A stretch of 64,000 nucleotides of DNA from a virus: IMG/VR virus record IMGVR_UViG_3300045988_126669, positions 33,217 through 97,216 of that record; one strand, written 5' to 3'. Position numbers and translations under genes: made by a program. Positions 1 through 64,000 of the stretch are shown piece after piece. The notes beneath the pieces were generated by a model. The model was not told where the DNA came from and did no database searches. It saw only the letters and a list, made by a program, of their open reading frames with translations. Every line of letters begins with the position of its first letter. The stretch's first letter is position 1.

Positions 1-2944
1 AGCATAAACTACTTTATGTTTAAATTCATCTAACTTTTTAAGAAAGTCGGTATCATATTGTCTTTGAGTCTTCATAATCCTCTACCGCCTTTCTTAAAGT
101 ATCAATGAATAAAGCATAAGTTTCATCTATAGTTTTTTGTAATTCTGCTACTTTTCTATTGTATTTTTTTATACAATCCTAAATATTATTTTGATTTACA
201 TTATAAAATGGATCATCGTTAGAGAAGTCAGGATTACTTTTATCTTGTTCTAATTCTTTAAAATCTTTTAAAGCTTTTTTAGCTCTTAACCAATTTTGCT
301 TTAATTGATAAATAGTCGTTGTAGTATAGGTCTACCCATTAAAAATTCTATAAGTAGTTTGATTATCATTTTCAAAAGAATAAACTACTTCTTGACGTTG
401 AACTGATAATTCGCATAAAACGCCTGGATCGATTTCAATAGAAGTAATATCAGTTAAGTCTTTAATCTAATATTCATTCTTCTAATCAATACCAATAATT
501 TGTTTATCATCTTCATTTATTCTAATATTACAAGCCCAATTCTTTTCACTAACTAATACGCCAGAATCATAAATTTCTTTCTTAGTATATCCATCAATAT
601 AGTAATCTTGTTCTTCAGTTTGACTTACTAAATAGATATGATAAATTAAGGTAGGATCAAAATCTACACGTTTAATTTCTACAGAATGATCTTTTTCTCC
701 TTCTTCTTCACTAATTGCTCTGCCGGGAGTAGTATAAAAATTAACTTTATTACTTGTATATAATTTCTATACATCACGCTTAGTAAAACGCAAGAAATAA
801 ATCTATGTTACTTTGTATTTAAAATCATCATTATAAAGATTTAAAATATTACCTTCAGTTCCATAATATTGCTCTAAAGGCAAATCCGCGACTTGAATAT
901 CATTAATAGTATCAAACTTACTTGCCTGCTTGCCATAATAAGAATATACAATAGTTCCTTGCTATAAGCCCACGTCAGATAATTCTACTACTTTAACACT
1001 ATAGATTGGAGCAACATGATCTATTAAATAAGCTCCTGTAATACCAATAACAATTTCTTCTCCATCAATGCTGAACTTATCTCCAGGAGCAAAACCTTCA
1101 AATCGAATCGTTATCGCAGGAGAATTAGCTAAAATATCTTTGGTCTATAAACTATAATGATCTCCGTCATAAAGTAATTCAAACATAGGATAAAAACTTA
1201 ATGTTTGTAATAAATTATCTAAACAAGTTTGTTTATTTGCTTGTAATTTATTAATTTCTACCTAAGTCAGATTTTCATCTTTCAAATTATCAATATAGGT
1301 ATTTACATCATTAATATACCCATTAATTTTATACCATCCATCAAAAGAAATACTATCCCATTTAAGAATTTCGCTCTCGGGCGGGTCCGCGTCAATAAAT
1401 CCATAAGTAGTAAGATTATCAAAACTAACTTTATCAATCTCATATGCAGTTCCACTAAATGTATGAAGCATACGTCCTAATTTATCTTCAGGGCTTAAAC
1501 TTACATTTAACAAACGCACAATAAAGTTTCCTTCTGTTGGAGATTTAAATAATTTAGGTTCTCCATCAGTTAAAAATTCTAAAGCCTTAGTTTTAAATTG
1601 ACGTTCTATATTAATATTATAGTTAGTTAAATCAGTTGATGTAAAATCTTTAATTTCATCATCGCCTAATTTACCTATAAATAAATGGTCTTCATCCATA
1701 AGGTAAGAAATTAAACCACTTATAGGAAATTCGTGATAATAAGTATTTCCATTCCTAAAAATATAAGGATATTGGCTTCCAATAGTATCAGTTTTACTTT
1801 CAAGGGTATTAATTTTAAAATTGCTTACTTTTGGATTAAATCTTATTTTTAATAACTATCCATTATTATATAAAAAACTATCTTCAAAAATACTATATAC
1901 AGTATTAGAAAAGATTTTATTACTGCGGACCGCAGTTTCGTCGCTATATTGCTGAACCGCATATTGATAACTAAACCCATGCTCGACAGTAAAATCTCTA
2001 TATAATTCTCTTGATGGAGTTTCACCAACTAATTTAAATTTTAATACTGTATTCCAAGTATTGAAATCATCTTCGCTACTGGCTCTTAATAAAGCAAAAG
2101 CCCCAGTAGCAGGAATTTCTAACCCTGTTTTTTTATCGCGGATTCCATTTAAATTAATTTTTACATATCCATTATTTTCATCCATAGTAGCGGAAAGGGT
2201 TGCTTGTAATTCTGGATTAATAGTTTCTCTATTAATGATTTGGTATCTAACACTCTCTGCTTCATAGTTATTAATAGTAGTTATAGAATATTGAATAAAA
2301 TAATTTTTATTTTTTTGTAATTCTTTATTTAATTCAAAACTATCATAACTTTCATTTAATTCCGTGTCATTAATTGAATTATGTAATTGCTCTCCACTAT
2401 CAGCAAAAATATTACCATTTTCATCATACACTTTAAATCTATATGAATAAACTTTTTCAGTAATATCATCATTTTTTTCTTTTTGGCTATATACTCCAAT
2501 AAAATTTGTTTTATTTATTCCTACTAAATTATCTTCAAAACCTTTTATATAAACTGCGGGCTTAGTCGTGCATTTAGCAATACCAACCGTAGAATAATAT
2601 CCAACTACTCCATTAGTATTAATATATGCTAACTGAATTTTGTAAGACTATCCTGGATTTAATTTATATTGAATAGGTTTTCCATTATTAGTAATTGATT
2701 TAAGATTTATATTAAAAGTAATAGAACCTTGTTCCAAACAACCGCGGACTTTGCTTGGAGTAAAATCCGCGGTTGTTCCCTAAGCAATTACGACATTGCT
2801 TGACACTGTTTTAATTATATAACATAATCCTGAAACTTCTACCATACTAACTGCACGATTCATTTGAAATGGAATAGTAATTTCCTATCCAACAAATGCT
2901 GGTAAAGTTCCAGATATAATAGGTGGATATAATTTATTAACCAT
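1..2944 (-). CDS. tail/baseplate structural protein, partial (>980 aa; continues past the window start); read with TAG=Gln
   Basis: ATG at 2942-2944 preceded by a GGAGGG RBS. Same-frame fragments 1856..2431 and 1262..1699 are joined by in-frame TAGs. It is the last gene of the tail module. Confidence 0.5.
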
Positions 2945-2945
2945 T

Positions 2946-3122
2946 TTATCCCTCCTAATTATTCTCGTTATTCTTCTCCTCTTGAAGATCTACTAATCTA
3001 TTTGTAAAATCTCTTAATTGTTTTAAACACTCTCCCATAAGAATAGTATCTTCTCCTTTAGTTGATACTAAAGAAAGAGTATTGTATAAAACTTTTAAAA
3101 AATTAATATCTTGTTCTTTCAT
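2946..3122 (-). CDS. small 58-aa protein (one in-frame TAG)
   Basis: ATG 3120-3122 with an AAAAGGAG RBS. The TAA stop overlaps the downstream ATG. Confidence 0.35.
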
Positions 3123-3144
3123 TTTCCTTTTTCTCCTTTTTAAT

Positions 3145-6100
3145 TTAACCTGTTATTTCTTTTCCATTGAGAGTCAATGAACCATTTATTACAACGGGAC
3201 CTTGTAAATAGATAGACCTATCAGTCACATTAAGATAATTACCAGTTCCTCCCATTAAGCCAATTGTGCCATTAAAAATAGTTAAATTGGGAGTAGAAGA
3301 ATATTCAACAGAAGGACCTAAATAAATATTACTACTATTTTTATAATTCAAAATTTTTGATAAATAACTTAAATCATCTACCGCACTCTATGCATTAGAC
3401 GCAGCATTGCTAGCTACTATAGAAATTGAAGCAGCTGTTTCCGCTACATCCGCGGCTGCATCTGCTGCCTATTGAGCTTTAGTAGCAGCAGCCCCCGCCG
3501 CACTAGCGGCACTTTTAGCTTCAGCAGCAGCGCTACCAATTGCATTTAATATATCACTTAATGATTTTTCTCCCGCTCCATACTAAATATACCAAGGCTA
3601 TCCCGTAGAACCATTATAATTAATTTTAATATTATCACTAAAAGTACCAGACTAAGCATAAATTTTACCATTTAATAAATCTAAACTTAACCCTGTTATT
3701 ACACTAGCTCCAGACTCATTATAAGTATATTCAAAATCTTTAGATTCTATAATACTTGAAGTTCCATTAATTATAATCTATCCTGTGCTAGATTTACCAA
3801 AAGTAGCAGTTCCGTCATCTTTTAAAGCATAAACTTGATATCCATTATTATATCCATAAACCCCAGTATTATAAGAAATACTTGAATCTGCATTTTGTTT
3901 TGTTCCAAAATCACCTATTAATACTCCGGTAAAAGTATTAGCATTTTTATCTTTTTTACCTGCAGCAATCTAAGCTACACCTAAAAAATTATTTTCTACA
4001 TCAGTATAAAATTTTCCATCCCATTTATTTACCATAGCAGATGGATATTTATTCTATAATACTAAAATAGGCTACGTCCAAACTATCTTATTTCCCTATT
4101 TTCCTTGGACTCCATAAACGCTTACTCCATCAACATAAAAACTCATAGGACTTAGTCTATACTCTTTTTTATCTTCATTATAATTAATCTTACCGATAAA
4201 AGCATCATTAGAATTACTAGAATAAATACTCCAAGTCGCAATTTCATCTACTTCGCCATTTACAAATAATTTATAAGGCTCTTTAGAAAATGTAGGTTCA
4301 CCATTACTTAAATAAATTACCTCTGTTGGACCATTTATATAAGTATTATCTAAAGTTGTAATAGGAACTGGATAGTAAGCAGTTAAATCATAGTCTCCCC
4401 AACCAGATAATTTTACCTACAAAATAATTAAATTACTCATTATAGAGTTTGTAGTATTAACTCTTAACACACAATTCTAATTATTAGTATTCTATAAATC
4501 AACATTATTAACCGTTGATCCAGCCATAAAACTCCAAGTCCAATTACATTTTTCAAAATTAGTAATTTCTTTACCTTCATTATCATATAACTAAGCTCTA
4601 AAAGTATAATTATCTCTTACTCCACTTTTTATAGCAGTAAATACTTTATTATTTAAATTCTCGTGAGCTATCATATCAATTACCAAAGTACAATCAGTGC
4701 CATTAGTTCCTACCTATCCAAAAGTGAAATCTTTAATGGAGGTATAAACAATACCATCTTTTTCTACTTTAGCAATTACGGTATTATTAGATTTATTACT
4801 ACTATAAAAAGTATTAATAGTATAATTTAAAGAAAATTCTCCAGGAGAAACATTGACGTTTTCATTAGTTAAATCAATAATAATTTCTTTATAAGTAGCA
4901 TCAGTTCCATCATCTTTAATACCAAAATTAAGCATAGTATTTTTAATAGGAATTTGCCAAATTACTCTCTAAGCTTCAACTAATTTACTTTCTCCATCCT
5001 AATTTTTACCAATTATACCATTATTAATAGCATAAGTCTTAGAATCAAAATGCAAAGTTAATTTACGACTAATCTTTCCATCTGATCTATTCATCAAATA
5101 ATTAGCCTAATTATAAATTAAATAATTACCATTAGTCTAATCTTCACAGTGAATAGACAAAGCATTTAAACTATCAATAGTCGCATCATTAGGAACTTGT
5201 TTTTCATTATTAAAAGTAATTATATTACTTCTATAAACTTTTCCATTATATAAAATAATTACTTTAACCTATTCTTGATTTTTATTAGAGCGCGGTTTTA
5301 GCTAATAATAAAAATTATTTTTATTATCTTCAATCGCAGTCCAATAGACACCAGAATATTCGTCCGCGGAAGGTGCTCCAAATTCATACGCATACCAGCG
5401 AACTTCAAATATATCTTCTTTTTTATGTTCAGTTATTTGAGTTCTATTGCCATCTTCATCAAAATGAACCCATTTCAATTTAATAGTTTTAGAATCAATC
5501 TAACCTTTATCATCAATTACATAAGTACTTCCATCTAATGAATACAGTCTTACATATTCATTTTCTATTTCATCTGCGGAAATACCTAATCCCATATATA
5601 TATCTTTTACAAAGATATTATTAGGCGGAATTGACATATTGAAATCATTGGCATAACTAATTAAATTATTATTACTATCTTTAAAATTATCTTTTTGATA
5701 TAAAAATATTTTTATATTATATATTTTAGCTACTGCGCTAGTATCAATAACAATTTCTTGAGAATAATATCCTTCAAAATTATAGGGATTGCCATACATG
5801 TCATTAGTATCTAAATCAATGGATGCGATTAAAGGGGTTTCTCCATTATTTTTGATACTTGCTTCTATTTTTTTAATATTATCCGCAGTATCATCTTTAA
5901 TACCATATATATTTATTTTTAATCCATAATTACCACTTATTACACCGAGTGTTTCAAGCCAGGCGCGGAAATCGGCACGCAGCCCCAACCGCGTAAATCC
6001 CTATTGCTCATCAGTAAAGGTAATTCCGCCATTTGGAGTAATCTCAATTTCCTCTTCATTACCATTAGCTAAGATACTCCAAATTTCTTTATTATTATCT

Positions 6101-6462
6101 TTGGCAATAAAAAAATTACCAGTTAAATCAATAAAAGTATTAAAAGGATTGACAAAATTATATGGTTTATTTTCATTTTTATCTGTCTTTTTACCGACAA
6201 TAAATTTAGTGCTATTATAGTCTCCTTCTGGAATCTATACATACACTTTATCGCCTTTGTTATAAGTGGTTATTTGGGAATAAGCATAAAATTCCGCATA
6301 AGATTCATTTTTGATCTTATACTTACCAATAAGTTTATCAGTCGCATCAATAATAGTACATTCAATGGTACTATCAAATTTAACTTTGTCAACACTTGAA
6401 TTAGCAATAATACTCATTGCTTGACATAAACTTTCTTGAATATTTAGTGCGTTATCAGCCAA
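3145..6462 (-). CDS. large tail fiber / distal tail protein (~1105 aa), TAG-recoded
   Basis: Track ORFs 6235..6462, 5500..5988, 4714..4935 and 3145..3351 all share one frame, bounded by in-frame TAGs that I checked at 4969 and 4714. TTG start with an AAGGAGGG RBS, and a TAA stop at 3145. Contains an Ala-rich collagen-like stretch near 3400-3550. Confidence 0.55.
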
Positions 6463-6540
6463 AATAATCCCTCCTTTTACTCATTACTCTATAATTTTCT
6501 AAAAAATTAATTAGTTTTATTCAATATAATTACCCAAAAA

Positions 6541-6576
6541 GAAAAAGGGTGAAGCCTATAAGACTTCACCCTTAAT
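6541..6576. terminator. bidirectional intrinsic terminator after the tape-measure gene
   Basis: aaagggtgaagcctataagacttcaccctt hairpin flanked by T/A runs on both strands. Confidence 0.5.
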
Positions 6577-6577
6577 T

Positions 6578-9500
6578 TTATTTTCTATTGGCATATTGAG
6601 AAGCTACATTAACTAATGTATTAAATGCTTCTTGAATTTCGTATCTATCAGTAGCGTTCGGGAAACTAGCTTCAATTCTAACATTCTATTCTAATGTTCC
6701 ATCTTGAGAACTAACAGTAAATCCAGAAGAAGAAAGGGTAGAGATTTGTTGACTATTGAAATCTAATTGTTTAGCGATCTATCTAACTAATTGGATAGAA
6801 GCTAACATATTTTCCGTATCATCAGCATTAAGAACTAATTCTTTCTAATGTAAGAACGCTAATTTTCCGCTATCATTCCAAGTGCCAGTATAACCACCAC
6901 TTCTAAATCCGACTAAATCTCTCCATTCCTAATCAGTAAGCTAAGCAAAACTATATTTACCATTAGGAAGTTTACCAGAGATTTTTCCTTCACTGAGTAA
7001 TTTATAATATGCATCAACTCGAGCCGTAGTGTCTTCATTGATACTACCGCCATTAGCAATTTTTTCTTCGCGGTTTCTTTTATATTGATTATATTGCGCG
7101 GAACCATAAGCCACAGTGCCCATCATGGCCGCCCAGTCAGTATCTCCACCACTATCGCTACCAAATCCACTTTGAGAGCGTAATGTCGCTTGAATAGCGT
7201 TCAAAAGCTCTTCATAAGCTCTAATAGTATCAAGTAATTGCTGACGATGTTGTGCCCAAGCTTCAGTAGCACTACGGACAGAACTTAACTCACCTTCAAG
7301 AGCAGGAATAACTCTATTAGATACTTCTTGATAAAGTTTATTACTTTCATCAGTAACATCTTTAACTTTCTATTGAGTATCTTTTAAATCATCACCAACA
7401 ATTTTACTAATTTCATCCATACTGTCTTGCCATTCTTTAAATGTATCATTGATAATATTAGTGTTTTCAGTAATGGTATCTTTCCAACTATTACTATTAT
7501 CTTTGATAATATCAAAAGAATTTACCCAAGCGTCTTGAACAACTCTACTATCCTCTTCTTGTGCTTTTGCATAAAGATTTCCAGCAGTAGTAATTAAATC
7601 AGTATATTGTTGAATTACTAAAGCACGTTCTTGTTGATATGTGGTCTCGCGGTAAACAGCATCTTCCGCGGCTTTCTAATCAAGTTCCGCGAGCTTCTCA
7701 GCCAACTCTTTCTCATATTGAAGTTTTTGTTGACCATATTTATTTGTCGCATCAAGACGAATATTATATAAATCATTTTCCGCGTCCGCCAAAGCCTATT
7801 GCGCGTCATTTACTTTCTCTTGGTCTGCGGTATACACATAACCAAAATTACCCTCATTATCACGTTGTAATCTAACTGTGGATTTTGCGTTTTGAGCTTC
7901 CTCTAATGCAATTTGCGCTTCAAGCACTTTATATTTAGCCTAAGCAATTTCTAATTCTAATTGACTTAATTTATCTTTATCTCTTAACTACTCAATTTCT
8001 TTAGTAAATTGCTGGTATCTATTTTTAGCTGCTTGATTATTTGTCTTATCAATAGCCTAATTAACATTATTAAGTAGTTTATTCATTTCATAAATCTAAT
8101 TAGTTTTTGTTAAGTATTCATCTTGATAAGAAGACATTCTATCCAAAGCATCATTTAAAGCATCCCAACCGGAAATATTAAAGTTATTACCATTAATACT
8201 TACTTTAGTAGTGCTTAATTGCTTATTCATTTCATCCGCAGCTTGTTCCATCTTTGTAGTAAGAATTTCTTTTAATGCTTCACCATATTCTTCCGCTTTA
8301 GAAAGCATATCTTCTTCCGCTTCATCGAACGCGGCTAATATAGCATCATAATTCTTTTGAAGCACTTCGCGTTCAGCCTCATCAGTTGAACTGGCTAAAG
8401 CTGCGGCCGCTGCATCGCGCTCACGCTTCAAGCTTTCGTACCATTGTTTAGAAGTATCAAAATTATTTTTCTTAGTCTAAGCAGTTCCATTTAAAACTGA
8501 TAAAACTTTATCATAATCTTTATCTTTACCTAACAAAGTAATAATAGAACGATAATGATCTAATACACTAGTTAAATGCTCCATATGATTTGTATATTTA
8601 GACAATTCATCATTTGCTAAATCTATAGTATTACCATAATATTCAAGCATTTCTTTATCTAAATCCTACAAAGCATTTAAATTATCTAATGTATTATCAT
8701 ATACATCTTGTAAGCCTTCGATATAATTTTCTTGAGAAATTTCTCCATTAGAATAAGCATTGTTTAACTAACCATAGAAATTTTCATAAGTTCCTAATTG
8801 GCTAATTACTGGATCAAATTGACCTTGTAAATATCCAAGAGCTTCAGCAGCTTTATAAATATTATCACTTAATTTATCGAAATAATATTCTAATTTCTTA
8901 GTATCATTTTCATCTAATTGAATTTTTACTTCAACTTCATAAATTAATTTTTCATAATGTAATTCTTGAACTGTATTCTTTAAATCAATTAAAGCTTTTT
9001 CTTGCTCTTTTAATTTATCTAAAGTTTCTTCATACTACTCTAAAGCTTCTCTCTATTTATCAGTAGTAGCTTTATTATATAAAGCAGTATAATTATCGAT
9101 TTCTAATGTTTCCTTATTAAAAATTGCCTATCCGCCGAACTGTTTTTGAACTTCCTACCGATCTACAGCTACATTCGCTAAAATTAAATTATACAACTAA
9201 GACTATAAATCAATCAATTTTTTATTAGCTTCAATTTCTTGATTTATATTATCAATTTTAGCTTTTCCATAAAGTTTATCTTTGCTATCCGCTAATTTAT
9301 CTAAAAGTTTTTGATAATATTGAATTTCACGAGTTATTTCATGATAGCGCTCAGCGACTTTTTGCAATTCTTTAGCAGTATTAGATGCATTTTTTCCAAG
9401 ATTTTTAAAAGCATTATTAGTCTTTAAAACTGATGCTCCAACAGAAGCAATCATCCCGCGGATGTCATTTGCCTATGCCATAGTAGAAGCATAAAGGGAA

Positions 9501-12500
9501 TTATAAGTAGCCGCAATTTTAGCCCAAGTTTCTTTGGAAGTATTTTGTCCATCTGCTAATGCTTTATCTAACGTCTTCTATGCATCTTCTAAGACTTTTG
9601 CTTCAGCACTAACACCTGTTGACCCTTTATAATCAACCTAGAATTTTCCTTCTAGTTTTCCCTTTCCATTTCCGCTAACTGCTTTTTTCATATTATTTAT
9701 AGCAGTATTAGCAAAATCTACAGAATTCTATGCTGCTGATTTAAAAGCTTTCTACCAATTTTCCGCTACAACTTTAGCATTATCTTTTGAAGAATTGGCA
9801 ACAATTTCTTGATTATCAGCCTATGTATCAGCTGTATCTTTACTATTTTTTGATTCTAATTCAGCTAAATTGCCAGAGATACTACTCCTAATAGCCGCAG
9901 ATTCCTAAGCACTTAAATTTTCAGCTGTGGCAAGAATTTCTGCCAAATGAGCTATATTTTTATAATTTACAGCTTTCGCTTCTAATAAAGTAGCCTAATT
10001 ATTTAACTATTCGACAGTAGCTTCAGCGTCAGCAGCAATTTCTGCTTTAGCTGCATCAAAGCAATCTTTAACAACACTTTCTTTTAATTTAGCTGATCCA
10101 TCTTTAGCTATTGTCATTCCTTCAATAATACCAGGAAAAACATTATTTAATTCTCGAATGTCATCAGCAGCAACACTATAATTAGGACCAATTTTAGAAG
10201 CCTAAGTATTCATATCTTTAATAGCATTTGTAATACTATTAAATTCTTGTTCTGCTTGGCCATGAACTTCAACATTTATACTATATTGCTAATCTGCTAA
10301 TTCATCCATAGAATCTTTAAATTTACTAAGATCAGCCTCTACAGTAACATTTACTCCTTCTTTTTTATTTATGATCTATAAATTTTGTCGAAGTTCTTTA
10401 AGAAGTTTATCTGAATCTTTATTTAAATCATTTAATTTGATTTCAGCCATTTTATCTTGGACTTGTTCTAAAGCTTCATAATAAGTTTGACTACCAGCAT
10501 TCCAAGTATGAGATAATTCTAAAGCCGCAGATTCTAATTCAGGATATTGTTTTTTTATTATTTCTAATTGCTATATCAAGTTAGAATAATCTTCATTAGA
10601 AGAAATATTTTCTTGAGTAACATCTCCACTCTATAATCCACTAATTAAATTAGAAGCGTTTTTTTCGCCCGTTTTGGCAGCGTCAACAATTCTCTAATTA
10701 TAATTATCAGGATTATAATTATTTAAACTATTTTCGAACCCTTCTAGCCAAGCTTCTCCATCATTTAATCCTAAAGATTCCATTTGTTCTTTAGTTAATC
10801 CTAAAGCTTCTGCAAATCCATCTGATCCAAGTTGTTTTAATTCTTCAACCTAATCAGGAGATAATTCAGATAAAATAGAAGTTAAATCTAAACCACTTTC
10901 GGCATTTGCTAGACTATCAAGAATTGCCTATGAAAAATTAGCACCAAATGTTTTATCAAAAAATTCTGTTTTCTTAAGAAGGTTTTCAATAGATTTATCA
11001 AATTCTTCTAAATTATAAGAATCATTATTCTCTAAAGAATTAAAAATTTCATCTGTTGCTCTTTTCCTAGCGATCTATTCTCGCATATAGGAATCATTTT
11101 CGTCTTCAAAAAGGACAGTTCCGTTTATATTCTTTAAAGTTCCTTTTCCAGTCCCACCACTATAAATATATTGACCTAACTCTTCTTCTGTTAATCCTAA
11201 AACTTCTCTTGCATAAGCTTTTGCTAATTCTTTATCATTATCTATATTTAAATCAGCATTATTATTATGAGCTGGCAAAGTTAAATTAGTAAAATCTTTA
11301 CCACTATTTTTAAGAATTTGACGCTAATATCCTGCTTCAGCAGCATAAATATAATCCTATAAAACAGTATTATCAGTAATCTTTTCAACTCGTCCAGAAT
11401 TATTTTGAATATTTTTACTTTTTAATATTTCATTACTATAATAATCAGTAGCTTTAGTAGCTTCAGTAATACTATCTGCTAAATTAAAGAAAGCATCACT
11501 ACTTTCCATAATTTTATCAATGCTCTCAGAATAAAACGTTGTATTTTCTTCTAATTTTTGTCTTAAAATTTCATCCTAACTCTTATGAGTTTTTATACTT
11601 TCTTTCTATGCTTCAATAGCAAATTGAGTAATTAATTCAATTTCACCATTTGTAATTGTGCCAGAATTTCCTTCTCGCTTTACTTTACCAATATTTCTAC
11701 TTAAATCAGTATTAGAAACTTCTTTTTTAGCAGATTCAACATCAATTTTAGCACTCTACTAAAGAACTTTTATATTATTTGCAGTATCATTAATTTTCTT
11801 TTGAGCTTCTTCAATAGCTCCTGTATCAAAAACAATTAAGCCATCTTTAATTTCATATTTATCCCATAATCTATAAGTTTCAATTAGTTCTTTAGCTTTC
11901 TCATTAGCTGATTCTAAAGAATCTGTATATTCCTATGTTTTTTTATCTAACCCATTAAGCGCTTCAACGGCTGTAGTATAATCATTAGCTTTATTTTTAA
12001 ATTCTTCAATTGATGAAGTTAATTCATTGTATTTTTCAGTTAATTTTTCTACTGTTTCACTAGCAGATTTTAAATTATTATCTGCTTTATTATATTCATC
12101 TATAGCAGATTTAATAATAAACACTAAAGCACCAATAGCGGCTCCAACCAAAGCTATTGACCCTAAAGATTTAGTAAATACCTTAATTGCTAATTTAAAA
12201 GCTGCTACTCCTTTTAAAGTAACTAAATTTAACGCTTCTTGTTCTAAGGCCTATCCATTTAATCCAACAGCAGTCATTAAAGAACTAGATAACATTCCCA
12301 TACTAGCAATTGAAGTTTTATTTAAAGAATTCATTAATAAGGGTAAGGCAATAGATAAAGCAGTTACGGTTGAAAGTAATTTATCTCCAATACCAATTTC
12401 ATCATTATTCCATGTATCTACAATTCCTTTTATAGAAGTTATTGCCATAGCAATACTGCTTAATCCCTAAGCAAAAGAAGCTACTCCTGCTTCTGCTGAA

Positions 12501-14884
12501 GGTAATACTCCACTAAAAGAATTTATAGTATTAATATATTCTTGATTAGCATCAGTGGCTCTATTAGTAGCCTATACATTATTAAGAATTTCAATAACCA
12601 TAGAAGAATATGAATCTTGTAATGAATTAATAGTATTTTCAATCTGTTCTTCAGTCATCTAAGTGCCTTCTAAAGTACTTCGTAACTATGAAAATGCTGA
12701 ATTGGCTTCATTTTCTGTAATAGTAATTAAACTATTTAACTAATTTCTAAATTCTTCAGTTGTATTATAAGTCCCATTAAGAATATTATCTAAACTATTA
12801 AAAGACATCCCTAACTAAGAAGTTTTATCACGAACCTATTGGAGTTTCTCTTTTAATTCATCTAAATTTTCGATATCTCTTGTAGCACTTTGGAAATCAT
12901 CTAAAACACTAGATAAAACAAAATTCTGTCTAGTAGAATTTACCTAAGATCTATAATCCTAAACATTCCCTTGTTTCATTCTAACTTGCGTTTCAAGCTA
13001 TCTTTCTAATTGACGAGTTATTTTTTGCTATTGTTCTAAATCTTGAGCACTCTTAATTGCTCGTTCTCCAAGTTTTTCATTAATATCTATAATAAATTTA
13101 GCCTAAGCCTATTCTTCTTCAGTCAACTGACTCCCCTAAGCAATTAATTCTCTTTGTTTCTAAATTAAAACATCTTGTAAATTAGCCTACTAAGTATAAA
13201 TATCACTACGAGTAGAATAATCAGGTCCCTAATCAACATTATCTGCCATAATAGATCTCAATTTATTATTAGCTTCTTGACGCATTTTTACAATTTCATT
13301 TATTCCATTTTTAGAAGAAATTTTAATATTATACATCATCCGTTGAATAGATTTTGTAATATCATTCCCGAATACTTTAAATCCAATAGTTCCAATAATA
13401 GATAGAACTCCAGGCAGTCCTCCTAATGCTTTAATTAGCTAGCTAATAACATTTAATAATTTTGCAAAAATATTAGTTAATTGAATAAAAGCCTTATCAT
13501 CCAATAGCTAATCATAAATAGTTTCCAAAGAAGCAGTAACTCTATTTTTAGCAGCTTCCCAAGATTCTGCGTAAACGTCAGCTTGCTCCTGAAGAGATCC
13601 ATCAGCATCCTAAGCTTTAGTAAGATTTTCTTTATAATAATCAAAATGATCCATCAAAGCAATTAATTGAGTATATTGACGAACACCCGCAACCTATTGT
13701 GCTAAAGCTACTTGCTAATCTTTATCAATACTCTGCCATTTATTACCCATTTCTTCGATAATATTATCCATATCTTTTAATTCACCATTAGAATCTTTAA
13801 TATTAATTCCAACTTTTTCAAGAGCCTATGAGTATTGATTTAATGTAGTACCATCTTCTAAAGTTTCACCAAGTTTTAAACCTTGAATACGAGCAAAGAT
13901 CGTTTTTAAAGCAGTACCTACAACATCTTCACTTTGACGAGTAGTAGCAGTAATAGTGGCTAAAGCTGCTGCTGCATTATCAAAACTTAAACCAATTGTA
14001 CTAGCAACCGCTGCAAATTTTTCAAGGCCACCAGCAATCTCATCAGAACTAGAAGCGGTATCCGCACCTAAACGCACCATAGCATCAGCATAATGCTCTA
14101 ATGACTAGCTTCCATCATAAAAATTATTCCAGACAGCAGTCATTTGATCTGAAACAATTTCAGCACTTTCACGAGCCACATTTGCCATTTTTATAGTGAT
14201 GTCAGTACGTTCTTTTACCTATTCATCATTTAAACCCTACTGATAATAAATTAAGGCTGCGTCAGTATATTTAGTAGTTGTAGTGCTTAACTCTTTAGCA
14301 GCTTTATTTGCCTAAATTGCAAATTTTGCCATCTAATCTGCATTTTGTCCAGTAACGATACGAATATTATTTAAAGATTCATTTAAATCCTAAGCATAAT
14401 AATAGGCAGACTATATTGCTCCCATAAAGCCATGTAAAATACTTGAAGATATTTGCCAACGAGCAGTATTAGCTAAAGTAGTTCCAAATTCTTTTAATAA
14501 GGCATTACTTCTTTTTAAGGGCAACTCTGCTGTAGAAATAGATTTTGCTAAATTAGCGAAAGCCTATTCGCCTTCTCTACCTAAAATTTGTAGCTAATCT
14601 CCATACTCGCTAATAGTTCTTCCACTTTTTTTTAATGATTGATTAAATTTTCCTAAATCAATAGTCCCCGCCTCTGTTCGGCAAGTGACTAACATCCCTT
14701 GTAATTCACTAACATAAGGCAAGGCTTTTTGAATTTCTTGCGATAAACTTAAATTACCATAGCTGTTAACATTTTTTGTTAAATTATTAAGCTATTCTTG
14801 TAAATCTTTCAACTATTGTTGAGCCTATTTAGCATCAGCAGTAAATTGTAAATTAACCTAATAACTATTTAATTGTTTAGCCAT
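6578..14884 (-). CDS. tail tape measure protein, ~2768 aa (TP901-family N-terminus ...IYYQQGLNDEQV...), TAG-recoded
   Basis: ATG 14882-14884 with an AAAGGAG RBS. Seven track ORFs are all in frame 1 (ends 7204, 8431, 9454, 11278, 12151, 12448, 14080). I walked the frame from 6941 down to the TAA at 6578 and met only TAG. It has coiled-coil and TM-like segments typical of tape-measure proteins. Confidence 0.75.
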
Positions 14885-15008
14885 AGGAATCTCCTTTCTC
14901 TCCAATTTTTACTTTGCAAAATAAAAATAAAACGGGGATAAGAGCAATTACACTCTTATCCCCATCACTCTATTATTTTTCAAAAAATAATATTATTAAC
15001 TAATTTAA

Positions 15009-15542
15009 TTAGCCCAATTTAGTAAGCACATCTTTCAATAAAGCCATATTATCTGGATCATTTAACTTCTTTTGAATATCTGTCGCATCCAAATCTAAAT
15101 TGCTATAATCCGTGGAAATTGCTTCCATAATACCCATCGCAGAGTTGCGATATGCCACAATATTATTAGCCATCTCGTGAGTCGTTTTATTTAAATAATA
15201 AAATTCTCCATCTGGCACAAGGCCAATAATAAGATTAAGCACTTTAGAAGCATTAAGCATATCATAAAGCTTCATTGGATCTTCTTTTTGCTTTTCAGTA
15301 AATGAAATATTACTATAAGCATAAACAATCTCTAAACCAAGATTCATATCTAATTTTAAAAGGTTATAGTATCCAGTATTTTCATCCACTGAATTATTCA
15401 ATACCCGAGTAATCAATTCACTCTTTTCCACGATAGGAAGATATTGTTTTACTTCAATAGTCTAATCATTGTATTCAACAGTTTGAACTTTATTAAGTTC
15501 ATCCTTAGTAATTCCTAATTTATTATATGAAATTTTAGCCAT
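15009..15542 (-). CDS. tail assembly/chaperone-like protein (177 aa, 1 TAG)
   Basis: ATG 15540-15542 with a GGAGG RBS and a TAA stop at 15009. It sits between the major tail protein and the tape-measure gene. Confidence 0.5.
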
Positions 15543-15605
15543 AATTAGCCTCCTTTTACTCTTTATTATATTATACAAAAAATTTTTTATTTAGTCAAAA
15601 TTCAA

Positions 15606-16631
15606 TTATTTTTTATTAAATAATAATTCTTTAGTTAATTTTTCGCCATGATAACGGACTAATCCATCAATACTTTTCTAACTTAACTCTTTTACTTGAC
15701 TAATTCTTTTTTCTTTTTCTTCAATAGTAAAACGATTTATAAAATCAGCAAAACTCTATGGAGAGAACTATTTATCCTTTAAAATTTTTAACCACTTTAT
15801 TATAGTAGCATATTTCTATGGAGATCCGCCTTCACCTTTAACCGCATATTGAATCTTTCCCCCAGACACGTCTCCAATTAAAAATCCATTCATATTATCA
15901 GCATTAATTGCACCCATAGTAGGATCTAACATAAAATAATCAATATTTGTTTCAAGATCTGAATTAAATTTAATATTATTTATATAAAAAGATACAAATG
16001 CTTCATTAATAGGACCACGAGTAGACATTGTATATCCTTTCCACTAATTTTTATACCATAATATTCTCTTTTTATATTTATTATATCTTAATTCCACTTG
16101 CATTGCTGTATTCTATAGTCCTTTATTATCATCATCTGGCAAAGCATTTTTTAAATTTTCATAATGCTAATTCATATCATATTCTAATTTAGCATAATTA
16201 TAACCCTATACAGATGTTTTTTCAACTGCTTGAATATTTTTTATATCATTATCCATTAATCTAATCTCTCTTTGGCCTGTAATTGGATCAACATAAACAG
16301 CAGTAATTTTTATTTCTTGACTTAAAAACTCATTAATTAAATTCTATAAATTAAAAAATTCCTAATAGATTAATATTTTTTTCTATTCTAATAAATTTAA
16401 AGTCATAGTCATTGATTTATTTATTTTACTATTATGCTTTTTCTAAATATTATCAAAAATAGTAAAATGTTTAATTAATATTTCTGATGATTTTCTTATT
16501 TTTTCGTATAATTCTTTAAAATGTTCCTACTATAACTACTCTTTTACCATATCTTCAGTCCAATAAATAAAATCCTCAGCAATTTTCTAACTTTCTTGAC
16601 TATTATTACTATAATTATTTTTAATTACCAA
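15606..16631 (-). CDS. tail-associated protein (341 aa) with ~17 in-frame TAG codons (~5% of codons)
   Basis: TTG start after an AAAAGGAGG RBS. There is no TAA/TGA for 1 kb in 25%-GC DNA. It contains track ORF 15816..16028 and ends at TAA 15606. Confidence 0.5.
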
Positions 16632-16663
16632 ATTTAATCCTCCTTTTCCACATAACGAAAAAA

Positions 16664-16695
16664 TGGGAGAGAATATTTCTATTCTCTCCCATTAA
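16664..16695 (-). terminator. intrinsic terminator after the major-tail-protein unit
   Basis: aatgggagagaatagaaatattctctcccatttttt on the minus strand. Confidence 0.5.
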
Positions 16696-16878
16696 TTAAT
16701 CTTTTTTATCTAATTCAGATAAAATCTTACTTACCTCATCTTCCTATTGAAGAACTACTTCCTCAATAGGCTCGATAAGCTCTTTCTTTACAGCCTTTTC
16801 TACTTTTGGCTGCTTTTTAGTAGATTCTTTTTTAGGCTGTTTTGGTGGAGTATATTTTACTGGACCTTTTACAACCAT
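16696..16878 (-). CDS. small Lys/Glu-rich 60-aa protein
   Basis: GGAGG RBS then an ATG immediately after the major-tail-protein stop. The ORF also contains one in-frame TAG that is read through here; the first TAA/TGA stop is at ~16696. Confidence 0.4.
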
Positions 16879-16883
16879 ATTAA

Positions 16884-17867
16884 TTAGCCTCCAACAGCAA
16901 TGGTGCTGTTAGCAGCGGTCTTTCTACGAATATCGTTGTCAACAGTTTCGTCTTCTTCAATAATCTGAATAGCAGCCAAAACTTTCTTACTATGATCGAA
17001 ACGAGTATAGTCAGGGAATGCATCCATAGTAAAGGTGAAAGTGGAAGGATCACCAGAAGAAGCCATTGTAAAGTTAAAGTTGGACTGAATCTTACAGTTA
17101 GGAATAATAAATTCAGCAGGCATATCTACACCATCTTGATTACGGAATAAAGTAGAAGCTTCAAGATAATAGTTACCACCAAATTTATCAGCAGTAATTT
17201 CAATCTGCTTAGCACCAGATTCACGCTCAGTGTAATAATCAACCATTACAGAGTCGCATTTAGCATAATCATTCTCTAAATCGTTAGTAGTATAAGCCGC
17301 TCCAGTAGAACGAGCAAATCCCTTTACGGTAACACTAAAACCAGTGTCTCCAGTGGTAACTCCTTCATGTGCTAAATAAGGCTCAGAAATAATTTCGCCA
17401 TCCTTCATGAAGAAAACATAAACATAATCGTCATCTTTATGTTCATTATCAAGATAAGGGGCATAAGAGACAGGAATAATTAATCCATCAGTTTTAATGT
17501 CTTTTTCAGTATTAGCAGGGACAATGTCTTTAGTCTTATCAACAGTTTGAGTAATATGTTGCTTAATCTTATTGTTAGCAGAAGCCTCAACAAGACCAGC
17601 ACCGGAAAGAATCATGAAACCTTCAGGAGAAATAAGAGCATCTTCCATTGTGAAGGTAACAGTACGCTCGCCTTCCCATGCGACTAAGTTAGTATTACCA
17701 CGTCCACCTTGTGCGTATACGGTGGTAGCAGCGCCTTCCATACTGGAAGTCTTTAAAGTGTCGAAATAAATAACTGGCTCATTCTTATAAAATTGCTTAT
17801 TACCAATTTTTTGATTAGCCTTTGCCTTTAAAACGACATCGCAAATTTCGCGTACACCAAATTTCAT
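16884..17867 (-). CDS. putative major tail (tube) protein, 327 aa, no TAG, GC-richer codons
   Basis: Intact ORF with a GGAGGAAAAAAACCTATG start. Its position (after the head-tail genes, before chaperones and tape-measure) and its high-expression codon bias fit a major tail protein. Confidence 0.5.
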   Translation of the reverse strand: MKFGVREICDVVLKAKANQKIGNKQFYKNEPVIYFDTLKTSSMEGAATTVYAQGGRGNTNLVAWEGERTVTFTMEDALISPEGFMILSGAGLVEASANNKIKQHITQTVDKTKDIVPANTEKDIKTDGLIIPVSYAPYLDNEHKDDDYVYVFFMKDGEIISEPYLAHEGVTTGDTGFSVTVKGFARSTGAAYTTNDLENDYAKCDSVMVDYYTERESGAKQIEITADKFGGNYYLEASTLFRNQDGVDMPAEFIIPNCKIQSNFNFTMASSGDPSTFTFTMDAFPDYTRFDHSKKVLAAIQIIEEDETVDNDIRRKTAANSTIAVGG

Positions 17868-17891
17868 AGGTTTTTTTCCTCCTTAAAAAAT

Positions 17892-18617
17892 TTAATGGAT
17901 ATTTTTCATCCAGTTATCCGGCTTATTATCAGGCTTCGCGCCCGCTAATCTAGACCGGATATCAATATCCCAATTAATATAAAGTTGATATCTTTCAACA
18001 AGGTCATAGAGTTGGAACATTGTTAAATCCATTAAATCCTGTAAAGACATTGAATCAAGACCTATAGTAAGCATTGAAAGATACTAACTAAATATACTAG
18101 CATTAGCCGTGCCGTTTAATTCAGCGACACGTTGTCTACCTCGCATTAATTTATCGGCTATCTTTTTCGCGGCCGCATTTCCAGGATTAAATCCCATTTC
18201 TTGCGAAGCATTAGATTTAAAACAAAATATTTCTTTAATATATTCCTATAATATATTAAAATTGCTTTCATCAATCATTATTTGTGGGTCACCTTGTAAA
18301 ACAATTGACCTAGGGGTAAATAAAATATTTTGCTTTGGAAACAATAATGTAAGAACCTACATAGATGCTTGTTTTTTATCGGCCATCTCTTTTTCTTTCA
18401 TCATTGTCATAAATATCTAAAAATTATTTGTTTCTCTTAAAAGACTTTCGCCCGAATTCTCTATTATGTTTTTATCAATACATAAACACTAAATCCCCAA
18501 GAAAAGATCTTTTTCACCTATAAAAGAAATTTCTTTTATAGATGGCTAATGAATAGTGACTTCTAATTCAGGTATTGGTAAATCAATACCTGTCATTAAA
18601 CCAAGTCTAATATCCAT
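17892..18617 (-). CDS. head-tail joining/connector-like protein (241 aa, ~7 TAG)
   Basis: ATG overlaps the upstream stop as TAATG. Continuous in frame through TAGs to TAA at 17892. Confidence 0.45.
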
Positions 18618-19198
18618 TATTCTTCAGTTCTTTTTTTAAAATCTTCTATAAATCTTTCCTCGTCATTAGGATTTGGCATAGATTTTTTATCTTCTTCACC
18701 ATGAACTGCCTGATACATAAGACATAAACCAGCATATTCATCAGTTAAAATAATTTGATTTGCCCCAAGAAATTCTAACTTACCGATACCAGTTAAATGT
18801 GTTTTATCTATCATACTGTCAATTTCTGCAGCGATACGATAAGGGCGCAATTGATAATCTTTTAAATGCCATTGATCAAAATGACAAATAATATCGAATT
18901 CAATAATATTATCTCTAAACTCAGGATTTCCACTTTGTGTAAAATTATCAAAATTAATAATTACATAATTTAATACACTTCCATCAACATAAAGTTTAGG
19001 AATTAATTTAATATTTTTATTAAATAATTGAATCATTTGTTCGTCATTTAAATCTGGCTTATCAATAGCATCTTTTGTTGTATAATATAATAAGCGCTTT
19101 AATCTCTCATTTTTGCAGAGATGTTTTACAATAATTTCTAAATCTTTTTCAACAGAAAGAAAACTTGATTTAGGTAAATTTACACCATTAATTTTCAT
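18617..19198 (-). CDS. head-tail module protein (193 aa)
   Basis: Intact ORF with an AAGGAG RBS and a TAA stop. Confidence 0.55.
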   Translation of the reverse strand: MKINGVNLPKSSFLSVEKDLEIIVKHLCKNERLKRLLYYTTKDAIDKPDLNDEQMIQLFNKNIKLIPKLYVDGSVLNYVIINFDNFTQSGNPEFRDNIIEFDIICHFDQWHLKDYQLRPYRIAAEIDSMIDKTHLTGIGKLEFLGANQIILTDEYAGLCLMYQAVHGEEDKKSMPNPNDEERFIEDFKKRTEE

Positions 19199-19213
19199 AA
19201 CACCTTTTACTCC

Positions 19214-20278
19214 TTAAAACAATGATTGAACTACAATCGTTTTCTTATGGTCTCCATAACATAAATCGAACTATCCGCTATATCCAGAAGCCCAACTTAT
19301 TTCAACTGTTGGCTTTTTTGCTTCTTTAATAACTTTTAAAGAAACCGGCAACTTTTTATTATTTTTTATTTCCCATTCTAAAATAGCTTTACCATCAAAA
19401 TAATAAGTATAAGTTTTCTTTGGAAAAATAAATGTTTCCCCTATAATATCAGTTGTCGTAGGATTTGGATCAATTGGTTCTGTAATTAAAGAACCAACAG
19501 TCTTATCGTCTAAATTGTCTTCCTACTCATTAGTATAATATTCAGTCGCATTGATTTCTAAAATGCCAGGCATACTTATAGAATCTACAGCTTCAACACG
19601 CCAACAAATTAAATTGTCTCCCTCATCCTAACTATCTAAATAAAATTTAGTATAACGTTTAAAATATCTTAATGTATCTTTATTTTTTGGCATTAAAATA
19701 TTTAATGAATAATTAGGATTATCTATACTAATTTCATGTTTCTGAATATAATTAATTTTCGTTTCTACAGGACCGCGAATTGCTGCATAAGTAGATTTCT
19801 TCTCTCCCTCATCTACCCAATTTATTTTATAAGAGCATTTTCTAATATCTCCTCTAAAATAAGCTAATTCAGTCAAATCCTAAAGATAACAAATCCAATA
19901 GGTATTAGTTCCACACCATTCAAAAATATCTCCCGGTTTAAACTAATATTTATTTCCAACAGACAAAATCTTGTCATCATAATCCTATTTTAATTTATTA
20001 GGATTAATCAAACACCTAATAGGTTTTTTATATTCCGCATCCTATTTAATGATTTCCGCGGCTTGGTATGAATTCCATACTGCTCTATCTAAACTTCTGC
20101 GCTTAGATAAAATCATACGCTCTTGTTGGCGGTTTCCGCCCATCTGACCGAGCCGAACCGCTGTATAATTAACGCCTTCAACAGGGCTACCTTCAAAGGG
20201 TGGTTTATCATAAATTCCTAAGCGACCTTGTTGTAATCTAAAAGGTTGCTTACTACTATAATCAAACCCTGATGCCAT
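19214..20278 (-). CDS. head-tail module protein (354 aa, several TAG)
   Basis: ATG 20276-20278 with an AGGAG RBS. It includes ORF 19628..19876 in the same frame. TAA at 19214. Confidence 0.45.
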
Positions 20279-20559
20279 AATTTATCTCCTATAAAAGACT
20301 AATCGTTTCAAATACAGTCTTACGATAAAAATTAAAATCAGTATCTTGATTCTACAATCCCTCAAGTTTGTTTAATAACTATAAATAAAGGGGTTCAGCG
20401 CTAAAAATCACACTAAACCCCACAATTTCATTTATAACAGTTTCTAGCTATTTATGCCAATCTTCATTATTTTCGCGCATTGGAATTAATTTCCATAATT
20501 GATTGGTTAAGCGCAAACAATTTACTTTTATACTCTCTATTGGAATATCAAAATTATAT

Positions 20560-21132
20560 TTAGTAATCATATCGACTTTTAAACACATCCCAATTAGATT
20601 CATATTCACCTTTATTATTTAAACGTCTACGTTTATATAAACGCTACATATGGTGAGATTGTCTTTGGCATTCACCTAATAAGTTTAATAACTTTGATAA
20701 ATGATTTGCCTAAGAAGTAAATTTAAAATCAGAGCCACTGTATTTCATTCGAGTGTTCTCAATTGAAGTGACTTGTCTTTGCGTCCAACCACACATCATT
20801 AAAATAGCTAAAATATTAATTTCTTCTTCAGTTAGATCACAATTAAAGCTGGATCTATCAACTAAAACTTGAGGTTCTTCACCCGGTTCTGGAAGTTCTC
20901 CCCATACTGTTCCTACAATAAAATCATCTGGCATAGCATCAGATTCGTTAATAGTAGCAACATCTAAATTATAATCTAAAAGATTTTTTCGCGGAAATTC
21001 AAATCCAGGAATAGCATCTATTATAAGATTCTATAAATCTCTTAGAGTATCTTCAGGAGTCAATTCCAGATACATATCATCAGTAACCTTGTTTAGAAAG
21101 CGATTATAAACAGTTGAGAATAATGTTCCCAC
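20560..21132 (-). CDS. head completion-like protein (190 aa, several TAG)
   Basis: GTG start after an AGGAGGG RBS. Contains ORF 20710..20934. TAA stop. Confidence 0.4.
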
Positions 21133-21151
21133 TTAATCGCCCTCCTATAAA

Positions 21152-21745
21152 TTATTTCTTGGAGGAAGTTTCCTCGGTTTTATTAATTACTTTATATCCA
21201 GAACCGCTTGTACGACGACCTTGAGTAATAGGTTCTTCTCTTACTACACGGCGCTTAGCAGCGGGTTCTTTCTCTACAATAGTATCTTCTTCTTTACTAG
21301 CGATATCATTAGCAATAGCTTTATCAACATCAAACCCAGTTTTTTCCTTCAAAGCTCTACGCTTATTAATATCAGTAATAGGAAGGCTAACAGATAGATT
21401 CTTGATTAAGTCAATAATTCCAATAGGAGCAAAATCAAGAGCATCTAAGAAAGCATCTAATGAGCCATTAAGAATTAAATCAGCAACTTGTTGCTCTGAC
21501 ATATTATATTCAGGTTCAGTATGAACATTAAGAGTATGAGTTACTTCTGGCTCTAAAATTTGTAAAAAATTAGCAATTAATTCGCGGCCGCCCGCCTGAT
21601 AAGTTAACTTCTCTAGCTCACCAAATGGAATGCGCTTAGTTTCACCGGGCGCAAATTCACGACGCAAATTAGTATCAGGAATAGTATAAACAACTACACT
21701 AGTGCTTCTATTTTTTACATTATAAATATCTTCATTATTAATCAT
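21152..21745 (-). CDS. hypothetical head protein (197 aa)
   Basis: Intact ORF with an AAAGGAG RBS and a TAA stop. Confidence 0.5.
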   Translation of the reverse strand: MINNEDIYNVKNRSTSVVVYTIPDTNLRREFAPGETKRIPFGELEKLTYQAGGRELIANFLQILEPEVTHTLNVHTEPEYNMSEQQVADLILNGSLDAFLDALDFAPIGIIDLIKNLSVSLPITDINKRRALKEKTGFDVDKAIANDIASKEEDTIVEKEPAAKRRVVREEPITQGRRTSGSGYKVINKTEETSSKK

Positions 21746-21831
21746 TATTCAATTTCTCCTTTTACTCATAAAACAAAAATATGGGGAGAGGGAGTTTAAT
21801 CCCTTCTCCCCATGGAATAATTTATATTAAA

Positions 21832-22938
21832 TTAGACAGTACCGTCAAGGCGACCATCATAAGTGATAACCTTACCAGTAACTCCATCATAATTCCAAGT
21901 ATACATCTGACCGAGAAGTGAAGTATCAACATAAGCACAGATGTTATTGGCAAGCATACAAACTACGCCAACCTTCTTGTAAACCTGAATCTCACGAGAA
22001 CGATCATAATTGTTGAATTCATCAACAATAGTGCCACCTTCGAAAGCAATCTTTACAGGCTTACCATCAGCGCCCGTAGGAATAACCCAAGCATAACCAG
22101 GATCAATAACCTTACGAGTATTGGTTTCATCTTCAAAGCCCTGCTCAAGAATAATAACCTTAGTACCCTTGTAAGTGGCAAGACGACCATTATTCCAAAG
22201 CTCGTTCTTCATAGCTTCAGTATATCTCCAAGCCTCATGAGGAATCATCTTAACAGCAAACTCATAAGTACAATAAATAGTAGGAGTACCATAAGCAGAA
22301 GCAATAGTGATCAAACGATCCATAGCAGCTTCATCAAATCCGGCAGCCGCAACGCGGTTAGCAGGAGGAAGCTGATTGATAGAAGATCTAAGAGCAGCAG
22401 CGACTTCTTTATAAATAAGTTCATCCATACCATCCATGATGATCTTGGTTACTTCACCAAAATCAACACGACCATCAAGGAATTCTTCGAAGCCAATCTG
22501 AGCAGCTCCGCCGATAGCGCTAGTGCGTACCTCGAAGGCTTCATTCTCTTTAGGTCCGAGCTTGAAGACTTCATAAATACCAGCAAGACCAACGCGAGTT
22601 ACAAACTGCTTAGCACGAGCACGATTATTAAGAGGACGGCGGAAAATAGGCTTATCACCCTGAGCGAAAGTCTTAACCTCAGCAAACTGATCATATTGCT
22701 GAATAACTTTCTTAGGAAGAACCTCATCAAGAGTCTGCTCAATCATAGAGAAAATAAGATTCTTATTTTCACGATAAAGAGCGTAAGTACCAGCCAACTC
22801 ATTCATTTCATTACGAAGAGTTTCATTTAAGGCTTCATAACTAAGATTTTTTCCCTCATAACTATAAGCAACAGGAGCAGAAGGATCAGCCTTAGCAACT
22901 TGCTTCATAAGAGCAATTAAATTATTTTTATCTAACAT
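21832..22938 (-). CDS. putative major capsid protein (HK97-fold-like, 368 aa, no TAG)
   Basis: Intact GC-richer ORF downstream of the scaffold-like gene. Size and position are typical of a major capsid protein. Confidence 0.55.
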   Translation of the reverse strand: MLDKNNLIALMKQVAKADPSAPVAYSYEGKNLSYEALNETLRNEMNELAGTYALYRENKNLIFSMIEQTLDEVLPKKVIQQYDQFAEVKTFAQGDKPIFRRPLNNRARAKQFVTRVGLAGIYEVFKLGPKENEAFEVRTSAIGGAAQIGFEEFLDGRVDFGEVTKIIMDGMDELIYKEVAAALRSSINQLPPANRVAAAGFDEAAMDRLITIASAYGTPTIYCTYEFAVKMIPHEAWRYTEAMKNELWNNGRLATYKGTKVIILEQGFEDETNTRKVIDPGYAWVIPTGADGKPVKIAFEGGTIVDEFNNYDRSREIQVYKKVGVVCMLANNICAYVDTSLLGQMYTWNYDGVTGKVITYDGRLDGTV

Positions 22939-22955
22939 TATCCTTTTCTCCTTTC

Positions 22956-23873
22956 TTACTTAATACGCATTACCTTGACGCCCTTTTGACCATCAGGCAT
23001 AGTATAAACTTTAACAACCTGCCAAGTCATTGAATCGTCGCCAGTTTTGCTAAGAATACCCTTTGTAGCAGCAGAAGGAGAAAGCTTATCTCCAACAGCA
23101 AGAGTCTCTTCATTAATCATATTAGTAGTATAAAGATCACCAATCATGGTCTTAAATACACGAGGAACCATAGAAGTGCCAGATTCCATGAACTTCTCAT
23201 GGTAGATACCCAACTTATGATATGGATCATTGGTCCAATTCATTTCATACATATCAGGAACATCAGTGAGAACCTTATCATAGTAATACTTTACAGGAAC
23301 ATTAGCAACCTGATGATTACTATCAAGAGTATATTCATTACCATCATAAGTAAATTTGCCGGTTTCATCGACATCATAAACACGACCAGCAATAGTAACA
23401 GTCTTTAAGCCCTGATCTGCGGAAACGGTCTGATTGATTAACTTATAAGTTTGACCCTTTTCATCAACGCCATTCCAGAAACGACCACCGTATTCAACCT
23501 CGGTATGCTCCCAATCATAAGGGCTATAAACACGAGCCTGATAGTCATCTTTAATCATAGCAAATTCGCAGTCCCACTGCTTACTGCCATCATAATGATC
23601 ACGATAAAGCTTAATCTCGTTATAAACGAGCATCCATTCACCTTCGCCAGTGAAGTTGACTTCGCCGATACCATTACCATTAGCAGCATAGTCATACTTT
23701 ACAAACTGACCGTTTTCAAGAATCTCAATGTCTTTATTGGCAGGAAGTTGAGCATAGATTTGAGCATTTCTTTGCGCGGAAAGGTGATTAGGCTCGACCT
23801 GACCGTAACCAAACTCAACATACTTTGCCTGAGACTTAATAGGAAGATTCTTATTCAAAAAGTCTTTAAACAT
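22956..23873 (-). CDS. capsid-associated/decoration-like protein (305 aa, no TAG)
   Basis: Intact ORF with a GGAGGACATACTAAATG start and high-expression codon usage. Confidence 0.5.
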   Translation of the reverse strand: MFKDFLNKNLPIKSQAKYVEFGYGQVEPNHLSAQRNAQIYAQLPANKDIEILENGQFVKYDYAANGNGIGEVNFTGEGEWMLVYNEIKLYRDHYDGSKQWDCEFAMIKDDYQARVYSPYDWEHTEVEYGGRFWNGVDEKGQTYKLINQTVSADQGLKTVTIAGRVYDVDETGKFTYDGNEYTLDSNHQVANVPVKYYYDKVLTDVPDMYEMNWTNDPYHKLGIYHEKFMESGTSMVPRVFKTMIGDLYTTNMINEETLAVGDKLSPSAATKGILSKTGDDSMTWQVVKVYTMPDGQKGVKVMRIK

Positions 23874-23890
23874 TTAGTATGTCCTCCTTA

Positions 23891-25474
23891 TTAATTTTTG
23901 TTGGCGGTAGCAAAAGCCGCCTTCACCCAAGCGGGCATATCATCATCTTCTGAACCATTATTGTTCAAATTAAAAGTAGTAGCACCATTGGGCTTATTAT
24001 TTTCGTCAAGGTCGAAACTCACCTTGTTGCGAACACAAATAACAGATAATTTAGCTTCAATATCATCAAGAGAATATTTATCAATATTTTCAACAACATC
24101 AGCTTTATCTTCATCAGAAAGCATATAGAATTTAGCAATCATATCTTCTTTATCTTTCTTCTCAGCAGCATTTTTAAATTCAGCAAGTGGAGCAATTTGC
24201 TCTTTCAAGCTATTATTTTCAGTTTCAAGAGCTGCAAATTTAGTCTGTAATTCATCATACTGAGCTTTAAGTTCAGTATATTCAACAACTTCTTCAAGAG
24301 AATAATTCTTCTTTTTCTTTTTATCATCATTCTCACTATTGTCGCCTTTATCAGACTTATTAGAGGGTTCCCCGTTATCAGGGTTCTTTTTATTATCATT
24401 GCCCTCTGATTTATTATCAGGGTTTTGGCCGTTAGATTTATTATTTTTGCCCTCTTCCTCAGCCTTTTTCTTTGAAGCATAATCAGTCTCAAAAGCTTCA
24501 ACATCAGCAAGAGCAAACTGAGGCTCTGTTGCCGGAGTATAAGACTTAGTTACTTCAGTTAAAGCGTCAGAAGGAACAAAGCCTTCTACATCGGTAAGAG
24601 AAAAGTCCATGCGATAATATTTTTGGTCTTGTCTATTTTGAAGAATAGCAAACTTTTGTCCCGCATCTTCATAAACGCCTTCAATGCGATAAATAGAACA
24701 ATAACTACTAGGCTCGCCAGGATATTTAGTCTCAACATAAGACCAGAGAGAATTCCACAAACTATCGCCAATTTCAACAGCATATTGTGTAAACACTTTG
24801 GGTCCTCCTTCTTTCATAAATTCTTTAAGTTCATTCATCATGGAGAACAAAGTGTTCTTAAAACCATCATCGAATGAAAAATTCACATTGATTTGGGAGC
24901 CTTCGAAACAAGGTTCATTTTCTTCTCCCAAAATACAAAGTTTAGAAATAATTGCCTTATTTATAATAAAAAACTAAGGCTTTCCATTACTATCTTTTGC
25001 CCACGTGGCATTTAATGTGTTTTTATCAAACTCCATAGACTAATTATTGCCTTTATCAACTACACGTTTACATTCAGGATACTAACCAGTCCATAAATAA
25101 CCCTCAGTCATTAAATACTCACGTTCGGCAACACCATCATCCAAAAATTTCTAAAACCAAACTTTAGCTCCAAGATCAACAAAACCATAAGGGCGAGTAT
25201 TATCTCTCATTCTAAATTCGCCATTAGATAATTCAATTATCCTATTATGTTCTTCAAAATCTTCGGTATTTTCATTAAAAAAACCAACAATAGGACTACC
25301 AGGAAGGCTATTAGCCATCTCAATTGCTACGTCTTTAGTAATTACGCTTTTATTGCGATTAGGTTTATCATCTACATAGCAAACCTTAATTTGGCATTTA
25401 GAAATTAAAGGATTTACAGGAGTTATATTTATAAACTCACAAGGTGTATTTAATTTAATACTTGTATGTTTCAT
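23891..25474 (-). CDS. scaffolding-like protein (527 aa) with a K/N/D-rich low-complexity linker and coiled coil; TAG-recoded
   Basis: GGAGGATTTATG start at 25474. I walked the frame through TAGs into track ORF 23891..24931. Confidence 0.5.
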
Positions 25475-25483
25475 AAATCCTCC

Positions 25484-27133
25484 TTATTTCATTGCTTCTT
25501 TATTTTGAATAGTTTTTTCACTTTTCTAATCGTCAGGTTTTTCCGGACGCCCTGCCTCACCATTAGAAGCTTTAGCAGTTCCAGAACCTGAGCTTCCTGA
25601 ATTATTTTGAGTTTTATTATTAGATGATGAACCTTTTAAACCCAAAATATCTTCACTACCCATAGTAGAACTCATAAGAGGAGGAATCATAATTTCACTT
25701 AAATGTAAAATCTCATTTTCAAAATGAGCTGCATTAAGAATAAAACTCTACGAATGTCCAAGAGCAATCTAAGACAATAACTTTGATTGTCCCATTTGCG
25801 CTTGTTCTTTATACATTTTAGAAAGTGTTTGATAATTATTCTAAGTAGTTTCTAATAAATAAAATCTAAAATTATATTTCTTATTACTACTCTTTTTTTC
25901 AATAATTCTATTAAAAAATATATTAAACTATAAAATTAAACTTCTTATTGTAGATTCATCATTTAATACTGATTTTTCTAAAGCCATATTACCATCAGTA
26001 TTAAATAAATTCTATGAAATACCTAATGAATTATAAACACTACGTTCAACTTTAGCTAAATCATCTGTCGTTGTAGTAGTATTCTTATCAGACATATCAA
26101 TAGAATCTACGTCAGTAAATGTAGTTAAAACATCTACTCCAATAGCCCTCTATAACATCTAAACGGCATTATTATGGATATCTCTGGCTTCATCGACATC
26201 AAATATCAAATCACCATTTTTATCCATTGGGAGCTTTTGGACTAAAATTTTAAGTAACTTCTACATTTGTTTCTTGCGGTCAAGATCTTGCGCCGCATCT
26301 AAATCCATAATAGTAGGAATCGAATTTACAAAAATAGGAACATCACTATTATTAATATTAAATTTAACACAATTTTCTGGTTCAAGAACATACCAACTAC
26401 CAGTATGCTAGCATCCAACTGCCTCTTCCAAAGCAAGTTTTCCTTGTTTATATAGAACATAACCTTTAGCAAATTCTTCTGGGAATAATTTTAATACTTT
26501 TAAACGATAATTCATATCTCTAAAAGTATCAAAAAATCGCATATCAAATTCAACAACTGGGGTATTATTTACACTATAACGTGTTCTACAATATCTAACT
26601 GGTAATTCTTGTAAAATTAGATTTTTCTCTGAAGGAACTATATATCCATAATAGCATCCATTTTTAACAACTTGTAAAGCAATATCTCCGCAAACCTTTT
26701 TAATATAGCTATTATCAAAATAATTCAACATTTTATAAAAATCTTTTAAAACTTTTTCTTCTTTTACATTGTCATCATAAGTTTCGGCTGCAATATACCA
26801 ATCATAACGATATAAAAAAGCAACATAATTACAAACTCGTTGATATACACCACTTATATCATAATAAAAATTAGAGATGTATCGCAAAGCATTTAGATCT
26901 CTTTCTGCGAGCGCGCGAAGCACATCAGGTTTCGTGATAATACGATTTTGACCTGGATATCTAATCTTACTATAATCACCAAGTTTTAAAATAGCGTCAT
27001 CTAAAGTTTTTGTGCCAACTTTTATTTTTCTATTGGCATAGTCCATGGTATCATTATAATTATATTCATAACGACCATTATAAATATCAAAACCTTTAGC
27101 ATGAATCTATTCATTACGATCTTGCGTATCCAA
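25484..27133 (-). CDS. portal protein (549 aa), TAG-recoded
   Basis: TTG start after an AAAGGAGG RBS. Contains ORF 26408..27046. Stop TAA 25484-86 checked. Its position after the terminase large subunit supports the call. Confidence 0.55.
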
Positions 27134-27146
27134 AGTTCCACCTCCT

Positions 27147-27503
27147 TTAATAACCTGCTAATTTCATTATATAATCATAAGAAATAAGGTTTTCGTCGGT
27201 ATATGGAATCTCTATTAATCTAAAATCATGTAAAGCGCAAAAACGTCTTTTTTGATTATCATTATATTGCTACTGGTATAAACCGCGCTTTCCACCAAAT
27301 TTAGAACTGGCTTCATAATGCTATTTTCCCTAATACTCAATAATGAAATCAATTTTTCCATCATCATCAAATATAACAAAATCAAAACGAAGCGGACGCC
27401 CGCTTGGGCTTTTTAAATCTGGAAAGATGTATTCCATTTTAAAAGGTAGTCCTGCTTCTTCTAAGATTTCTTCAATTTTAATTTCTCCTCTTGAAGCACG
27501 CAC
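27147..27503 (-). CDS. free-standing PD-(D/E)xK (DUF559/Vsr-like) endonuclease-like protein, 118 aa, between terminase and portal
   Basis: GTG after a GGAGGG RBS. The motif RFDFVIFDDDGKIDFIIEYQGKQHY parallels the C-terminal domain of the gene at 57055. Has 3 in-frame TAGs. Confidence 0.45.
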
Positions 27504-27515
27504 TTTCCACCCTCC

Positions 27516-29255
27516 TTAATTTAAAAAGCACCAATCAGACGCATTAAACTTTTTACGTTTTTTCTTTTTATCTTCTTCAAGTTTTAAATAATATAATCCA
27601 TATTCAAAAGCCGAAAATTTATCTTTACGAATTCCGCGATTTGCCTATTTTAAAATAATATTAATACCTTCATTTTCTTCGCGTAAATTCATCATTTCTT
27701 CTTTTAATATGGAGGTTAAAGTAAATGGTTTTAAATAATCTGCCCTTTGTTCAGGAGTCATTTTTGAACCTTTTTGAGTAGCTAATAATTTTTCTTTAGC
27801 TGTTCTCTCATCTATTAAGAATTTTACCTTACCCGCTTGTAATTGAGTCTGAGCATTAGCATGACATTCAGTATTTATTGGAGCATTTGCTTTAATAACA
27901 TACATAGCATCAAATTGAGTATTTGGTGTGCGATATTTTTTATAATATCCATCATCATCATTCTCAACACCAAAATCAGGTAAAAATTCACCATCTTCAT
28001 CATTTTGAGATTTTACCATATAATCCAAAAGTCCAATACCTAAACCATTACCATCTATAACCAAAGTTTTAGCTTTATATTTATAAAATAATTTCTTTAA
28101 TTTAATAGCCTGATCTTCAAAATGATCATCTGACATAGTATACATATTTACTAAAGACTTAATAGCTGGACCTTGGGCTTGTGGTGTTACTTTAAATACA
28201 CAAACTACTGAATCGCATCCTTTACGACCTACATCTACAGAAAGTACATAATAAGCTTGTGCGCCCGCCCGTCCAGAAGCTTCATACTCAGGCTATAATA
28301 ATTTTCTATTTCTATCAAAATGCTCTCCATTAAAGAAAGCATCCTCAACAGTTCCTGACCACTTAGATTCATATTCACGTTCGAATGAAGCTTCATTATA
28401 AGTTCCTTCATTCTTTTGGTCAGTAATAAATGTTTTACTTTGTAATCCTACTGCAACCGGAGTTCGCCATGTTCCGCCCAATACCATACAACGATCAGGC
28501 TAAGTTACCATACGAACCAAGAAACCAATAAGTCTATCATAAGGGAATGTGCCCTTATAACCAGCAGTAGTAATATAGATTTGTGATTTGTTTAATGGCT
28601 CTTGTTCATTGGTAGTGCCATCTTTAGCTCTACGAGAAATTGCCATAACAGGAATAATAACTTCACGAAGAATAGCATCATCAATACCGACACATTCTTC
28701 CATTAGTCCACCATGACGACGCTGACCACGAGTGCTTTCACGGGCTGCGAGGTTATCCAAAACTGAACCATTTTTAAACACATATCTAACTTTATCTTTT
28801 CCTTCAAGAGTTTTTCCTCGACTCCAATCAATTTCTCGATTAAAGCTTGGAATAAGTTCACATATTTCTTGAACTTTATCATGAAGAATACTAGCACCTT
28901 GCTCTTTACCTCCAGAAGTAACGAACAAATGTGCGCCAGGATATAAAATACATCTAATCATCAATGCCATAACAGACAAAAATGATTTAGAATAAGCACG
29001 AGGAAAAACCGCATAAACATACTAATAACGCATAACAGAACGGAGAAATACTCTCTAATAAAAATAAAAATTAAATTCTCCATCTTTTATTTCAGTGCGT
29101 CTTCCTCGCACCATAAAATCTACAAATAAATCAGGATATTCTCTCCAAAAGGCAACGTATTTGCGGATAGTGGGCATTACCGCTTCTACTCGCTCCGGTG
29201 ATAAACCTATTTTTCTACGGCTATCACTTAACTACAGTAAATCTTGTAATGCCAT
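27516..29255 (-). CDS. terL: terminase large subunit (579 aa), TAG-recoded
   Basis: The N-terminus reads MALQDLLQLSDSRRKIGLSPERVEAVMPTIRKYVAFWREYPDLFVDFMVRGRRTEIKDGEFNFYFYQRVFLRS... with TAG=Q. Has an ATPase core and a C-terminal nuclease motif LVIDGNGLGIGLLD. Fragments 28500..28979, 28293..28487 and 27645..28145 are joined by verified in-frame TAGs. TAA at 27516. Confidence 0.85.
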
Positions 29256-30442
29256 TATTTATCTAAACCCTATAAGAACTCATTATCTTGCGCAGATTCC
29301 TATTCTTTAAATTCCTCAAAATCTGCGTAATCACTATCTTTGATAGTTTTTTCAAGTTCTTCAATACTTAAATCAGCATCATCAACGATATCGCTTTCCG
29401 CGTTCTTTGCTTTCTCTTCATCTTCTTTAGCATTTTCACGCAAAGCTTTTTCTACCATTGTGCTAATATTAGTTTCATCTTCAATAAGAGTGCGAGTATA
29501 ACGTTGCATATCTTGAATAGTTAAATCCACTTTATCATGTGGCTATTCAACATAATATCTTTCAATATATCCTTCTTTTTCACACAATTCAATTAATTCA
29601 CCAATTGAATCAACAAATTCACCTGATTCTGCTTTATTTTGAGCAGCAGTAAATTTACCAGACTTCATTAAGCTATCGTATACTTTGCTCATCTTTTGGA
29701 AACCTTCAATATCACCAATATCGATCAATTGATTTGCCTTTAAAGATGTCTTACATATTAGTTTTAGCGTATCTTTATGTCCGGCGCCTTGAATATCATA
29801 AGAAGCCATCATTTCTTCATATAACTATTCAAGTTTAACCCATTCTTCAGGTTTATAAGTTTTGCCCCATTTAAGTCTTAAATAAGTGCGGTCTTCATCA
29901 GTTAAATCTAATTCTTGTTCCACTTCACCACTCTATTGTGCGAAATAATCTTCCGTAGGGGCATCAGGCGGTGGAGCATAAACCGGCTCTTTTAATTCTC
30001 CTTCTGGAATAGTAATAGAACTTTTTTCAATAGCAGTTGCAATCTATTGAGCATCATACCCTTGACGTTTCATAGTTTGCTCTAATTTATTATTTGCCAT
30101 CTACTGTAAAAATTCTGTATCTTTCCAACGATAATCTTTAAACTATTTGAGTTTCATTTTTGACAAATAACGTCCAAGAATTGTCATACCGGTCATAGAC
30201 TGCGGATCGCGTCCATATTTTTCCATTAATTTATTCCATTCATCTGGAACATAAGGAACATCCGCTTCTTGTAAAATCCATAAATAAGTATCTGGATTCC
30301 AATTATCGACGTGCATTGTCATACATTTTTTGCACATGGGGAATTTACCATCATTAGGATATTTTTCTAAATTATTAGATGAATAAAATTCCGTGCCATT
30401 CATTGTGCGATTACATTTTTCGCAATAATATGTTTCAGCCAT
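29255..30442 (-). CDS. hypothetical packaging-module protein (395 aa; N-terminal zinc ribbon; possible small terminase)
   Basis: ATG 30442 with an AAAGGAG RBS. Three track ORFs share the frame. The TAA stop overlaps the terL ATG as TAATG. Confidence 0.4.
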
Positions 30443-30491
30443 AAATAAAAAATTCTCCTTTCAATTATTTATTATAAACAAAAGGACAATA

Positions 30492-31547
30492 TTAAGATTT
30501 TTTGGCCTTAGAATTTCGACAACTTTTACAAATACTATAAAAGCCATCTTTACTTGTTTTATTTTTACTAAAATATTTATTATGAGCTAATTTTATTTTA
30601 CCACAACGACTACATTTTTTATATTTACCTTTTTCAACATTTAAATAATAATTATCTAAATATTCATCTTCCGCAGTCGAAGCAATTAATTTTGGAATTT
30701 TATTACGCCATAAACTTGAAATATATTCAAGACTATGTTTAATACCAAATTCCATTTGTATTTTCTCTTGAATGTCAATATTTTGTAAACCATCAATTTT
30801 ATATTCAACGATTCTATCATAAAGAGGGTAATTAGCTAAAGCTTTATCACAAAGCTTATCAAAATCCTCCATTAAATACCATAAGTCTTTATCGTATTCG
30901 CCCCAACTATCTTGCTTTAATCGGGAATAATTACATAAAACCGCAGAACATATTTCAGGTCTTAATAAACTAATTCCATCAGGAATGGGAAAACCATCAT
31001 CATCAAAAATAAATGTTTTATCATCTAATGGAATATAAGACTTTGATCTGGTTAATTTTGTAGGCACTATTGGACGACGATAAGCATTTTTCATAACATA
31101 CTAATCTTTACGCATTTCAATAAGAGCCTTTTTAATAACAAAAGCATCTTTGCCTTCTGTTACTTTTAATTTAGCCTCCCAAACATTAATGGCTTCTCTT
31201 AACTAATTTAAACTTGGTATCTCTTCTAAATCTTTTTTTGTAATTGTAATATGTGGTTGAAATATTGTATTTCTATTATCTGTAATTAAATTATAAATTC
31301 CATCTTCGCCATTTTCGAGTTGGGAAACAAGACCTTCAAAAGAAGTCTCACGCTTATTAACTGTAGCCATACGATTATCAGTTAATAATTTTTTCTCCTT
31401 TTTTTCTTGTTTCTCCATACAAAGAACCAAATAGTCTGCTAAAATTTCTAAATACTTTTCAGGCGGATCTGGATTATCAGCCAAAATTTGTTCGACTAAT
31501 TGATTTCTTTCTTCTGGAGTTTGTAAAGAATAATCAAGTTTTATCAT
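30492..31547 (-). CDS. hypothetical protein (351 aa) with a C-terminal CxxC...CxxC zinc ribbon; first gene of the leftward operon
   Basis: ORFs 31203..31547 and 30492..31094 are in frame across a verified TAG at 31203. Confidence 0.45.
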
Positions 31548-31571
31548 TTTTTACCTCCAGTCTATATTTAT

Positions 31572-31600
31572 ATTATACTCGAAAAAATTTTTTTTGTCAA
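31572..31600 (-). promoter_or_regulatory. sigma70-like promoter (TTGACA-17-TATAAT) for the leftward late operon
   Basis: Reverse complement of tgtcaa (31595-31600) and attata (31572-31577), ~25 nt upstream of a GGAGG RBS and ATG. Confidence 0.4.
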
Positions 31601-31739
31601 GTTTCATTTAAAATTTTTTCTTTTTATATTTAAAAATTTTTTTAATAAAACAAATAACTTTTGCCCAATCACACTCTACGACTTGACATTTCTTTATTTT
31701 TATTTTATTATTATTATAAGAAAAAGAAAAGGAGTATTT

Positions 31740-32132
31740 ATGAAAACTATTTTTATTATATTATTGAGTTGTGCATTAGTAGCATCACTCCTTTTTTTAT
31801 GGTTATATAGAAAAGCTTTTTGGGTATTATATCAAAAAATGGCAAATTAGCAAAAAGAATTGAATAAATGGCCAATCGCGCAATATGAGTGTATGCTATT
31901 GTTAAATATATTTTATAATTATGATTTTGAGGGAAGAGCAGTAGATTTTTCGCGATATGAAACGCAAGGATTAATTGTTTATAATTGTTTTCATGATGCA
32001 AAAAATAGTCCAAAAGGAATTACAAATGATGGAATTGTTTCATCATTTTATAAACAAGCATTTGTATATGAATTAGATGATGGAACATTTGAATGGGAGG
32101 ATATTGAAGATGGGGCGGAACCAGCCTTTTGA
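31740..32132 (+). CDS. membrane-anchored hypothetical protein (130 aa if TAG at 31848 is read through; 36-aa TM peptide if not)
   Basis: TTGACA(31683)-17-TATTAT promoter and an AAAAGGAG RBS. The ATG at 31740 is in frame with ORF 31860..32132 across one TAG. Confidence 0.4.
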
Positions 32133-32505
32133 AGTAAGAGGGATAGACGCGGTAATATTTAGATTAGAACAAGAATATTTTAACGCAACAAGAGATAAAG
32201 ACCCTTTTGTAAGAGATTGGAAATTATTTAAAACAATACGTATTGAGCAAAAGGATAATGGGTCAAGAACAATTACTTATAAACCTTTATCAGACGCGGA
32301 AAAGGCTCAATTAAGCACCAAAGAAGAGCAACAAGAATATCAGTTGAATAAATACAAATATGTATTAGAGCATCTAATGGAAAAATATGATACAGATACT
32401 ATTAATAGATATATTGATAGTTGTAAATATAAAGATAAATTAATCGAATATATGGAGGAAAAATTAAATGCGAAAACCACTCAGCCCCTTGAAGGCAGTT
32501 GCTAA
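32110..32505 (+). CDS. hypothetical protein (131 aa)
   Basis: GGGAGGA RBS 11 nt upstream of the ATG at 32110. TAA stop. Confidence 0.45.
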   Translation: MGRNQPFEVRGIDAVIFRLEQEYFNATRDKDPFVRDWKLFKTIRIEQKDNGSRTITYKPLSDAEKAQLSTKEEQQEYQLNKYKYVLEHLMEKYDTDTINRYIDSCKYKDKLIEYMEEKLNAKTTQPLEGSC

Positions 32506-32630
32506 AAAGTATCAGCAGAAAGCCACCCATTCTGCTACTTCTGGATTATACACTCTTATGTGGGGTGAAAAACCTAAAAGAGGTAAAAAAAAAGAAGTCA
32601 TGATTTAAGATTTTAAATTATTCTTTATAA

Positions 32631-32689
32631 TTTGAAATTGAAAATTGATTTGTTGTTTTAAATCGTACTTTGAAATTGAAAATTGATTT
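32631..32689 (+). repeat. two 21-bp direct repeats TTTGAAATTGAAAATTGATTT (iteron-like) in the strand-switch region
   Basis: Exact copies at 32631-32651 and 32669-32689. Confidence 0.6.
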
Positions 32690-32859
32690 AGACTGTGTTT
32701 TGTCCACGCAAAAGAAAAAACACAAATCAAAAAAAATTTTTTCCCGAAATACACCCCCCCATCCATAAGAGTCTAACTCGTTTATTCTCTGAGAGTATAC
32801 CAGCCTTACTCTCGCTCTTTTGCGGAACGCACGATGCCATCCCGCACAAACACCCCGGT

Positions 32860-33035
32860 AAACGTTGCTCGGCTCGCTGGCGGTAGTGGCGAGCCGAGTT
32901 TTATAAAAATCAGCAGTTTGCACAAATTTCTCGCCAAAACTTCGTCAAAGCGCACAATCGTCAAAATACCCGAAACTACGCCATCACATTTGTGTAAAAT
33001 GACTATTGACAATCCAGTAGCCATGTGCTATACTT
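32860..33035 (+). promoter_or_regulatory. module copy 0: GC hairpin (ctcggctcgc..gcgagccgag + TTTTAT), TTTGCACAAATTT box, then a TTGACA/TATACT promoter
   Basis: Shares hairpin + U-run, the ...TTTGCACAAATTTC... box and ...CAATCC/-10 with the copies at 36.4, 38.6, 40.6, 42.9, 45.2, 47.7 and 49.9 kb. Confidence 0.5.
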
Positions 33036-33066
33036 GTATCATCAAAAAGAAAGAGGTAAATCAACT

Positions 33067-33438
33067 ATGAAAACTATTATCAATTCTTTTATCAAGGTTG
33101 TCTTCATCATTCTTCCTCTTGTTGTTATTTTAGCTATTTCCGCGCTCAAAACTCCCGAGGCTATGGCTTGTGAGGAAGCGCCCCAGTCCTACGACCTCTC
33201 GGTCATTGAGAATTGGTGTGGTGCAGGCACGGAACGCGGAAGTATTCGTTTCGTCGGTGCAGAGGTCTACGCACGCGAGGGTGATACCCTGACGCTCATT
33301 GACGAGCAGGGCAATCTGTGGGACGTGGAAGCACTCAACATTGATGACAACGACTTCTTGCTCTTGTGGATTAACGACAATGACACTGATACTGTGGAAG
33401 ATGATACAATTATTAAGGTATGGAGAGAGGCTTATTAA
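33067..33438 (+). CDS. secreted/membrane-anchored small protein (123 aa, N-terminal signal/TM)
   Basis: Promoter TTGACA 33006 / TATACT 33029. AAAGAAAGAGG RBS. TAA stop. Confidence 0.55.
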   Translation: MKTIINSFIKVVFIILPLVVILAISALKTPEAMACEEAPQSYDLSVIENWCGAGTERGSIRFVGAEVYAREGDTLTLIDEQGNLWDVEALNIDDNDFLLLWINDNDTDTVEDDTIIKVWREAY

Positions 33439-33567
33439 GTCTCTCTCTTTCTTGCGGATCGGCGAAGATTGTTAAAAAATTAACAAGCAGAAAAGAGTAA
33501 AAAAGGTCTTGACAAATGTGCGGTAATGTGCTACAATGTAGATACAATAAGAAAGGGGAATACTCAA

Positions 33568-33858
33568 ATGACTAATCAGGATTTTTACAAGGCTCTCAAA
33601 GCAGAAAAGGAACGGTTAATGAACGAAAGCAAGCAGGCGTTCCGCGACTGTCAGGTTAAGCGTGGTGAGATGTCGAGGGCATGGCACGAGGTAGACGCGC
33701 TCGAACAGGCAAACAAGTTTGGCACACAGGAACTCAGCGACGCGTATGATGACTACGAGGAAGCCAGCCACGCAAGTATGTTAGCAGACAACTACCTCGA
33801 TGACATTGATGAAGCCATTGATAAGATAAATGAGCTGATAAGTCTTTACGCAGAATAA
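33568..33858 (+). CDS. hypothetical small protein (96 aa)
   Basis: TTGACA 33509-17-TACAAT 33532. GAAAGGGGAA RBS. Confidence 0.55.
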   Translation: MTNQDFYKALKAEKERLMNESKQAFRDCQVKRGEMSRAWHEVDALEQANKFGTQELSDAYDDYEEASHASMLADNYLDDIDEAIDKINELISLYAE

Positions 33859-33989
33859 GGGAGCAGTAATGCTCCCTTCCTAACGGCGTAGATTGTTAAA
33901 AAATTAACAAAGATTTTTTTCAAAAAGGTCTTGACAAATCAGTTAGAATGTGGTATTCTATAATCACAAAAAGGAAAGGGGAATGAAAA

Positions 33990-34199
33990 ATGATTTACGG
34001 CATTGTTTATTACACTAAGGGCGGTCAGGGCTATCTCTTCCAGCAGGCATTCGAGGAACAGCGCGCTATGGAGATTGCAGGTAAGATGAACGACTTACTT
34101 GCGACAGGTGCTACAATGTATAATGACAAGTCCTATGGCAAGCTCGACTTGCGGAATGTCGAGTATTTCACAGTTGAACCCAGTAGCGAAATGTATTAA
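33990..34199 (+). CDS. hypothetical small protein (69 aa)
   Basis: Own TTGACAA-N17-TATAAT promoter and an AAAGGAAAGGGG RBS. Confidence 0.55.
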   Translation: MIYGIVYYTKGGQGYLFQQAFEEQRAMEIAGKMNDLLATGATMYNDKSYGKLDLRNVEYFTVEPSSEMY

Positions 34200-34382
34200 G
34201 GGCGGGAGCGGGCTTCCCGCTCTTTCTCTTGCACCGTGGAGCGCGTGTAGGGCGTCCCAGCCCGAACTTTACCACAGTAAAGCGTTAAAGCAAAATTTTT
34301 TCCATTTTTTGCCAAAAACCACTTGACATTCCTATCCCGAAATGCTATAATAGTATCATCAAAGGAAAGGGGAATACAACAA

Positions 34383-34601
34383 ATGACTATCGAACAGATT
34401 ATGGAGACTTACAGCAAGGGCTATGACGTGATGATTGATGATGGATTCAACACTTGGACTCCCAGCGGGAACGATGAATGGGACGCATTAGATGAGTTTG
34501 GGTGGACTTGCACGAACAAGGAAGTCAATGAAGCGGGCATTAAGGGCATCGAAGTCTTACCGGAGAAAATCGTATTTGTCAAAGTTGGAAAAGAACTGTA
34601 A
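34383..34601 (+). CDS. hypothetical small protein (72 aa)
   Basis: Own promoter (ACTTGACA..TATAAT) and RBS. TAA. Confidence 0.55.
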   Translation: MTIEQIMETYSKGYDVMIDDGFNTWTPSGNDEWDALDEFGWTCTNKEVNEAGIKGIEVLPEKIVFVKVGKEL

Positions 34602-34681
34602 AAAAAATAAAAAAGGGACTTGACAAAAGCCCCTTTGTTTGGTATAATGAATACATCAAAAGAAAGAAAGAGGTAAATCAA

Positions 34682-34804
34682 ATGTCTACTCATGATGGTC
34701 TTGTTCTTCTCGCTATCTATGTTGGTGTTATCGGCGCGGGTGCGCTCATCGAATACATGGAGCACCGCGTAAAGAGAGCGATTCGCCATAGAAAGAGAAG
34801 TTGA
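34682..34804 (+). CDS. 40-aa single-pass membrane micro-protein
   Basis: Own promoter GACTTGACAAAAG..TATAAT and an AAGAGG RBS. TGA. Confidence 0.45.
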   Translation: MSTHDGLVLLAIYVGVIGAGALIEYMEHRVKRAIRHRKRS

Positions 34805-34912
34805 AAAACTTCTCTTTTTTTTTGAAAAAAACACTTGACATTCTTTGCGGTCTGTGGTATTATAATATCAGAAAGGGAAAGGAAAATCCCAAACACCAGA
34901 AAGGTTAATTCA

Positions 34913-35074
34913 ATGATTACTATCAAGACTCTTCTCGACGGCGTTCTTCCTGTCAAGCCCCTGGCCTATGTCCTCGGCGATGACTGGACGTATCTTTACT
35001 CCGACACCTATAAGGGTGTGGAGTTCGATGTCCACGCCTGCATGAATGGCGAGGTCGTCGCGGTGTTAAATTAA
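34913..35074 (+). CDS. hypothetical 53-aa protein
   Basis: Own promoter and RBS, then terminator 35073-35100. Confidence 0.5.
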   Translation: MITIKTLLDGVLPVKPLAYVLGDDWTYLYSDTYKGVEFDVHACMNGEVVAVLN

Positions 35075-35100
35075 GGGCTGAAAAGCCCTTAATTTTTTTT
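35073..35100 (+). terminator. intrinsic terminator aagggctgaaaagccctt + T9
   Basis: Perfect hairpin plus a U-run. Near-identical copies at 35338-35368 and 35691-35717. Confidence 0.65.
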
Positions 35101-35171
35101 ATAAAAACCCTTGACAAATCCAGAAGTAAGTGCTATACTATAATTACAGTAAAGAAAGGGGAAAACAAAAG

Positions 35172-35333
35172 ATGAAATACAGAGTTTACACCGAAGATAA
35201 TTACAGCACTCGCCTTGGCTACTATCTGCCGACTTACTTTAAGACTAAGAAAGAAGCGCAGGCGTATGCAAAGACCCTGACGAAGCCCGCGACCATTGAG
35301 CGGAAATTAGTCAATACGTGGGTCAAGTGCTAA
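35172..35333 (+). CDS. hypothetical 53-aa basic protein
   Basis: Own promoter CCCTTGACAAATCC..TATACT, an RBS and a terminator. Confidence 0.5.
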   Translation: MKYRVYTEDNYSTRLGYYLPTYFKTKKEAQAYAKTLTKPATIERKLVNTWVKC

Positions 35334-35437
35334 GAATAAGGGCTGAAAAAAGCCCTTATTTTTTTTTATAAAAACCCTTGACAAATCCAAAAGCAGATGG
35401 TATAATGTAAATACAATAAAGGAAGGGGATAAAAACC

Positions 35438-35692
35438 ATGACTACTTACAACATTCTTACTATTGGCACTTCTTCTGTTCCGAAGCTCGCGGGCAAATTC
35501 AACATCGCGGACACTGAAAACTTTCTCGACCGGTTAGAGGAAACGCTTTACATTCTCTTTGAATTAGAGCCGAAGTCCCGCGAATGGAGACGCGAATTTC
35601 TCAAACATCTTTCAGCGGACTTCACCTATCACTTTTGTGAAGATTCTCGCGTTGAAAAGTTAGGCAACAACATTATTGTTTATGAGAAATAA
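35438..35692 (+). CDS. hypothetical protein (84 aa)
   Basis: Own promoter, RBS and terminator. Confidence 0.55.
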   Translation: MTTYNILTIGTSSVPKLAGKFNIADTENFLDRLEETLYILFELEPKSREWRREFLKHLSADFTYHFCEDSRVEKLGNNIIVYEK

Positions 35693-35797
35693 GGGCGGAA
35701 ACGCCCTTATTTTTTTTCAAACTTTTTTCAAAAAAACTATTGACAAATCCCGAATCTATGGTATAATAAGAATATAAAAGGAAAGGGGATAAACCAA

Positions 35798-35989
35798 ATG
35801 TTATTTAATGTTTCTATCAACTACTACAACTACAAGGCAAGCGATGTATTCTATTATCGCCATGAAATTCCGGTGTTCGGGCGGGAAAACGCTTGTATCC
35901 TTGCAAAGAAGTTCATCGACGCGGACAACGTTGTTTCGGTCGATGTTATCGACGCACTGACCGGCGAAGTCATCGAGAGTTTGAACTAA
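35798..35989 (+). CDS. hypothetical protein (63 aa)
   Basis: Own promoter CTATTGACAAATCC..TATAAT and terminator 35993-36030. Confidence 0.55.
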   Translation: MLFNVSINYYNYKASDVFYYRHEIPVFGRENACILAKKFIDADNVVSVDVIDALTGEVIESLN

Positions 35990-36120
35990 AAAAAACTCGG
36001 CAGGATATACAAAATCCTGCCGAGTTTTTATACATTTTGCCTATTGACTTTTATTATAGCTCATGTTATACTATAATTGTTCCAAGGGGAACGACATTAA
36101 AAACGAAAGAGGTTGACAAA

Positions 36121-36360
36121 ATGACTTTGGGCATGGTTAAAAATGTGATTGGTCTGGTAAAAGGCGCACTGATGTTCTATGAGGGGAACGGCATTGAAGT
36201 GATAAATGAAAACACTTGCGGGCGCTATCTCAAAGACCGCAAAGGTCGCATGACTCTGAATGGTGAGGTTTTGGGCGTAAGCGAAGAATGGGTGCTGGGA
36301 TTGCCTGTCAGCGGTTTGAAAGCCAAAGATGATGTTCTTATCGTTTATGTTGACGGTTAA
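36121..36360 (+). CDS. hypothetical protein (79 aa)
   Basis: Promoter TTGACTTTTATTATAGCTCATGTTATACT. RBS GAAAGAGG. Terminator 36370-36405. Confidence 0.5.
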   Translation: MTLGMVKNVIGLVKGALMFYEGNGIEVINENTCGRYLKDRKGRMTLNGEVLGVSEEWVLGLPVSGLKAKDDVLIVYVDG

Positions 36361-36410
36361 AAAATAAAAATGAAAATCTCCCCAAAAATGGGGAGATTTT
36401 TTTGTGCATT

Positions 36411-36570
36411 TTACCTATTGACAATTTCAAAACTTTGTGGTATAATCGGCCGGCGCGCGAACGGACCTGGCGCGCCGAGTTTTTGTCAATAGGCAGATTC
36501 AACAAATTTTTGGGGCAAATTTTTGTGCAAAGTGTCAATAGACAGAATCCCGAATCGGTGCTATACTATA
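36411..36570 (+). promoter_or_regulatory. module copy 1: IR-flanked promoter (TTGACA 36418 / TATAAT 36441), GC hairpin 36447-36479 + U-run, TTTTTGTGCAAAG box, then promoter P2 (TAGACA 36539 / TATACT 36562)
   Basis: The 13-bp inverted repeat tgcctattgacaa / ttgtcaataggca brackets the first promoter and the hairpin. Confidence 0.6.
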
Positions 36571-36619
36571 ATCACAGTAAGGGAAGGAAAACCTACCAAA
36601 CCGGAAAGGGATTTACAAC

Positions 36620-36928
36620 ATGATTAACATTCGTTCTATTCTCAAACTCGCTGAAAATGACGGCCTGACTCTCAAATATGGCAAGAAAGTCAACTACAAG
36701 TCCGGCTGGCAGGTCGCTACCAACGGCGTTGAATGTAAGACCGCCCGCGAAGCTATTAACGCGGTTAAGGACTTCGGCGGAAACTGCGGTGTATGGCTTG
36801 CGAACGGCATCTATTATGTTGACAAGTCCAAGAGAGTGCAGACCAAAAAGCAGGCGCTTGAAATTGGCAAGGCGTGCAATCAAATCAGCGTATATGGCTG
36901 GGCGCGCGGGAATCTGGCCTACTGCTAA
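36620..36928 (+). CDS. hypothetical protein (102 aa)
   Basis: Driven by the module-1 promoter P2. TAA. Confidence 0.55.
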   Translation: MINIRSILKLAENDGLTLKYGKKVNYKSGWQVATNGVECKTAREAINAVKDFGGNCGVWLANGIYYVDKSKRVQTKKQALEIGKACNQISVYGWARGNLAYC

Positions 36929-37005
36929 AAAAAATTGCATATAGGGCTTGACAAAACAAGCCCTATATGCTACAATAAAAACATCAAAGGAAAGGGAGAA
37001 ACACC

Positions 37006-37278
37006 ATGGAAATTAAATATGCTTATGAAATGACGCGCAAAGCCGAAGAAGTCCGCAAAGAAATCCAAGCTAAAAATAATGCCCTCGCGCGTGCGTTTAT
37101 CGGAGACCACATCATGCCGGAAATTGAGCGTGTGGCAGGAACGGGAGAAACACTTTACGAGTGTTCTCTTGCTTCATTAAATGACAAGGGCGTCAGGCAG
37201 GCTTGCAAAGATATTATGCAGAATTATGGCTATAAAGCCAGCTACATTGACAACGTTCTTTCGATCTATTGGGGATAA
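37006..37278 (+). CDS. hypothetical protein (90 aa)
   Basis: Own promoter GGGCTTGACAAAAC..TACAAT. RBS AAAGGGAG. Confidence 0.55.
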   Translation: MEIKYAYEMTRKAEEVRKEIQAKNNALARAFIGDHIMPEIERVAGTGETLYECSLASLNDKGVRQACKDIMQNYGYKASYIDNVLSIYWG

Positions 37279-37379
37279 ATAAAGAGGGAAAATTTTTCCC
37301 TCTTTTTTCCAAAAAGCCCTTGACAAATTCAGAAACAGATGCTATAATAACAATACAATACAGGAAAGGGAATGTTATT

Positions 37380-37742
37380 ATGATGAACTTCGAAACTTAT
37401 AGTCTTTTGAGAAAGTGCCTTGATAATGGTACTTTCACCGGAATGGACGTGTTTCAGGCGGAACGGGCTTGCCAGAAATTCGAGGAAGCCCAGGAAGCGC
37501 GGAAACTGAAACAGGAAATCCGCAACACCATGATGAAAAACATGATGCTCGATGTTCTCTCAAAGGCGGAAAAGCCCCTGTGCCCTACGGAAATCCAGTT
37601 TATTCTTTACCGTGAGACCGGCAAAGAATATCCTTGCGCCACCGTTGCATGGTATTGCGGTCATCTTTGCTGGATTGACAGAAAGTTGACCTACACCAAA
37701 AAGGGAAGCCGGAGCTACTACTCCATTAGAAAAGAAAATTGA
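37380..37742 (+). CDS. hypothetical protein (120 aa)
   Basis: Own promoter CCCTTGACAAATTC..TATAAT. RBS GGAAAGGG. Confidence 0.5.
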   Translation: MMNFETYSLLRKCLDNGTFTGMDVFQAERACQKFEEAQEARKLKQEIRNTMMKNMMLDVLSKAEKPLCPTEIQFILYRETGKEYPCATVAWYCGHLCWIDRKLTYTKKGSRSYYSIRKEN

Positions 37743-37819
37743 AAAAAATAAGAAAAAGGGCTTGACAAAAAGCCCTTTTTCTGCTATACTTAATGTATCA
37801 AAGGAAAGGGGAATAAAAC

Positions 37820-37891
37820 AATGGAATGTCCTTATTGCGATGGAAAGTGCGGAACACACGCTCAATGCGTTAAATGCGGAAAGGGGAAATA
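37820..37891 (+). CDS. 23-aa zinc-ribbon micro-protein (CxxC..CxxC)
   Basis: Own promoter GGGCTTGACAAAAAG..TATACT. RBS AGGAAAGGGG. Confidence 0.4.
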
Positions 37892-37894
37892 AAA

Positions 37895-38251
37895 ATGGGA
37901 ACAGAATTCTTAATTGTTGGCGGAATTTTTAGTGCAGTCCTTGCGCTGTTTGTTTGCCTTGTCTGTTGGTGCAACATGGACAAGTCTCACCCAATAGTCA
38001 GACTGTTAGTTGGTCTTCTCATTTCGTGCGCTCTTGGCTACGGTATGACGGGCGCAATAGTCGCGGAACACAATGCCGATAAAAAGGCATGGAATGACGG
38101 CTATTGCTCCATTTGCGGAAATGAAATGGAATTTGTAAATGCTTCTCACGGTCGGCATGGAACAGTTTTTTACTATTGGTATTGCGATGAGTGCGGACAT
38201 ACGTTAGAGCTAACCTCTAACTTTGCAAAGGGGGAAACAAATAATGAATGA
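37895..38251 (+). CDS. membrane protein with a C-terminal zinc ribbon (118 aa)
   Basis: RBS AAAGGGGA. N-terminal TM helices. Confidence 0.5.
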   Translation: MGTEFLIVGGIFSAVLALFVCLVCWCNMDKSHPIVRLLVGLLISCALGYGMTGAIVAEHNADKKAWNDGYCSICGNEMEFVNASHGRHGTVFYYWYCDECGHTLELTSNFAKGETNNE

Positions 38252-38450
38252 AAAACCTATCCCGCAGGCTTTGAGAGAACAGGCAGACGCCCTTGAAAAG
38301 TTGGCTCAAAGAATTGCAAAAGAAAGTCAGAAATTTCCAGACGCGGAAGACTACAAAGACGGCGGAGAACTTGCGAACGCCTTGTTTGCGATTCAGTCCA
38401 AACTCCGCTATGAATACTTCTGGATTGCGGAAGCCATGTGGGACGTATAA
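38244..38450 (+). CDS. hypothetical protein (68 aa)
   Basis: RBS AAGGGGGAAACAAATAATG and terminator 38455-38490. Confidence 0.5.
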   Translation: MNEKPIPQALREQADALEKLAQRIAKESQKFPDAEDYKDGGELANALFAIQSKLRYEYFWIAEAMWDV

Positions 38451-38535
38451 TTTTCAGGCGAGATTTAATTATCTCGCCTGAAATTTTTTTTTCAAAAAAC
38501 TATTGACAAACTCGCCCCGTTGTGGTATTATAATC

Positions 38536-38604
38536 ATGTCAAGAGGAAATGGTAAGCCTCTTGAAGTAGTAAACAAATTTTTCATACTATGGTTTGCGCG
38601 GTAG
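38536..38604 (+). CDS. leaderless micro-ORF MSRGNGKPLEVVNKFFILWFAR (could instead be an sRNA)
   Basis: Promoter TTGACA 38503; the ATG lies 4-5 nt after the -10 box. Shares the ATGTCA(A/G)GAGG start with the units at 45383, 47924, 48052 and 48158. Confidence 0.3.
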   Translation: MSRGNGKPLEVVNKFFILWFAR

Positions 38605-38636
38605 CCGATAATTACCGCGCCCTTTCTATTTCATTT

Positions 38637-38820
38637 TTGTTAAAATTTTAACAATGGTTGTTCGGCCGGGCGCGCACGGCCCACGCGCCCGGAATTTCCA
38701 TTATATCACAGGGCCAGCAATTTGTCAAGCAAAAAGTTGCAAAAATTTGCACAAATTATTTTTCCCAATTTTGTGCGATCCGTCAATAGACAAATCTCTA
38801 AGGGTGTGTTATATTATAAT
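38637..38820 (+). promoter_or_regulatory. module copy 2: palindromic TTGTTAAAATTTTAACAA, GC hairpin 38666-38692 + AATTTCCATTATATCAC, AAATTTGCACAAATT box, then P2 (TAGACA 38787)
   Basis: Conserved blocks shared with the copies at 42.9, 45.2 and 47.7 kb. Confidence 0.55.
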
Positions 38821-38854
38821 TGTTCCAAGGGGACAGAAAGATGAGGTAAATAAA

Positions 38855-39061
38855 ATGACTAATTACAACATTCACTCTTTTATCAAGACCCAGCTTCTCT
38901 ATGCCGAGCAGATGCCCAGCGACGCCGAGCTTTTCAAGCACAATGCTTATGGTGCAGTTCAGTGGGAGTTATATCGCACGAATGACTCGACTCTTGAAAC
39001 ACAGTGGGAAATCATATATGCCCCCAAATTCGACGCTATCATCAGAAATTATCATTTCTGA
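38855..39061 (+). CDS. hypothetical protein (68 aa)
   Basis: Driven by module-2 P2. RBS GATGAGG. Confidence 0.5.
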   Translation: MTNYNIHSFIKTQLLYAEQMPSDAELFKHNAYGAVQWELYRTNDSTLETQWEIIYAPKFDAIIRNYHF

Positions 39062-39130
39062 TAAAAAGGGCTTGACAAAAGCCCTTTCGCATGATATAAT
39101 ACATATACAATCAAGAAAGAGGTAAGTAAA

Positions 39131-39280
39131 ATGGATATTATTCGAGTTTACAACAGACACACTAATGAAGTCCTTGAAAAGGTTTTCATGGACTCTGCGG
39201 ACGCAGATAACTTTGAAACTATTCTTGACTTCCTTGAAGCGGAATATGAGCGCTACCACGATGGGGAACAATTGTATTAA
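39131..39280 (+). CDS. hypothetical 49-aa protein
   Basis: Own promoter GGGCTTGACAAAAGCC..TATAAT. RBS AAGAGG. Confidence 0.45.
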   Translation: MDIIRVYNRHTNEVLEKVFMDSADADNFETILDFLEAEYERYHDGEQLY

Positions 39281-39352
39281 AGGGGCTTGACAAGCCCCTC
39301 CCTATATGATATAATACAATCAATCCAAGAGAAAAAGAAAGAGGTAAGACAA

Positions 39353-39691
39353 ATGCTTATCAAAATGTCAAAACACGCCACGCAAGACCGCATTGACCGC
39401 CTGCTCTTCATCTACGACAATGTAGGAATCGGCGAACCGTATATCGACAGCGTTGAGGACGATGTTCTCTACACTATCACTACAACTGGTATCCTTCTTA
39501 TTCGTAGTGCTAAGGACGGCACACTCATTACCGCCTATATCGCGGATATTGATAAAATCACCGCGATATGGAGAAACAAGCACGGCGAGCGCCCCATGCC
39601 TGACAACCTTTACAAGCGTGTTCTCGCAAATGCGTTCTTCGATAGAATGTGGAATAAACAGGAAAAGGAGAAAAAGAAAAATGTTCGGTAA
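39353..39691 (+). CDS. hypothetical protein (112 aa)
   Basis: Own promoter GGGCTTGACAAGCC..TATAAT. Confidence 0.5.
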   Translation: MLIKMSKHATQDRIDRLLFIYDNVGIGEPYIDSVEDDVLYTITTTGILLIRSAKDGTLITAYIADIDKITAIWRNKHGERPMPDNLYKRVLANAFFDRMWNKQEKEKKKNVR

Positions 39692-40037
39692 GAAGAAAGA
39701 AAAGAAATTCAATCCCTATGAGAATCACACAGACGAAATGCTTTATAAGGTTTGGGAAGAGCGCGACCGCCTTTATGAAAAGACAAGGCAAGTCATTACG
39801 CGCGTAGGGGTGATTAACCTTTATCCTGACTGCCCCGACCGCAAGAAAGCAGTCTCCGACGCCGAAGAAGCGAAGCACGCCTTAATTGTGGCTATTGGAG
39901 CATACGACACCGCGCGCATGGAGTATAATAACTACATCAAAAAATATGCGGAAAAGTTCGATAGTCCCAAAGAGGAATGGACTACCACAAGCCATGAAAT
40001 CATTGAATGGGCTTACAAATACTATTATAAAGGGTGA
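39681..40037 (+). CDS. hypothetical protein (118 aa)
   Basis: RBS GGAAAAGGAG. Overlaps the previous gene by 11 nt. Confidence 0.5.
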   Translation: MFGKKKEKKFNPYENHTDEMLYKVWEERDRLYEKTRQVITRVGVINLYPDCPDRKKAVSDAEEAKHALIVAIGAYDTARMEYNNYIKKYAEKFDSPKEEWTTTSHEIIEWAYKYYYKG

Positions 40038-40042
40038 ACGAA

Positions 40043-40279
40043 ATGAAAATTACTATTAAGAATGATAATAAGCTCGTCCCGTTTGAAGATGTTGCCGAAG
40101 GTATGGTTTTCAAAGACCCTACCACCGAAGATTATTACATCAAAACTGCCTCTGTGGTCGATGAAGATACCGGCGCCGAGGACTGGAATTGTCTCCGCTT
40201 GGACAATTATACTTTCGATTGCTTTGCTCCAAAGTATATGGTTCGGCCTATTCACGGCGCGGAACTGATTATCCCTTGA
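40043..40279 (+). CDS. hypothetical protein (78 aa)
   Basis: RBS AAAGGGTGA. Confidence 0.5.
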   Translation: MKITIKNDNKLVPFEDVAEGMVFKDPTTEDYYIKTASVVDEDTGAEDWNCLRLDNYTFDCFAPKYMVRPIHGAELIIP

Positions 40280-40391
40280 CAAAACCGAACTTTTGTTCGT
40301 GTTTTTCTCCCCCTTTCCTATGGCTTTGGCGGTTGTGCCTGAAACAACCGCCACCCTTTCCAAAAAATAAATTGAATGGAGATAAAAAAAA

Positions 40392-40566
40392 ATGGAAAAT
40401 AAAGAAAAGCTTAGTGAGGTTGTCGTAAAAGTTTGCGCGATGGCGCGCTATGGTATTCAGAAGCATTTTTCCCCTGATGAAATGGACGAAATGCTTGAAC
40501 GCGTTTCACTTCTTGAAGATAAGCTCGTTCCCATTCTCATCGACCTCGAAGCCGTAGAAAACTAAA
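40392..40566 (+). CDS. hypothetical 57-aa protein
   Basis: RBS AATGGAGATAAAAAAAAATG. Terminator 40570-40602. Confidence 0.4.
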
Positions 40567-40610
40567 TGAAAAATCACCCAATTTGGGTGATTTTTTTTTG
40601 TTTAATTTTA

Positions 40611-40765
40611 CTATTGACAAAGTTCCTTAAATGTGATAAAATTGTCGGCGCGCGGACGACTGTGGCGCGCCGAGTTTTTTGTCAAGAGGTAAGTTCAACA
40701 AATTTTCGCACGAATTTTTGTGTAAAATGCCAATAGACAAAAATCCTATAATGTGGTAAGATGTA
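40611..40765 (+). promoter_or_regulatory. module copy 3: promoter (TTGACA 40615 / TAAAAT 40638), GC hairpin 40647-40673 + U6, TTTTCGCACGAATTTTT box, then P2 (TAGACA 40735)
   Basis: Same architecture as copy 1. Confidence 0.55.
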
Positions 40766-40792
40766 TACAACAAATAAAGGGGGAATAAAATA

Positions 40793-41137
40793 ATGGTGGC
40801 ATGGTATTGGTTGATTCTCGCGTTTTGTGTGGGCATTGCGTTCGCTACAATCACCGATGAGTGGTGCGAATGGGAAAACACCTTGACTGATGTTCTCACA
40901 TGGATTGCTCTGATTATCGGCTTTGTTCCTTTGTCTTTCTATTGCATATTCCTTAAACTGACGATTTTCCACCCCACTACGCAAGAGAAGTTTGAGGAAG
41001 TCAAAAAGATTAGTGAAAAAACTTGTAAAATCTATCGAGTATGCGGTAATGTGTATTTTTGGATTGACCCCAAAGCAACGAAAATTTATAACAAGGTCTT
41101 TTTTGTCCGGGTAAAGGAGAATGACGACAATGTATGA
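40793..41137 (+). CDS. membrane protein (114 aa)
   Basis: Driven by module-3 P2. RBS AAAGGGGGAA. Confidence 0.55.
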   Translation: MVAWYWLILAFCVGIAFATITDEWCEWENTLTDVLTWIALIIGFVPLSFYCIFLKLTIFHPTTQEKFEEVKKISEKTCKIYRVCGNVYFWIDPKATKIYNKVFFVRVKENDDNV

Positions 41138-41288
41138 GGAAGTTAACGTCTTGCGCTTGATTGACTGGTTGCGCGCTTGGACGGAAACCTTTAATGACTG
41201 CGCTTGTTGTCCTTTGTCTGACCAATGCGACCGCGGAAGTATTAGCTACGAATGTGCTGATGACCTATTAGAAAAATTAAAAGAGTAA
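41130..41288 (+). CDS. Cys-rich 52-aa protein
   Basis: RBS AAAGGAGAATGACGACAATG. Overlaps the upstream stop. Confidence 0.4.
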   Translation: MYEEVNVLRLIDWLRAWTETFNDCACCPLSDQCDRGSISYECADDLLEKLKE

Positions 41289-41361
41289 ATTAAAAACTCT
41301 CTATTGACATTTCTATTATATTATGATATTATTATAATAGAAAAAGGAAAGGGTGATAATA

Positions 41362-41601
41362 ATGAAAAAGAAATATACTATTTGGTATGACGCTCCCGAA
41401 GTCAAAGAAGTGGTGGTTTATAATGAAGCTGACGCTATTAAGGCTTTTGACAATGCCACTCACGCATACAATGAAGAAAATAATCTTCGCGGTAAAGATG
41501 CTTACATTGACTTTACACACCGCGATGATAAAAGAATGAGCTTTGAGGAATACGTCGATATTACCGACTGTATTTACTGCGATATTGAGGTGGTAGAATG
41601 A
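41362..41601 (+). CDS. hypothetical protein (79 aa)
   Basis: Promoter TTGACATTTC..TATTATAAT. RBS AAAGGAAAGGGTGA. Confidence 0.5.
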   Translation: MKKKYTIWYDAPEVKEVVVYNEADAIKAFDNATHAYNEENNLRGKDAYIDFTHRDDKRMSFEEYVDITDCIYCDIEVVE

Positions 41602-42071
41602 ATACAATTCTTCTATTCGCGCTTTGCACGGCGGTAAATGTGATTCTGTCAACTATCAAAAGCATTTTGACTGTCAATGGCGGAAAAGTCAGCGCGTCTC
41701 TTATCAATGCTATCACTTATGGTTTTTATTCCTATGTGATTGTACTTACTTCTGCGGACGGTATGCCTATCTGGTTGAAAATGGCTATTACTGCCGTTTG
41801 TAATTTCGTGGGCGTTTATTTTGTCAAATGGATTGAAGAGAAAGCCCGCAAAGACAAGCTATGGAAAGTCGAGCTGACTGTCCCGACAAGATACACCAAC
41901 ACTATTGATTTTGATTTGCATGACGTTCCGCACTCTTATATTGAATTGAGCGATAAACATACGCTTTTCAATTTTTATTGTGCGACCCAAAAGGAAAGCG
42001 CAAAAGTCAAGGCTATTGCCAATCAATACGAAGCAAAATATTTTGTCGCGGAAAGCAAAAATCTTGAATAA
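41598..42071 (+). CDS. membrane protein (157 aa, N-terminal TM helices)
   Basis: ATGA overlap with the upstream gene. Confidence 0.55.
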   Translation: MNTILLFALCTAVNVILSTIKSILTVNGGKVSASLINAITYGFYSYVIVLTSADGMPIWLKMAITAVCNFVGVYFVKWIEEKARKDKLWKVELTVPTRYTNTIDFDLHDVPHSYIELSDKHTLFNFYCATQKESAKVKAIANQYEAKYFVAESKNLE

Positions 42072-42135
42072 AGGGCTTGACAAAAACCTTTTGTTCTGCT
42101 ATACTTAATGTATCAAGTGAAAGGGGAAAATTAAA

Positions 42136-42588
42136 ATGAAAGCTACTGGTATTGTTCGCAGAATTGATGACCTTGGACGTGTGGTCATTCCGAAAGAAAT
42201 TCGCCGGACTTTGAAGATTCGCGAGGGCGACCCGCTCGAAATCTTCATTGAAGACAATGACTGCGTTTGCTTCAAGAGGTATTCGGTGCTTGGCTCTTTG
42301 ACCGAAGAAGCTCTGCGAGTTGCTATCACAATGGCATCAAATTCCGGTCTGCGTCCCATCGCAATCTATGACACTACCGTGAAACTGCGGGGCATGGAAA
42401 ACTTTCCGCCTTATGTTTCGACCCAGTGGGATTTTAAAAGAAAGCCGTTTGTTTTCAATAACACTTATGGCGTTTACCCAATTTGTGCGGACGGCGACCT
42501 TGTGGGTTATGCGGTTTGCGACCAGCAGGACATGGGTTGCGAAATGGACATGATTGTCCGCTACCTCAGCATTGTGTCTGAACGTTAA
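42136..42588 (+). CDS. AbrB/SpoVT-family transition-state regulator homolog (150 aa)
   Basis: The N-terminus GIVRRIDDLGRVVIPKEIRRTLKIREGDPLEIF closely matches the AbrB swapped-hairpin DNA-binding domain. Own promoter GGGCTTGACAAAAACC..TATACT. Confidence 0.7.
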   Translation: MKATGIVRRIDDLGRVVIPKEIRRTLKIREGDPLEIFIEDNDCVCFKRYSVLGSLTEEALRVAITMASNSGLRPIAIYDTTVKLRGMENFPPYVSTQWDFKRKPFVFNNTYGVYPICADGDLVGYAVCDQQDMGCEMDMIVRYLSIVSER

Positions 42589-42664
42589 AAAAATAGCACA
42601 AGGGACTTGACAAAACAAGTCCCTTGTGCTACAATAAAAGCATCAAAGGAAAGAGGTAAATAAA

Positions 42665-42844
42665 ATGGAAATTGAAAAGACATTTCGGGTTGATTACAGC
42701 GGTAAAAATCCTTGGGACCAGTATTATGATAATCGGGTTCGTTTTTACTCCGAAGAAGAAGCTGATGCTTTTATCCAAAAGTTGATGGAAGATGAAAATA
42801 TCTATCAGATTTTCAAAACCATTACTACCAGCTATAACAGATAA
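42665..42844 (+). CDS. hypothetical 59-aa protein
   Basis: Own promoter GGGACTTGACAAAACAAG..TACAAT. RBS AAAGAGG. Terminator 42851-42880. Confidence 0.45.
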   Translation: MEIEKTFRVDYSGKNPWDQYYDNRVRFYSEEEADAFIQKLMEDENIYQIFKTITTSYNR

Positions 42845-42885
42845 AATTTGAGGTGAAAATTCACCTCATTTTTTTTAGTTATTTT

Positions 42886-43071
42886 GCCTATTGACAAAAA
42901 TCCAATAGTGAGATAAAATGGCCGGCCGTTTGCGCCTGCCACGGCCGGAATTTCCATTATACCACCATCTCAGCAATTTGTCAATAGGAAATTTAGCCAA
43001 AAGTCCAACTAATTATTTTCCCGAATTTGGGTATTTTACCAATAGACAAGAATGTAATAATCTGCTATACT
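42886..43071 (+). promoter_or_regulatory. module copy 4: IR-flanked promoter (TTGACA 42891 / TAAAAT 42914), GC hairpin 42920-42948 + AATTTCCATTATACC, then P2 (TAGACA 43043 / TATACT 43066)
   Basis: cctattgacaa...ttgtcaatagg inverted repeat as in copy 1. Confidence 0.55.
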
Positions 43072-43102
43072 ATGGATACAGTAAAGAAAGGGGATACAAA
43101 CA

Positions 43103-43366
43103 ATGTATTACACTCACGATTTTTCTACTGAAAAGTTCTCTACTCGCGGAGAATGTGTAGAAGAACTTCTTTCTTCTATGGATTCTCTTGATATTTCAGA
43201 GTTTATCGCCCATCGCGTTTCTCTTGCTGATATTATTGACGAACGCATGGCCCGCGACCCCGAGGACTTTTACGACTGGTTAGATAGAGAAATTCAGATT
43301 GCGACTAATACCTATCTTGAATGGCATATCAACGAACACTACGGTCATATAGAGGATTTAGAATGA
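43103..43366 (+). CDS. hypothetical protein (87 aa)
   Basis: Driven by module-4 P2. RBS AAAGGGGA. Confidence 0.55.
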   Translation: MYYTHDFSTEKFSTRGECVEELLSSMDSLDISEFIAHRVSLADIIDERMARDPEDFYDWLDREIQIATNTYLEWHINEHYGHIEDLE

Positions 43367-43506
43367 TTATTTTAATCGGCATTTTCGGCCTCGTTTTTGG
43401 CTTTATTTTTGCCTATTCCTGTGAAAGTCTCGGGTGGGACTCTTTCAATATCGTCTACGCTATTCCTGTGCTGATTTTGCTTAATTTCTTATCTTCCGTG
43501 TATTGA
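43363..43506 (+). CDS. 47-aa two-TM membrane peptide
   Basis: ATGA overlap. Hydrophobic. Confidence 0.4.
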   Translation: MIILIGIFGLVFGFIFAYSCESLGWDSFNIVYAIPVLILLNFLSSVY

Positions 43507-43597
43507 GAAAGACCGCAAAAATTTTGAAAAAAACACTTGACAAGCAAATCCAATAGTGGTATAATACAAGCATAGTAAAGGAAAGAGGTAAACACCT

Positions 43598-43891
43598 ATG
43601 AGTAAACCGAAAACTTATGAGTATGAGGGAAGAACCTTTGAGGTCAAGGCATACAGCGGAGATGAGTATGGGGCTTTCTTATTCATCTATGTCTATGAAG
43701 TTATCCGCCCTACCCGCAAATTCTTTGGTCGAACTCGGTTCTTTTGCGAGGACTTTGTTCTTCTTGACCAATATCTTTCTATTGATGACGCAGTAAAAGA
43801 TGTCATCGCACGGGGTCTTTGGCAGGAAGAATATAAAAAGTTTGCCGAAGATAAATGGAAAGAATGGACAAATAAAGTGAGAAATTGCTAA
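43598..43891 (+). CDS. hypothetical protein (97 aa)
   Basis: Own promoter ACTTGACAAGC..TATAAT. Confidence 0.55.
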   Translation: MSKPKTYEYEGRTFEVKAYSGDEYGAFLFIYVYEVIRPTRKFFGRTRFFCEDFVLLDQYLSIDDAVKDVIARGLWQEEYKKFAEDKWKEWTNKVRNC

Positions 43892-43959
43892 AATTTCTCT
43901 TGACAACCGCGCAGACGTATGGTATAATACAGATACAGTAAAGGAAAGGGGTAATACCT

Positions 43960-44460
43960 ATGAAAATCACTTACATCAAGTCCCACGTTGTGGCTACTCG
44001 ACGTTCCATCAACTTTGACATGGACGGCACTATCGCTGACCTCTACGGCGTCAAGGATTGGCTTGCACTTCTCCGTTCGGAAAATCCTAAGCCCTATCGA
44101 ACTGCTGTTCCCATGTGCAATATGGCTGAACTGAATGAGGTTTGCGAACTTCTCCGCGCCGAGGGCTGGGAAATCAACATCATCACTTGGCTTTCCAAAG
44201 ATTCGAGCGAGGAATACAAAAACCTCGTGCGTGAAGCAAAGCGCGCGTGGCTTGAAGAACAGGGCTTCCACTATGACCACTTCCACGGCGTCCAGTATGG
44301 CGCGACTAAGGCCGACAGCGTGCGCGACCGCTATGACGTGTCCATCTTGGTTGACGATAATGAAAAGGTTCGGAATGGTTGGCACTTGGGCGAAACCATT
44401 GACCCGACCGCAGTAAACATTATCGAAAAACTTTCGGAACTTTTGGAGAAAAGGGCTTGA
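43960..44460 (+). CDS. HAD-superfamily 5'(3')-deoxyribonucleotidase-like phosphatase (166 aa)
   Basis: Motif I FDMDGTIAD, and a later ILVDDN motif. Own promoter CTCTTGACAACC..TATAAT. Confidence 0.55.
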   Translation: MKITYIKSHVVATRRSINFDMDGTIADLYGVKDWLALLRSENPKPYRTAVPMCNMAELNEVCELLRAEGWEINIITWLSKDSSEEYKNLVREAKRAWLEEQGFHYDHFHGVQYGATKADSVRDRYDVSILVDDNEKVRNGWHLGETIDPTAVNIIEKLSELLEKRA

Positions 44461-44515
44461 CAAAGCCCTACTCCAATGGTATAATAAATACATCAAATGA
44501 AAAGGAGAAAATAAA

Positions 44516-44722
44516 ATGGTTATTCTTTTAATTCTGCTGTCTCTCGCAGTTTCGTTCCTGCTTACCTCTGGTCTGGTTTGGCTTCTCTGCTGGCTTCTTC
44601 CCGCCCTCGGTATCACCGCAATCGGCACTTTCGTCATCGTGTTCTCGTGGAAGCTGGCACTCGCAATTTGGATTATTCTCGTGCTTTTGCAGTCCATCTT
44701 CTCGGTCGGTTCAAAGAGGTGA
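44516..44722 (+). CDS. 68-aa membrane protein
   Basis: Own promoter. RBS AAAGGAGAAAA. Confidence 0.5.
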   Translation: MVILLILLSLAVSFLLTSGLVWLLCWLLPALGITAIGTFVIVFSWKLALAIWIILVLLQSIFSVGSKR

Positions 44723-44727
44723 TAAAA

Positions 44728-44871
44728 ATGATGCCTTATTTTTGGGTTGATATTGGAATCATCGGAAAAGTAGTTGAAAAGATTGATGACGACCTTTTCA
44801 TCTATGAAACCGTTATCACCAAAGAACGCGCGACCGTGACCGCAAAATGGGTCAAGGAACATCTGCTTTAA
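44728..44871 (+). CDS. 47-aa hypothetical protein
   Basis: RBS AGAGGTGATAAAAATG. Confidence 0.4.
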   Translation: MMPYFWVDIGIIGKVVEKIDDDLFIYETVITKERATVTAKWVKEHLL

Positions 44872-44887
44872 GAGAGGAGAAATAAAA

Positions 44888-45145
44888 ATGAAAGTAAATT
44901 TTGGCACTAAGGGTCAGCTCCAAATTATCAACATTCTCAGCGGTGGCACGTTCACCACTCTGCGCTCCAACGGTAGCGGTATGGGAATGTATCTCAAAAT
45001 TGACAGCAACAACAACACGCCGTTTGTCCGGTCGAGAGGTTCGCAGTATTGCTACGCGGTGAATCTTGAAACGGGTCAGGTTCGCGAGTTTTCGCGCGAC
45101 AAGATGGTGACGCCGGTCAAGACCGAGGTCAATGTGATTGGCTAA
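44888..45145 (+). CDS. hypothetical protein (85 aa)
   Basis: RBS AGAGGAGAAATAAAAATG. Terminator 45150-45181. Confidence 0.55.
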   Translation: MKVNFGTKGQLQIINILSGGTFTTLRSNGSGMGMYLKIDSNNNTPFVRSRGSQYCYAVNLETGQVREFSRDKMVTPVKTEVNVIG

Positions 45146-45190
45146 AAGAAAATCTCCCCAAAAATGGGGAGATTTTTTTTGTTTACTTTG

Positions 45191-45377
45191 ACTATTGACA
45201 AAATCATCTGAATGTGATATAATGGGCCGGCCGTTTCCGCGCGCTACGGCCGGAATTTACCATTATACACCCCGCCAGCATTTTTGTCAAGAGAAATTTT
45301 GCACAAATTTCAATTTTATTTTTTCCCGTTATTTAGCTATTTTACCAATAGACAAATCAGTATCAATCTGCTATACT
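45191..45377 (+). promoter_or_regulatory. module copy 5: promoter (TTGACA 45195 / TATAAT 45218), GC hairpin 45224-45252 + AATTTACCATTATAC, TTTTGCACAAATTTC box, then P2 (TAGACA 45349 / TATACT 45372)
   Basis: Conserved blocks. Confidence 0.55.
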
Positions 45378-45382
45378 ACATA

Positions 45383-45496
45383 ATGTCAGGAGGAAAGAGT
45401 AAGATCTTCGGAAAGGCAGTTCCCTTGACCATTATACCAAAATCCGACGGAATGTTCCAAGCGTGGCGTGCCGAACAAACTTTCAAAAAAGTTTGA
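45383..45496 (+). CDS. leaderless micro-ORF MSGGKSKIFGKAVPLTIIPKSDGMFQAWRAEQTFKKV (37 aa)
   Basis: The ATG is 5 nt after the P2 -10 box and there is no SD. ATGTCAGGAGG family. Confidence 0.35.
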   Translation: MSGGKSKIFGKAVPLTIIPKSDGMFQAWRAEQTFKKV

Positions 45497-45564
45497 AAAA
45501 CCCCTTGACAAACCGTTCTACGTAGGGTATAATGAATACATCAAATGAGAGAGGTAAAAACAAG

Positions 45565-45594
45565 ATGACTTCTAATGCTCGCCCACCGCCTTAA
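45565..45594 (+). CDS. leader micro-ORF MTSNARPPP*
   Basis: Promoter CCCTTGACAAACC..TATAAT. RBS GAGAGG. Poly-Pro then stop. Confidence 0.35.
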   Translation: MTSNARPPP

Positions 45595-45655
45595 AAACTA
45601 ATGGTTTATTGAATTGGATTGGATTAAGATTATAGATAAAGGTAGGTATAAACAA

Positions 45656-45688
45656 GATGTATAGTAATAAACCTCGCGACCGCCCCTA
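45656..45688 (+). CDS. leader micro-ORF MYSNKPRDRP*
   Basis: RBS AAAGGTAGG. Ends Arg-Pro-stop (TnaC-like). Confidence 0.35.
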
Positions 45689-45787
45689 AAAAAAATTGCA
45701 AAAACTATTGACAGCCTGCTCCGCCTATGATATAATAACTACATTAAAGACAAGGGCAGTCTTAAAAACCAGAAAGGAATTGATACT

Positions 45788-46168
45788 ATGGCTACTTCTA
45801 CTTCTACCACTAAGAAGCTCACCAAGCGCGACCGTTTTGAGGCTCTGCTCAAAATGAGCGAGGTTCAGGCAAATCCTGATATGGTGGCGTTCATCGAGCA
45901 TGAGATTGAACTGCTCGCCAAGAAGAACGCGGGCGACAAGAAGCCCACGGCCAAGCAGATGGAGAATGACGCTGTGAAGCAGGTCATTCTGGACGAGATG
46001 ACCGCGAACCCCGACAAGCTGTATACCGTAACCGACCTCATCAAGACCGTTCCCGAACTCGCGGAGTATACCAATCAGCGCGTTTCCGCTCTTCTGCGTC
46101 AGATGATTGACGCCGGTTCGGTTGTCAAGACGGTTGACAAGCGCAAGTCCTACTTCTCCCTCGCGTAA
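45788..46168 (+). CDS. hypothetical protein (126 aa), paralog of 48467..48844
   Basis: About 65% identity to the 48467 gene. Both carry the conserved GAAAGGAATTGATACTATG leader. Confidence 0.6.
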   Translation: MATSTSTTKKLTKRDRFEALLKMSEVQANPDMVAFIEHEIELLAKKNAGDKKPTAKQMENDAVKQVILDEMTANPDKLYTVTDLIKTVPELAEYTNQRVSALLRQMIDAGSVVKTVDKRKSYFSLA

Positions 46169-46310
46169 AGGAAAAAGGGCAGGGGATAAAAAAATCCCCT
46201 GCCCTGCAAAAAAAACTGTTGACAAACCAATAGCAAAGTGATATACTATGTATAGAGATTGAGAGAACGATGGTAAACCTCAATCTACTTTTCCAATAGG
46301 AGACGATAAA

Positions 46311-47087
46311 ATGGGTATTGATAGGCGCAAAAACTACGGCATTATGCTGGACACGGAAACCGCAAACACCATTCAGGACGGCGATAAGCTGGATATGTCA
46401 AATGTACTTCCCTACGACTTCGGCTGGGCGGTCATTGATTCCAAGGGAAATGTTTATGAAACTCATTCTTTTGTGAATCGCGACATTTTCTGCTACGAGC
46501 GCGACCTCATGCGGTCTGCCTACTACGCCGACAAGATTCCTCGCTACATTGAGGATATTCAAAACGGCACTCGCATTATGGCTGACCTTTACGAAATTCG
46601 TCTTGCGTTCTGCGAATGTGTCGAGCGCTACAACTGCTCTTTTGTGTGCGCTCATAATATGCGGTTCGACCTTAACGCCTGCAACAACGCGCAAAGATGG
46701 GACACGAAAAGCAAGTATCGCTATTTCTTCCCCTACGACCTCGAAATTTGGGACACGTTGAAAATGGCGCGTCAGGTTATCGGTAAAATGCCTACTTACC
46801 GCGACTATTGCGAAAAGAACGGCTACAAGACCAAGAACGGACAGCTCCGTTTCACCGCAGAAATTCTCTATCGCTTTATCAGCGGTGAGGACAACTTTGA
46901 TGAATCCCACACGGGATTAGAAGATGTTCTCATTGAAGTTGAGATTCTGCGCTACTGCGTCCGACAGCACAAGGAAATGGACAAGTCCCTTTTCAAAACT
47001 CCCACGGTGAAGCGTCCCAAGCCTACCGAGTTTCAGCGTGCGCTCATGCGAAACATTAAGGAAAATCCTATGATAAACATGAGCTAA
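46311..47087 (+). CDS. DEDDh-family 3'-5' exonuclease (DnaQ/RNase T-like), 258 aa
   Basis: Exo I MLDTETAN, Exo II HNMRFDLN, Exo III SHTGLEDVLIEVEIL. The 5'UTR carries the conserved hairpin gattgagagaacgatggtaaacctcaatc. Confidence 0.7.
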   Translation: MGIDRRKNYGIMLDTETANTIQDGDKLDMSNVLPYDFGWAVIDSKGNVYETHSFVNRDIFCYERDLMRSAYYADKIPRYIEDIQNGTRIMADLYEIRLAFCECVERYNCSFVCAHNMRFDLNACNNAQRWDTKSKYRYFFPYDLEIWDTLKMARQVIGKMPTYRDYCEKNGYKTKNGQLRFTAEILYRFISGEDNFDESHTGLEDVLIEVEILRYCVRQHKEMDKSLFKTPTVKRPKPTEFQRALMRNIKENPMINMS

Positions 47088-47166
47088 AAAAAAATAGGGG
47101 AATAGGGCTTGACAAGTCCTATTCCCTATGGTATAATCAATGTATCAAATGAAAGAGGTGTTTCAC

Positions 47167-47445
47167 ATGAACGCTAAACAAGTCCTTTTTGTAGTCCCTG
47201 ATGACAATGACCCTCACATGGGCATTTTAATCGACCATGACTATATTATCTGCGCCGAGTGCGGTGGCGTCTTTGAAGCTGATGAAGTTTTCATTATTCA
47301 GACCTACGACTCTTGGGTAAATTTTGAAGATGAAATTGCGGACGAGCTTGACCTGCTGACTGCAAAAGACATTGGCAAGGAGCTGGATAGCAAGGAAAAG
47401 TTCGGCTGGGACGCGTGGAAAGAAGCCATTAAGGGGGAGTTTTGA
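47167..47445 (+). CDS. hypothetical protein (92 aa, CxxC)
   Basis: Own promoter GGGCTTGACAAGTCC..TATAAT. RBS AAGAGG. Confidence 0.5.
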   Translation: MNAKQVLFVVPDDNDPHMGILIDHDYIICAECGGVFEADEVFIIQTYDSWVNFEDEIADELDLLTAKDIGKELDSKEKFGWDAWKEAIKGEF

Positions 47446-47447
47446 AA

Positions 47448-47687
47448 ATGGATTTAGATTTTAATTACATGACTGACGAGGAACTGGACGAACTCATTCT
47501 CCAAATACAAGAAGCCAGAAAAGCCCGCGCAGAAAGCCGAAAGATTGACCTTTGGAACAATGTTCGGCGGTCGGTTCAGAATTACATCATGGAATGTGGA
47601 ATGATTGAACTCTTTACCGAGGACTACAATTCCACGCTGGACGCTGATTCTTTCAGGATTCCCGGCGAGATTAACCTGCTGGACTAA
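47448..47687 (+). CDS. hypothetical protein (79 aa)
   Basis: RBS AAGGGGGAG. Terminator 47695-47725. Confidence 0.5.
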   Translation: MDLDFNYMTDEELDELILQIQEARKARAESRKIDLWNNVRRSVQNYIMECGMIELFTEDYNSTLDADSFRIPGEINLLD

Positions 47688-47730
47688 AATAAAAAACTAC
47701 CCAAAATTGGGTAGTTTTTTTTGTCTATTT

Positions 47731-47919
47731 TGTCTATTGACAAACGCGGATTTTTGTGATAAAATGGGCGGACCGCCAGCGTACGCAGCGGTCCGAATTT
47801 TCCATTATATCACGCCCCGCCAATTTTGTCAAGAGAAAAATTGCACAAAAGTGAAGAAAATTTTTTCCCGTAATTTGGTTATTTTGTCAATTGCAATCTA
47901 CGGGCAATCTGCTATAATA
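47731..47919 (+). promoter_or_regulatory. module copy 6: promoter (TTGACA 47736 / TAAAAT 47759), GC hairpin 47765-47794 + AATTTTCCATTATATCAC, AAATTGCACAAAAG box, then P2 (TTGCAA 47891 / TATAAT 47914)
   Basis: Conserved blocks. Confidence 0.55.
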
Positions 47920-47923
47920 GATA

Positions 47924-48022
47924 ATGTCAGGAGGGAACAGTGAATTGCCGAACGGCTTCGCTGATGGGTGTGATAACTCGGTAACTGACCCGTTTTCAAA
48001 GAAATTTGAAATTCCCTCTTGA
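47924..48022 (+). CDS. leaderless micro-ORF MSGGNSELPNGFADGCDNSVTDPFSKKFEIPS
   Basis: The ATG is 5 nt after the -10 box. Confidence 0.3.
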   Translation: MSGGNSELPNGFADGCDNSVTDPFSKKFEIPS

Positions 48023-48051
48023 CAAGTAGTGCGAAAAGTGCTACAATAGAT

Positions 48052-48126
48052 AATGTCAAGAGGACAGAGCCGTTGTACGCTCAATTGTGAGATAAGAACT
48101 CTGAAAAAAATTTATAAAACCTCTTG
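48052..48126 (+). CDS. leaderless micro-ORF MSRGQSRCTLNCEIRTLKKIYKTS
   Basis: TTGACA 48018-17-TACAAT 48041, with the ATG 5 nt after the -10 box. Confidence 0.3.
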
Positions 48127-48157
48127 ACAAACCCCAGCGAGTGTGCTACAATAGAAA

Positions 48158-48277
48158 ATGTCGAGAGGGAGTAACCCAAGAAATCCGAGGGCGCGCGACT
48201 TTGAGAAAGTATAGGAAGTAAACATAATACACCACGTTGTAAAGCCAAACGTTGAACGCGAAAGTGAGTTTGATTGA
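48158..48277 (+). CDS. leaderless micro-ORF MSRGSNPRNPRARDFEKV(TAG)EVNIIHHVVKPNVERESEFD
   Basis: TTGACA 48124-17-TACAAT 48147, with the ATG 5 nt after the -10 box. Has an in-frame TAG. Confidence 0.25.
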
Positions 48278-48466
48278 ACCAACTATCCTTGACGCGGTTT
48301 TCCGCTGACAAATAGATTGAATCAACAAACAATAAATTATCCGTCAGGTCGGGGTAGTAATTCGTGTGAAAAGTTTGCGAAACCTCTTGACAAACACTCC
48401 AAAGTGTGGTATACTCAATAATATCAAAAGGGTAGCGACCTACCGCCAAAGAAAGGAATTGATACT

Positions 48467-48844
48467 ATGTCTACTTCTACTGTTAAGAAGCTCACCAAGC
48501 GCGACCGTTTCGAGGCTCTGCTCAAACTGTCCGAGGTTCAGGCTGACCCTGCTATGGTTGAGTTTATCAACCACGAAATCGACCTGCTGTCCCGCAAGAA
48601 CGCCGGTGACAAGAAGCCGACCGCGAATCAGATTGCCAACGACGGCTACAAGGACATTATCTTTGCCGAGCTGTCCGCGAATCCTGACAAGCTGTATACC
48701 GTGACCGAACTCATCAAGAACGTGGACGGTCTGGGCGACCTCACCAATCAGCGCGTTTCCGCTCTTCTGCGTCAGATGATTGAAGCGAACGGCGTCGAGA
48801 AGATTGTGGACAAGCGCAAGTCCTACTTCCGTCTCGCCCACTGA
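48467..48844 (+). CDS. hypothetical protein (125 aa), paralog of 45788..46168
   Basis: Promoter CTCTTGACAAACAC..TATACT. Terminator 48850-48890. Confidence 0.6.
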   Translation: MSTSTVKKLTKRDRFEALLKLSEVQADPAMVEFINHEIDLLSRKNAGDKKPTANQIANDGYKDIIFAELSANPDKLYTVTELIKNVDGLGDLTNQRVSALLRQMIEANGVEKIVDKRKSYFRLAH

Positions 48845-48944
48845 TTCAGGGGGAGCGCCTGAAAAAAATCAGGCGCTCCCAAAAATTTCTCTTGACATTT
48901 GCTGACGGCGGTGTTATAATCATACTTGAAAGGGGGCAAAAGAA

Positions 48945-49352
48945 ATGCCTAAAATGAGTAAAAAAGACTTTCAGGCAAAGATTGATAATCTGATGAAAAA
49001 GTTAGATTGTACTGCCGAGGAAGCAAAAGAAATTCTCATGGACGATGATGACATTGACCATGGAATCGCCAAGGACTTTGACCTGTCCGCGGAAAAGCTC
49101 AAAGAAGCTAACAAGTATTCTAAAACCGGAACACGCAAAGCGCCGACCGCTTATAAGTTTGAGAAGCGACAGCGCAAGGAAAACCCCACAAAACGCTCGA
49201 TTATTGCTGAACTTGCGACTTTTTTGCGAGAAAACAGCGAAAATGCGTGCGAAAATGTGGAAATCACGAACATTGAGCGCATGATTGCGTTCCATGTGGG
49301 CGAAAATGACTATGAATTGACCCTGATTCAGAAGCGAAAGCCCAAAAATTGA
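48945..49352 (+). CDS. hypothetical protein (135 aa)
   Basis: Promoter TCTCTTGACATTTG..TATAAT. RBS AAAGGGGG. Terminator 49355-49398. Confidence 0.55.
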   Translation: MPKMSKKDFQAKIDNLMKKLDCTAEEAKEILMDDDDIDHGIAKDFDLSAEKLKEANKYSKTGTRKAPTAYKFEKRQRKENPTKRSIIAELATFLRENSENACENVEITNIERMIAFHVGENDYELTLIQKRKPKN

Positions 49353-49475
49353 CAAAAAAGGGTGAAAAACCGCTGAAAAATGCGGTTTTTCACCCAAAAA
49401 CAAGTCAAAAAATGCAAAAAATAATGGTTGAGAGAACGATGGTAAACCTCAATCAATAGAGAGGATTTTGTGCCG

Positions 49476-49886
49476 ATGGAAGAAATTACTATTAAGCTAC
49501 GCCGATTTAAGGACGGCAGACCGCCCGTTTCAATGGAGTTTATGCCTAATTGTGGCGAGAATCTGAAAGACGTTCAAGCGGTCTACTTTTTCAAGTTTTA
49601 CAACAACAACAAACTTGAATTTAACAAGGTAGGCACTTCCGCAAAAGACGTTGTAGGGCGTTTGCGTGATGAAATTGGCGAGTATGCAAAAAAGTATGCT
49701 ATCACGCGCGTTGAAATTCATCGAATCCGTTCTTGCGGGGATTATCCCGCCGAGGGCGCGGAAAGCGCGTTGCGTGCGGAACTGATTAGACGCTATCCCA
49801 AAGCGTTCCGCAAGAATGACCGCTTTTTTAATGTGGACATTAACCCCACGGTTTTCGATGAAATTGTAAACGCATTTCTTGCATAA
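49476..49886 (+). CDS. hypothetical protein (136 aa)
   Basis: The 5'UTR has the conserved hairpin gttgagagaacgatggtaaacctcaatc (identical core to the one at 46258). Terminator 49895-49930. Confidence 0.5.
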   Translation: MEEITIKLRRFKDGRPPVSMEFMPNCGENLKDVQAVYFFKFYNNNKLEFNKVGTSAKDVVGRLRDEIGEYAKKYAITRVEIHRIRSCGDYPAEGAESALRAELIRRYPKAFRKNDRFFNVDINPTVFDEIVNAFLA

Positions 49887-49937
49887 ATATTCAATCAGCA
49901 GGTTGACTAAAACCTGCTGATTTTTTTTGTGCATTTT

Positions 49938-50010
49938 GCCTATTGACACCGATCGGAAAATGTGGTATAATGGCCGGGCCGTCGCGGGACGTGCCGGCCC
50001 GATTTCCCGA
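49938..50010 (+). promoter_or_regulatory. module copy 7 (first half only): promoter (TTGACA 49943 / TATAAT 49966) + GC hairpin 49972-50001, flanked by CCGATCGG repeats
   Basis: Same promoter-hairpin arrangement. The downstream part diverges (CATATG inverted repeats). Confidence 0.45.
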
Positions 50011-50280
50011 TCGGTATACCCATATGCAAAATTTCTCATACTTCTAGCACCTCTCCATATGGCCCAAAAAAATCCCGAAAATTGACTTTTTATAAAAAAT
50101 ATGTTATAATGATAAAAAAAGACTTTTTTAAGCCCGCGTAGGATCATATGCCTTTATGATTAATTAAAAACTGCTTCGCCCTTACATTGTTTCACGCGTA
50201 TGTTTTCATTTAAAAAAATCTTGACATTTTTAAAAAAAAAGTATATAATATATATAGAAAATAAGAAAAGAGGTATTCAT

Positions 50281-50658
50281 ATGGATATGAATGATATTAT
50301 TGCTCGTCTGAAAAATGGTGAGGACGCTCAGGCTATTGCGGACGAAATGGCTAAGTCTCTGAACGATGCGGTTAAGCAGGTGGAGAAGGAAACCAAGCAG
50401 GCCGATCGGAAGACCGCGCTCGCGCAAGAAATCGCCGATCGGATTAACGAGTATGCCGCTCTTAATGGCTACAAGGATTCCGCGTTGACCGCGTCCGATG
50501 TGGAGAACATCTTTGCTGAGGTTTACGGTCTTATGACCGGGGTTAACGATCTTCTTGACGTGCTTTTTCCCAAGAGCACCCCGGTAAAGGTTAAGAAGGT
50601 CAAGAAAACCGATGATGATGTAATTGCCGAATTTTTGAACACTTTCATTAATAAGTGA
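50281..50658 (+). CDS. hypothetical protein (125 aa)
   Basis: Promoter TTGACA 50221-17-TATAAT 50244. RBS AAGAGG. Terminator 50735-50765. Confidence 0.55.
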   Translation: MDMNDIIARLKNGEDAQAIADEMAKSLNDAVKQVEKETKQADRKTALAQEIADRINEYAALNGYKDSALTASDVENIFAEVYGLMTGVNDLLDVLFPKSTPVKVKKVKKTDDDVIAEFLNTFINK

Positions 50659-50762
50659 ACAATGTGTAGGGTGAGATATTTTTCATCCTAAGAATCGACA
50701 ATTTCACCAAGAATTGCCTAATATGAAAAAAGAGAGACTAAAAAAAGTCTCTCTTTTTTTTT

Positions 50763-50907
50763 AGGTTCGGAGAACGGAGACGGGAAAATGTGGTTGGTGG
50801 TTGATTAAACCGATCGGCACCACACTCTCGCAATTTCTACGATTTCAACAATTTTAACCCGTCTCTTATGTTTACCTTACGGTAAAGATACATAGTATCC
50901 GAACCTT
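50763..50907 (+). ncRNA. structured ~145-nt element (nested stems ggttcgga/tccgaacc, gagacggg/cccgtctc, tttacc/ggtaaa) at the early-region/island boundary
   Basis: Long-range perfect complementarity. It follows a strong terminator. No ORF. Not a tRNA cloverleaf. Confidence 0.3.
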
Positions 50908-51049
50908 TTATTCCACGTCTTCCGAATTGTCCAAACCTTTAATTATTATCCAGAAGCGAATCAACCAATATAGATCTATTATCGATCTCTTCCAGCGTTC
51001 CATATGCAATATCCAACAGCAACACCAATTAAAAACCAAATAATACCAC

Positions 51050-51430
51050 TCATACAAGCAACTCCTCCAACTTTGTCTTAAACGCACTATCAAGAATGTC
51101 ATCAGCAAGCGTGCGCTTACTAAGATCCACATTTTCCGATCCAAGAGCAACAGTTTTCTCAGTATAATTATCTGCGGTCCGCTCTTCAATAACAGGTCTC
51201 ACATAGCTATATTCATTCTCAATATATTCAACTCTACCTTGCTCATTAATTCGACCAAGAACTTTACCATGAAAAACCAACTTATTACAATCGTCCCAAA
51301 TAAGATATGCGCCTCGCGTATCTTCCTTATTAAAAAACTCTTTTTTAGTAGTTGCAATTACATTCCAATTGCGGAAGACACCTACCTTTTCTCCATTATT
51401 CTCTTTTAAGGTTTTAGCATCAAATTTCAT
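51050..51430 (-). CDS. hypothetical protein (126 aa), AT-rich island
   Basis: RBS AAAAGGA. TGA stop. Confidence 0.45.
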   Translation of the reverse strand: MKFDAKTLKENNGEKVGVFRNWNVIATTKKEFFNKEDTRGAYLIWDDCNKLVFHGKVLGRINEQGRVEYIENEYSYVRPVIEERTADNYTEKTVALGSENVDLSKRTLADDILDSAFKTKLEELLV

Positions 51431-51579
51431 TTCATTATTCCTTTTCAAATTTTGATTTCATTTTCCTAAACGTTCCCCGGAATAGACACCCCTACTTTAC
51501 GCAGAAATAACCTACCCCGAGATTTCATTTCAAAATTATATTTCTTTCTTTTATTATATATATTATAATATATTATTTA

Positions 51580-51828
51580 TTAAATGTCAATTGACTCTTG
51601 TAAGAATGGATTCTCTTCTATTGATTCAGGTCTATCCTCATATTTTATTTTAATTGGTTTTGTATTACTTGGAATAACAAAATAAAGAATATCATCTCTC
51701 ATATATAATTCAGGTTTTATCATATTTGTTTTATCCATCTTATCAAACTATTCTTGCGTTCCTCTTACAAATCTTATTATTGAAGAATTGCCTTTCCCGC
51801 CTCTTATATCTGTATAACTATAACTCAT
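51580..51828 (-). CDS. hypothetical protein (82 aa, 1 TAG)
   Basis: ATG 51826-28, TAA 51580. Confidence 0.35.
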
Positions 51829-51831
51829 ATT

Positions 51832-52536
51832 TTACTCCTTATTTTTCTTGTAATCATTTCTAAATACATATTCTTTTTTAAGCCCTTCTATATTGCACTA
51901 TGGCTTATATAAAGTAATTAAAGCTAATTCCATTGCTTCTAAATCTCTTACTGTAATATTAAAATCAGTCTTTAAATTTTCAACTATAATTAAAGGTTTT
52001 AACATAATAGTTCTATTACTTTCTTTAGCTGACTATAATATTTTATATAATTCAGTTTTATCTTCAAAATTTCTACTATTCATAAACTATTTATGCTATC
52101 CAAATCTTGTTCCAAAATTTTTATTTGTTTTACCAATATAAATTAAAATATTATCTATATAAATACCATAAATACCGTGCTAATAATAAAGAGGATCTTT
52201 AGTCTAACGTCTCTTTTTAACTGAAGATTCTTCCACCTAACCTGGAATTTTCTTTTTAATTACTTTATATTTTCGAGGAACTTCTCTTTTAATTATCTGC
52301 TATTCTTCTTTTTGTTGTGATAATTTAGTTAAAGATAAATATTCTCTTATAGTTTTTTCTTTTGTTAAAATATAAGAATCTTTTATATCATATTTACTTC
52401 TATCTTTTTCTATATCTTCTATAATATCATTATAATTTTCATTATTAGACATTCTTTCTAATAAAATATATGTGTCATTCCGTATACTATGACCTATTAT
52501 TTTTTCCCATTCTGCTTTTAACATTTGTTTATTCAT
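51832..52536 (-). CDS. GIY-YIG homing endonuclease-like protein (234 aa, ~9 in-frame TAG)
   Basis: ...YYQHGIYGIYIDNILIYIGKTNKNFGTRFGQHK... matches the GIY-x10-YIG + Arg motifs, followed by ...LEAMELALITLYKPQCN (Glu/Asn). Continuous only with TAG=sense. Confidence 0.6.
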
Positions 52537-52559
52537 CACCTTTTGTTCATTTATAAGTC

Positions 52560-52765
52560 TTGCAAAAACTGTAGATTTTTTGCAAACTTGTTTGCAAAAA
52601 TTCCTTAAATTGCAAATTTGCAAACTTGTTTGCAAAAATTTTGCATTTTTGTATATTATATATTGCTTTGTGCAAAATGCAAAAATCATTGTAAATTGCA
52701 CAAATTTGTAATTGCAAATTGTTGCAATATTGCAAGTTTTGCAACAAAATTTTTGCAAAATTGCA
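52560..52765. repeat. dense array (>15 copies) of palindromic TTTGCAAA / TTGCAA(A/T) motifs
   Basis: gcaaaaactgtagattttttgcaaacttgtttgcaaaaattccttaaattgcaaatttgcaaacttgtttgcaaaaattttgca...attgcacaaatttgtaattgcaaattgttgcaatattgcaagttttgcaacaaaatttttgcaaaattgcaa. Intergenic between the HTH gene and the GIY-YIG gene. Confidence 0.7.
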
Positions 52766-52766
52766 A

Positions 52767-53168
52767 TTAAAATACAAATTCTATATCTTTTTCCTTACGC
52801 TTTTTCCATCCTTCACTATGATCTACAGAACTTTTACTAATACCCAACTCTTCAGATATCTAAGTAGAATTCATACCATTTTTAGCTAAATTATAAATTT
52901 CATTATCATCAACTACTCTTTTACGACCATAATTATTTCCATTATTTATTTTATTTATATAGTCCTATTTACTTTTTTCAATAGCACCTTTAACAAAATT
53001 CAAACCCATAGCAACAACAGGGTCATCTTGAAATTGAGGTTCATTACCGGTTCCATATTGAACCATATCATATATAATTTTCATTTGTTGTTCATTAGGT
53101 AAGCCTTTAATGTTTTCTAACCACTCGCCATAAAATACAAATCTATGTAAATCCTTTGTATTATCCAC
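52767..53168 (-). CDS. HTH DNA-binding protein (133 aa; HTH NSTQISEELGISKSSV), 2 TAG
   Basis: GTG after a GGGAGGG RBS. I walked the frame through TAGs at 52965 and 52860 to TAA 52767. Confidence 0.5.
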
Positions 53169-53361
53169 GCGGTTTCCCCTCCCCCTAAACCTCCTCAAAG
53201 TCAGCTAAAAAGCTCTCATCGACGGAGAATATCCAACAATTATATTGCGGGAACTTCGGGTTCGGCATCATCTACAAAGGGAAATGTCCTCTTTCCACTA
53301 ATTTTTCCATTACTTTAAGAGAATATACTATCATATTCTTCTTTGTATTTTGATTTTCCAT
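53161..53361 (-). CDS. hypothetical 66-aa protein (2 TAG)
   Basis: RBS AAGGAAGG + ATG. Exactly 67 codons to TAA. Confidence 0.35.
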
Positions 53362-53378
53362 TTGTTCAATACCTTCCT

Positions 53379-53513
53379 TTATTTGCTATGATTTGCTATA
53401 TATTCTTTAAGCGCTTGTCTTACAATATAAGACAAACTCAAATCTAATTCTTTCCCCATCTCAGTGAGAATATCTTTATCACTCTATGAAATTCTAATTG
53501 TCATAGTAGTCAT
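53379..53513 (-). CDS. ribbon-helix-helix (CopG/Arc-like) regulator, 44 aa
   Basis: MTTMTIRISQSDKDILTEMGKELDLSLSYIVRQALKEYIANHSK is a beta-strand followed by two helices. One TAG. Confidence 0.5.
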
Positions 53514-53599
53514 ATCACCATTATTCAATTTATTCACATCCTTTCATTAATACATAAAAATACTTCTTACAACTTTATCTTAATTTGTCCTACAAAATT

Positions 53600-53678
53600 A
53601 TTCTTTATTGATTTTTATTAAATTTTAATATATAATATAAATATAAAATAAAGAAAAACTATTAAAGGTGATAAAAAA
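53600..53678 (+). promoter_or_regulatory. AT-rich promoter region (TTGATT..TATATAATATAAATATAAAATAAAG) for the rightward third block
   Basis: Related to the class-III modules at 56.4, 59.6, 60.7 and 62.7 kb. Confidence 0.35.
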
Positions 53679-53876
53679 ATGCTTGCTAAACTTATTGATA
53701 ATCAAGGTCAAACTCATATCCTTAATACGACTCATATTCATTCAATTTCCGTAAAGAATTCTGGATCGGATAAACTTGTGATGATTTTTTGGGATAATGA
53801 AGCAAAAACCGCGTATTATGTAAGACCCACTGAGTATAGCACTTTTATCAATACTATTTTTAAGGAGGACAAGTAA
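53679..53876 (+). CDS. hypothetical protein (65 aa)
   Basis: RBS AAAGGTGA. Confidence 0.5.
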   Translation: MLAKLIDNQGQTHILNTTHIHSISVKNSGSDKLVMIFWDNEAKTAYYVRPTEYSTFINTIFKEDK

Positions 53877-53877
53877 T

Positions 53878-54216
53878 ATGTCTGTTGATTTTGGTTCTAA
53901 GCTCGTATGCGGTTATAAAGTCCCCAAGAACCTTCTCGAAAACTATGATAATATGGCTGAGGCTATCGAACAGCTTACCGAGGAAGGTTATTGGCATCGC
54001 GCAAGCGATTATGATAACGACGAGAATCCTATCTTCGGCTATCTTCTCGGTGAGTCTTCCGCAGGTGAAGCCGTCCGCATTGACAATATCTTCATCGCTC
54101 CACAGGAATATTATCGCCTTAATGACACAATGAAGGAAGCTTATGCAAAGTTTCTCAAAATCCCCATCGAAAGTCTTGATGATCCTGAGATTTTTCTAAT
54201 CTCTACAATTTCTTAA
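53878..54216 (+). CDS. hypothetical protein (112 aa)
   Basis: RBS AAGGAGGA. Operon-style spacing. Confidence 0.55.
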   Translation: MSVDFGSKLVCGYKVPKNLLENYDNMAEAIEQLTEEGYWHRASDYDNDENPIFGYLLGESSAGEAVRIDNIFIAPQEYYRLNDTMKEAYAKFLKIPIESLDDPEIFLISTIS

Positions 54217-54232
54217 AGAAAGGAAAATAAAT

Positions 54233-54487
54233 ATGAAACAATGCCCCGTTTATTATGAAGCACGTTATTGGGACGACTCTGATAAAATGGATAGATTTAC
54301 GTGCGGTTTTATCTTCGCGGAAACCCTCACCGAAGCTGGTCGTTGGGCAGAAGAGTATTTCGACGATCTTATTACTGTCGCATTTACCCCTCTTGATGAT
54401 GGCCCCTTGCGCGTCAACCGCGATCTTGCCAATAAGATTCTAAAATTTGACAGCGAAGATGAACCCTATACTGCTAAAACACTATGA
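54233..54487 (+). CDS. hypothetical protein (84 aa)
   Basis: RBS AAAGGAAA. Confidence 0.5.
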   Translation: MKQCPVYYEARYWDDSDKMDRFTCGFIFAETLTEAGRWAEEYFDDLITVAFTPLDDGPLRVNRDLANKILKFDSEDEPYTAKTL

Positions 54488-54933
54488 TGACTTTTTATTG
54501 TAATAACTGCGGTTATTACCGGCCAACAACCGGATTATGTCAAATCACAGGCAACACTATGGATCCCAATCACGCAACTTGTGAAAACTTTCTTTGCGGT
54601 GAATATTACACTTGTAAAGCATGTCATACTCCAATTTTCCATAAGCAAATGATCATCGACGATCAAGGCAACACTTATTGCGATAAATGTTGGGCAAAGC
54701 TTAGCACGTGCCAAAATTGTGAACAAAATGTGAACTGCGCGTTTGATGCTTCTCCCGACACACCGAAAATGGTCCAAAAGCGAGAAATCGTTGGAAATAT
54801 GCAAACCGTCACGAATGTCCGTAATCCCGACATTATTCGAAAGACTTGCCAAAATGGTTGTTCTTGTTTCACTGAGGAAAATGGCTGTATGAGAGATTTC
54901 AATTACTGCGATAACCTCAAACCTATTCTTTAA
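54484..54933 (+). CDS. Cys-rich multi-zinc-ribbon protein (149 aa)
   Basis: Many CxxC pairs: CNNCGYY...CQITGN, CENFLCG, CKAC, CDKCW, CQNCEQN. Confidence 0.55.
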   Translation: MMTFYCNNCGYYRPTTGLCQITGNTMDPNHATCENFLCGEYYTCKACHTPIFHKQMIIDDQGNTYCDKCWAKLSTCQNCEQNVNCAFDASPDTPKMVQKREIVGNMQTVTNVRNPDIIRKTCQNGCSCFTEENGCMRDFNYCDNLKPIL

Positions 54934-54947
54934 AGGAGTTTTTAAAT

Positions 54948-55547
54948 ATGTTTATCTTCTTCTTGAAAACGCTGGTGGGCGGATTTGTTCTACCGACCTT
55001 AATTATTTTTCTGATTTTCGCCATTCATTCTGCATATTGTAGCTATGGCTATTATAGCACTCTTTCCGATCCTAAGGCCAAGCACTTCCGCAATTGGTCT
55101 CACCGCGACCGCGTTGACATTCCCCGTCAAATTATTCCTGCCTTTTGGATCGGCGTTTGTCTTTATCTTGCCGTAAGTATGTTCGGTGGAGTTATGATGT
55201 CTTCCATTACCGAAGATTATGCTAACTATGATTATACGATTGCGGAAGCCAAAGAGTTAACGAGTATGGATAATGATGGCTGTATCTATACTTACCGCGC
55301 ATTCGAGGGTGAAAGTGTTTACTATACTTATCTTACACTTAGCGCTGATGGCATTACAAGCACTGAAAATTATCCTGTGAATAGCACAGTAGTTATTTAC
55401 TCTAATCAGGTTCCGCACATTGAGAAGCGTCTCCCGCGTTATGGCGATTGGAGAGAGTGGTTCTTTGTCTGCACTAAATCAACGCGAGCTTATCTTTATA
55501 TTCCAGAAGGAACAGATGTAGCGAAAGACTATATTGTGGAGAAGTGA
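54948..55547 (+). CDS. membrane protein (199 aa)
   Basis: RBS AAGGAG. N-terminal TM helices. Confidence 0.55.
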   Translation: MFIFFLKTLVGGFVLPTLIIFLIFAIHSAYCSYGYYSTLSDPKAKHFRNWSHRDRVDIPRQIIPAFWIGVCLYLAVSMFGGVMMSSITEDYANYDYTIAEAKELTSMDNDGCIYTYRAFEGESVYYTYLTLSADGITSTENYPVNSTVVIYSNQVPHIEKRLPRYGDWREWFFVCTKSTRAYLYIPEGTDVAKDYIVEK

Positions 55548-55548
55548 A

Positions 55549-55818
55549 ATGAACAAAGGTGATTTAATTTATTTAAAAATGTCTAATGGCGACCGCGCTT
55601 TTATTAATGTAAATGAGGTCGTTATAGTTCTTGTTTCTCATACTACCAAAAGTAATTCAGATGATAATAATATCTCCACTGAAACTTTTGAAACAAAACT
55701 TGAGTTTTGTATGAGCAATAAGTCTCATTATATGTATACCTTTGATGACAATGATCCTGATGGTATGAGAGTTATAAGACAACTCAAAAATTTTGTTTCT
55801 GAGGAGGCATTTAGATGA
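55549..55818 (+). CDS. hypothetical protein (89 aa)
   Basis: Starts 2 nt after the upstream TGA. Confidence 0.45.
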   Translation: MNKGDLIYLKMSNGDRAFINVNEVVIVLVSHTTKSNSDDNNISTETFETKLEFCMSNKSHYMYTFDDNDPDGMRVIRQLKNFVSEEAFR

Positions 55819-56060
55819 TTGTAATTTTACACAACTTCCGCGGTTTTAAATATCTTATCAATACTAATAATATCAATAGCGTTAGCTTTTCCGCGGTCGA
55901 TTCTAAACAATATGCAGATGAGATTGCGGAAGCAGGCGGGAGTCCCCTCACGCGCATTTACATTGATTGGTATGGCGGTTCTTCCACAAGCATTCTTGCA
56001 ATTTCCGAAGTGGCTGATGAATTTCTCAATCTTTTTGAAAACGCGGTTGAAATCTTTTAA
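55815..56060 (+). CDS. hypothetical protein (81 aa)
   Basis: ATGA overlap. RBS GAGGAGG. Confidence 0.5.
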   Translation: MIVILHNFRGFKYLINTNNINSVSFSAVDSKQYADEIAEAGGSPLTRIYIDWYGGSSTSILAISEVADEFLNLFENAVEIF

Positions 56061-56118
56061 TTTCTAAATATATTATAACAAAAATTTTGGGTAAAATCAA
56101 TTAATGGAGGAATAATAT

Positions 56119-56334
56119 ATGAGTCGTATCCCTGTTCTATTCATTTATGATGAGTCTCGCGATGAAATTTATTGCGCAACAAATCTTGGTGAATCTGATG
56201 CGCTTGAAATCACTATGTCTGCTATTGAGGAGAACGTCGAAGAGCAATTCCAGTGTCATAAGTTCGATGCTCAGATCTATAATAAAGCGCTTGAACATAT
56301 GATTGTCTATTACGAATATGTTCCCGTTCTCTGA
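56119..56334 (+). CDS. hypothetical protein (71 aa)
   Basis: RBS AATGGAGGAATAATATATG. Terminator 56336-56375. Confidence 0.5.
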   Translation: MSRIPVLFIYDESRDEIYCATNLGESDALEITMSAIEENVEEQFQCHKFDAQIYNKALEHMIVYYEYVPVL

Positions 56335-56375
56335 TCTTTAAAGGATTTGCGTAAACCGCAAATCCTTTTTTGATT

Positions 56376-56435
56376 TTTTATAAAAAATAATATATAATAT
56401 ATATATAAAGTAAAGAAAGAAAGGAAATAAAAATT
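56376..56435 (+). promoter_or_regulatory. class-III AT-rich promoter module TTTTATAAAAAATAATATATAATATATATATAAAGTAAAGAAAGAAAGG
   Basis: Near-identical ~45-nt blocks at 59588, 60678 and 62695, each directly after a terminator and before an RBS+ATG. Confidence 0.45.
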
Positions 56436-56756
56436 ATGACTACTTCTAATTCTAAGATTAAAACTCATTCCATTGGTATTCTTTGTGATACGGCCGGAGA
56501 CCATAATTTCTATTTCCTGAATGCGTCCGAGGCTGATATGCAGGAAATGTTTATGGAATATTGTCGAGATATGGTCGATGATAGTCTTATGGAGCGTCAG
56601 TTCGAAATGATTCAGAAAGATTCCGATTATGATTGGTATCTTTACCACGGTGAGATGACCGGCGAATGGACAAGGAGATTTTCTTCTTATCTCGATATGA
56701 TGAACGAGGTCGCAAATGATGTTTTCATTGATTTCGTTGATGCGGTTGAAATGTAA
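56436..56756 (+). CDS. hypothetical protein (106 aa)
   Basis: Follows the class-III module. Confidence 0.55.
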   Translation: MTTSNSKIKTHSIGILCDTAGDHNFYFLNASEADMQEMFMEYCRDMVDDSLMERQFEMIQKDSDYDWYLYHGEMTGEWTRRFSSYLDMMNEVANDVFIDFVDAVEM

Positions 56757-56767
56757 GGAGAATAACT

Positions 56768-57043
56768 ATGAAAGAAATTACTTGTTATAAAATCGAAGAT
56801 GAAATGACTGGTAAGTCTTGGACATTCGCCAACATCTCTGAGGCAGAAGCGGAAGAACTTTATCTTGCTTTCCTCGAAGGCGCAATCGAAGAAGATATTA
56901 TGGAAACTCAGCGAATTGAATATTACGATCTTCCTCTTCCTGCTCCTGATTGGTGGAAGATCGATCATCGAGAAGAGGTTGATAAACTTCTTCTTATGGA
57001 TGGCGAGTTCTATATGTATAAATTTAATGCTTACGCATTTTAA
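56768..57043 (+). CDS. hypothetical protein (91 aa)
   Basis: RBS AAGGAGAATAACTATG. Confidence 0.5.
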   Translation: MKEITCYKIEDEMTGKSWTFANISEAEAEELYLAFLEGAIEEDIMETQRIEYYDLPLPAPDWWKIDHREEVDKLLLMDGEFYMYKFNAYAF

Positions 57044-57054
57044 GGAGGATATAA

Positions 57055-57953
57055 ATGGGAAAATATAAAGATATAAGTGGTTAGAAATTTGGACGTCTAA
57101 CTGCTTTAGAAATAGATGTAGAAAAAACTAAAACACATAGTTCTACTTATTGGAAATGTTAGTGTGATTGTGGTAATATAAAGAGTATTAGTTTAAATAG
57201 ACTAAGAAATGGTAGCACCAAATCCTGCGGTTGTTATAGGAAAGAAGTAGCAAGTAATAATACCAAAAAAGATTTAGTAGGCCAAAAATTTGGACGTTTA
57301 ACTGTTATTAAAGATTCTGGTAAGAGAAAAGATAACCGTATTATTTGGGAATGCCAATGCGAATGTGGTAATATTGTTTATTATCCAACTAACAATTTAA
57401 CCACTGGAAATGCATAGTCTTGTGGGTGTTTACATAAAGAAATAGTAGCTAATTTAACTAAAAAAGATTTAACTGGTTAGCGTTTTGGTAAATTAACTGT
57501 ATTATTTGAACAATCTGAAAGAAAAAATAATCGTATTATTTGGCATTGTCGATGTGATTGTGGTAATGAATGTGATACTTCAAGTAAATCTTTATTAAGT
57601 GGAAGAAAAATTTCTTGTGGTTGTTTAAAAACATCTCTTGGAGAATACCGCATAAGTAATATTTTATCTGAAAATAATATTGCTTATATTAAGGAATATA
57701 AATATAAAAATTTAGGTAATTTAAGATATGACTTTTATTTACCTGATTATAATAGATTAATTGAATTTGACGGAGAACAACATTTTATGGAAGTTCCTAC
57801 TTGGGGAGAATTAGAAGCTACACAAAAACGAGATAAAATAAAAAATGATTATGCTTTATCTCATAGTATTCCTTTAGTAAGGATCCCTTATTGGGAACGT
57901 GATAACATTACTTTAGACTTATTACTTGGTAATAAATATTTACAAAAGGAGTG
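57055..57953 (+). CDS. homing-endonuclease-like protein (299 aa): three zinc-ribbon repeats (GQ[KR]FG[RK]LT..W.C.C[DE]CGN..SCGC) + a C-terminal PD-(D/E)xK DUF559/Vsr-like domain; 4 in-frame TAGs at 57082, 57160, 57415, 57478
   Basis: RBS TAAGGAGGA + ATG. There is no ORF in the standard code. With TAG=Gln the three repeats align, with CAA Gln at the equivalent position (57283). The C-terminus reads RYDFYLPDYNRLIEFDGEQHF. Confidence 0.6.
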
Positions 57954-57959
57954 ATACTA

Positions 57960-58697
57960 ATGAATTTACCTGGCATTTATCCATTTTTCAATGATTTATG
58001 GAAAGAATATCAATCTTGTTATGTAATTTCAGACACTCATTTTGATGATGAAGAATTAGCTAAAGGGTGTAATCGTCCTTCTACCGATGAATTAATAAAA
58101 AGCATTAATTCTAAAGTTGGGAAAAATGATGTATTAATTCATTTAGGTGATGTAGGAAAAATTGAGTGCGTTAAAAAATTACGAGGCGGATTAAAAATAC
58201 TAATTATGGGTAATCATGATTCTGGTTCATCAAATTATCAACGCCAAATTTGGGAGAAAAAATTTGATAAAGAAATTTATCAAAAAGATGAAGCTCTTAT
58301 AGAAATGAAACGTTTATATCCTGATTGTATTTATACAATTGATGAAGGATATGCTTTTAATCGTCCATTTGAGTATTGGTTAGTTAAAGCTGATAATAAA
58401 TTATTTGATTATGTCTTTCCTGGCGCACTCATCATTGGTGAGAAACTTATGCTTTCTCACGAACCGATTAAGCAGGACTGGGCTCTCGATCTTCACGGCC
58501 ACGACCACAATCATAAAGAGACGGATATCTATCACAAGAATGTTTGTGTAGATGTGTTTGGCCCCGCCCCTTTGAACTTGAATCAGTTTATGAAAAATGG
58601 TCCAACTGCAAAGATCGGGAGCGTCCACAGAAAAACAATCGACAAAGCCACAATCAAAGCCCGAAAGCGAGGAGGTAAAAAGATATGGGAGAAATGA
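57960..58697 (+). CDS. calcineurin-like metallophosphoesterase (phage Ser/Thr phosphatase-like), 245 aa
   Basis: Motifs ISDTHFDD, HLGDVG, GNHD, GHDH. RBS AAAAGGAGTGA. Confidence 0.65.
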   Translation: MNLPGIYPFFNDLWKEYQSCYVISDTHFDDEELAKGCNRPSTDELIKSINSKVGKNDVLIHLGDVGKIECVKKLRGGLKILIMGNHDSGSSNYQRQIWEKKFDKEIYQKDEALIEMKRLYPDCIYTIDEGYAFNRPFEYWLVKADNKLFDYVFPGALIIGEKLMLSHEPIKQDWALDLHGHDHNHKETDIYHKNVCVDVFGPAPLNLNQFMKNGPTAKIGSVHRKTIDKATIKARKRGGKKIWEK

Positions 58698-58855
58698 TTA
58701 TTATGCTATTTATCATATTAGTATTTTTCGGTTTTATGTATATGGATTTACTGGATGATGATACTATGTCTCTCAATGAGAAGTATTATTACTGCGGTAT
58801 GGGCATGTTGCTCTGCCTGTTTGCTGGTTTCATTCAGTCAGTCTTTTATGCTTAA
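58694..58855 (+). CDS. 53-aa two-TM membrane peptide
   Basis: Hydrophobic. Overlaps the upstream stop. Confidence 0.4.
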   Translation: MIIMLFIILVFFGFMYMDLLDDDTMSLNEKYYYCGMGMLLCLFAGFIQSVFYA

Positions 58856-58928
58856 AGCAATAATTCTTTGTTTTTGCGCTCTTGGCATTTTATCCGTTTT
58901 GTTCGATGAATTAGATTAAGGAGGGTGT

Positions 58929-59135
58929 ATGGTAGGATTTATTATAGAAATTATTCTTGGATTAGTTGTAATAAGGATTGCTTTGTATATCTTTAACCTT
59001 ATCGACGGCGCCGGCTCTTCCAAAGATATGTTTCTGATTGATACTTGTATCATTACCGGAACTCTTCTACTTGTAATTTCCGCGCTCCCAATCGTTTTAG
59101 GATTGTATGGAGTAATTCAATATTTTATTCATTAA
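58929..59135 (+). CDS. 68-aa membrane protein
   Basis: RBS AAGGAGGGTGTATG. Confidence 0.5.
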   Translation: MVGFIIEIILGLVVIRIALYIFNLIDGAGSSKDMFLIDTCIITGTLLLVISALPIVLGLYGVIQYFIH

Positions 59136-59148
59136 GGAGAAGATAGTT

Positions 59149-59553
59149 ATGCTTTATGTAGTTTTTATTCTTGCACTTGTGGTCTTTATTGCTCTTATAG
59201 TTTGGAGTTGTAATAAATATTCTGCTCTTGGTTGTATTAGTTCGATTGTTGGCTTCATCGGCACCGTTATCTTTGGAATCGTAATGGTATTTTCTACTAT
59301 TGTGGTTATCAATGAAAATGTATACAGTGATTCTCTCTATGAGAAATATACAACTCGTAAGGCCACTCTTGAATGGCGACTTGAACAGGACTATACTGAT
59401 AATGATAACAACCTTGGCGCAACCGAACTTTATGAAGAAATTCAGGAATATAATGAAGACCTTGCGAGCGCAAAGGCTAATCGCGCGAACCCTTGGTTGA
59501 AGATCTATACCGGAGAATATGTTGATCGACTCGAATTTATTGAGTTGAAGTAA
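59149..59553 (+). CDS. 134-aa protein with an N-terminal TM region
   Basis: RBS AAGGAGAAGATAGTTATG. Terminator 59563-59600. Confidence 0.55.
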   Translation: MLYVVFILALVVFIALIVWSCNKYSALGCISSIVGFIGTVIFGIVMVFSTIVVINENVYSDSLYEKYTTRKATLEWRLEQDYTDNDNNLGATELYEEIQEYNEDLASAKANRANPWLKIYTGEYVDRLEFIELK

Positions 59554-59587
59554 ACAATAAGGACTTATGTTAATTCATAAGTCCTTA

Positions 59588-59650
59588 TTTTATTTTTATA
59601 AAAAAATATAATATAATATATATATAAAGTTAAGAAAGGAAATGAAAATT
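59588..59650 (+). promoter_or_regulatory. class-III AT-rich promoter module TTTTATAAAAAAATATAATATAATATATATATAAAGTTAAGAAAGG
   Basis: Conserved with 56376, 60678 and 62695. Confidence 0.45.
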
Positions 59651-59926
59651 ATGTATGTAGAGCTTTGGGATCTAATTGGTAGAAAATACACTGATCCAGA
59701 AGATGATGAATACGCAATGCTCGTTTCTAAGGATGGCGTTCATATTGCCAACGCGGTTGAGATTCTTTTCTCCAAGGCTAAGGGCGAGGGTCGAATCCGC
59801 GAATATAACATTGAAATCCCCTGCGTTTTCGATACAATCGGCGTAGAGATGGTTTACGTGCTAATTGTCTCTTGGATTAATGCAGATGGCTCTCTTGGAA
59901 CTTATTATACGGAGGTATGTCATTAA
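59651..59926 (+). CDS. hypothetical protein (91 aa)
   Basis: Follows the class-III module. Confidence 0.5.
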   Translation: MYVELWDLIGRKYTDPEDDEYAMLVSKDGVHIANAVEILFSKAKGEGRIREYNIEIPCVFDTIGVEMVYVLIVSWINADGSLGTYYTEVCH

Positions 59927-60174
59927 TGACTGTTTATGCTCTTTGTTATCATTATGATAGTTTTGGCGGTGATGATACCGCGGTGCTTAGCCTTTATTCT
60001 ACTGAGGAAAAGGCTTTTGAAGCAGGACGAAAGAAAGAAAAGGAAGCGCAAGAGCGTTGGGAAAAAAATAAGTCTGTCTCATATTGCAAAAAGCCTTCGT
60101 TTGATGGATTTTTCGTTCACGGCTACGGCGACTACTATGTAAAGATTATGGAAGTTGATAAGGAGACTATCTAA
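59917..60174 (+). CDS. hypothetical protein (85 aa)
   Basis: Overlapping operon start. Confidence 0.5.
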   Translation: MSLMTVYALCYHYDSFGGDDTAVLSLYSTEEKAFEAGRKKEKEAQERWEKNKSVSYCKKPSFDGFFVHGYGDYYVKIMEVDKETI

Positions 60175-60491
60175 TGGTTGTAATGATTTATGCTTATGAA
60201 AGCGTCTATTGCGGACTCCACGGCATCAATACTGGTGGAGTGTATGAGGTTGATAATGTCGCAGAAGCCGATGAGATTGGTAGAGAACTGGCTTATGACG
60301 TAATCGAGGGCTATGGCCATGTCTTTGAGGATTACGACCAAGAAGAGGTAAAGGAAGGCATTGAGTGGGAAGTTTGGCCTGTCCGCGATAATACTGGGCT
60401 TTCCGTCAGTGAGCTTGACTGCGAATTTGCGAACCTCGGTAGAAGTCTCTTTATTGATGAGTATTGTTGTGTAGATATCCACAATACTTAA
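60174..60491 (+). CDS. hypothetical acidic protein (105 aa)
   Basis: ATG overlap. Confidence 0.5.
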   Translation: MVVMIYAYESVYCGLHGINTGGVYEVDNVAEADEIGRELAYDVIEGYGHVFEDYDQEEVKEGIEWEVWPVRDNTGLSVSELDCEFANLGRSLFIDEYCCVDIHNT

Positions 60492-60677
60492 TATAAAACT
60501 CTGGAAGGGCATTCTCTTCCCCAATAGGATAAAGTCTCAGTCCATACCGCTCAGGGGTGCTATTCAATAAGGTTAGATTATAAGTGGGTATGATAATTCT
60601 GCTAACAAACTTGAATAGGCTATATTATATACGCTGAATCCTTGATTGTATGATACCTCCAAAAAAGAGTTTTATTG

Positions 60678-60736
60678 ATTTTTTATAAAAAATATAATAT
60701 AATATTTATAGAAAGTTAAGAAAGGGAATGATAATT
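60678..60736 (+). promoter_or_regulatory. class-III AT-rich promoter module TTTTTTATAAAAAATATAATATAATATTTATAGAAAGTTAAGAAAGGG
   Basis: Conserved block. Confidence 0.45.
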
Positions 60737-60910
60737 ATGAAGTTGGTAGAAAAGCCCTTCACTAAGGAAGATGCGATTAAGGCTCTTGAAGTGATTGATA
60801 CTTATGTTGATATGCTTGATTGGCAAGGTATCATTGATAACGATGAGCTTGATGAACTTACTTTGAATATTTCAATTCTTGAAAGCTTTATTCGAAACGT
60901 AAAAGAATAA
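60737..60910 (+). CDS. hypothetical 57-aa protein
   Basis: Follows the class-III module. Confidence 0.45.
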   Translation: MKLVEKPFTKEDAIKALEVIDTYVDMLDWQGIIDNDELDELTLNISILESFIRNVKE

Positions 60911-60944
60911 TCAATAAACATTAGTGAGAGAGGAAATAATAATT

Positions 60945-61244
60945 ATGGAGAAGTTTATTAACGCAATCGTTTTTGATGATGGCTATCACGATAAGTATGT
61001 CATCTGTGAAGGTGATATTCATAAGTATAGTTTCTGGCTTTTTGTTAATAAGATTGCAATTTGTCATAATGAAACTTATATTATTAAAACTATCCATTAT
61101 GAAGACCTCGAAGAAAGCAATGTCGTAGAAGCCTTTGAAGCAATGGATTCTTCTACTGAGTTGTTTCATACTGAAAAGACTGCGAAGGCTTTCGAAATTC
61201 TTTGGAATTGCGAAGATGCGGTTGAAGGCATTGATGTTTATTGA
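60945..61244 (+). CDS. hypothetical protein (99 aa)
   Basis: RBS GAGAGGAAATAATAATTATG. Confidence 0.5.
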   Translation: MEKFINAIVFDDGYHDKYVICEGDIHKYSFWLFVNKIAICHNETYIIKTIHYEDLEESNVVEAFEAMDSSTELFHTEKTAKAFEILWNCEDAVEGIDVY

Positions 61245-61265
61245 GATTGTAAAGGGGTAATCAAT

Positions 61266-61862
61266 ATGTTTTATTTTGTTCGTTATACTGATAGTTGGGC
61301 TGATGAAATGACCATTGACGGTTTCTCCATTATGGACGAAAAGGAATATGAGCATTATGTTGCAACCGTAAATGCGATTATTGCGGACATTGAGAGCGGT
61401 CTGCCGTTTATCTATCAGGTTGGCTCCAATGAGGAAATTGAATATAATAACGTCGATGACTTCCTTAGCGCATTTGAAACGTCTGAATTTGAAGAGTATC
61501 CCGAAGGCATCGAAATGGTCTTCGGTAAGAAGTTCCCTGAATTTGGGTTTTTCCCTTACGGGCAGATGCTTGATACTCTTTGGGATCGAGCTAATGGCCT
61601 CGAAGTTGGAGATAAAGAATTGATGGAAGAGTATTATCGCATTGATTATTACAATTCTATCACTAAGGAACATGTTGGCGATCCTGTATATATTAAAGTA
61701 AGGGGATACTCTGAGATTGAGGTTGATGCTCAGATCGAATCTTTTGAGGAGCATTTTGCCACGGAATATTATAAACAGTATGGTGTATATGTCTATCCTG
61801 AGACGGGTCGGATTCCCGAAGACCTTTATAATAAGGAGATGAATCTTAATGTCAACGACTAA
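61266..61862 (+). CDS. hypothetical acidic protein (198 aa)
   Basis: RBS AAAGGGGTAATCAATATG. Confidence 0.55.
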   Translation: MFYFVRYTDSWADEMTIDGFSIMDEKEYEHYVATVNAIIADIESGLPFIYQVGSNEEIEYNNVDDFLSAFETSEFEEYPEGIEMVFGKKFPEFGFFPYGQMLDTLWDRANGLEVGDKELMEEYYRIDYYNSITKEHVGDPVYIKVRGYSEIEVDAQIESFEEHFATEYYKQYGVYVYPETGRIPEDLYNKEMNLNVND

Positions 61863-62151
61863 GTATAAGAAGAGCGCGAAAGACCTTGCTTTTGAACGTG
61901 AGAAAGTTAAGCTTCAAGCACGTAATCTTCAACTTTGTAGAGAGCTTGCGGAAGCCCAAAAGGAGCTGGAAACCGCGAAGAAGGAACTTGAAGAGAGTCG
62001 TGCCCGCAATGCGGAACTCGTCTCCTATATTGAGGAAACTACTGGGTGTTGCCCTGAAACTCTCAAAAAAGATATCAAGAACCGCGAAATGATTGCGGGC
62101 TTGCTTCGTTTTTCCTCTCAGGCTATGATGTATGGAGGATTCGAACTGTGA
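61849..62151 (+). CDS. coiled-coil protein (100 aa)
   Basis: Heptad-like LQARNLQLCRELAEAQKELETAKKELEESRARNAEL. Confidence 0.5.
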   Translation: MSTTKYKKSAKDLAFEREKVKLQARNLQLCRELAEAQKELETAKKELEESRARNAELVSYIEETTGCCPETLKKDIKNREMIAGLLRFSSQAMMYGGFEL

Positions 62152-62315
62152 AAATTGGTATTGTAATTGGCGTTGCCTATGGGCTTTTGGCTATCTTTTT
62201 TACCTTTGTTGGAGCGTCAGGAGGCACTATCCCCTGGCCTATTACCGTAGCTTTTGCCGGAATAATTTCTGCTTCTGGTTTTCTTGACGCTAACGATTGT
62301 CGGAGGAATTGATTT
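62148..62315 (+). CDS. 55-aa two-TM membrane peptide (GTG start)
   Basis: Hydrophobic. Overlaps the upstream TGA. Confidence 0.35.
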
Positions 62316-62501
62316 ATGACGAAATTTCTTATCGCTGGGTGTTATACTTTCCTTACAACGTTCCTTTGTTTAGAGGGAATTCATGGGCATCCTATTCCTT
62401 GGATTACTCCGGTGCTTCTGTCTGGGGCTATTGCTTTTATATATTGGTATGACTTTATAACCGAAGAAAAAGACACGGAGGATCCTCCTGATGAAAAGTA
62501 A
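62316..62501 (+). CDS. 61-aa membrane protein
   Basis: RBS GGAGGAATTGATTTATG. Confidence 0.5.
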   Translation: MTKFLIAGCYTFLTTFLCLEGIHGHPIPWITPVLLSGAIAFIYWYDFITEEKDTEDPPDEK

Positions 62502-62664
62502 TATTTTAGGCGGGCTTTGTTTCTCTGTTTTATGCGCTGGCGCTTGCCTTAATATAATGGAAGGTGTCGGCATGGAGATTGCGGTTCCCGCACTAATTAC
62601 TTGGTTGGTTCTGGCGTTCCGTTGTTTCTGGAACGCTTACGATGATAAATATGGTGATGATTAA
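62491..62664 (+). CDS. 57-aa membrane protein
   Basis: Overlap. Hydrophobic. Terminator 62668-62700. Confidence 0.4.
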   Translation: MKSNILGGLCFSVLCAGACLNIMEGVGMEIAVPALITWLVLAFRCFWNAYDDKYGDD

Positions 62665-62694
62665 AGACCTTATGTAAATCATAAGGTCTTTCTT

Positions 62695-62766
62695 TATTTT
62701 TATAAAAAAATATATTATAATATTTATAGAAAGTTAAAGAGAAGATAAAAAAAAGGAGAGACGCTT
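62695..62766 (+). promoter_or_regulatory. class-III AT-rich promoter module TTTTATAAAAAAATATATTATAATATTTATAGAAAGTTAAAGAGAAG
   Basis: Conserved block. Confidence 0.45.
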
Positions 62767-63039
62767 ATGCTTGGCACTGTTAATATTCCTTATTCTAAAA
62801 TTGAAGTAGATATTGAGAACATTTGCGTTGAGTATGGTCATGGCGGTTATGATGTAATGACTTGCGACGAGATCGCGGTTGATAAAATTATTGAATACTT
62901 CCAGAGTAAGCCCGCGTCTCAGCAATGGAATCTTTCTTGCTCTGAATGGCCTAATGAAAAAGGTGGTGCTTGCTTCATCTCTTGGGTTGAAGAAGGTCGT
63001 TTATGCGGTTATGGATTTGATTATTTGATGGAGGATTAA
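62767..63039 (+). CDS. hypothetical protein (90 aa)
   Basis: RBS AAAAGGAGAGACGCTTATG. Confidence 0.55.
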   Translation: MLGTVNIPYSKIEVDIENICVEYGHGGYDVMTCDEIAVDKIIEYFQSKPASQQWNLSCSEWPNEKGGACFISWVEEGRLCGYGFDYLMED

Positions 63040-63040
63040 C

Positions 63041-63292
63041 ATGGAAGTTAAATTTTATCACATTCAAACATACACCTGCTATTGTGGCGAAACAATAGAT
63101 CATTTCTTTAAAGGCACGGAAAAAGAGATGGAACGATATGCGGAATCTTGTGTTGAAGATGACGCTATGGAGTGGTGGGATCAGCAAAGCGAAGAAGACT
63201 TTTATGATGAGTATGACGCTTATCTTGCTGAATGTGGATACAATGTTTGGGAAGTCTCGGAAGAAGAATATGAAAAGTATAAGGAGTTTTAA
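63041..63292 (+). CDS. hypothetical acidic protein with CxxC (83 aa)
   Basis: Tight operon spacing. Confidence 0.5.
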   Translation: MEVKFYHIQTYTCYCGETIDHFFKGTEKEMERYAESCVEDDAMEWWDQQSEEDFYDEYDAYLAECGYNVWEVSEEEYEKYKEF

Positions 63293-63294
63293 TT

Positions 63295-63609
63295 ATGAAA
63301 ACGATTTACGCTATTAGGGACAATGAGACTGAGGAGATTGTTCTTCTTACAGAAACTATTGATGATGCTCAGGAGACAGTTCTTTCTCTCCAAGAGGAAG
63401 CAATGTATGAGCGATTCCTTAGTGATACCGTGCGGTTCACAAGCTCTTATCTTACCATTGAACCGGAAAAGTGGTGGGCGGAGGTCGCCAGCTTGAAAGA
63501 TTGGTATAGCAAGCTTCAAGCAATGCGGTCTCCCTATATCACAACCGAAGGTTTCGCAATTCAGTTCAAGAGCCATGAATATTATATTGAGGAGCAGACA
63601 ATCTTATGA
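63295..63609 (+). CDS. hypothetical protein (104 aa)
   Basis: Tight operon spacing. Confidence 0.5.
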   Translation: MKTIYAIRDNETEEIVLLTETIDDAQETVLSLQEEAMYERFLSDTVRFTSSYLTIEPEKWWAEVASLKDWYSKLQAMRSPYITTEGFAIQFKSHEYYIEEQTIL

Positions 63610-63893
63610 AAAGAGTTCATTTAATATGGGATGAGTTTCGTCCCGTTTTAGCTTGCAGTGATCTTTCAGACGCATATGAAATGCTTCTTTCTTTTTATGA
63701 AGAAAGAACTTATGATGATTTTCTTTGGTCTTGTGTTTATCATGATTTGTCCATTGAGGATTATTTTGATAGTATGAAATGTTCTTTTGAGCTATATAAT
63801 AAGTATAATAACTCTAAGAAATATGAAACACTTGAAGCTTATATTTTAGAGGATGAAAAACATTTTAGCATAGTTAGTATGTGGGAGGTGTAA
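63606..63893 (+). CDS. hypothetical protein (95 aa)
   Basis: ATGA overlap. Confidence 0.5.
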   Translation: MKRVHLIWDEFRPVLACSDLSDAYEMLLSFYEERTYDDFLWSCVYHDLSIEDYFDSMKCSFELYNKYNNSKKYETLEAYILEDEKHFSIVSMWEV

Positions 63894-63896
63894 AGT

Positions 63897-64000
63897 ATGG
63901 TAGCTCCGAGTTTTCAGAAATTTGAATTCATTGGCGATGTGTATGTGTCTGCGGGAAAGAAATATATCCAGGTGAAGAACCCGAAAACCGGGACTATTCG
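63897..64000 (+). CDS. hypothetical protein, 5' partial at the window end
   Basis: RBS GGGAGGTGTAAAGTATG. Confidence 0.4.
   Translation, partial: MVAPSFQKFEFIGDVYVSAGKKYIQVKNPKTGTI

Follow-up and report, generated by a model that had tools for sequence, protein, structure and literature searches.

The segment at positions 57055-57954 (plus strand) of the window (the whole 64,000-nt stretch of viral DNA analyzed here, which covers about a third of a genome of roughly 190 kb) contains a gene of 299 sense codons whose reading requires TAG to be a sense codon. Sequence comparisons support glutamine as the meaning of TAG in this gene and in the window. Very probably, the DNA belongs to a large tailed phage of gut type that uses TAG for glutamine (code 15) and is distant kin of the phages phAss-1 and EF1, and the gene is a free-standing homing endonuclease gene. 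Its product is predicted to combine three tandem Cys-rich modules, presumably DNA-binding, with a Vsr-like PD-(D/E)xK nuclease of the I-Bth0305I "EDxHD" type. Both the recoding and the kind of gene are already known; the observation is correct and well supported, and it is not new. It leaves the current understanding unchanged, and its modest interest lies in the picture of empty site and co-conversion and in the family of repeat-array nucleases.

The reading frame extends from the ATG at 57055-57057 to the TGA at 57952-57954 and is preceded by a ribosome-binding site, AGGAGG (57043-57048), located 6 nt 5′ of the start codon. Its 299 codons include four TAGs, namely codons 10 (57082-57084), 36 (57160-57162), 121 (57415-57417), and 142 (57478-57480), and no TAA or TGA. 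Given the local frequencies of A (38.7%) and T (33.3%), 299 codons free of TAA and TGA have a probability of ~1e-10. A standard-code listing of this frame yields only pieces of 30 and 55 amino acids, and an earlier, sequence-only reading was right that the interval contains no ORF if the customary cutoff of 60 aa is applied. The 299-aa readthrough frame proposed in that reading was borne out, with its four TAGs, its lack of TAA and TGA, and its strong ribosome-binding site. The interval assigned to it, 57055-57953, has the correct frame but ends one base too early to include the whole stop codon (57954), and three of the TAGs had been named, with the fourth, at 57415, left undiscussed. Standard-code annotation overlooks real genes in TAG-recoded genomes, and this gene is a clean, self-contained illustration of how the window phage reads TAG as glutamine.

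The N-terminal part of the protein consists of three tandem Cys-rich repeats of ~60 residues: repeat 1 at 57070-57246 (aa 6-64; boundaries by hmmsearch), repeat 2 at 57271-57441 (aa 73-129), and repeat 3 at 57466-57633 (aa 138-193). Pairs of repeats share 23-31 identities over 56-60 aligned positions, and their alignments score 15-30 SD higher than shuffled controls; the proposal of three paralogous repeats holds when the alignment is made computationally (z = 15-30). Each repeat contains five conserved cysteines in the arrangement C-x-C-x-C-G-x(18)-C-G-C, and in repeat 1, C37, C39, and C58 are invariant, with C35 and C60 conserved in at least 90%. The motif C-x-C-x-C-G...C-G-C does not consist of two CxxC knuckles, and the label "zinc ribbon" given to the repeats is a guess, as binding of metal by the cysteines would be. 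An AlphaFold2 model of the homologue P0001 shows each repeat as a β-rich unit of three strands plus helices. The model of a single repeat is poor (pLDDT 59.7), and a comparison of the repeats with the PDB gave no convincing match. Among the family members examined, the number of repeats ranges from one to eight tandem copies, usually fused to a Vsr-like nuclease. The modules presumably bind DNA. A more speculative and rather doubtful idea is that they read DNA sequence as a modular array and that the recoded TAGs act as a late-infection timer for the selfish nucleases of code-15 phages. If each module read a few base pairs, such proteins would be natural "finger-array nucleases," with a specificity that could be reprogrammed by shuffling of repeats.

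The C-terminal domain (57634-57951; aa 194-299) is assigned as a Vsr-like PD-(D/E)xK nuclease, and this assignment rests on the predicted structure of P0001, which is 97% identical to the window protein. The AlphaFold2 model was made with 73 aligned homologues and has a mean pLDDT of 89.7; the fold of the domain is Vsr-like, with Vsr and the homing endonuclease I-Bth0305I as its closest counterparts. The earlier assignment to a PD-(D/E)xK domain of the DUF559/Vsr type stands for the fold but not for membership in the Pfam families, since a Pfam scan of the protein translated with TAG as Gln gave no match to DUF559 (PF04480), Vsr (PF03852), HNH, or NUMOD at E ≤ 1. The sole related Pfam match is a weak one to DUF2726 (E = 0.18; 12 bits vs a 24.7-bit cutoff), a family for which precomputed matches exist on some homologues. 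Matches to DUF6527, MauE, and sactipeptide families are weak and were rejected as noise from the Cys pattern. An NCBIfam scan gave no significant family, and sequence searches of the PDB, by profile and with the C-terminal domain alone, found nothing, including no detectable similarity to the I-Bth0305I structure 3r3p. PHROG families 374, 559, and 9084 match with E = 2.6e-63 to 6.8e-28 and carry the labels "HNH endonuclease" and "homing endonuclease." The match to PHROG 374 spans the repeats only, and the label HNH endonuclease (PHROG 374/559) was rejected because the Pfam scan contains no HNH family and the nuclease domain has the PD-(D/E)xK fold. The same nuclease domain is present in 107 of the 120 best homologues. 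The family is very large (more than 7,895 database matches), lacks a Pfam model, and is often mislabeled "HNH endonuclease."

Six residues of the nuclease domain are invariant in the family: D226, E237, D239, H243, D260, and K263. By spacing, not by superposition, the first five appear in the same order and with similar distances as D196, an acidic residue, N208, H213, and D222 of I-Bth0305I, a homing endonuclease of the "EDxHD" Vsr-like family (Taylor et al. 2011, PMC3239194; PDB 3r3p). The order D...E-x-D...H...D follows the active-site positions of that family and of Vsr. Both proteins are phage-borne and place a DNA-binding region (presumed for the window protein) at the N terminus and the nuclease at the C terminus. 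They differ in that I-Bth0305I has a NUMOD helix-turn-helix, whereas the window protein has the three Cys-rich repeats. The window gene, unlike that of I-Bth0305I, is free-standing and intergenic, and is not inside an intron or intein. The whole 64-kb window gave no Rfam match, so nothing points to a group I intron that encloses the endonuclease gene.

The gene lies directly upstream of a metallophosphoesterase gene (57960-58697, plus strand), via which ten syntenic loci were retrieved, whose surrounding genes share 85-100% nucleotide identity with the window. In loci L091-L096, the endonuclease gene is absent between the upstream gene g56768 and the phosphoesterase gene. Herein, the upstream stop codon, an AAGGAGG, and the ATG continue directly into the phosphoesterase gene. 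The window reads ...TTTTAAGGAGGATATAAATG and continues with GGAAAA... (endonuclease), whereas in L091, L092, and L095, ...TTTTAAGGAGGATATAAATG is followed by ATTCCTGGACTT... (phosphoesterase). The endonuclease gene hence starts exactly with the ribosome-binding site and ATG that the phosphoesterase gene uses in the empty-site relatives. The 5′ sequence of the L091-type, endonuclease-free phosphoesterase allele is ATGATTCCTGGACTTTATGAAATCTTTAATACGCGCTGGGGCGGTCAG.... In the window, an AAAGGAG at 57945-57951, inside the last endonuclease codons, serves as the replacement ribosome-binding site of the phosphoesterase gene, a layout common to L001, L005, and L006.

Other members of the endonuclease family occupy this and neighboring positions. 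In L088-L090, the same site holds a different, TAG-bearing member; L096 has a member just 3′ of the phosphoesterase gene and L091 one upstream of g54948. In L088-L090, the old ribosome-binding site is also separated from the endonuclease gene by an additional ~80 nt (at ~3965-4040). This spacer has an AAAGGAG site of its own and a GC-rich inverted repeat (GGCCCGGTTGAATAATCGGGTTGGC).

The flank of the insertion is mosaic. Upstream of 57048, nucleotide identity to the close relatives is 0.9-1.0; in the phosphoesterase gene, it amounts to 0.45-0.66 until about 58300-58400 and recovers to 0.95 by 58500. The GC content drops to 26-30% over the endonuclease gene and the diverged tract, compared with 35-41% in the flanks. 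At the protein level, phosphoesterase residues 1-30 are most similar to L005 (0.80), which carries an orthologous endonuclease, and residues 181-210 are 0.96-1.00 identical to L088-L096. Toward its 5′ end (57960-58400), the phosphoesterase gene is diverged and low in GC; this part is likely a co-conversion tract, and the target of the endonuclease would most likely be located there. The empty site and the mosaic low-GC flank are what one expects a free-standing homing endonuclease gene to leave if it came in with a co-converted piece of its target gene.

The proposed course of events is that the endonuclease gene captured the ribosome-binding site and ATG of the metallophosphoesterase gene and, near its own 3′ terminus, provided a replacement site. 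During mixed infections, the endonuclease would cut the endonuclease-free allele within the 5′ part of the phosphoesterase gene, and repair from the endonuclease-bearing genome would copy in the endonuclease gene together with ~450 bp of phosphoesterase flank. The occupied and empty sites, the alternative occupants, and the mapped exchange boundary amount to a natural experiment. Free-standing nuclease genes of phages, such as the T4 seg and mob genes and Hef, are known at boundaries of genetic exchange (PMC10055350). The window gene resembles these in its sporadic presence in an intergenic position beside a conserved gene, with empty-site alleles in close relatives, in a diverged flank that is consistent with co-conversion, and in the proximity of other endonuclease genes (an ORF of GIY-YIG-like type at 51832-52536). 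It differs from seg (GIY-YIG) and mob (HNH) in its nuclease and DNA-binding domains and in its recoded stop codons.

An improbable alternative is a nuclease that has been domesticated or serves as an accessory, for example in the exclusion of competing phages or the breakdown of host DNA, and whose gene is stably linked to the phosphoesterase gene instead of homing actively. Such a linkage would fit the orthologues in L005 and L006, which in distant genomes are always located directly upstream of the phosphoesterase gene, and the provision of the phosphoesterase ribosome-binding site by the endonuclease gene. The precisely empty site in the closest relatives, the use of the same or neighboring intergenic sites by different family members, the mosaic flank with its boundary inside the phosphoesterase gene, and the low-GC island all argue against it, as does the best structural match among named nucleases, which is a proven homing endonuclease. 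The suggestion of a homing endonuclease made from the gene itself is supported by the empty site, the alternative occupants, and the mosaic flank in sequence and by the Vsr-like fold in the model. In L006, a related 124-kb recoded phage, a full sigma-70-type factor (regions 1.2-4) is encoded at 12143-13054, a few genes downstream of the endonuclease/phosphoesterase pair.

The assignment of TAG to glutamine had first been suggested by the repeats themselves. The Gln of the G-Q-K-F-G motif is encoded in repeats 1, 2, and 3 by TAG, CAA (57283), and TAG, respectively, exactly as had been claimed, and the parallel drawn between the CAA of WECQCECGN in repeat 2 (57355) and the TAG at 57160 is likewise exact; the three codons of the W-x-C-Q-C column are TAG, CAA, and CGA. 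The TAG at 57415 lies opposite Lys and Ile of the other repeats and is uninformative internally. The comparison of internal repeats, which had been presented as proof, was a good lead but does not amount to proof from one sequence per column.

The DNA of 80 relatives from IMG/VR was translated with TAG as X, 229 unique repeat units were pulled by profile, and the TAG columns were compared with the residues encoded there by ordinary sense codons. Within these units, 67 TAGs fall into match columns, 33 of them into three columns, and the same three columns hold 222 of the 406 sense-coded glutamines. Column 5, the G-Q-K/R-F-G position of codons 10 (repeat 1) and 142 (repeat 3), has 15 TAGs and a sense-coded Gln fraction of 0.48; column 29, the W-K-C-Q-C position of codon 36 (repeat 1), has 13 TAGs and a fraction of 0.37; and column 49, the residue before S-C-G-C that corresponds to codon 121 (repeat 2), has five TAGs, a Gln fraction of 0.20, and a Lys fraction of 0.35. 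The background for Gln is 0.033. Across columns, the TAG count correlates with the sense-Gln count with r = 0.95, the next best residue being Lys (0.43). Summed over the 67 TAGs, the log-odds come to +84.6 bits for Gln and +44.5 for Lys, with all remaining residues below zero.

Two further large recoded phages, L005 (67% protein identity) and L006 (62%), have orthologues at the corresponding place in their genomes, and these show exchanges of TAG with CAG or CAA at codons 36, 77, 101, 121, and 142. Codon 10 is TAG in all four orthologues (4/4), and codon 36 is CAG in L005. Codon 121 is CAA in L006 and AAA in L005, and codon 142 is CAA in both. A near-identical copy of the gene differs at 21-22 of 900 nt (2.4%), with 13 synonymous and nine non-synonymous codon changes, and keeps all four TAGs. 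Most database homologues of the endonuclease have Gln at the TAG columns; public calls translate TAG as Gln, so that "homologues with Q" can be circular evidence for the code. For this reason, P0001 (96-97% identical) was discarded as external support, as its DNA has the same four TAGs. The public gene calls for the Logan contigs L001-L004 and for P0001 render the four TAGs as Gln in a protein of 299 aa.

The recoding extends to the late genes of the window. The late block on the minus strand (53-31547) is continuous only with TAG readthrough and contains 187 in-frame TAGs in 18 ORFs, including the genes for the terminase large subunit (6) and the portal protein (11). A 2775-aa ORF (6578-14905, minus strand) alone contains 84, which is 44% of its Gln-type codons. 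The closest homologue of the portal protein has Gln at seven of the 11 TAG positions, and Gln is the commonest aligned residue overall. As expected for code 15, TAG is thus found in conserved, essential, and otherwise intact genes and is aligned with Gln of the homologues.

A reading of TAG as lysine, or as a mixture of residues through near-cognate read-through, has very little probability. Lysine receives a positive score in the column test, is the commonest sense-coded residue in the column of the TAG at 57415, and is encoded there (AAA) in the L005 orthologue. Gln is ahead of it by 40 bits, however, and some Lys signal is expected from Gln/Lys interchange at exposed positions. Moreover, the portal TAG positions align with Gln far more often than with Lys, TAG and CAG are separated by a single transition, as observed at codon 36, and for code-15 phages, Gln is indicated by proteomics and by the predicted identity of tRNAs in the literature (PMC9523058; PMC10607447). 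Least credible of all is a decaying homing endonuclease pseudogene with true nonsense mutations, from which the full-length protein is never made: decay is frequent among selfish endonuclease genes, the standard code leaves two short fragments only, and the window lacks a suppressor tRNA gene, but the TAGs occupy Gln columns, no TAA, TGA, or frameshift interrupts the 299 codons, the 2.4%-diverged copy retains all TAGs, the 62-67%-identical orthologues are intact as well and exchange TAG with CAA/CAG, the catalytic-type and Cys columns are all conserved, and essential genes of the same phage contain 6-84 TAGs each. Hence, the column statistics of the 229 units, the orthologue exchanges, the diverged copy, and the portal gene make both a pseudogene and another amino acid very unlikely, and the proposed reading of TAG as glutamine was borne out.

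In code-15 phages, the assignment of TAG to Gln has been established for the gut by bioinformatics and proteomics (PMC7886860, PMC9523058, bioRxiv 10.1101/2021.08.26.457843), with proteomic validation of code 15 (PMC9523058). The window phage resembles the crAss-like phages and the phAss-1 group in having TAG in late and structural genes, TAG-free early genes, and TAG opposite Gln in homologues. It differs in that it is only distant kin of any named phage. The portal protein is 38% identical to that of Phage Phass-1, the nearest named phage, and about 29% identical to those of Enterococcus phage EF1-like phages, and a megablast search of 55000-60000 against 50,697 GenBank phage records gave no match. 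A further difference is that no suppressor tRNA was found within the available 64 kb, in which ARAGORN detected no tRNA gene. The genome of Phass-1, which belongs to the "Caudoviricetes code 15 clade," encodes three tRNA-SUP-CTA, with Gln as their predicted amino acid (PMC10607447), and tRNA(CUA) suppressors are found in only about 40% of TAG-recoded genomes (bioRxiv 10.1101/2021.08.26.457843). In the window phage, TAG would presumably be decoded by a phage tRNA(CUA) encoded outside the window.

Relatives in the phage group are reported with many tRNAs, including tRNA-SUP-CTA. Among the loci analyzed, tRNAs with a CUA anticodon (labeled Pyl by ARAGORN) occur only in two unrelated loci, L026 (1352-1445) and L085 (10313-10389), and their alignment with tRNA-Gln genes was uninformative. 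Both adjoin tRNA arrays, and both contigs also encode members of the endonuclease family.

The early genes differ from the late block in their codon usage. The fraction TAG/(TAG+CAA+CAG) is 0.37 in the late block and 0/93 in 32 early ORFs of the plus strand, which are hence compatible with the standard code, compared with 4/10 in the endonuclease gene and 8/12 in the GIY-YIG-like ORF (minus strand). Within the early block, TAG is confined to the selfish nuclease genes, and the remainder is compatible with the standard code. The product of the GIY-YIG-like ORF has the motif HGIYGIYIDN...IYIGKT and a weak PHROG "endonuclease" match. Upstream of it lies a 150-aa ORF (52767-53219, minus strand) with three TAGs and a helix-turn-helix-like C terminus. 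Together, both occupy a second low-GC island (21-25% GC) in the early block, and this region is probably another recoded homing endonuclease gene. Minus-strand ORFs with TAG at 43615-44907, 45386-46225, and 60117-60524 and a plus-strand ORF at 42918-43424 were dismissed as artefacts, antisense or out of frame, that overlap standard-code genes of the plus strand.

With four TAGs, the endonuclease depends on the decoding of TAG for its translation and should thus be made late; late production would be expected despite its TAG-free early neighbors. A related proposal exists for the TGA-recoded "Agate" phages, in which an early gene harbors an intron endonuclease with recoded stops whose production may be delayed until late infection (Borges et al., bioRxiv 10.1101/2021.08.26.457843). 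Both endonucleases have in-frame recoded stops in the early region; TGA is read as Trp and the gene is intron-encoded in Agate phages, whereas TAG is read as Gln and the gene is free-standing here. The published idea that recoded stops hold back selfish nucleases until late infection gains a further example with the window gene, one that is free-standing and recoded at TAG.

Five virion-type ORFs inside the recoded late block (within 16884-17867, 18617-19198, and 21152-23873, minus strand) are TAG-free, and their neighbors contain 3-84 TAGs each. Three of the five have a higher GC content (0.38-0.40), and TAG is possibly avoided by the most highly expressed structural genes.
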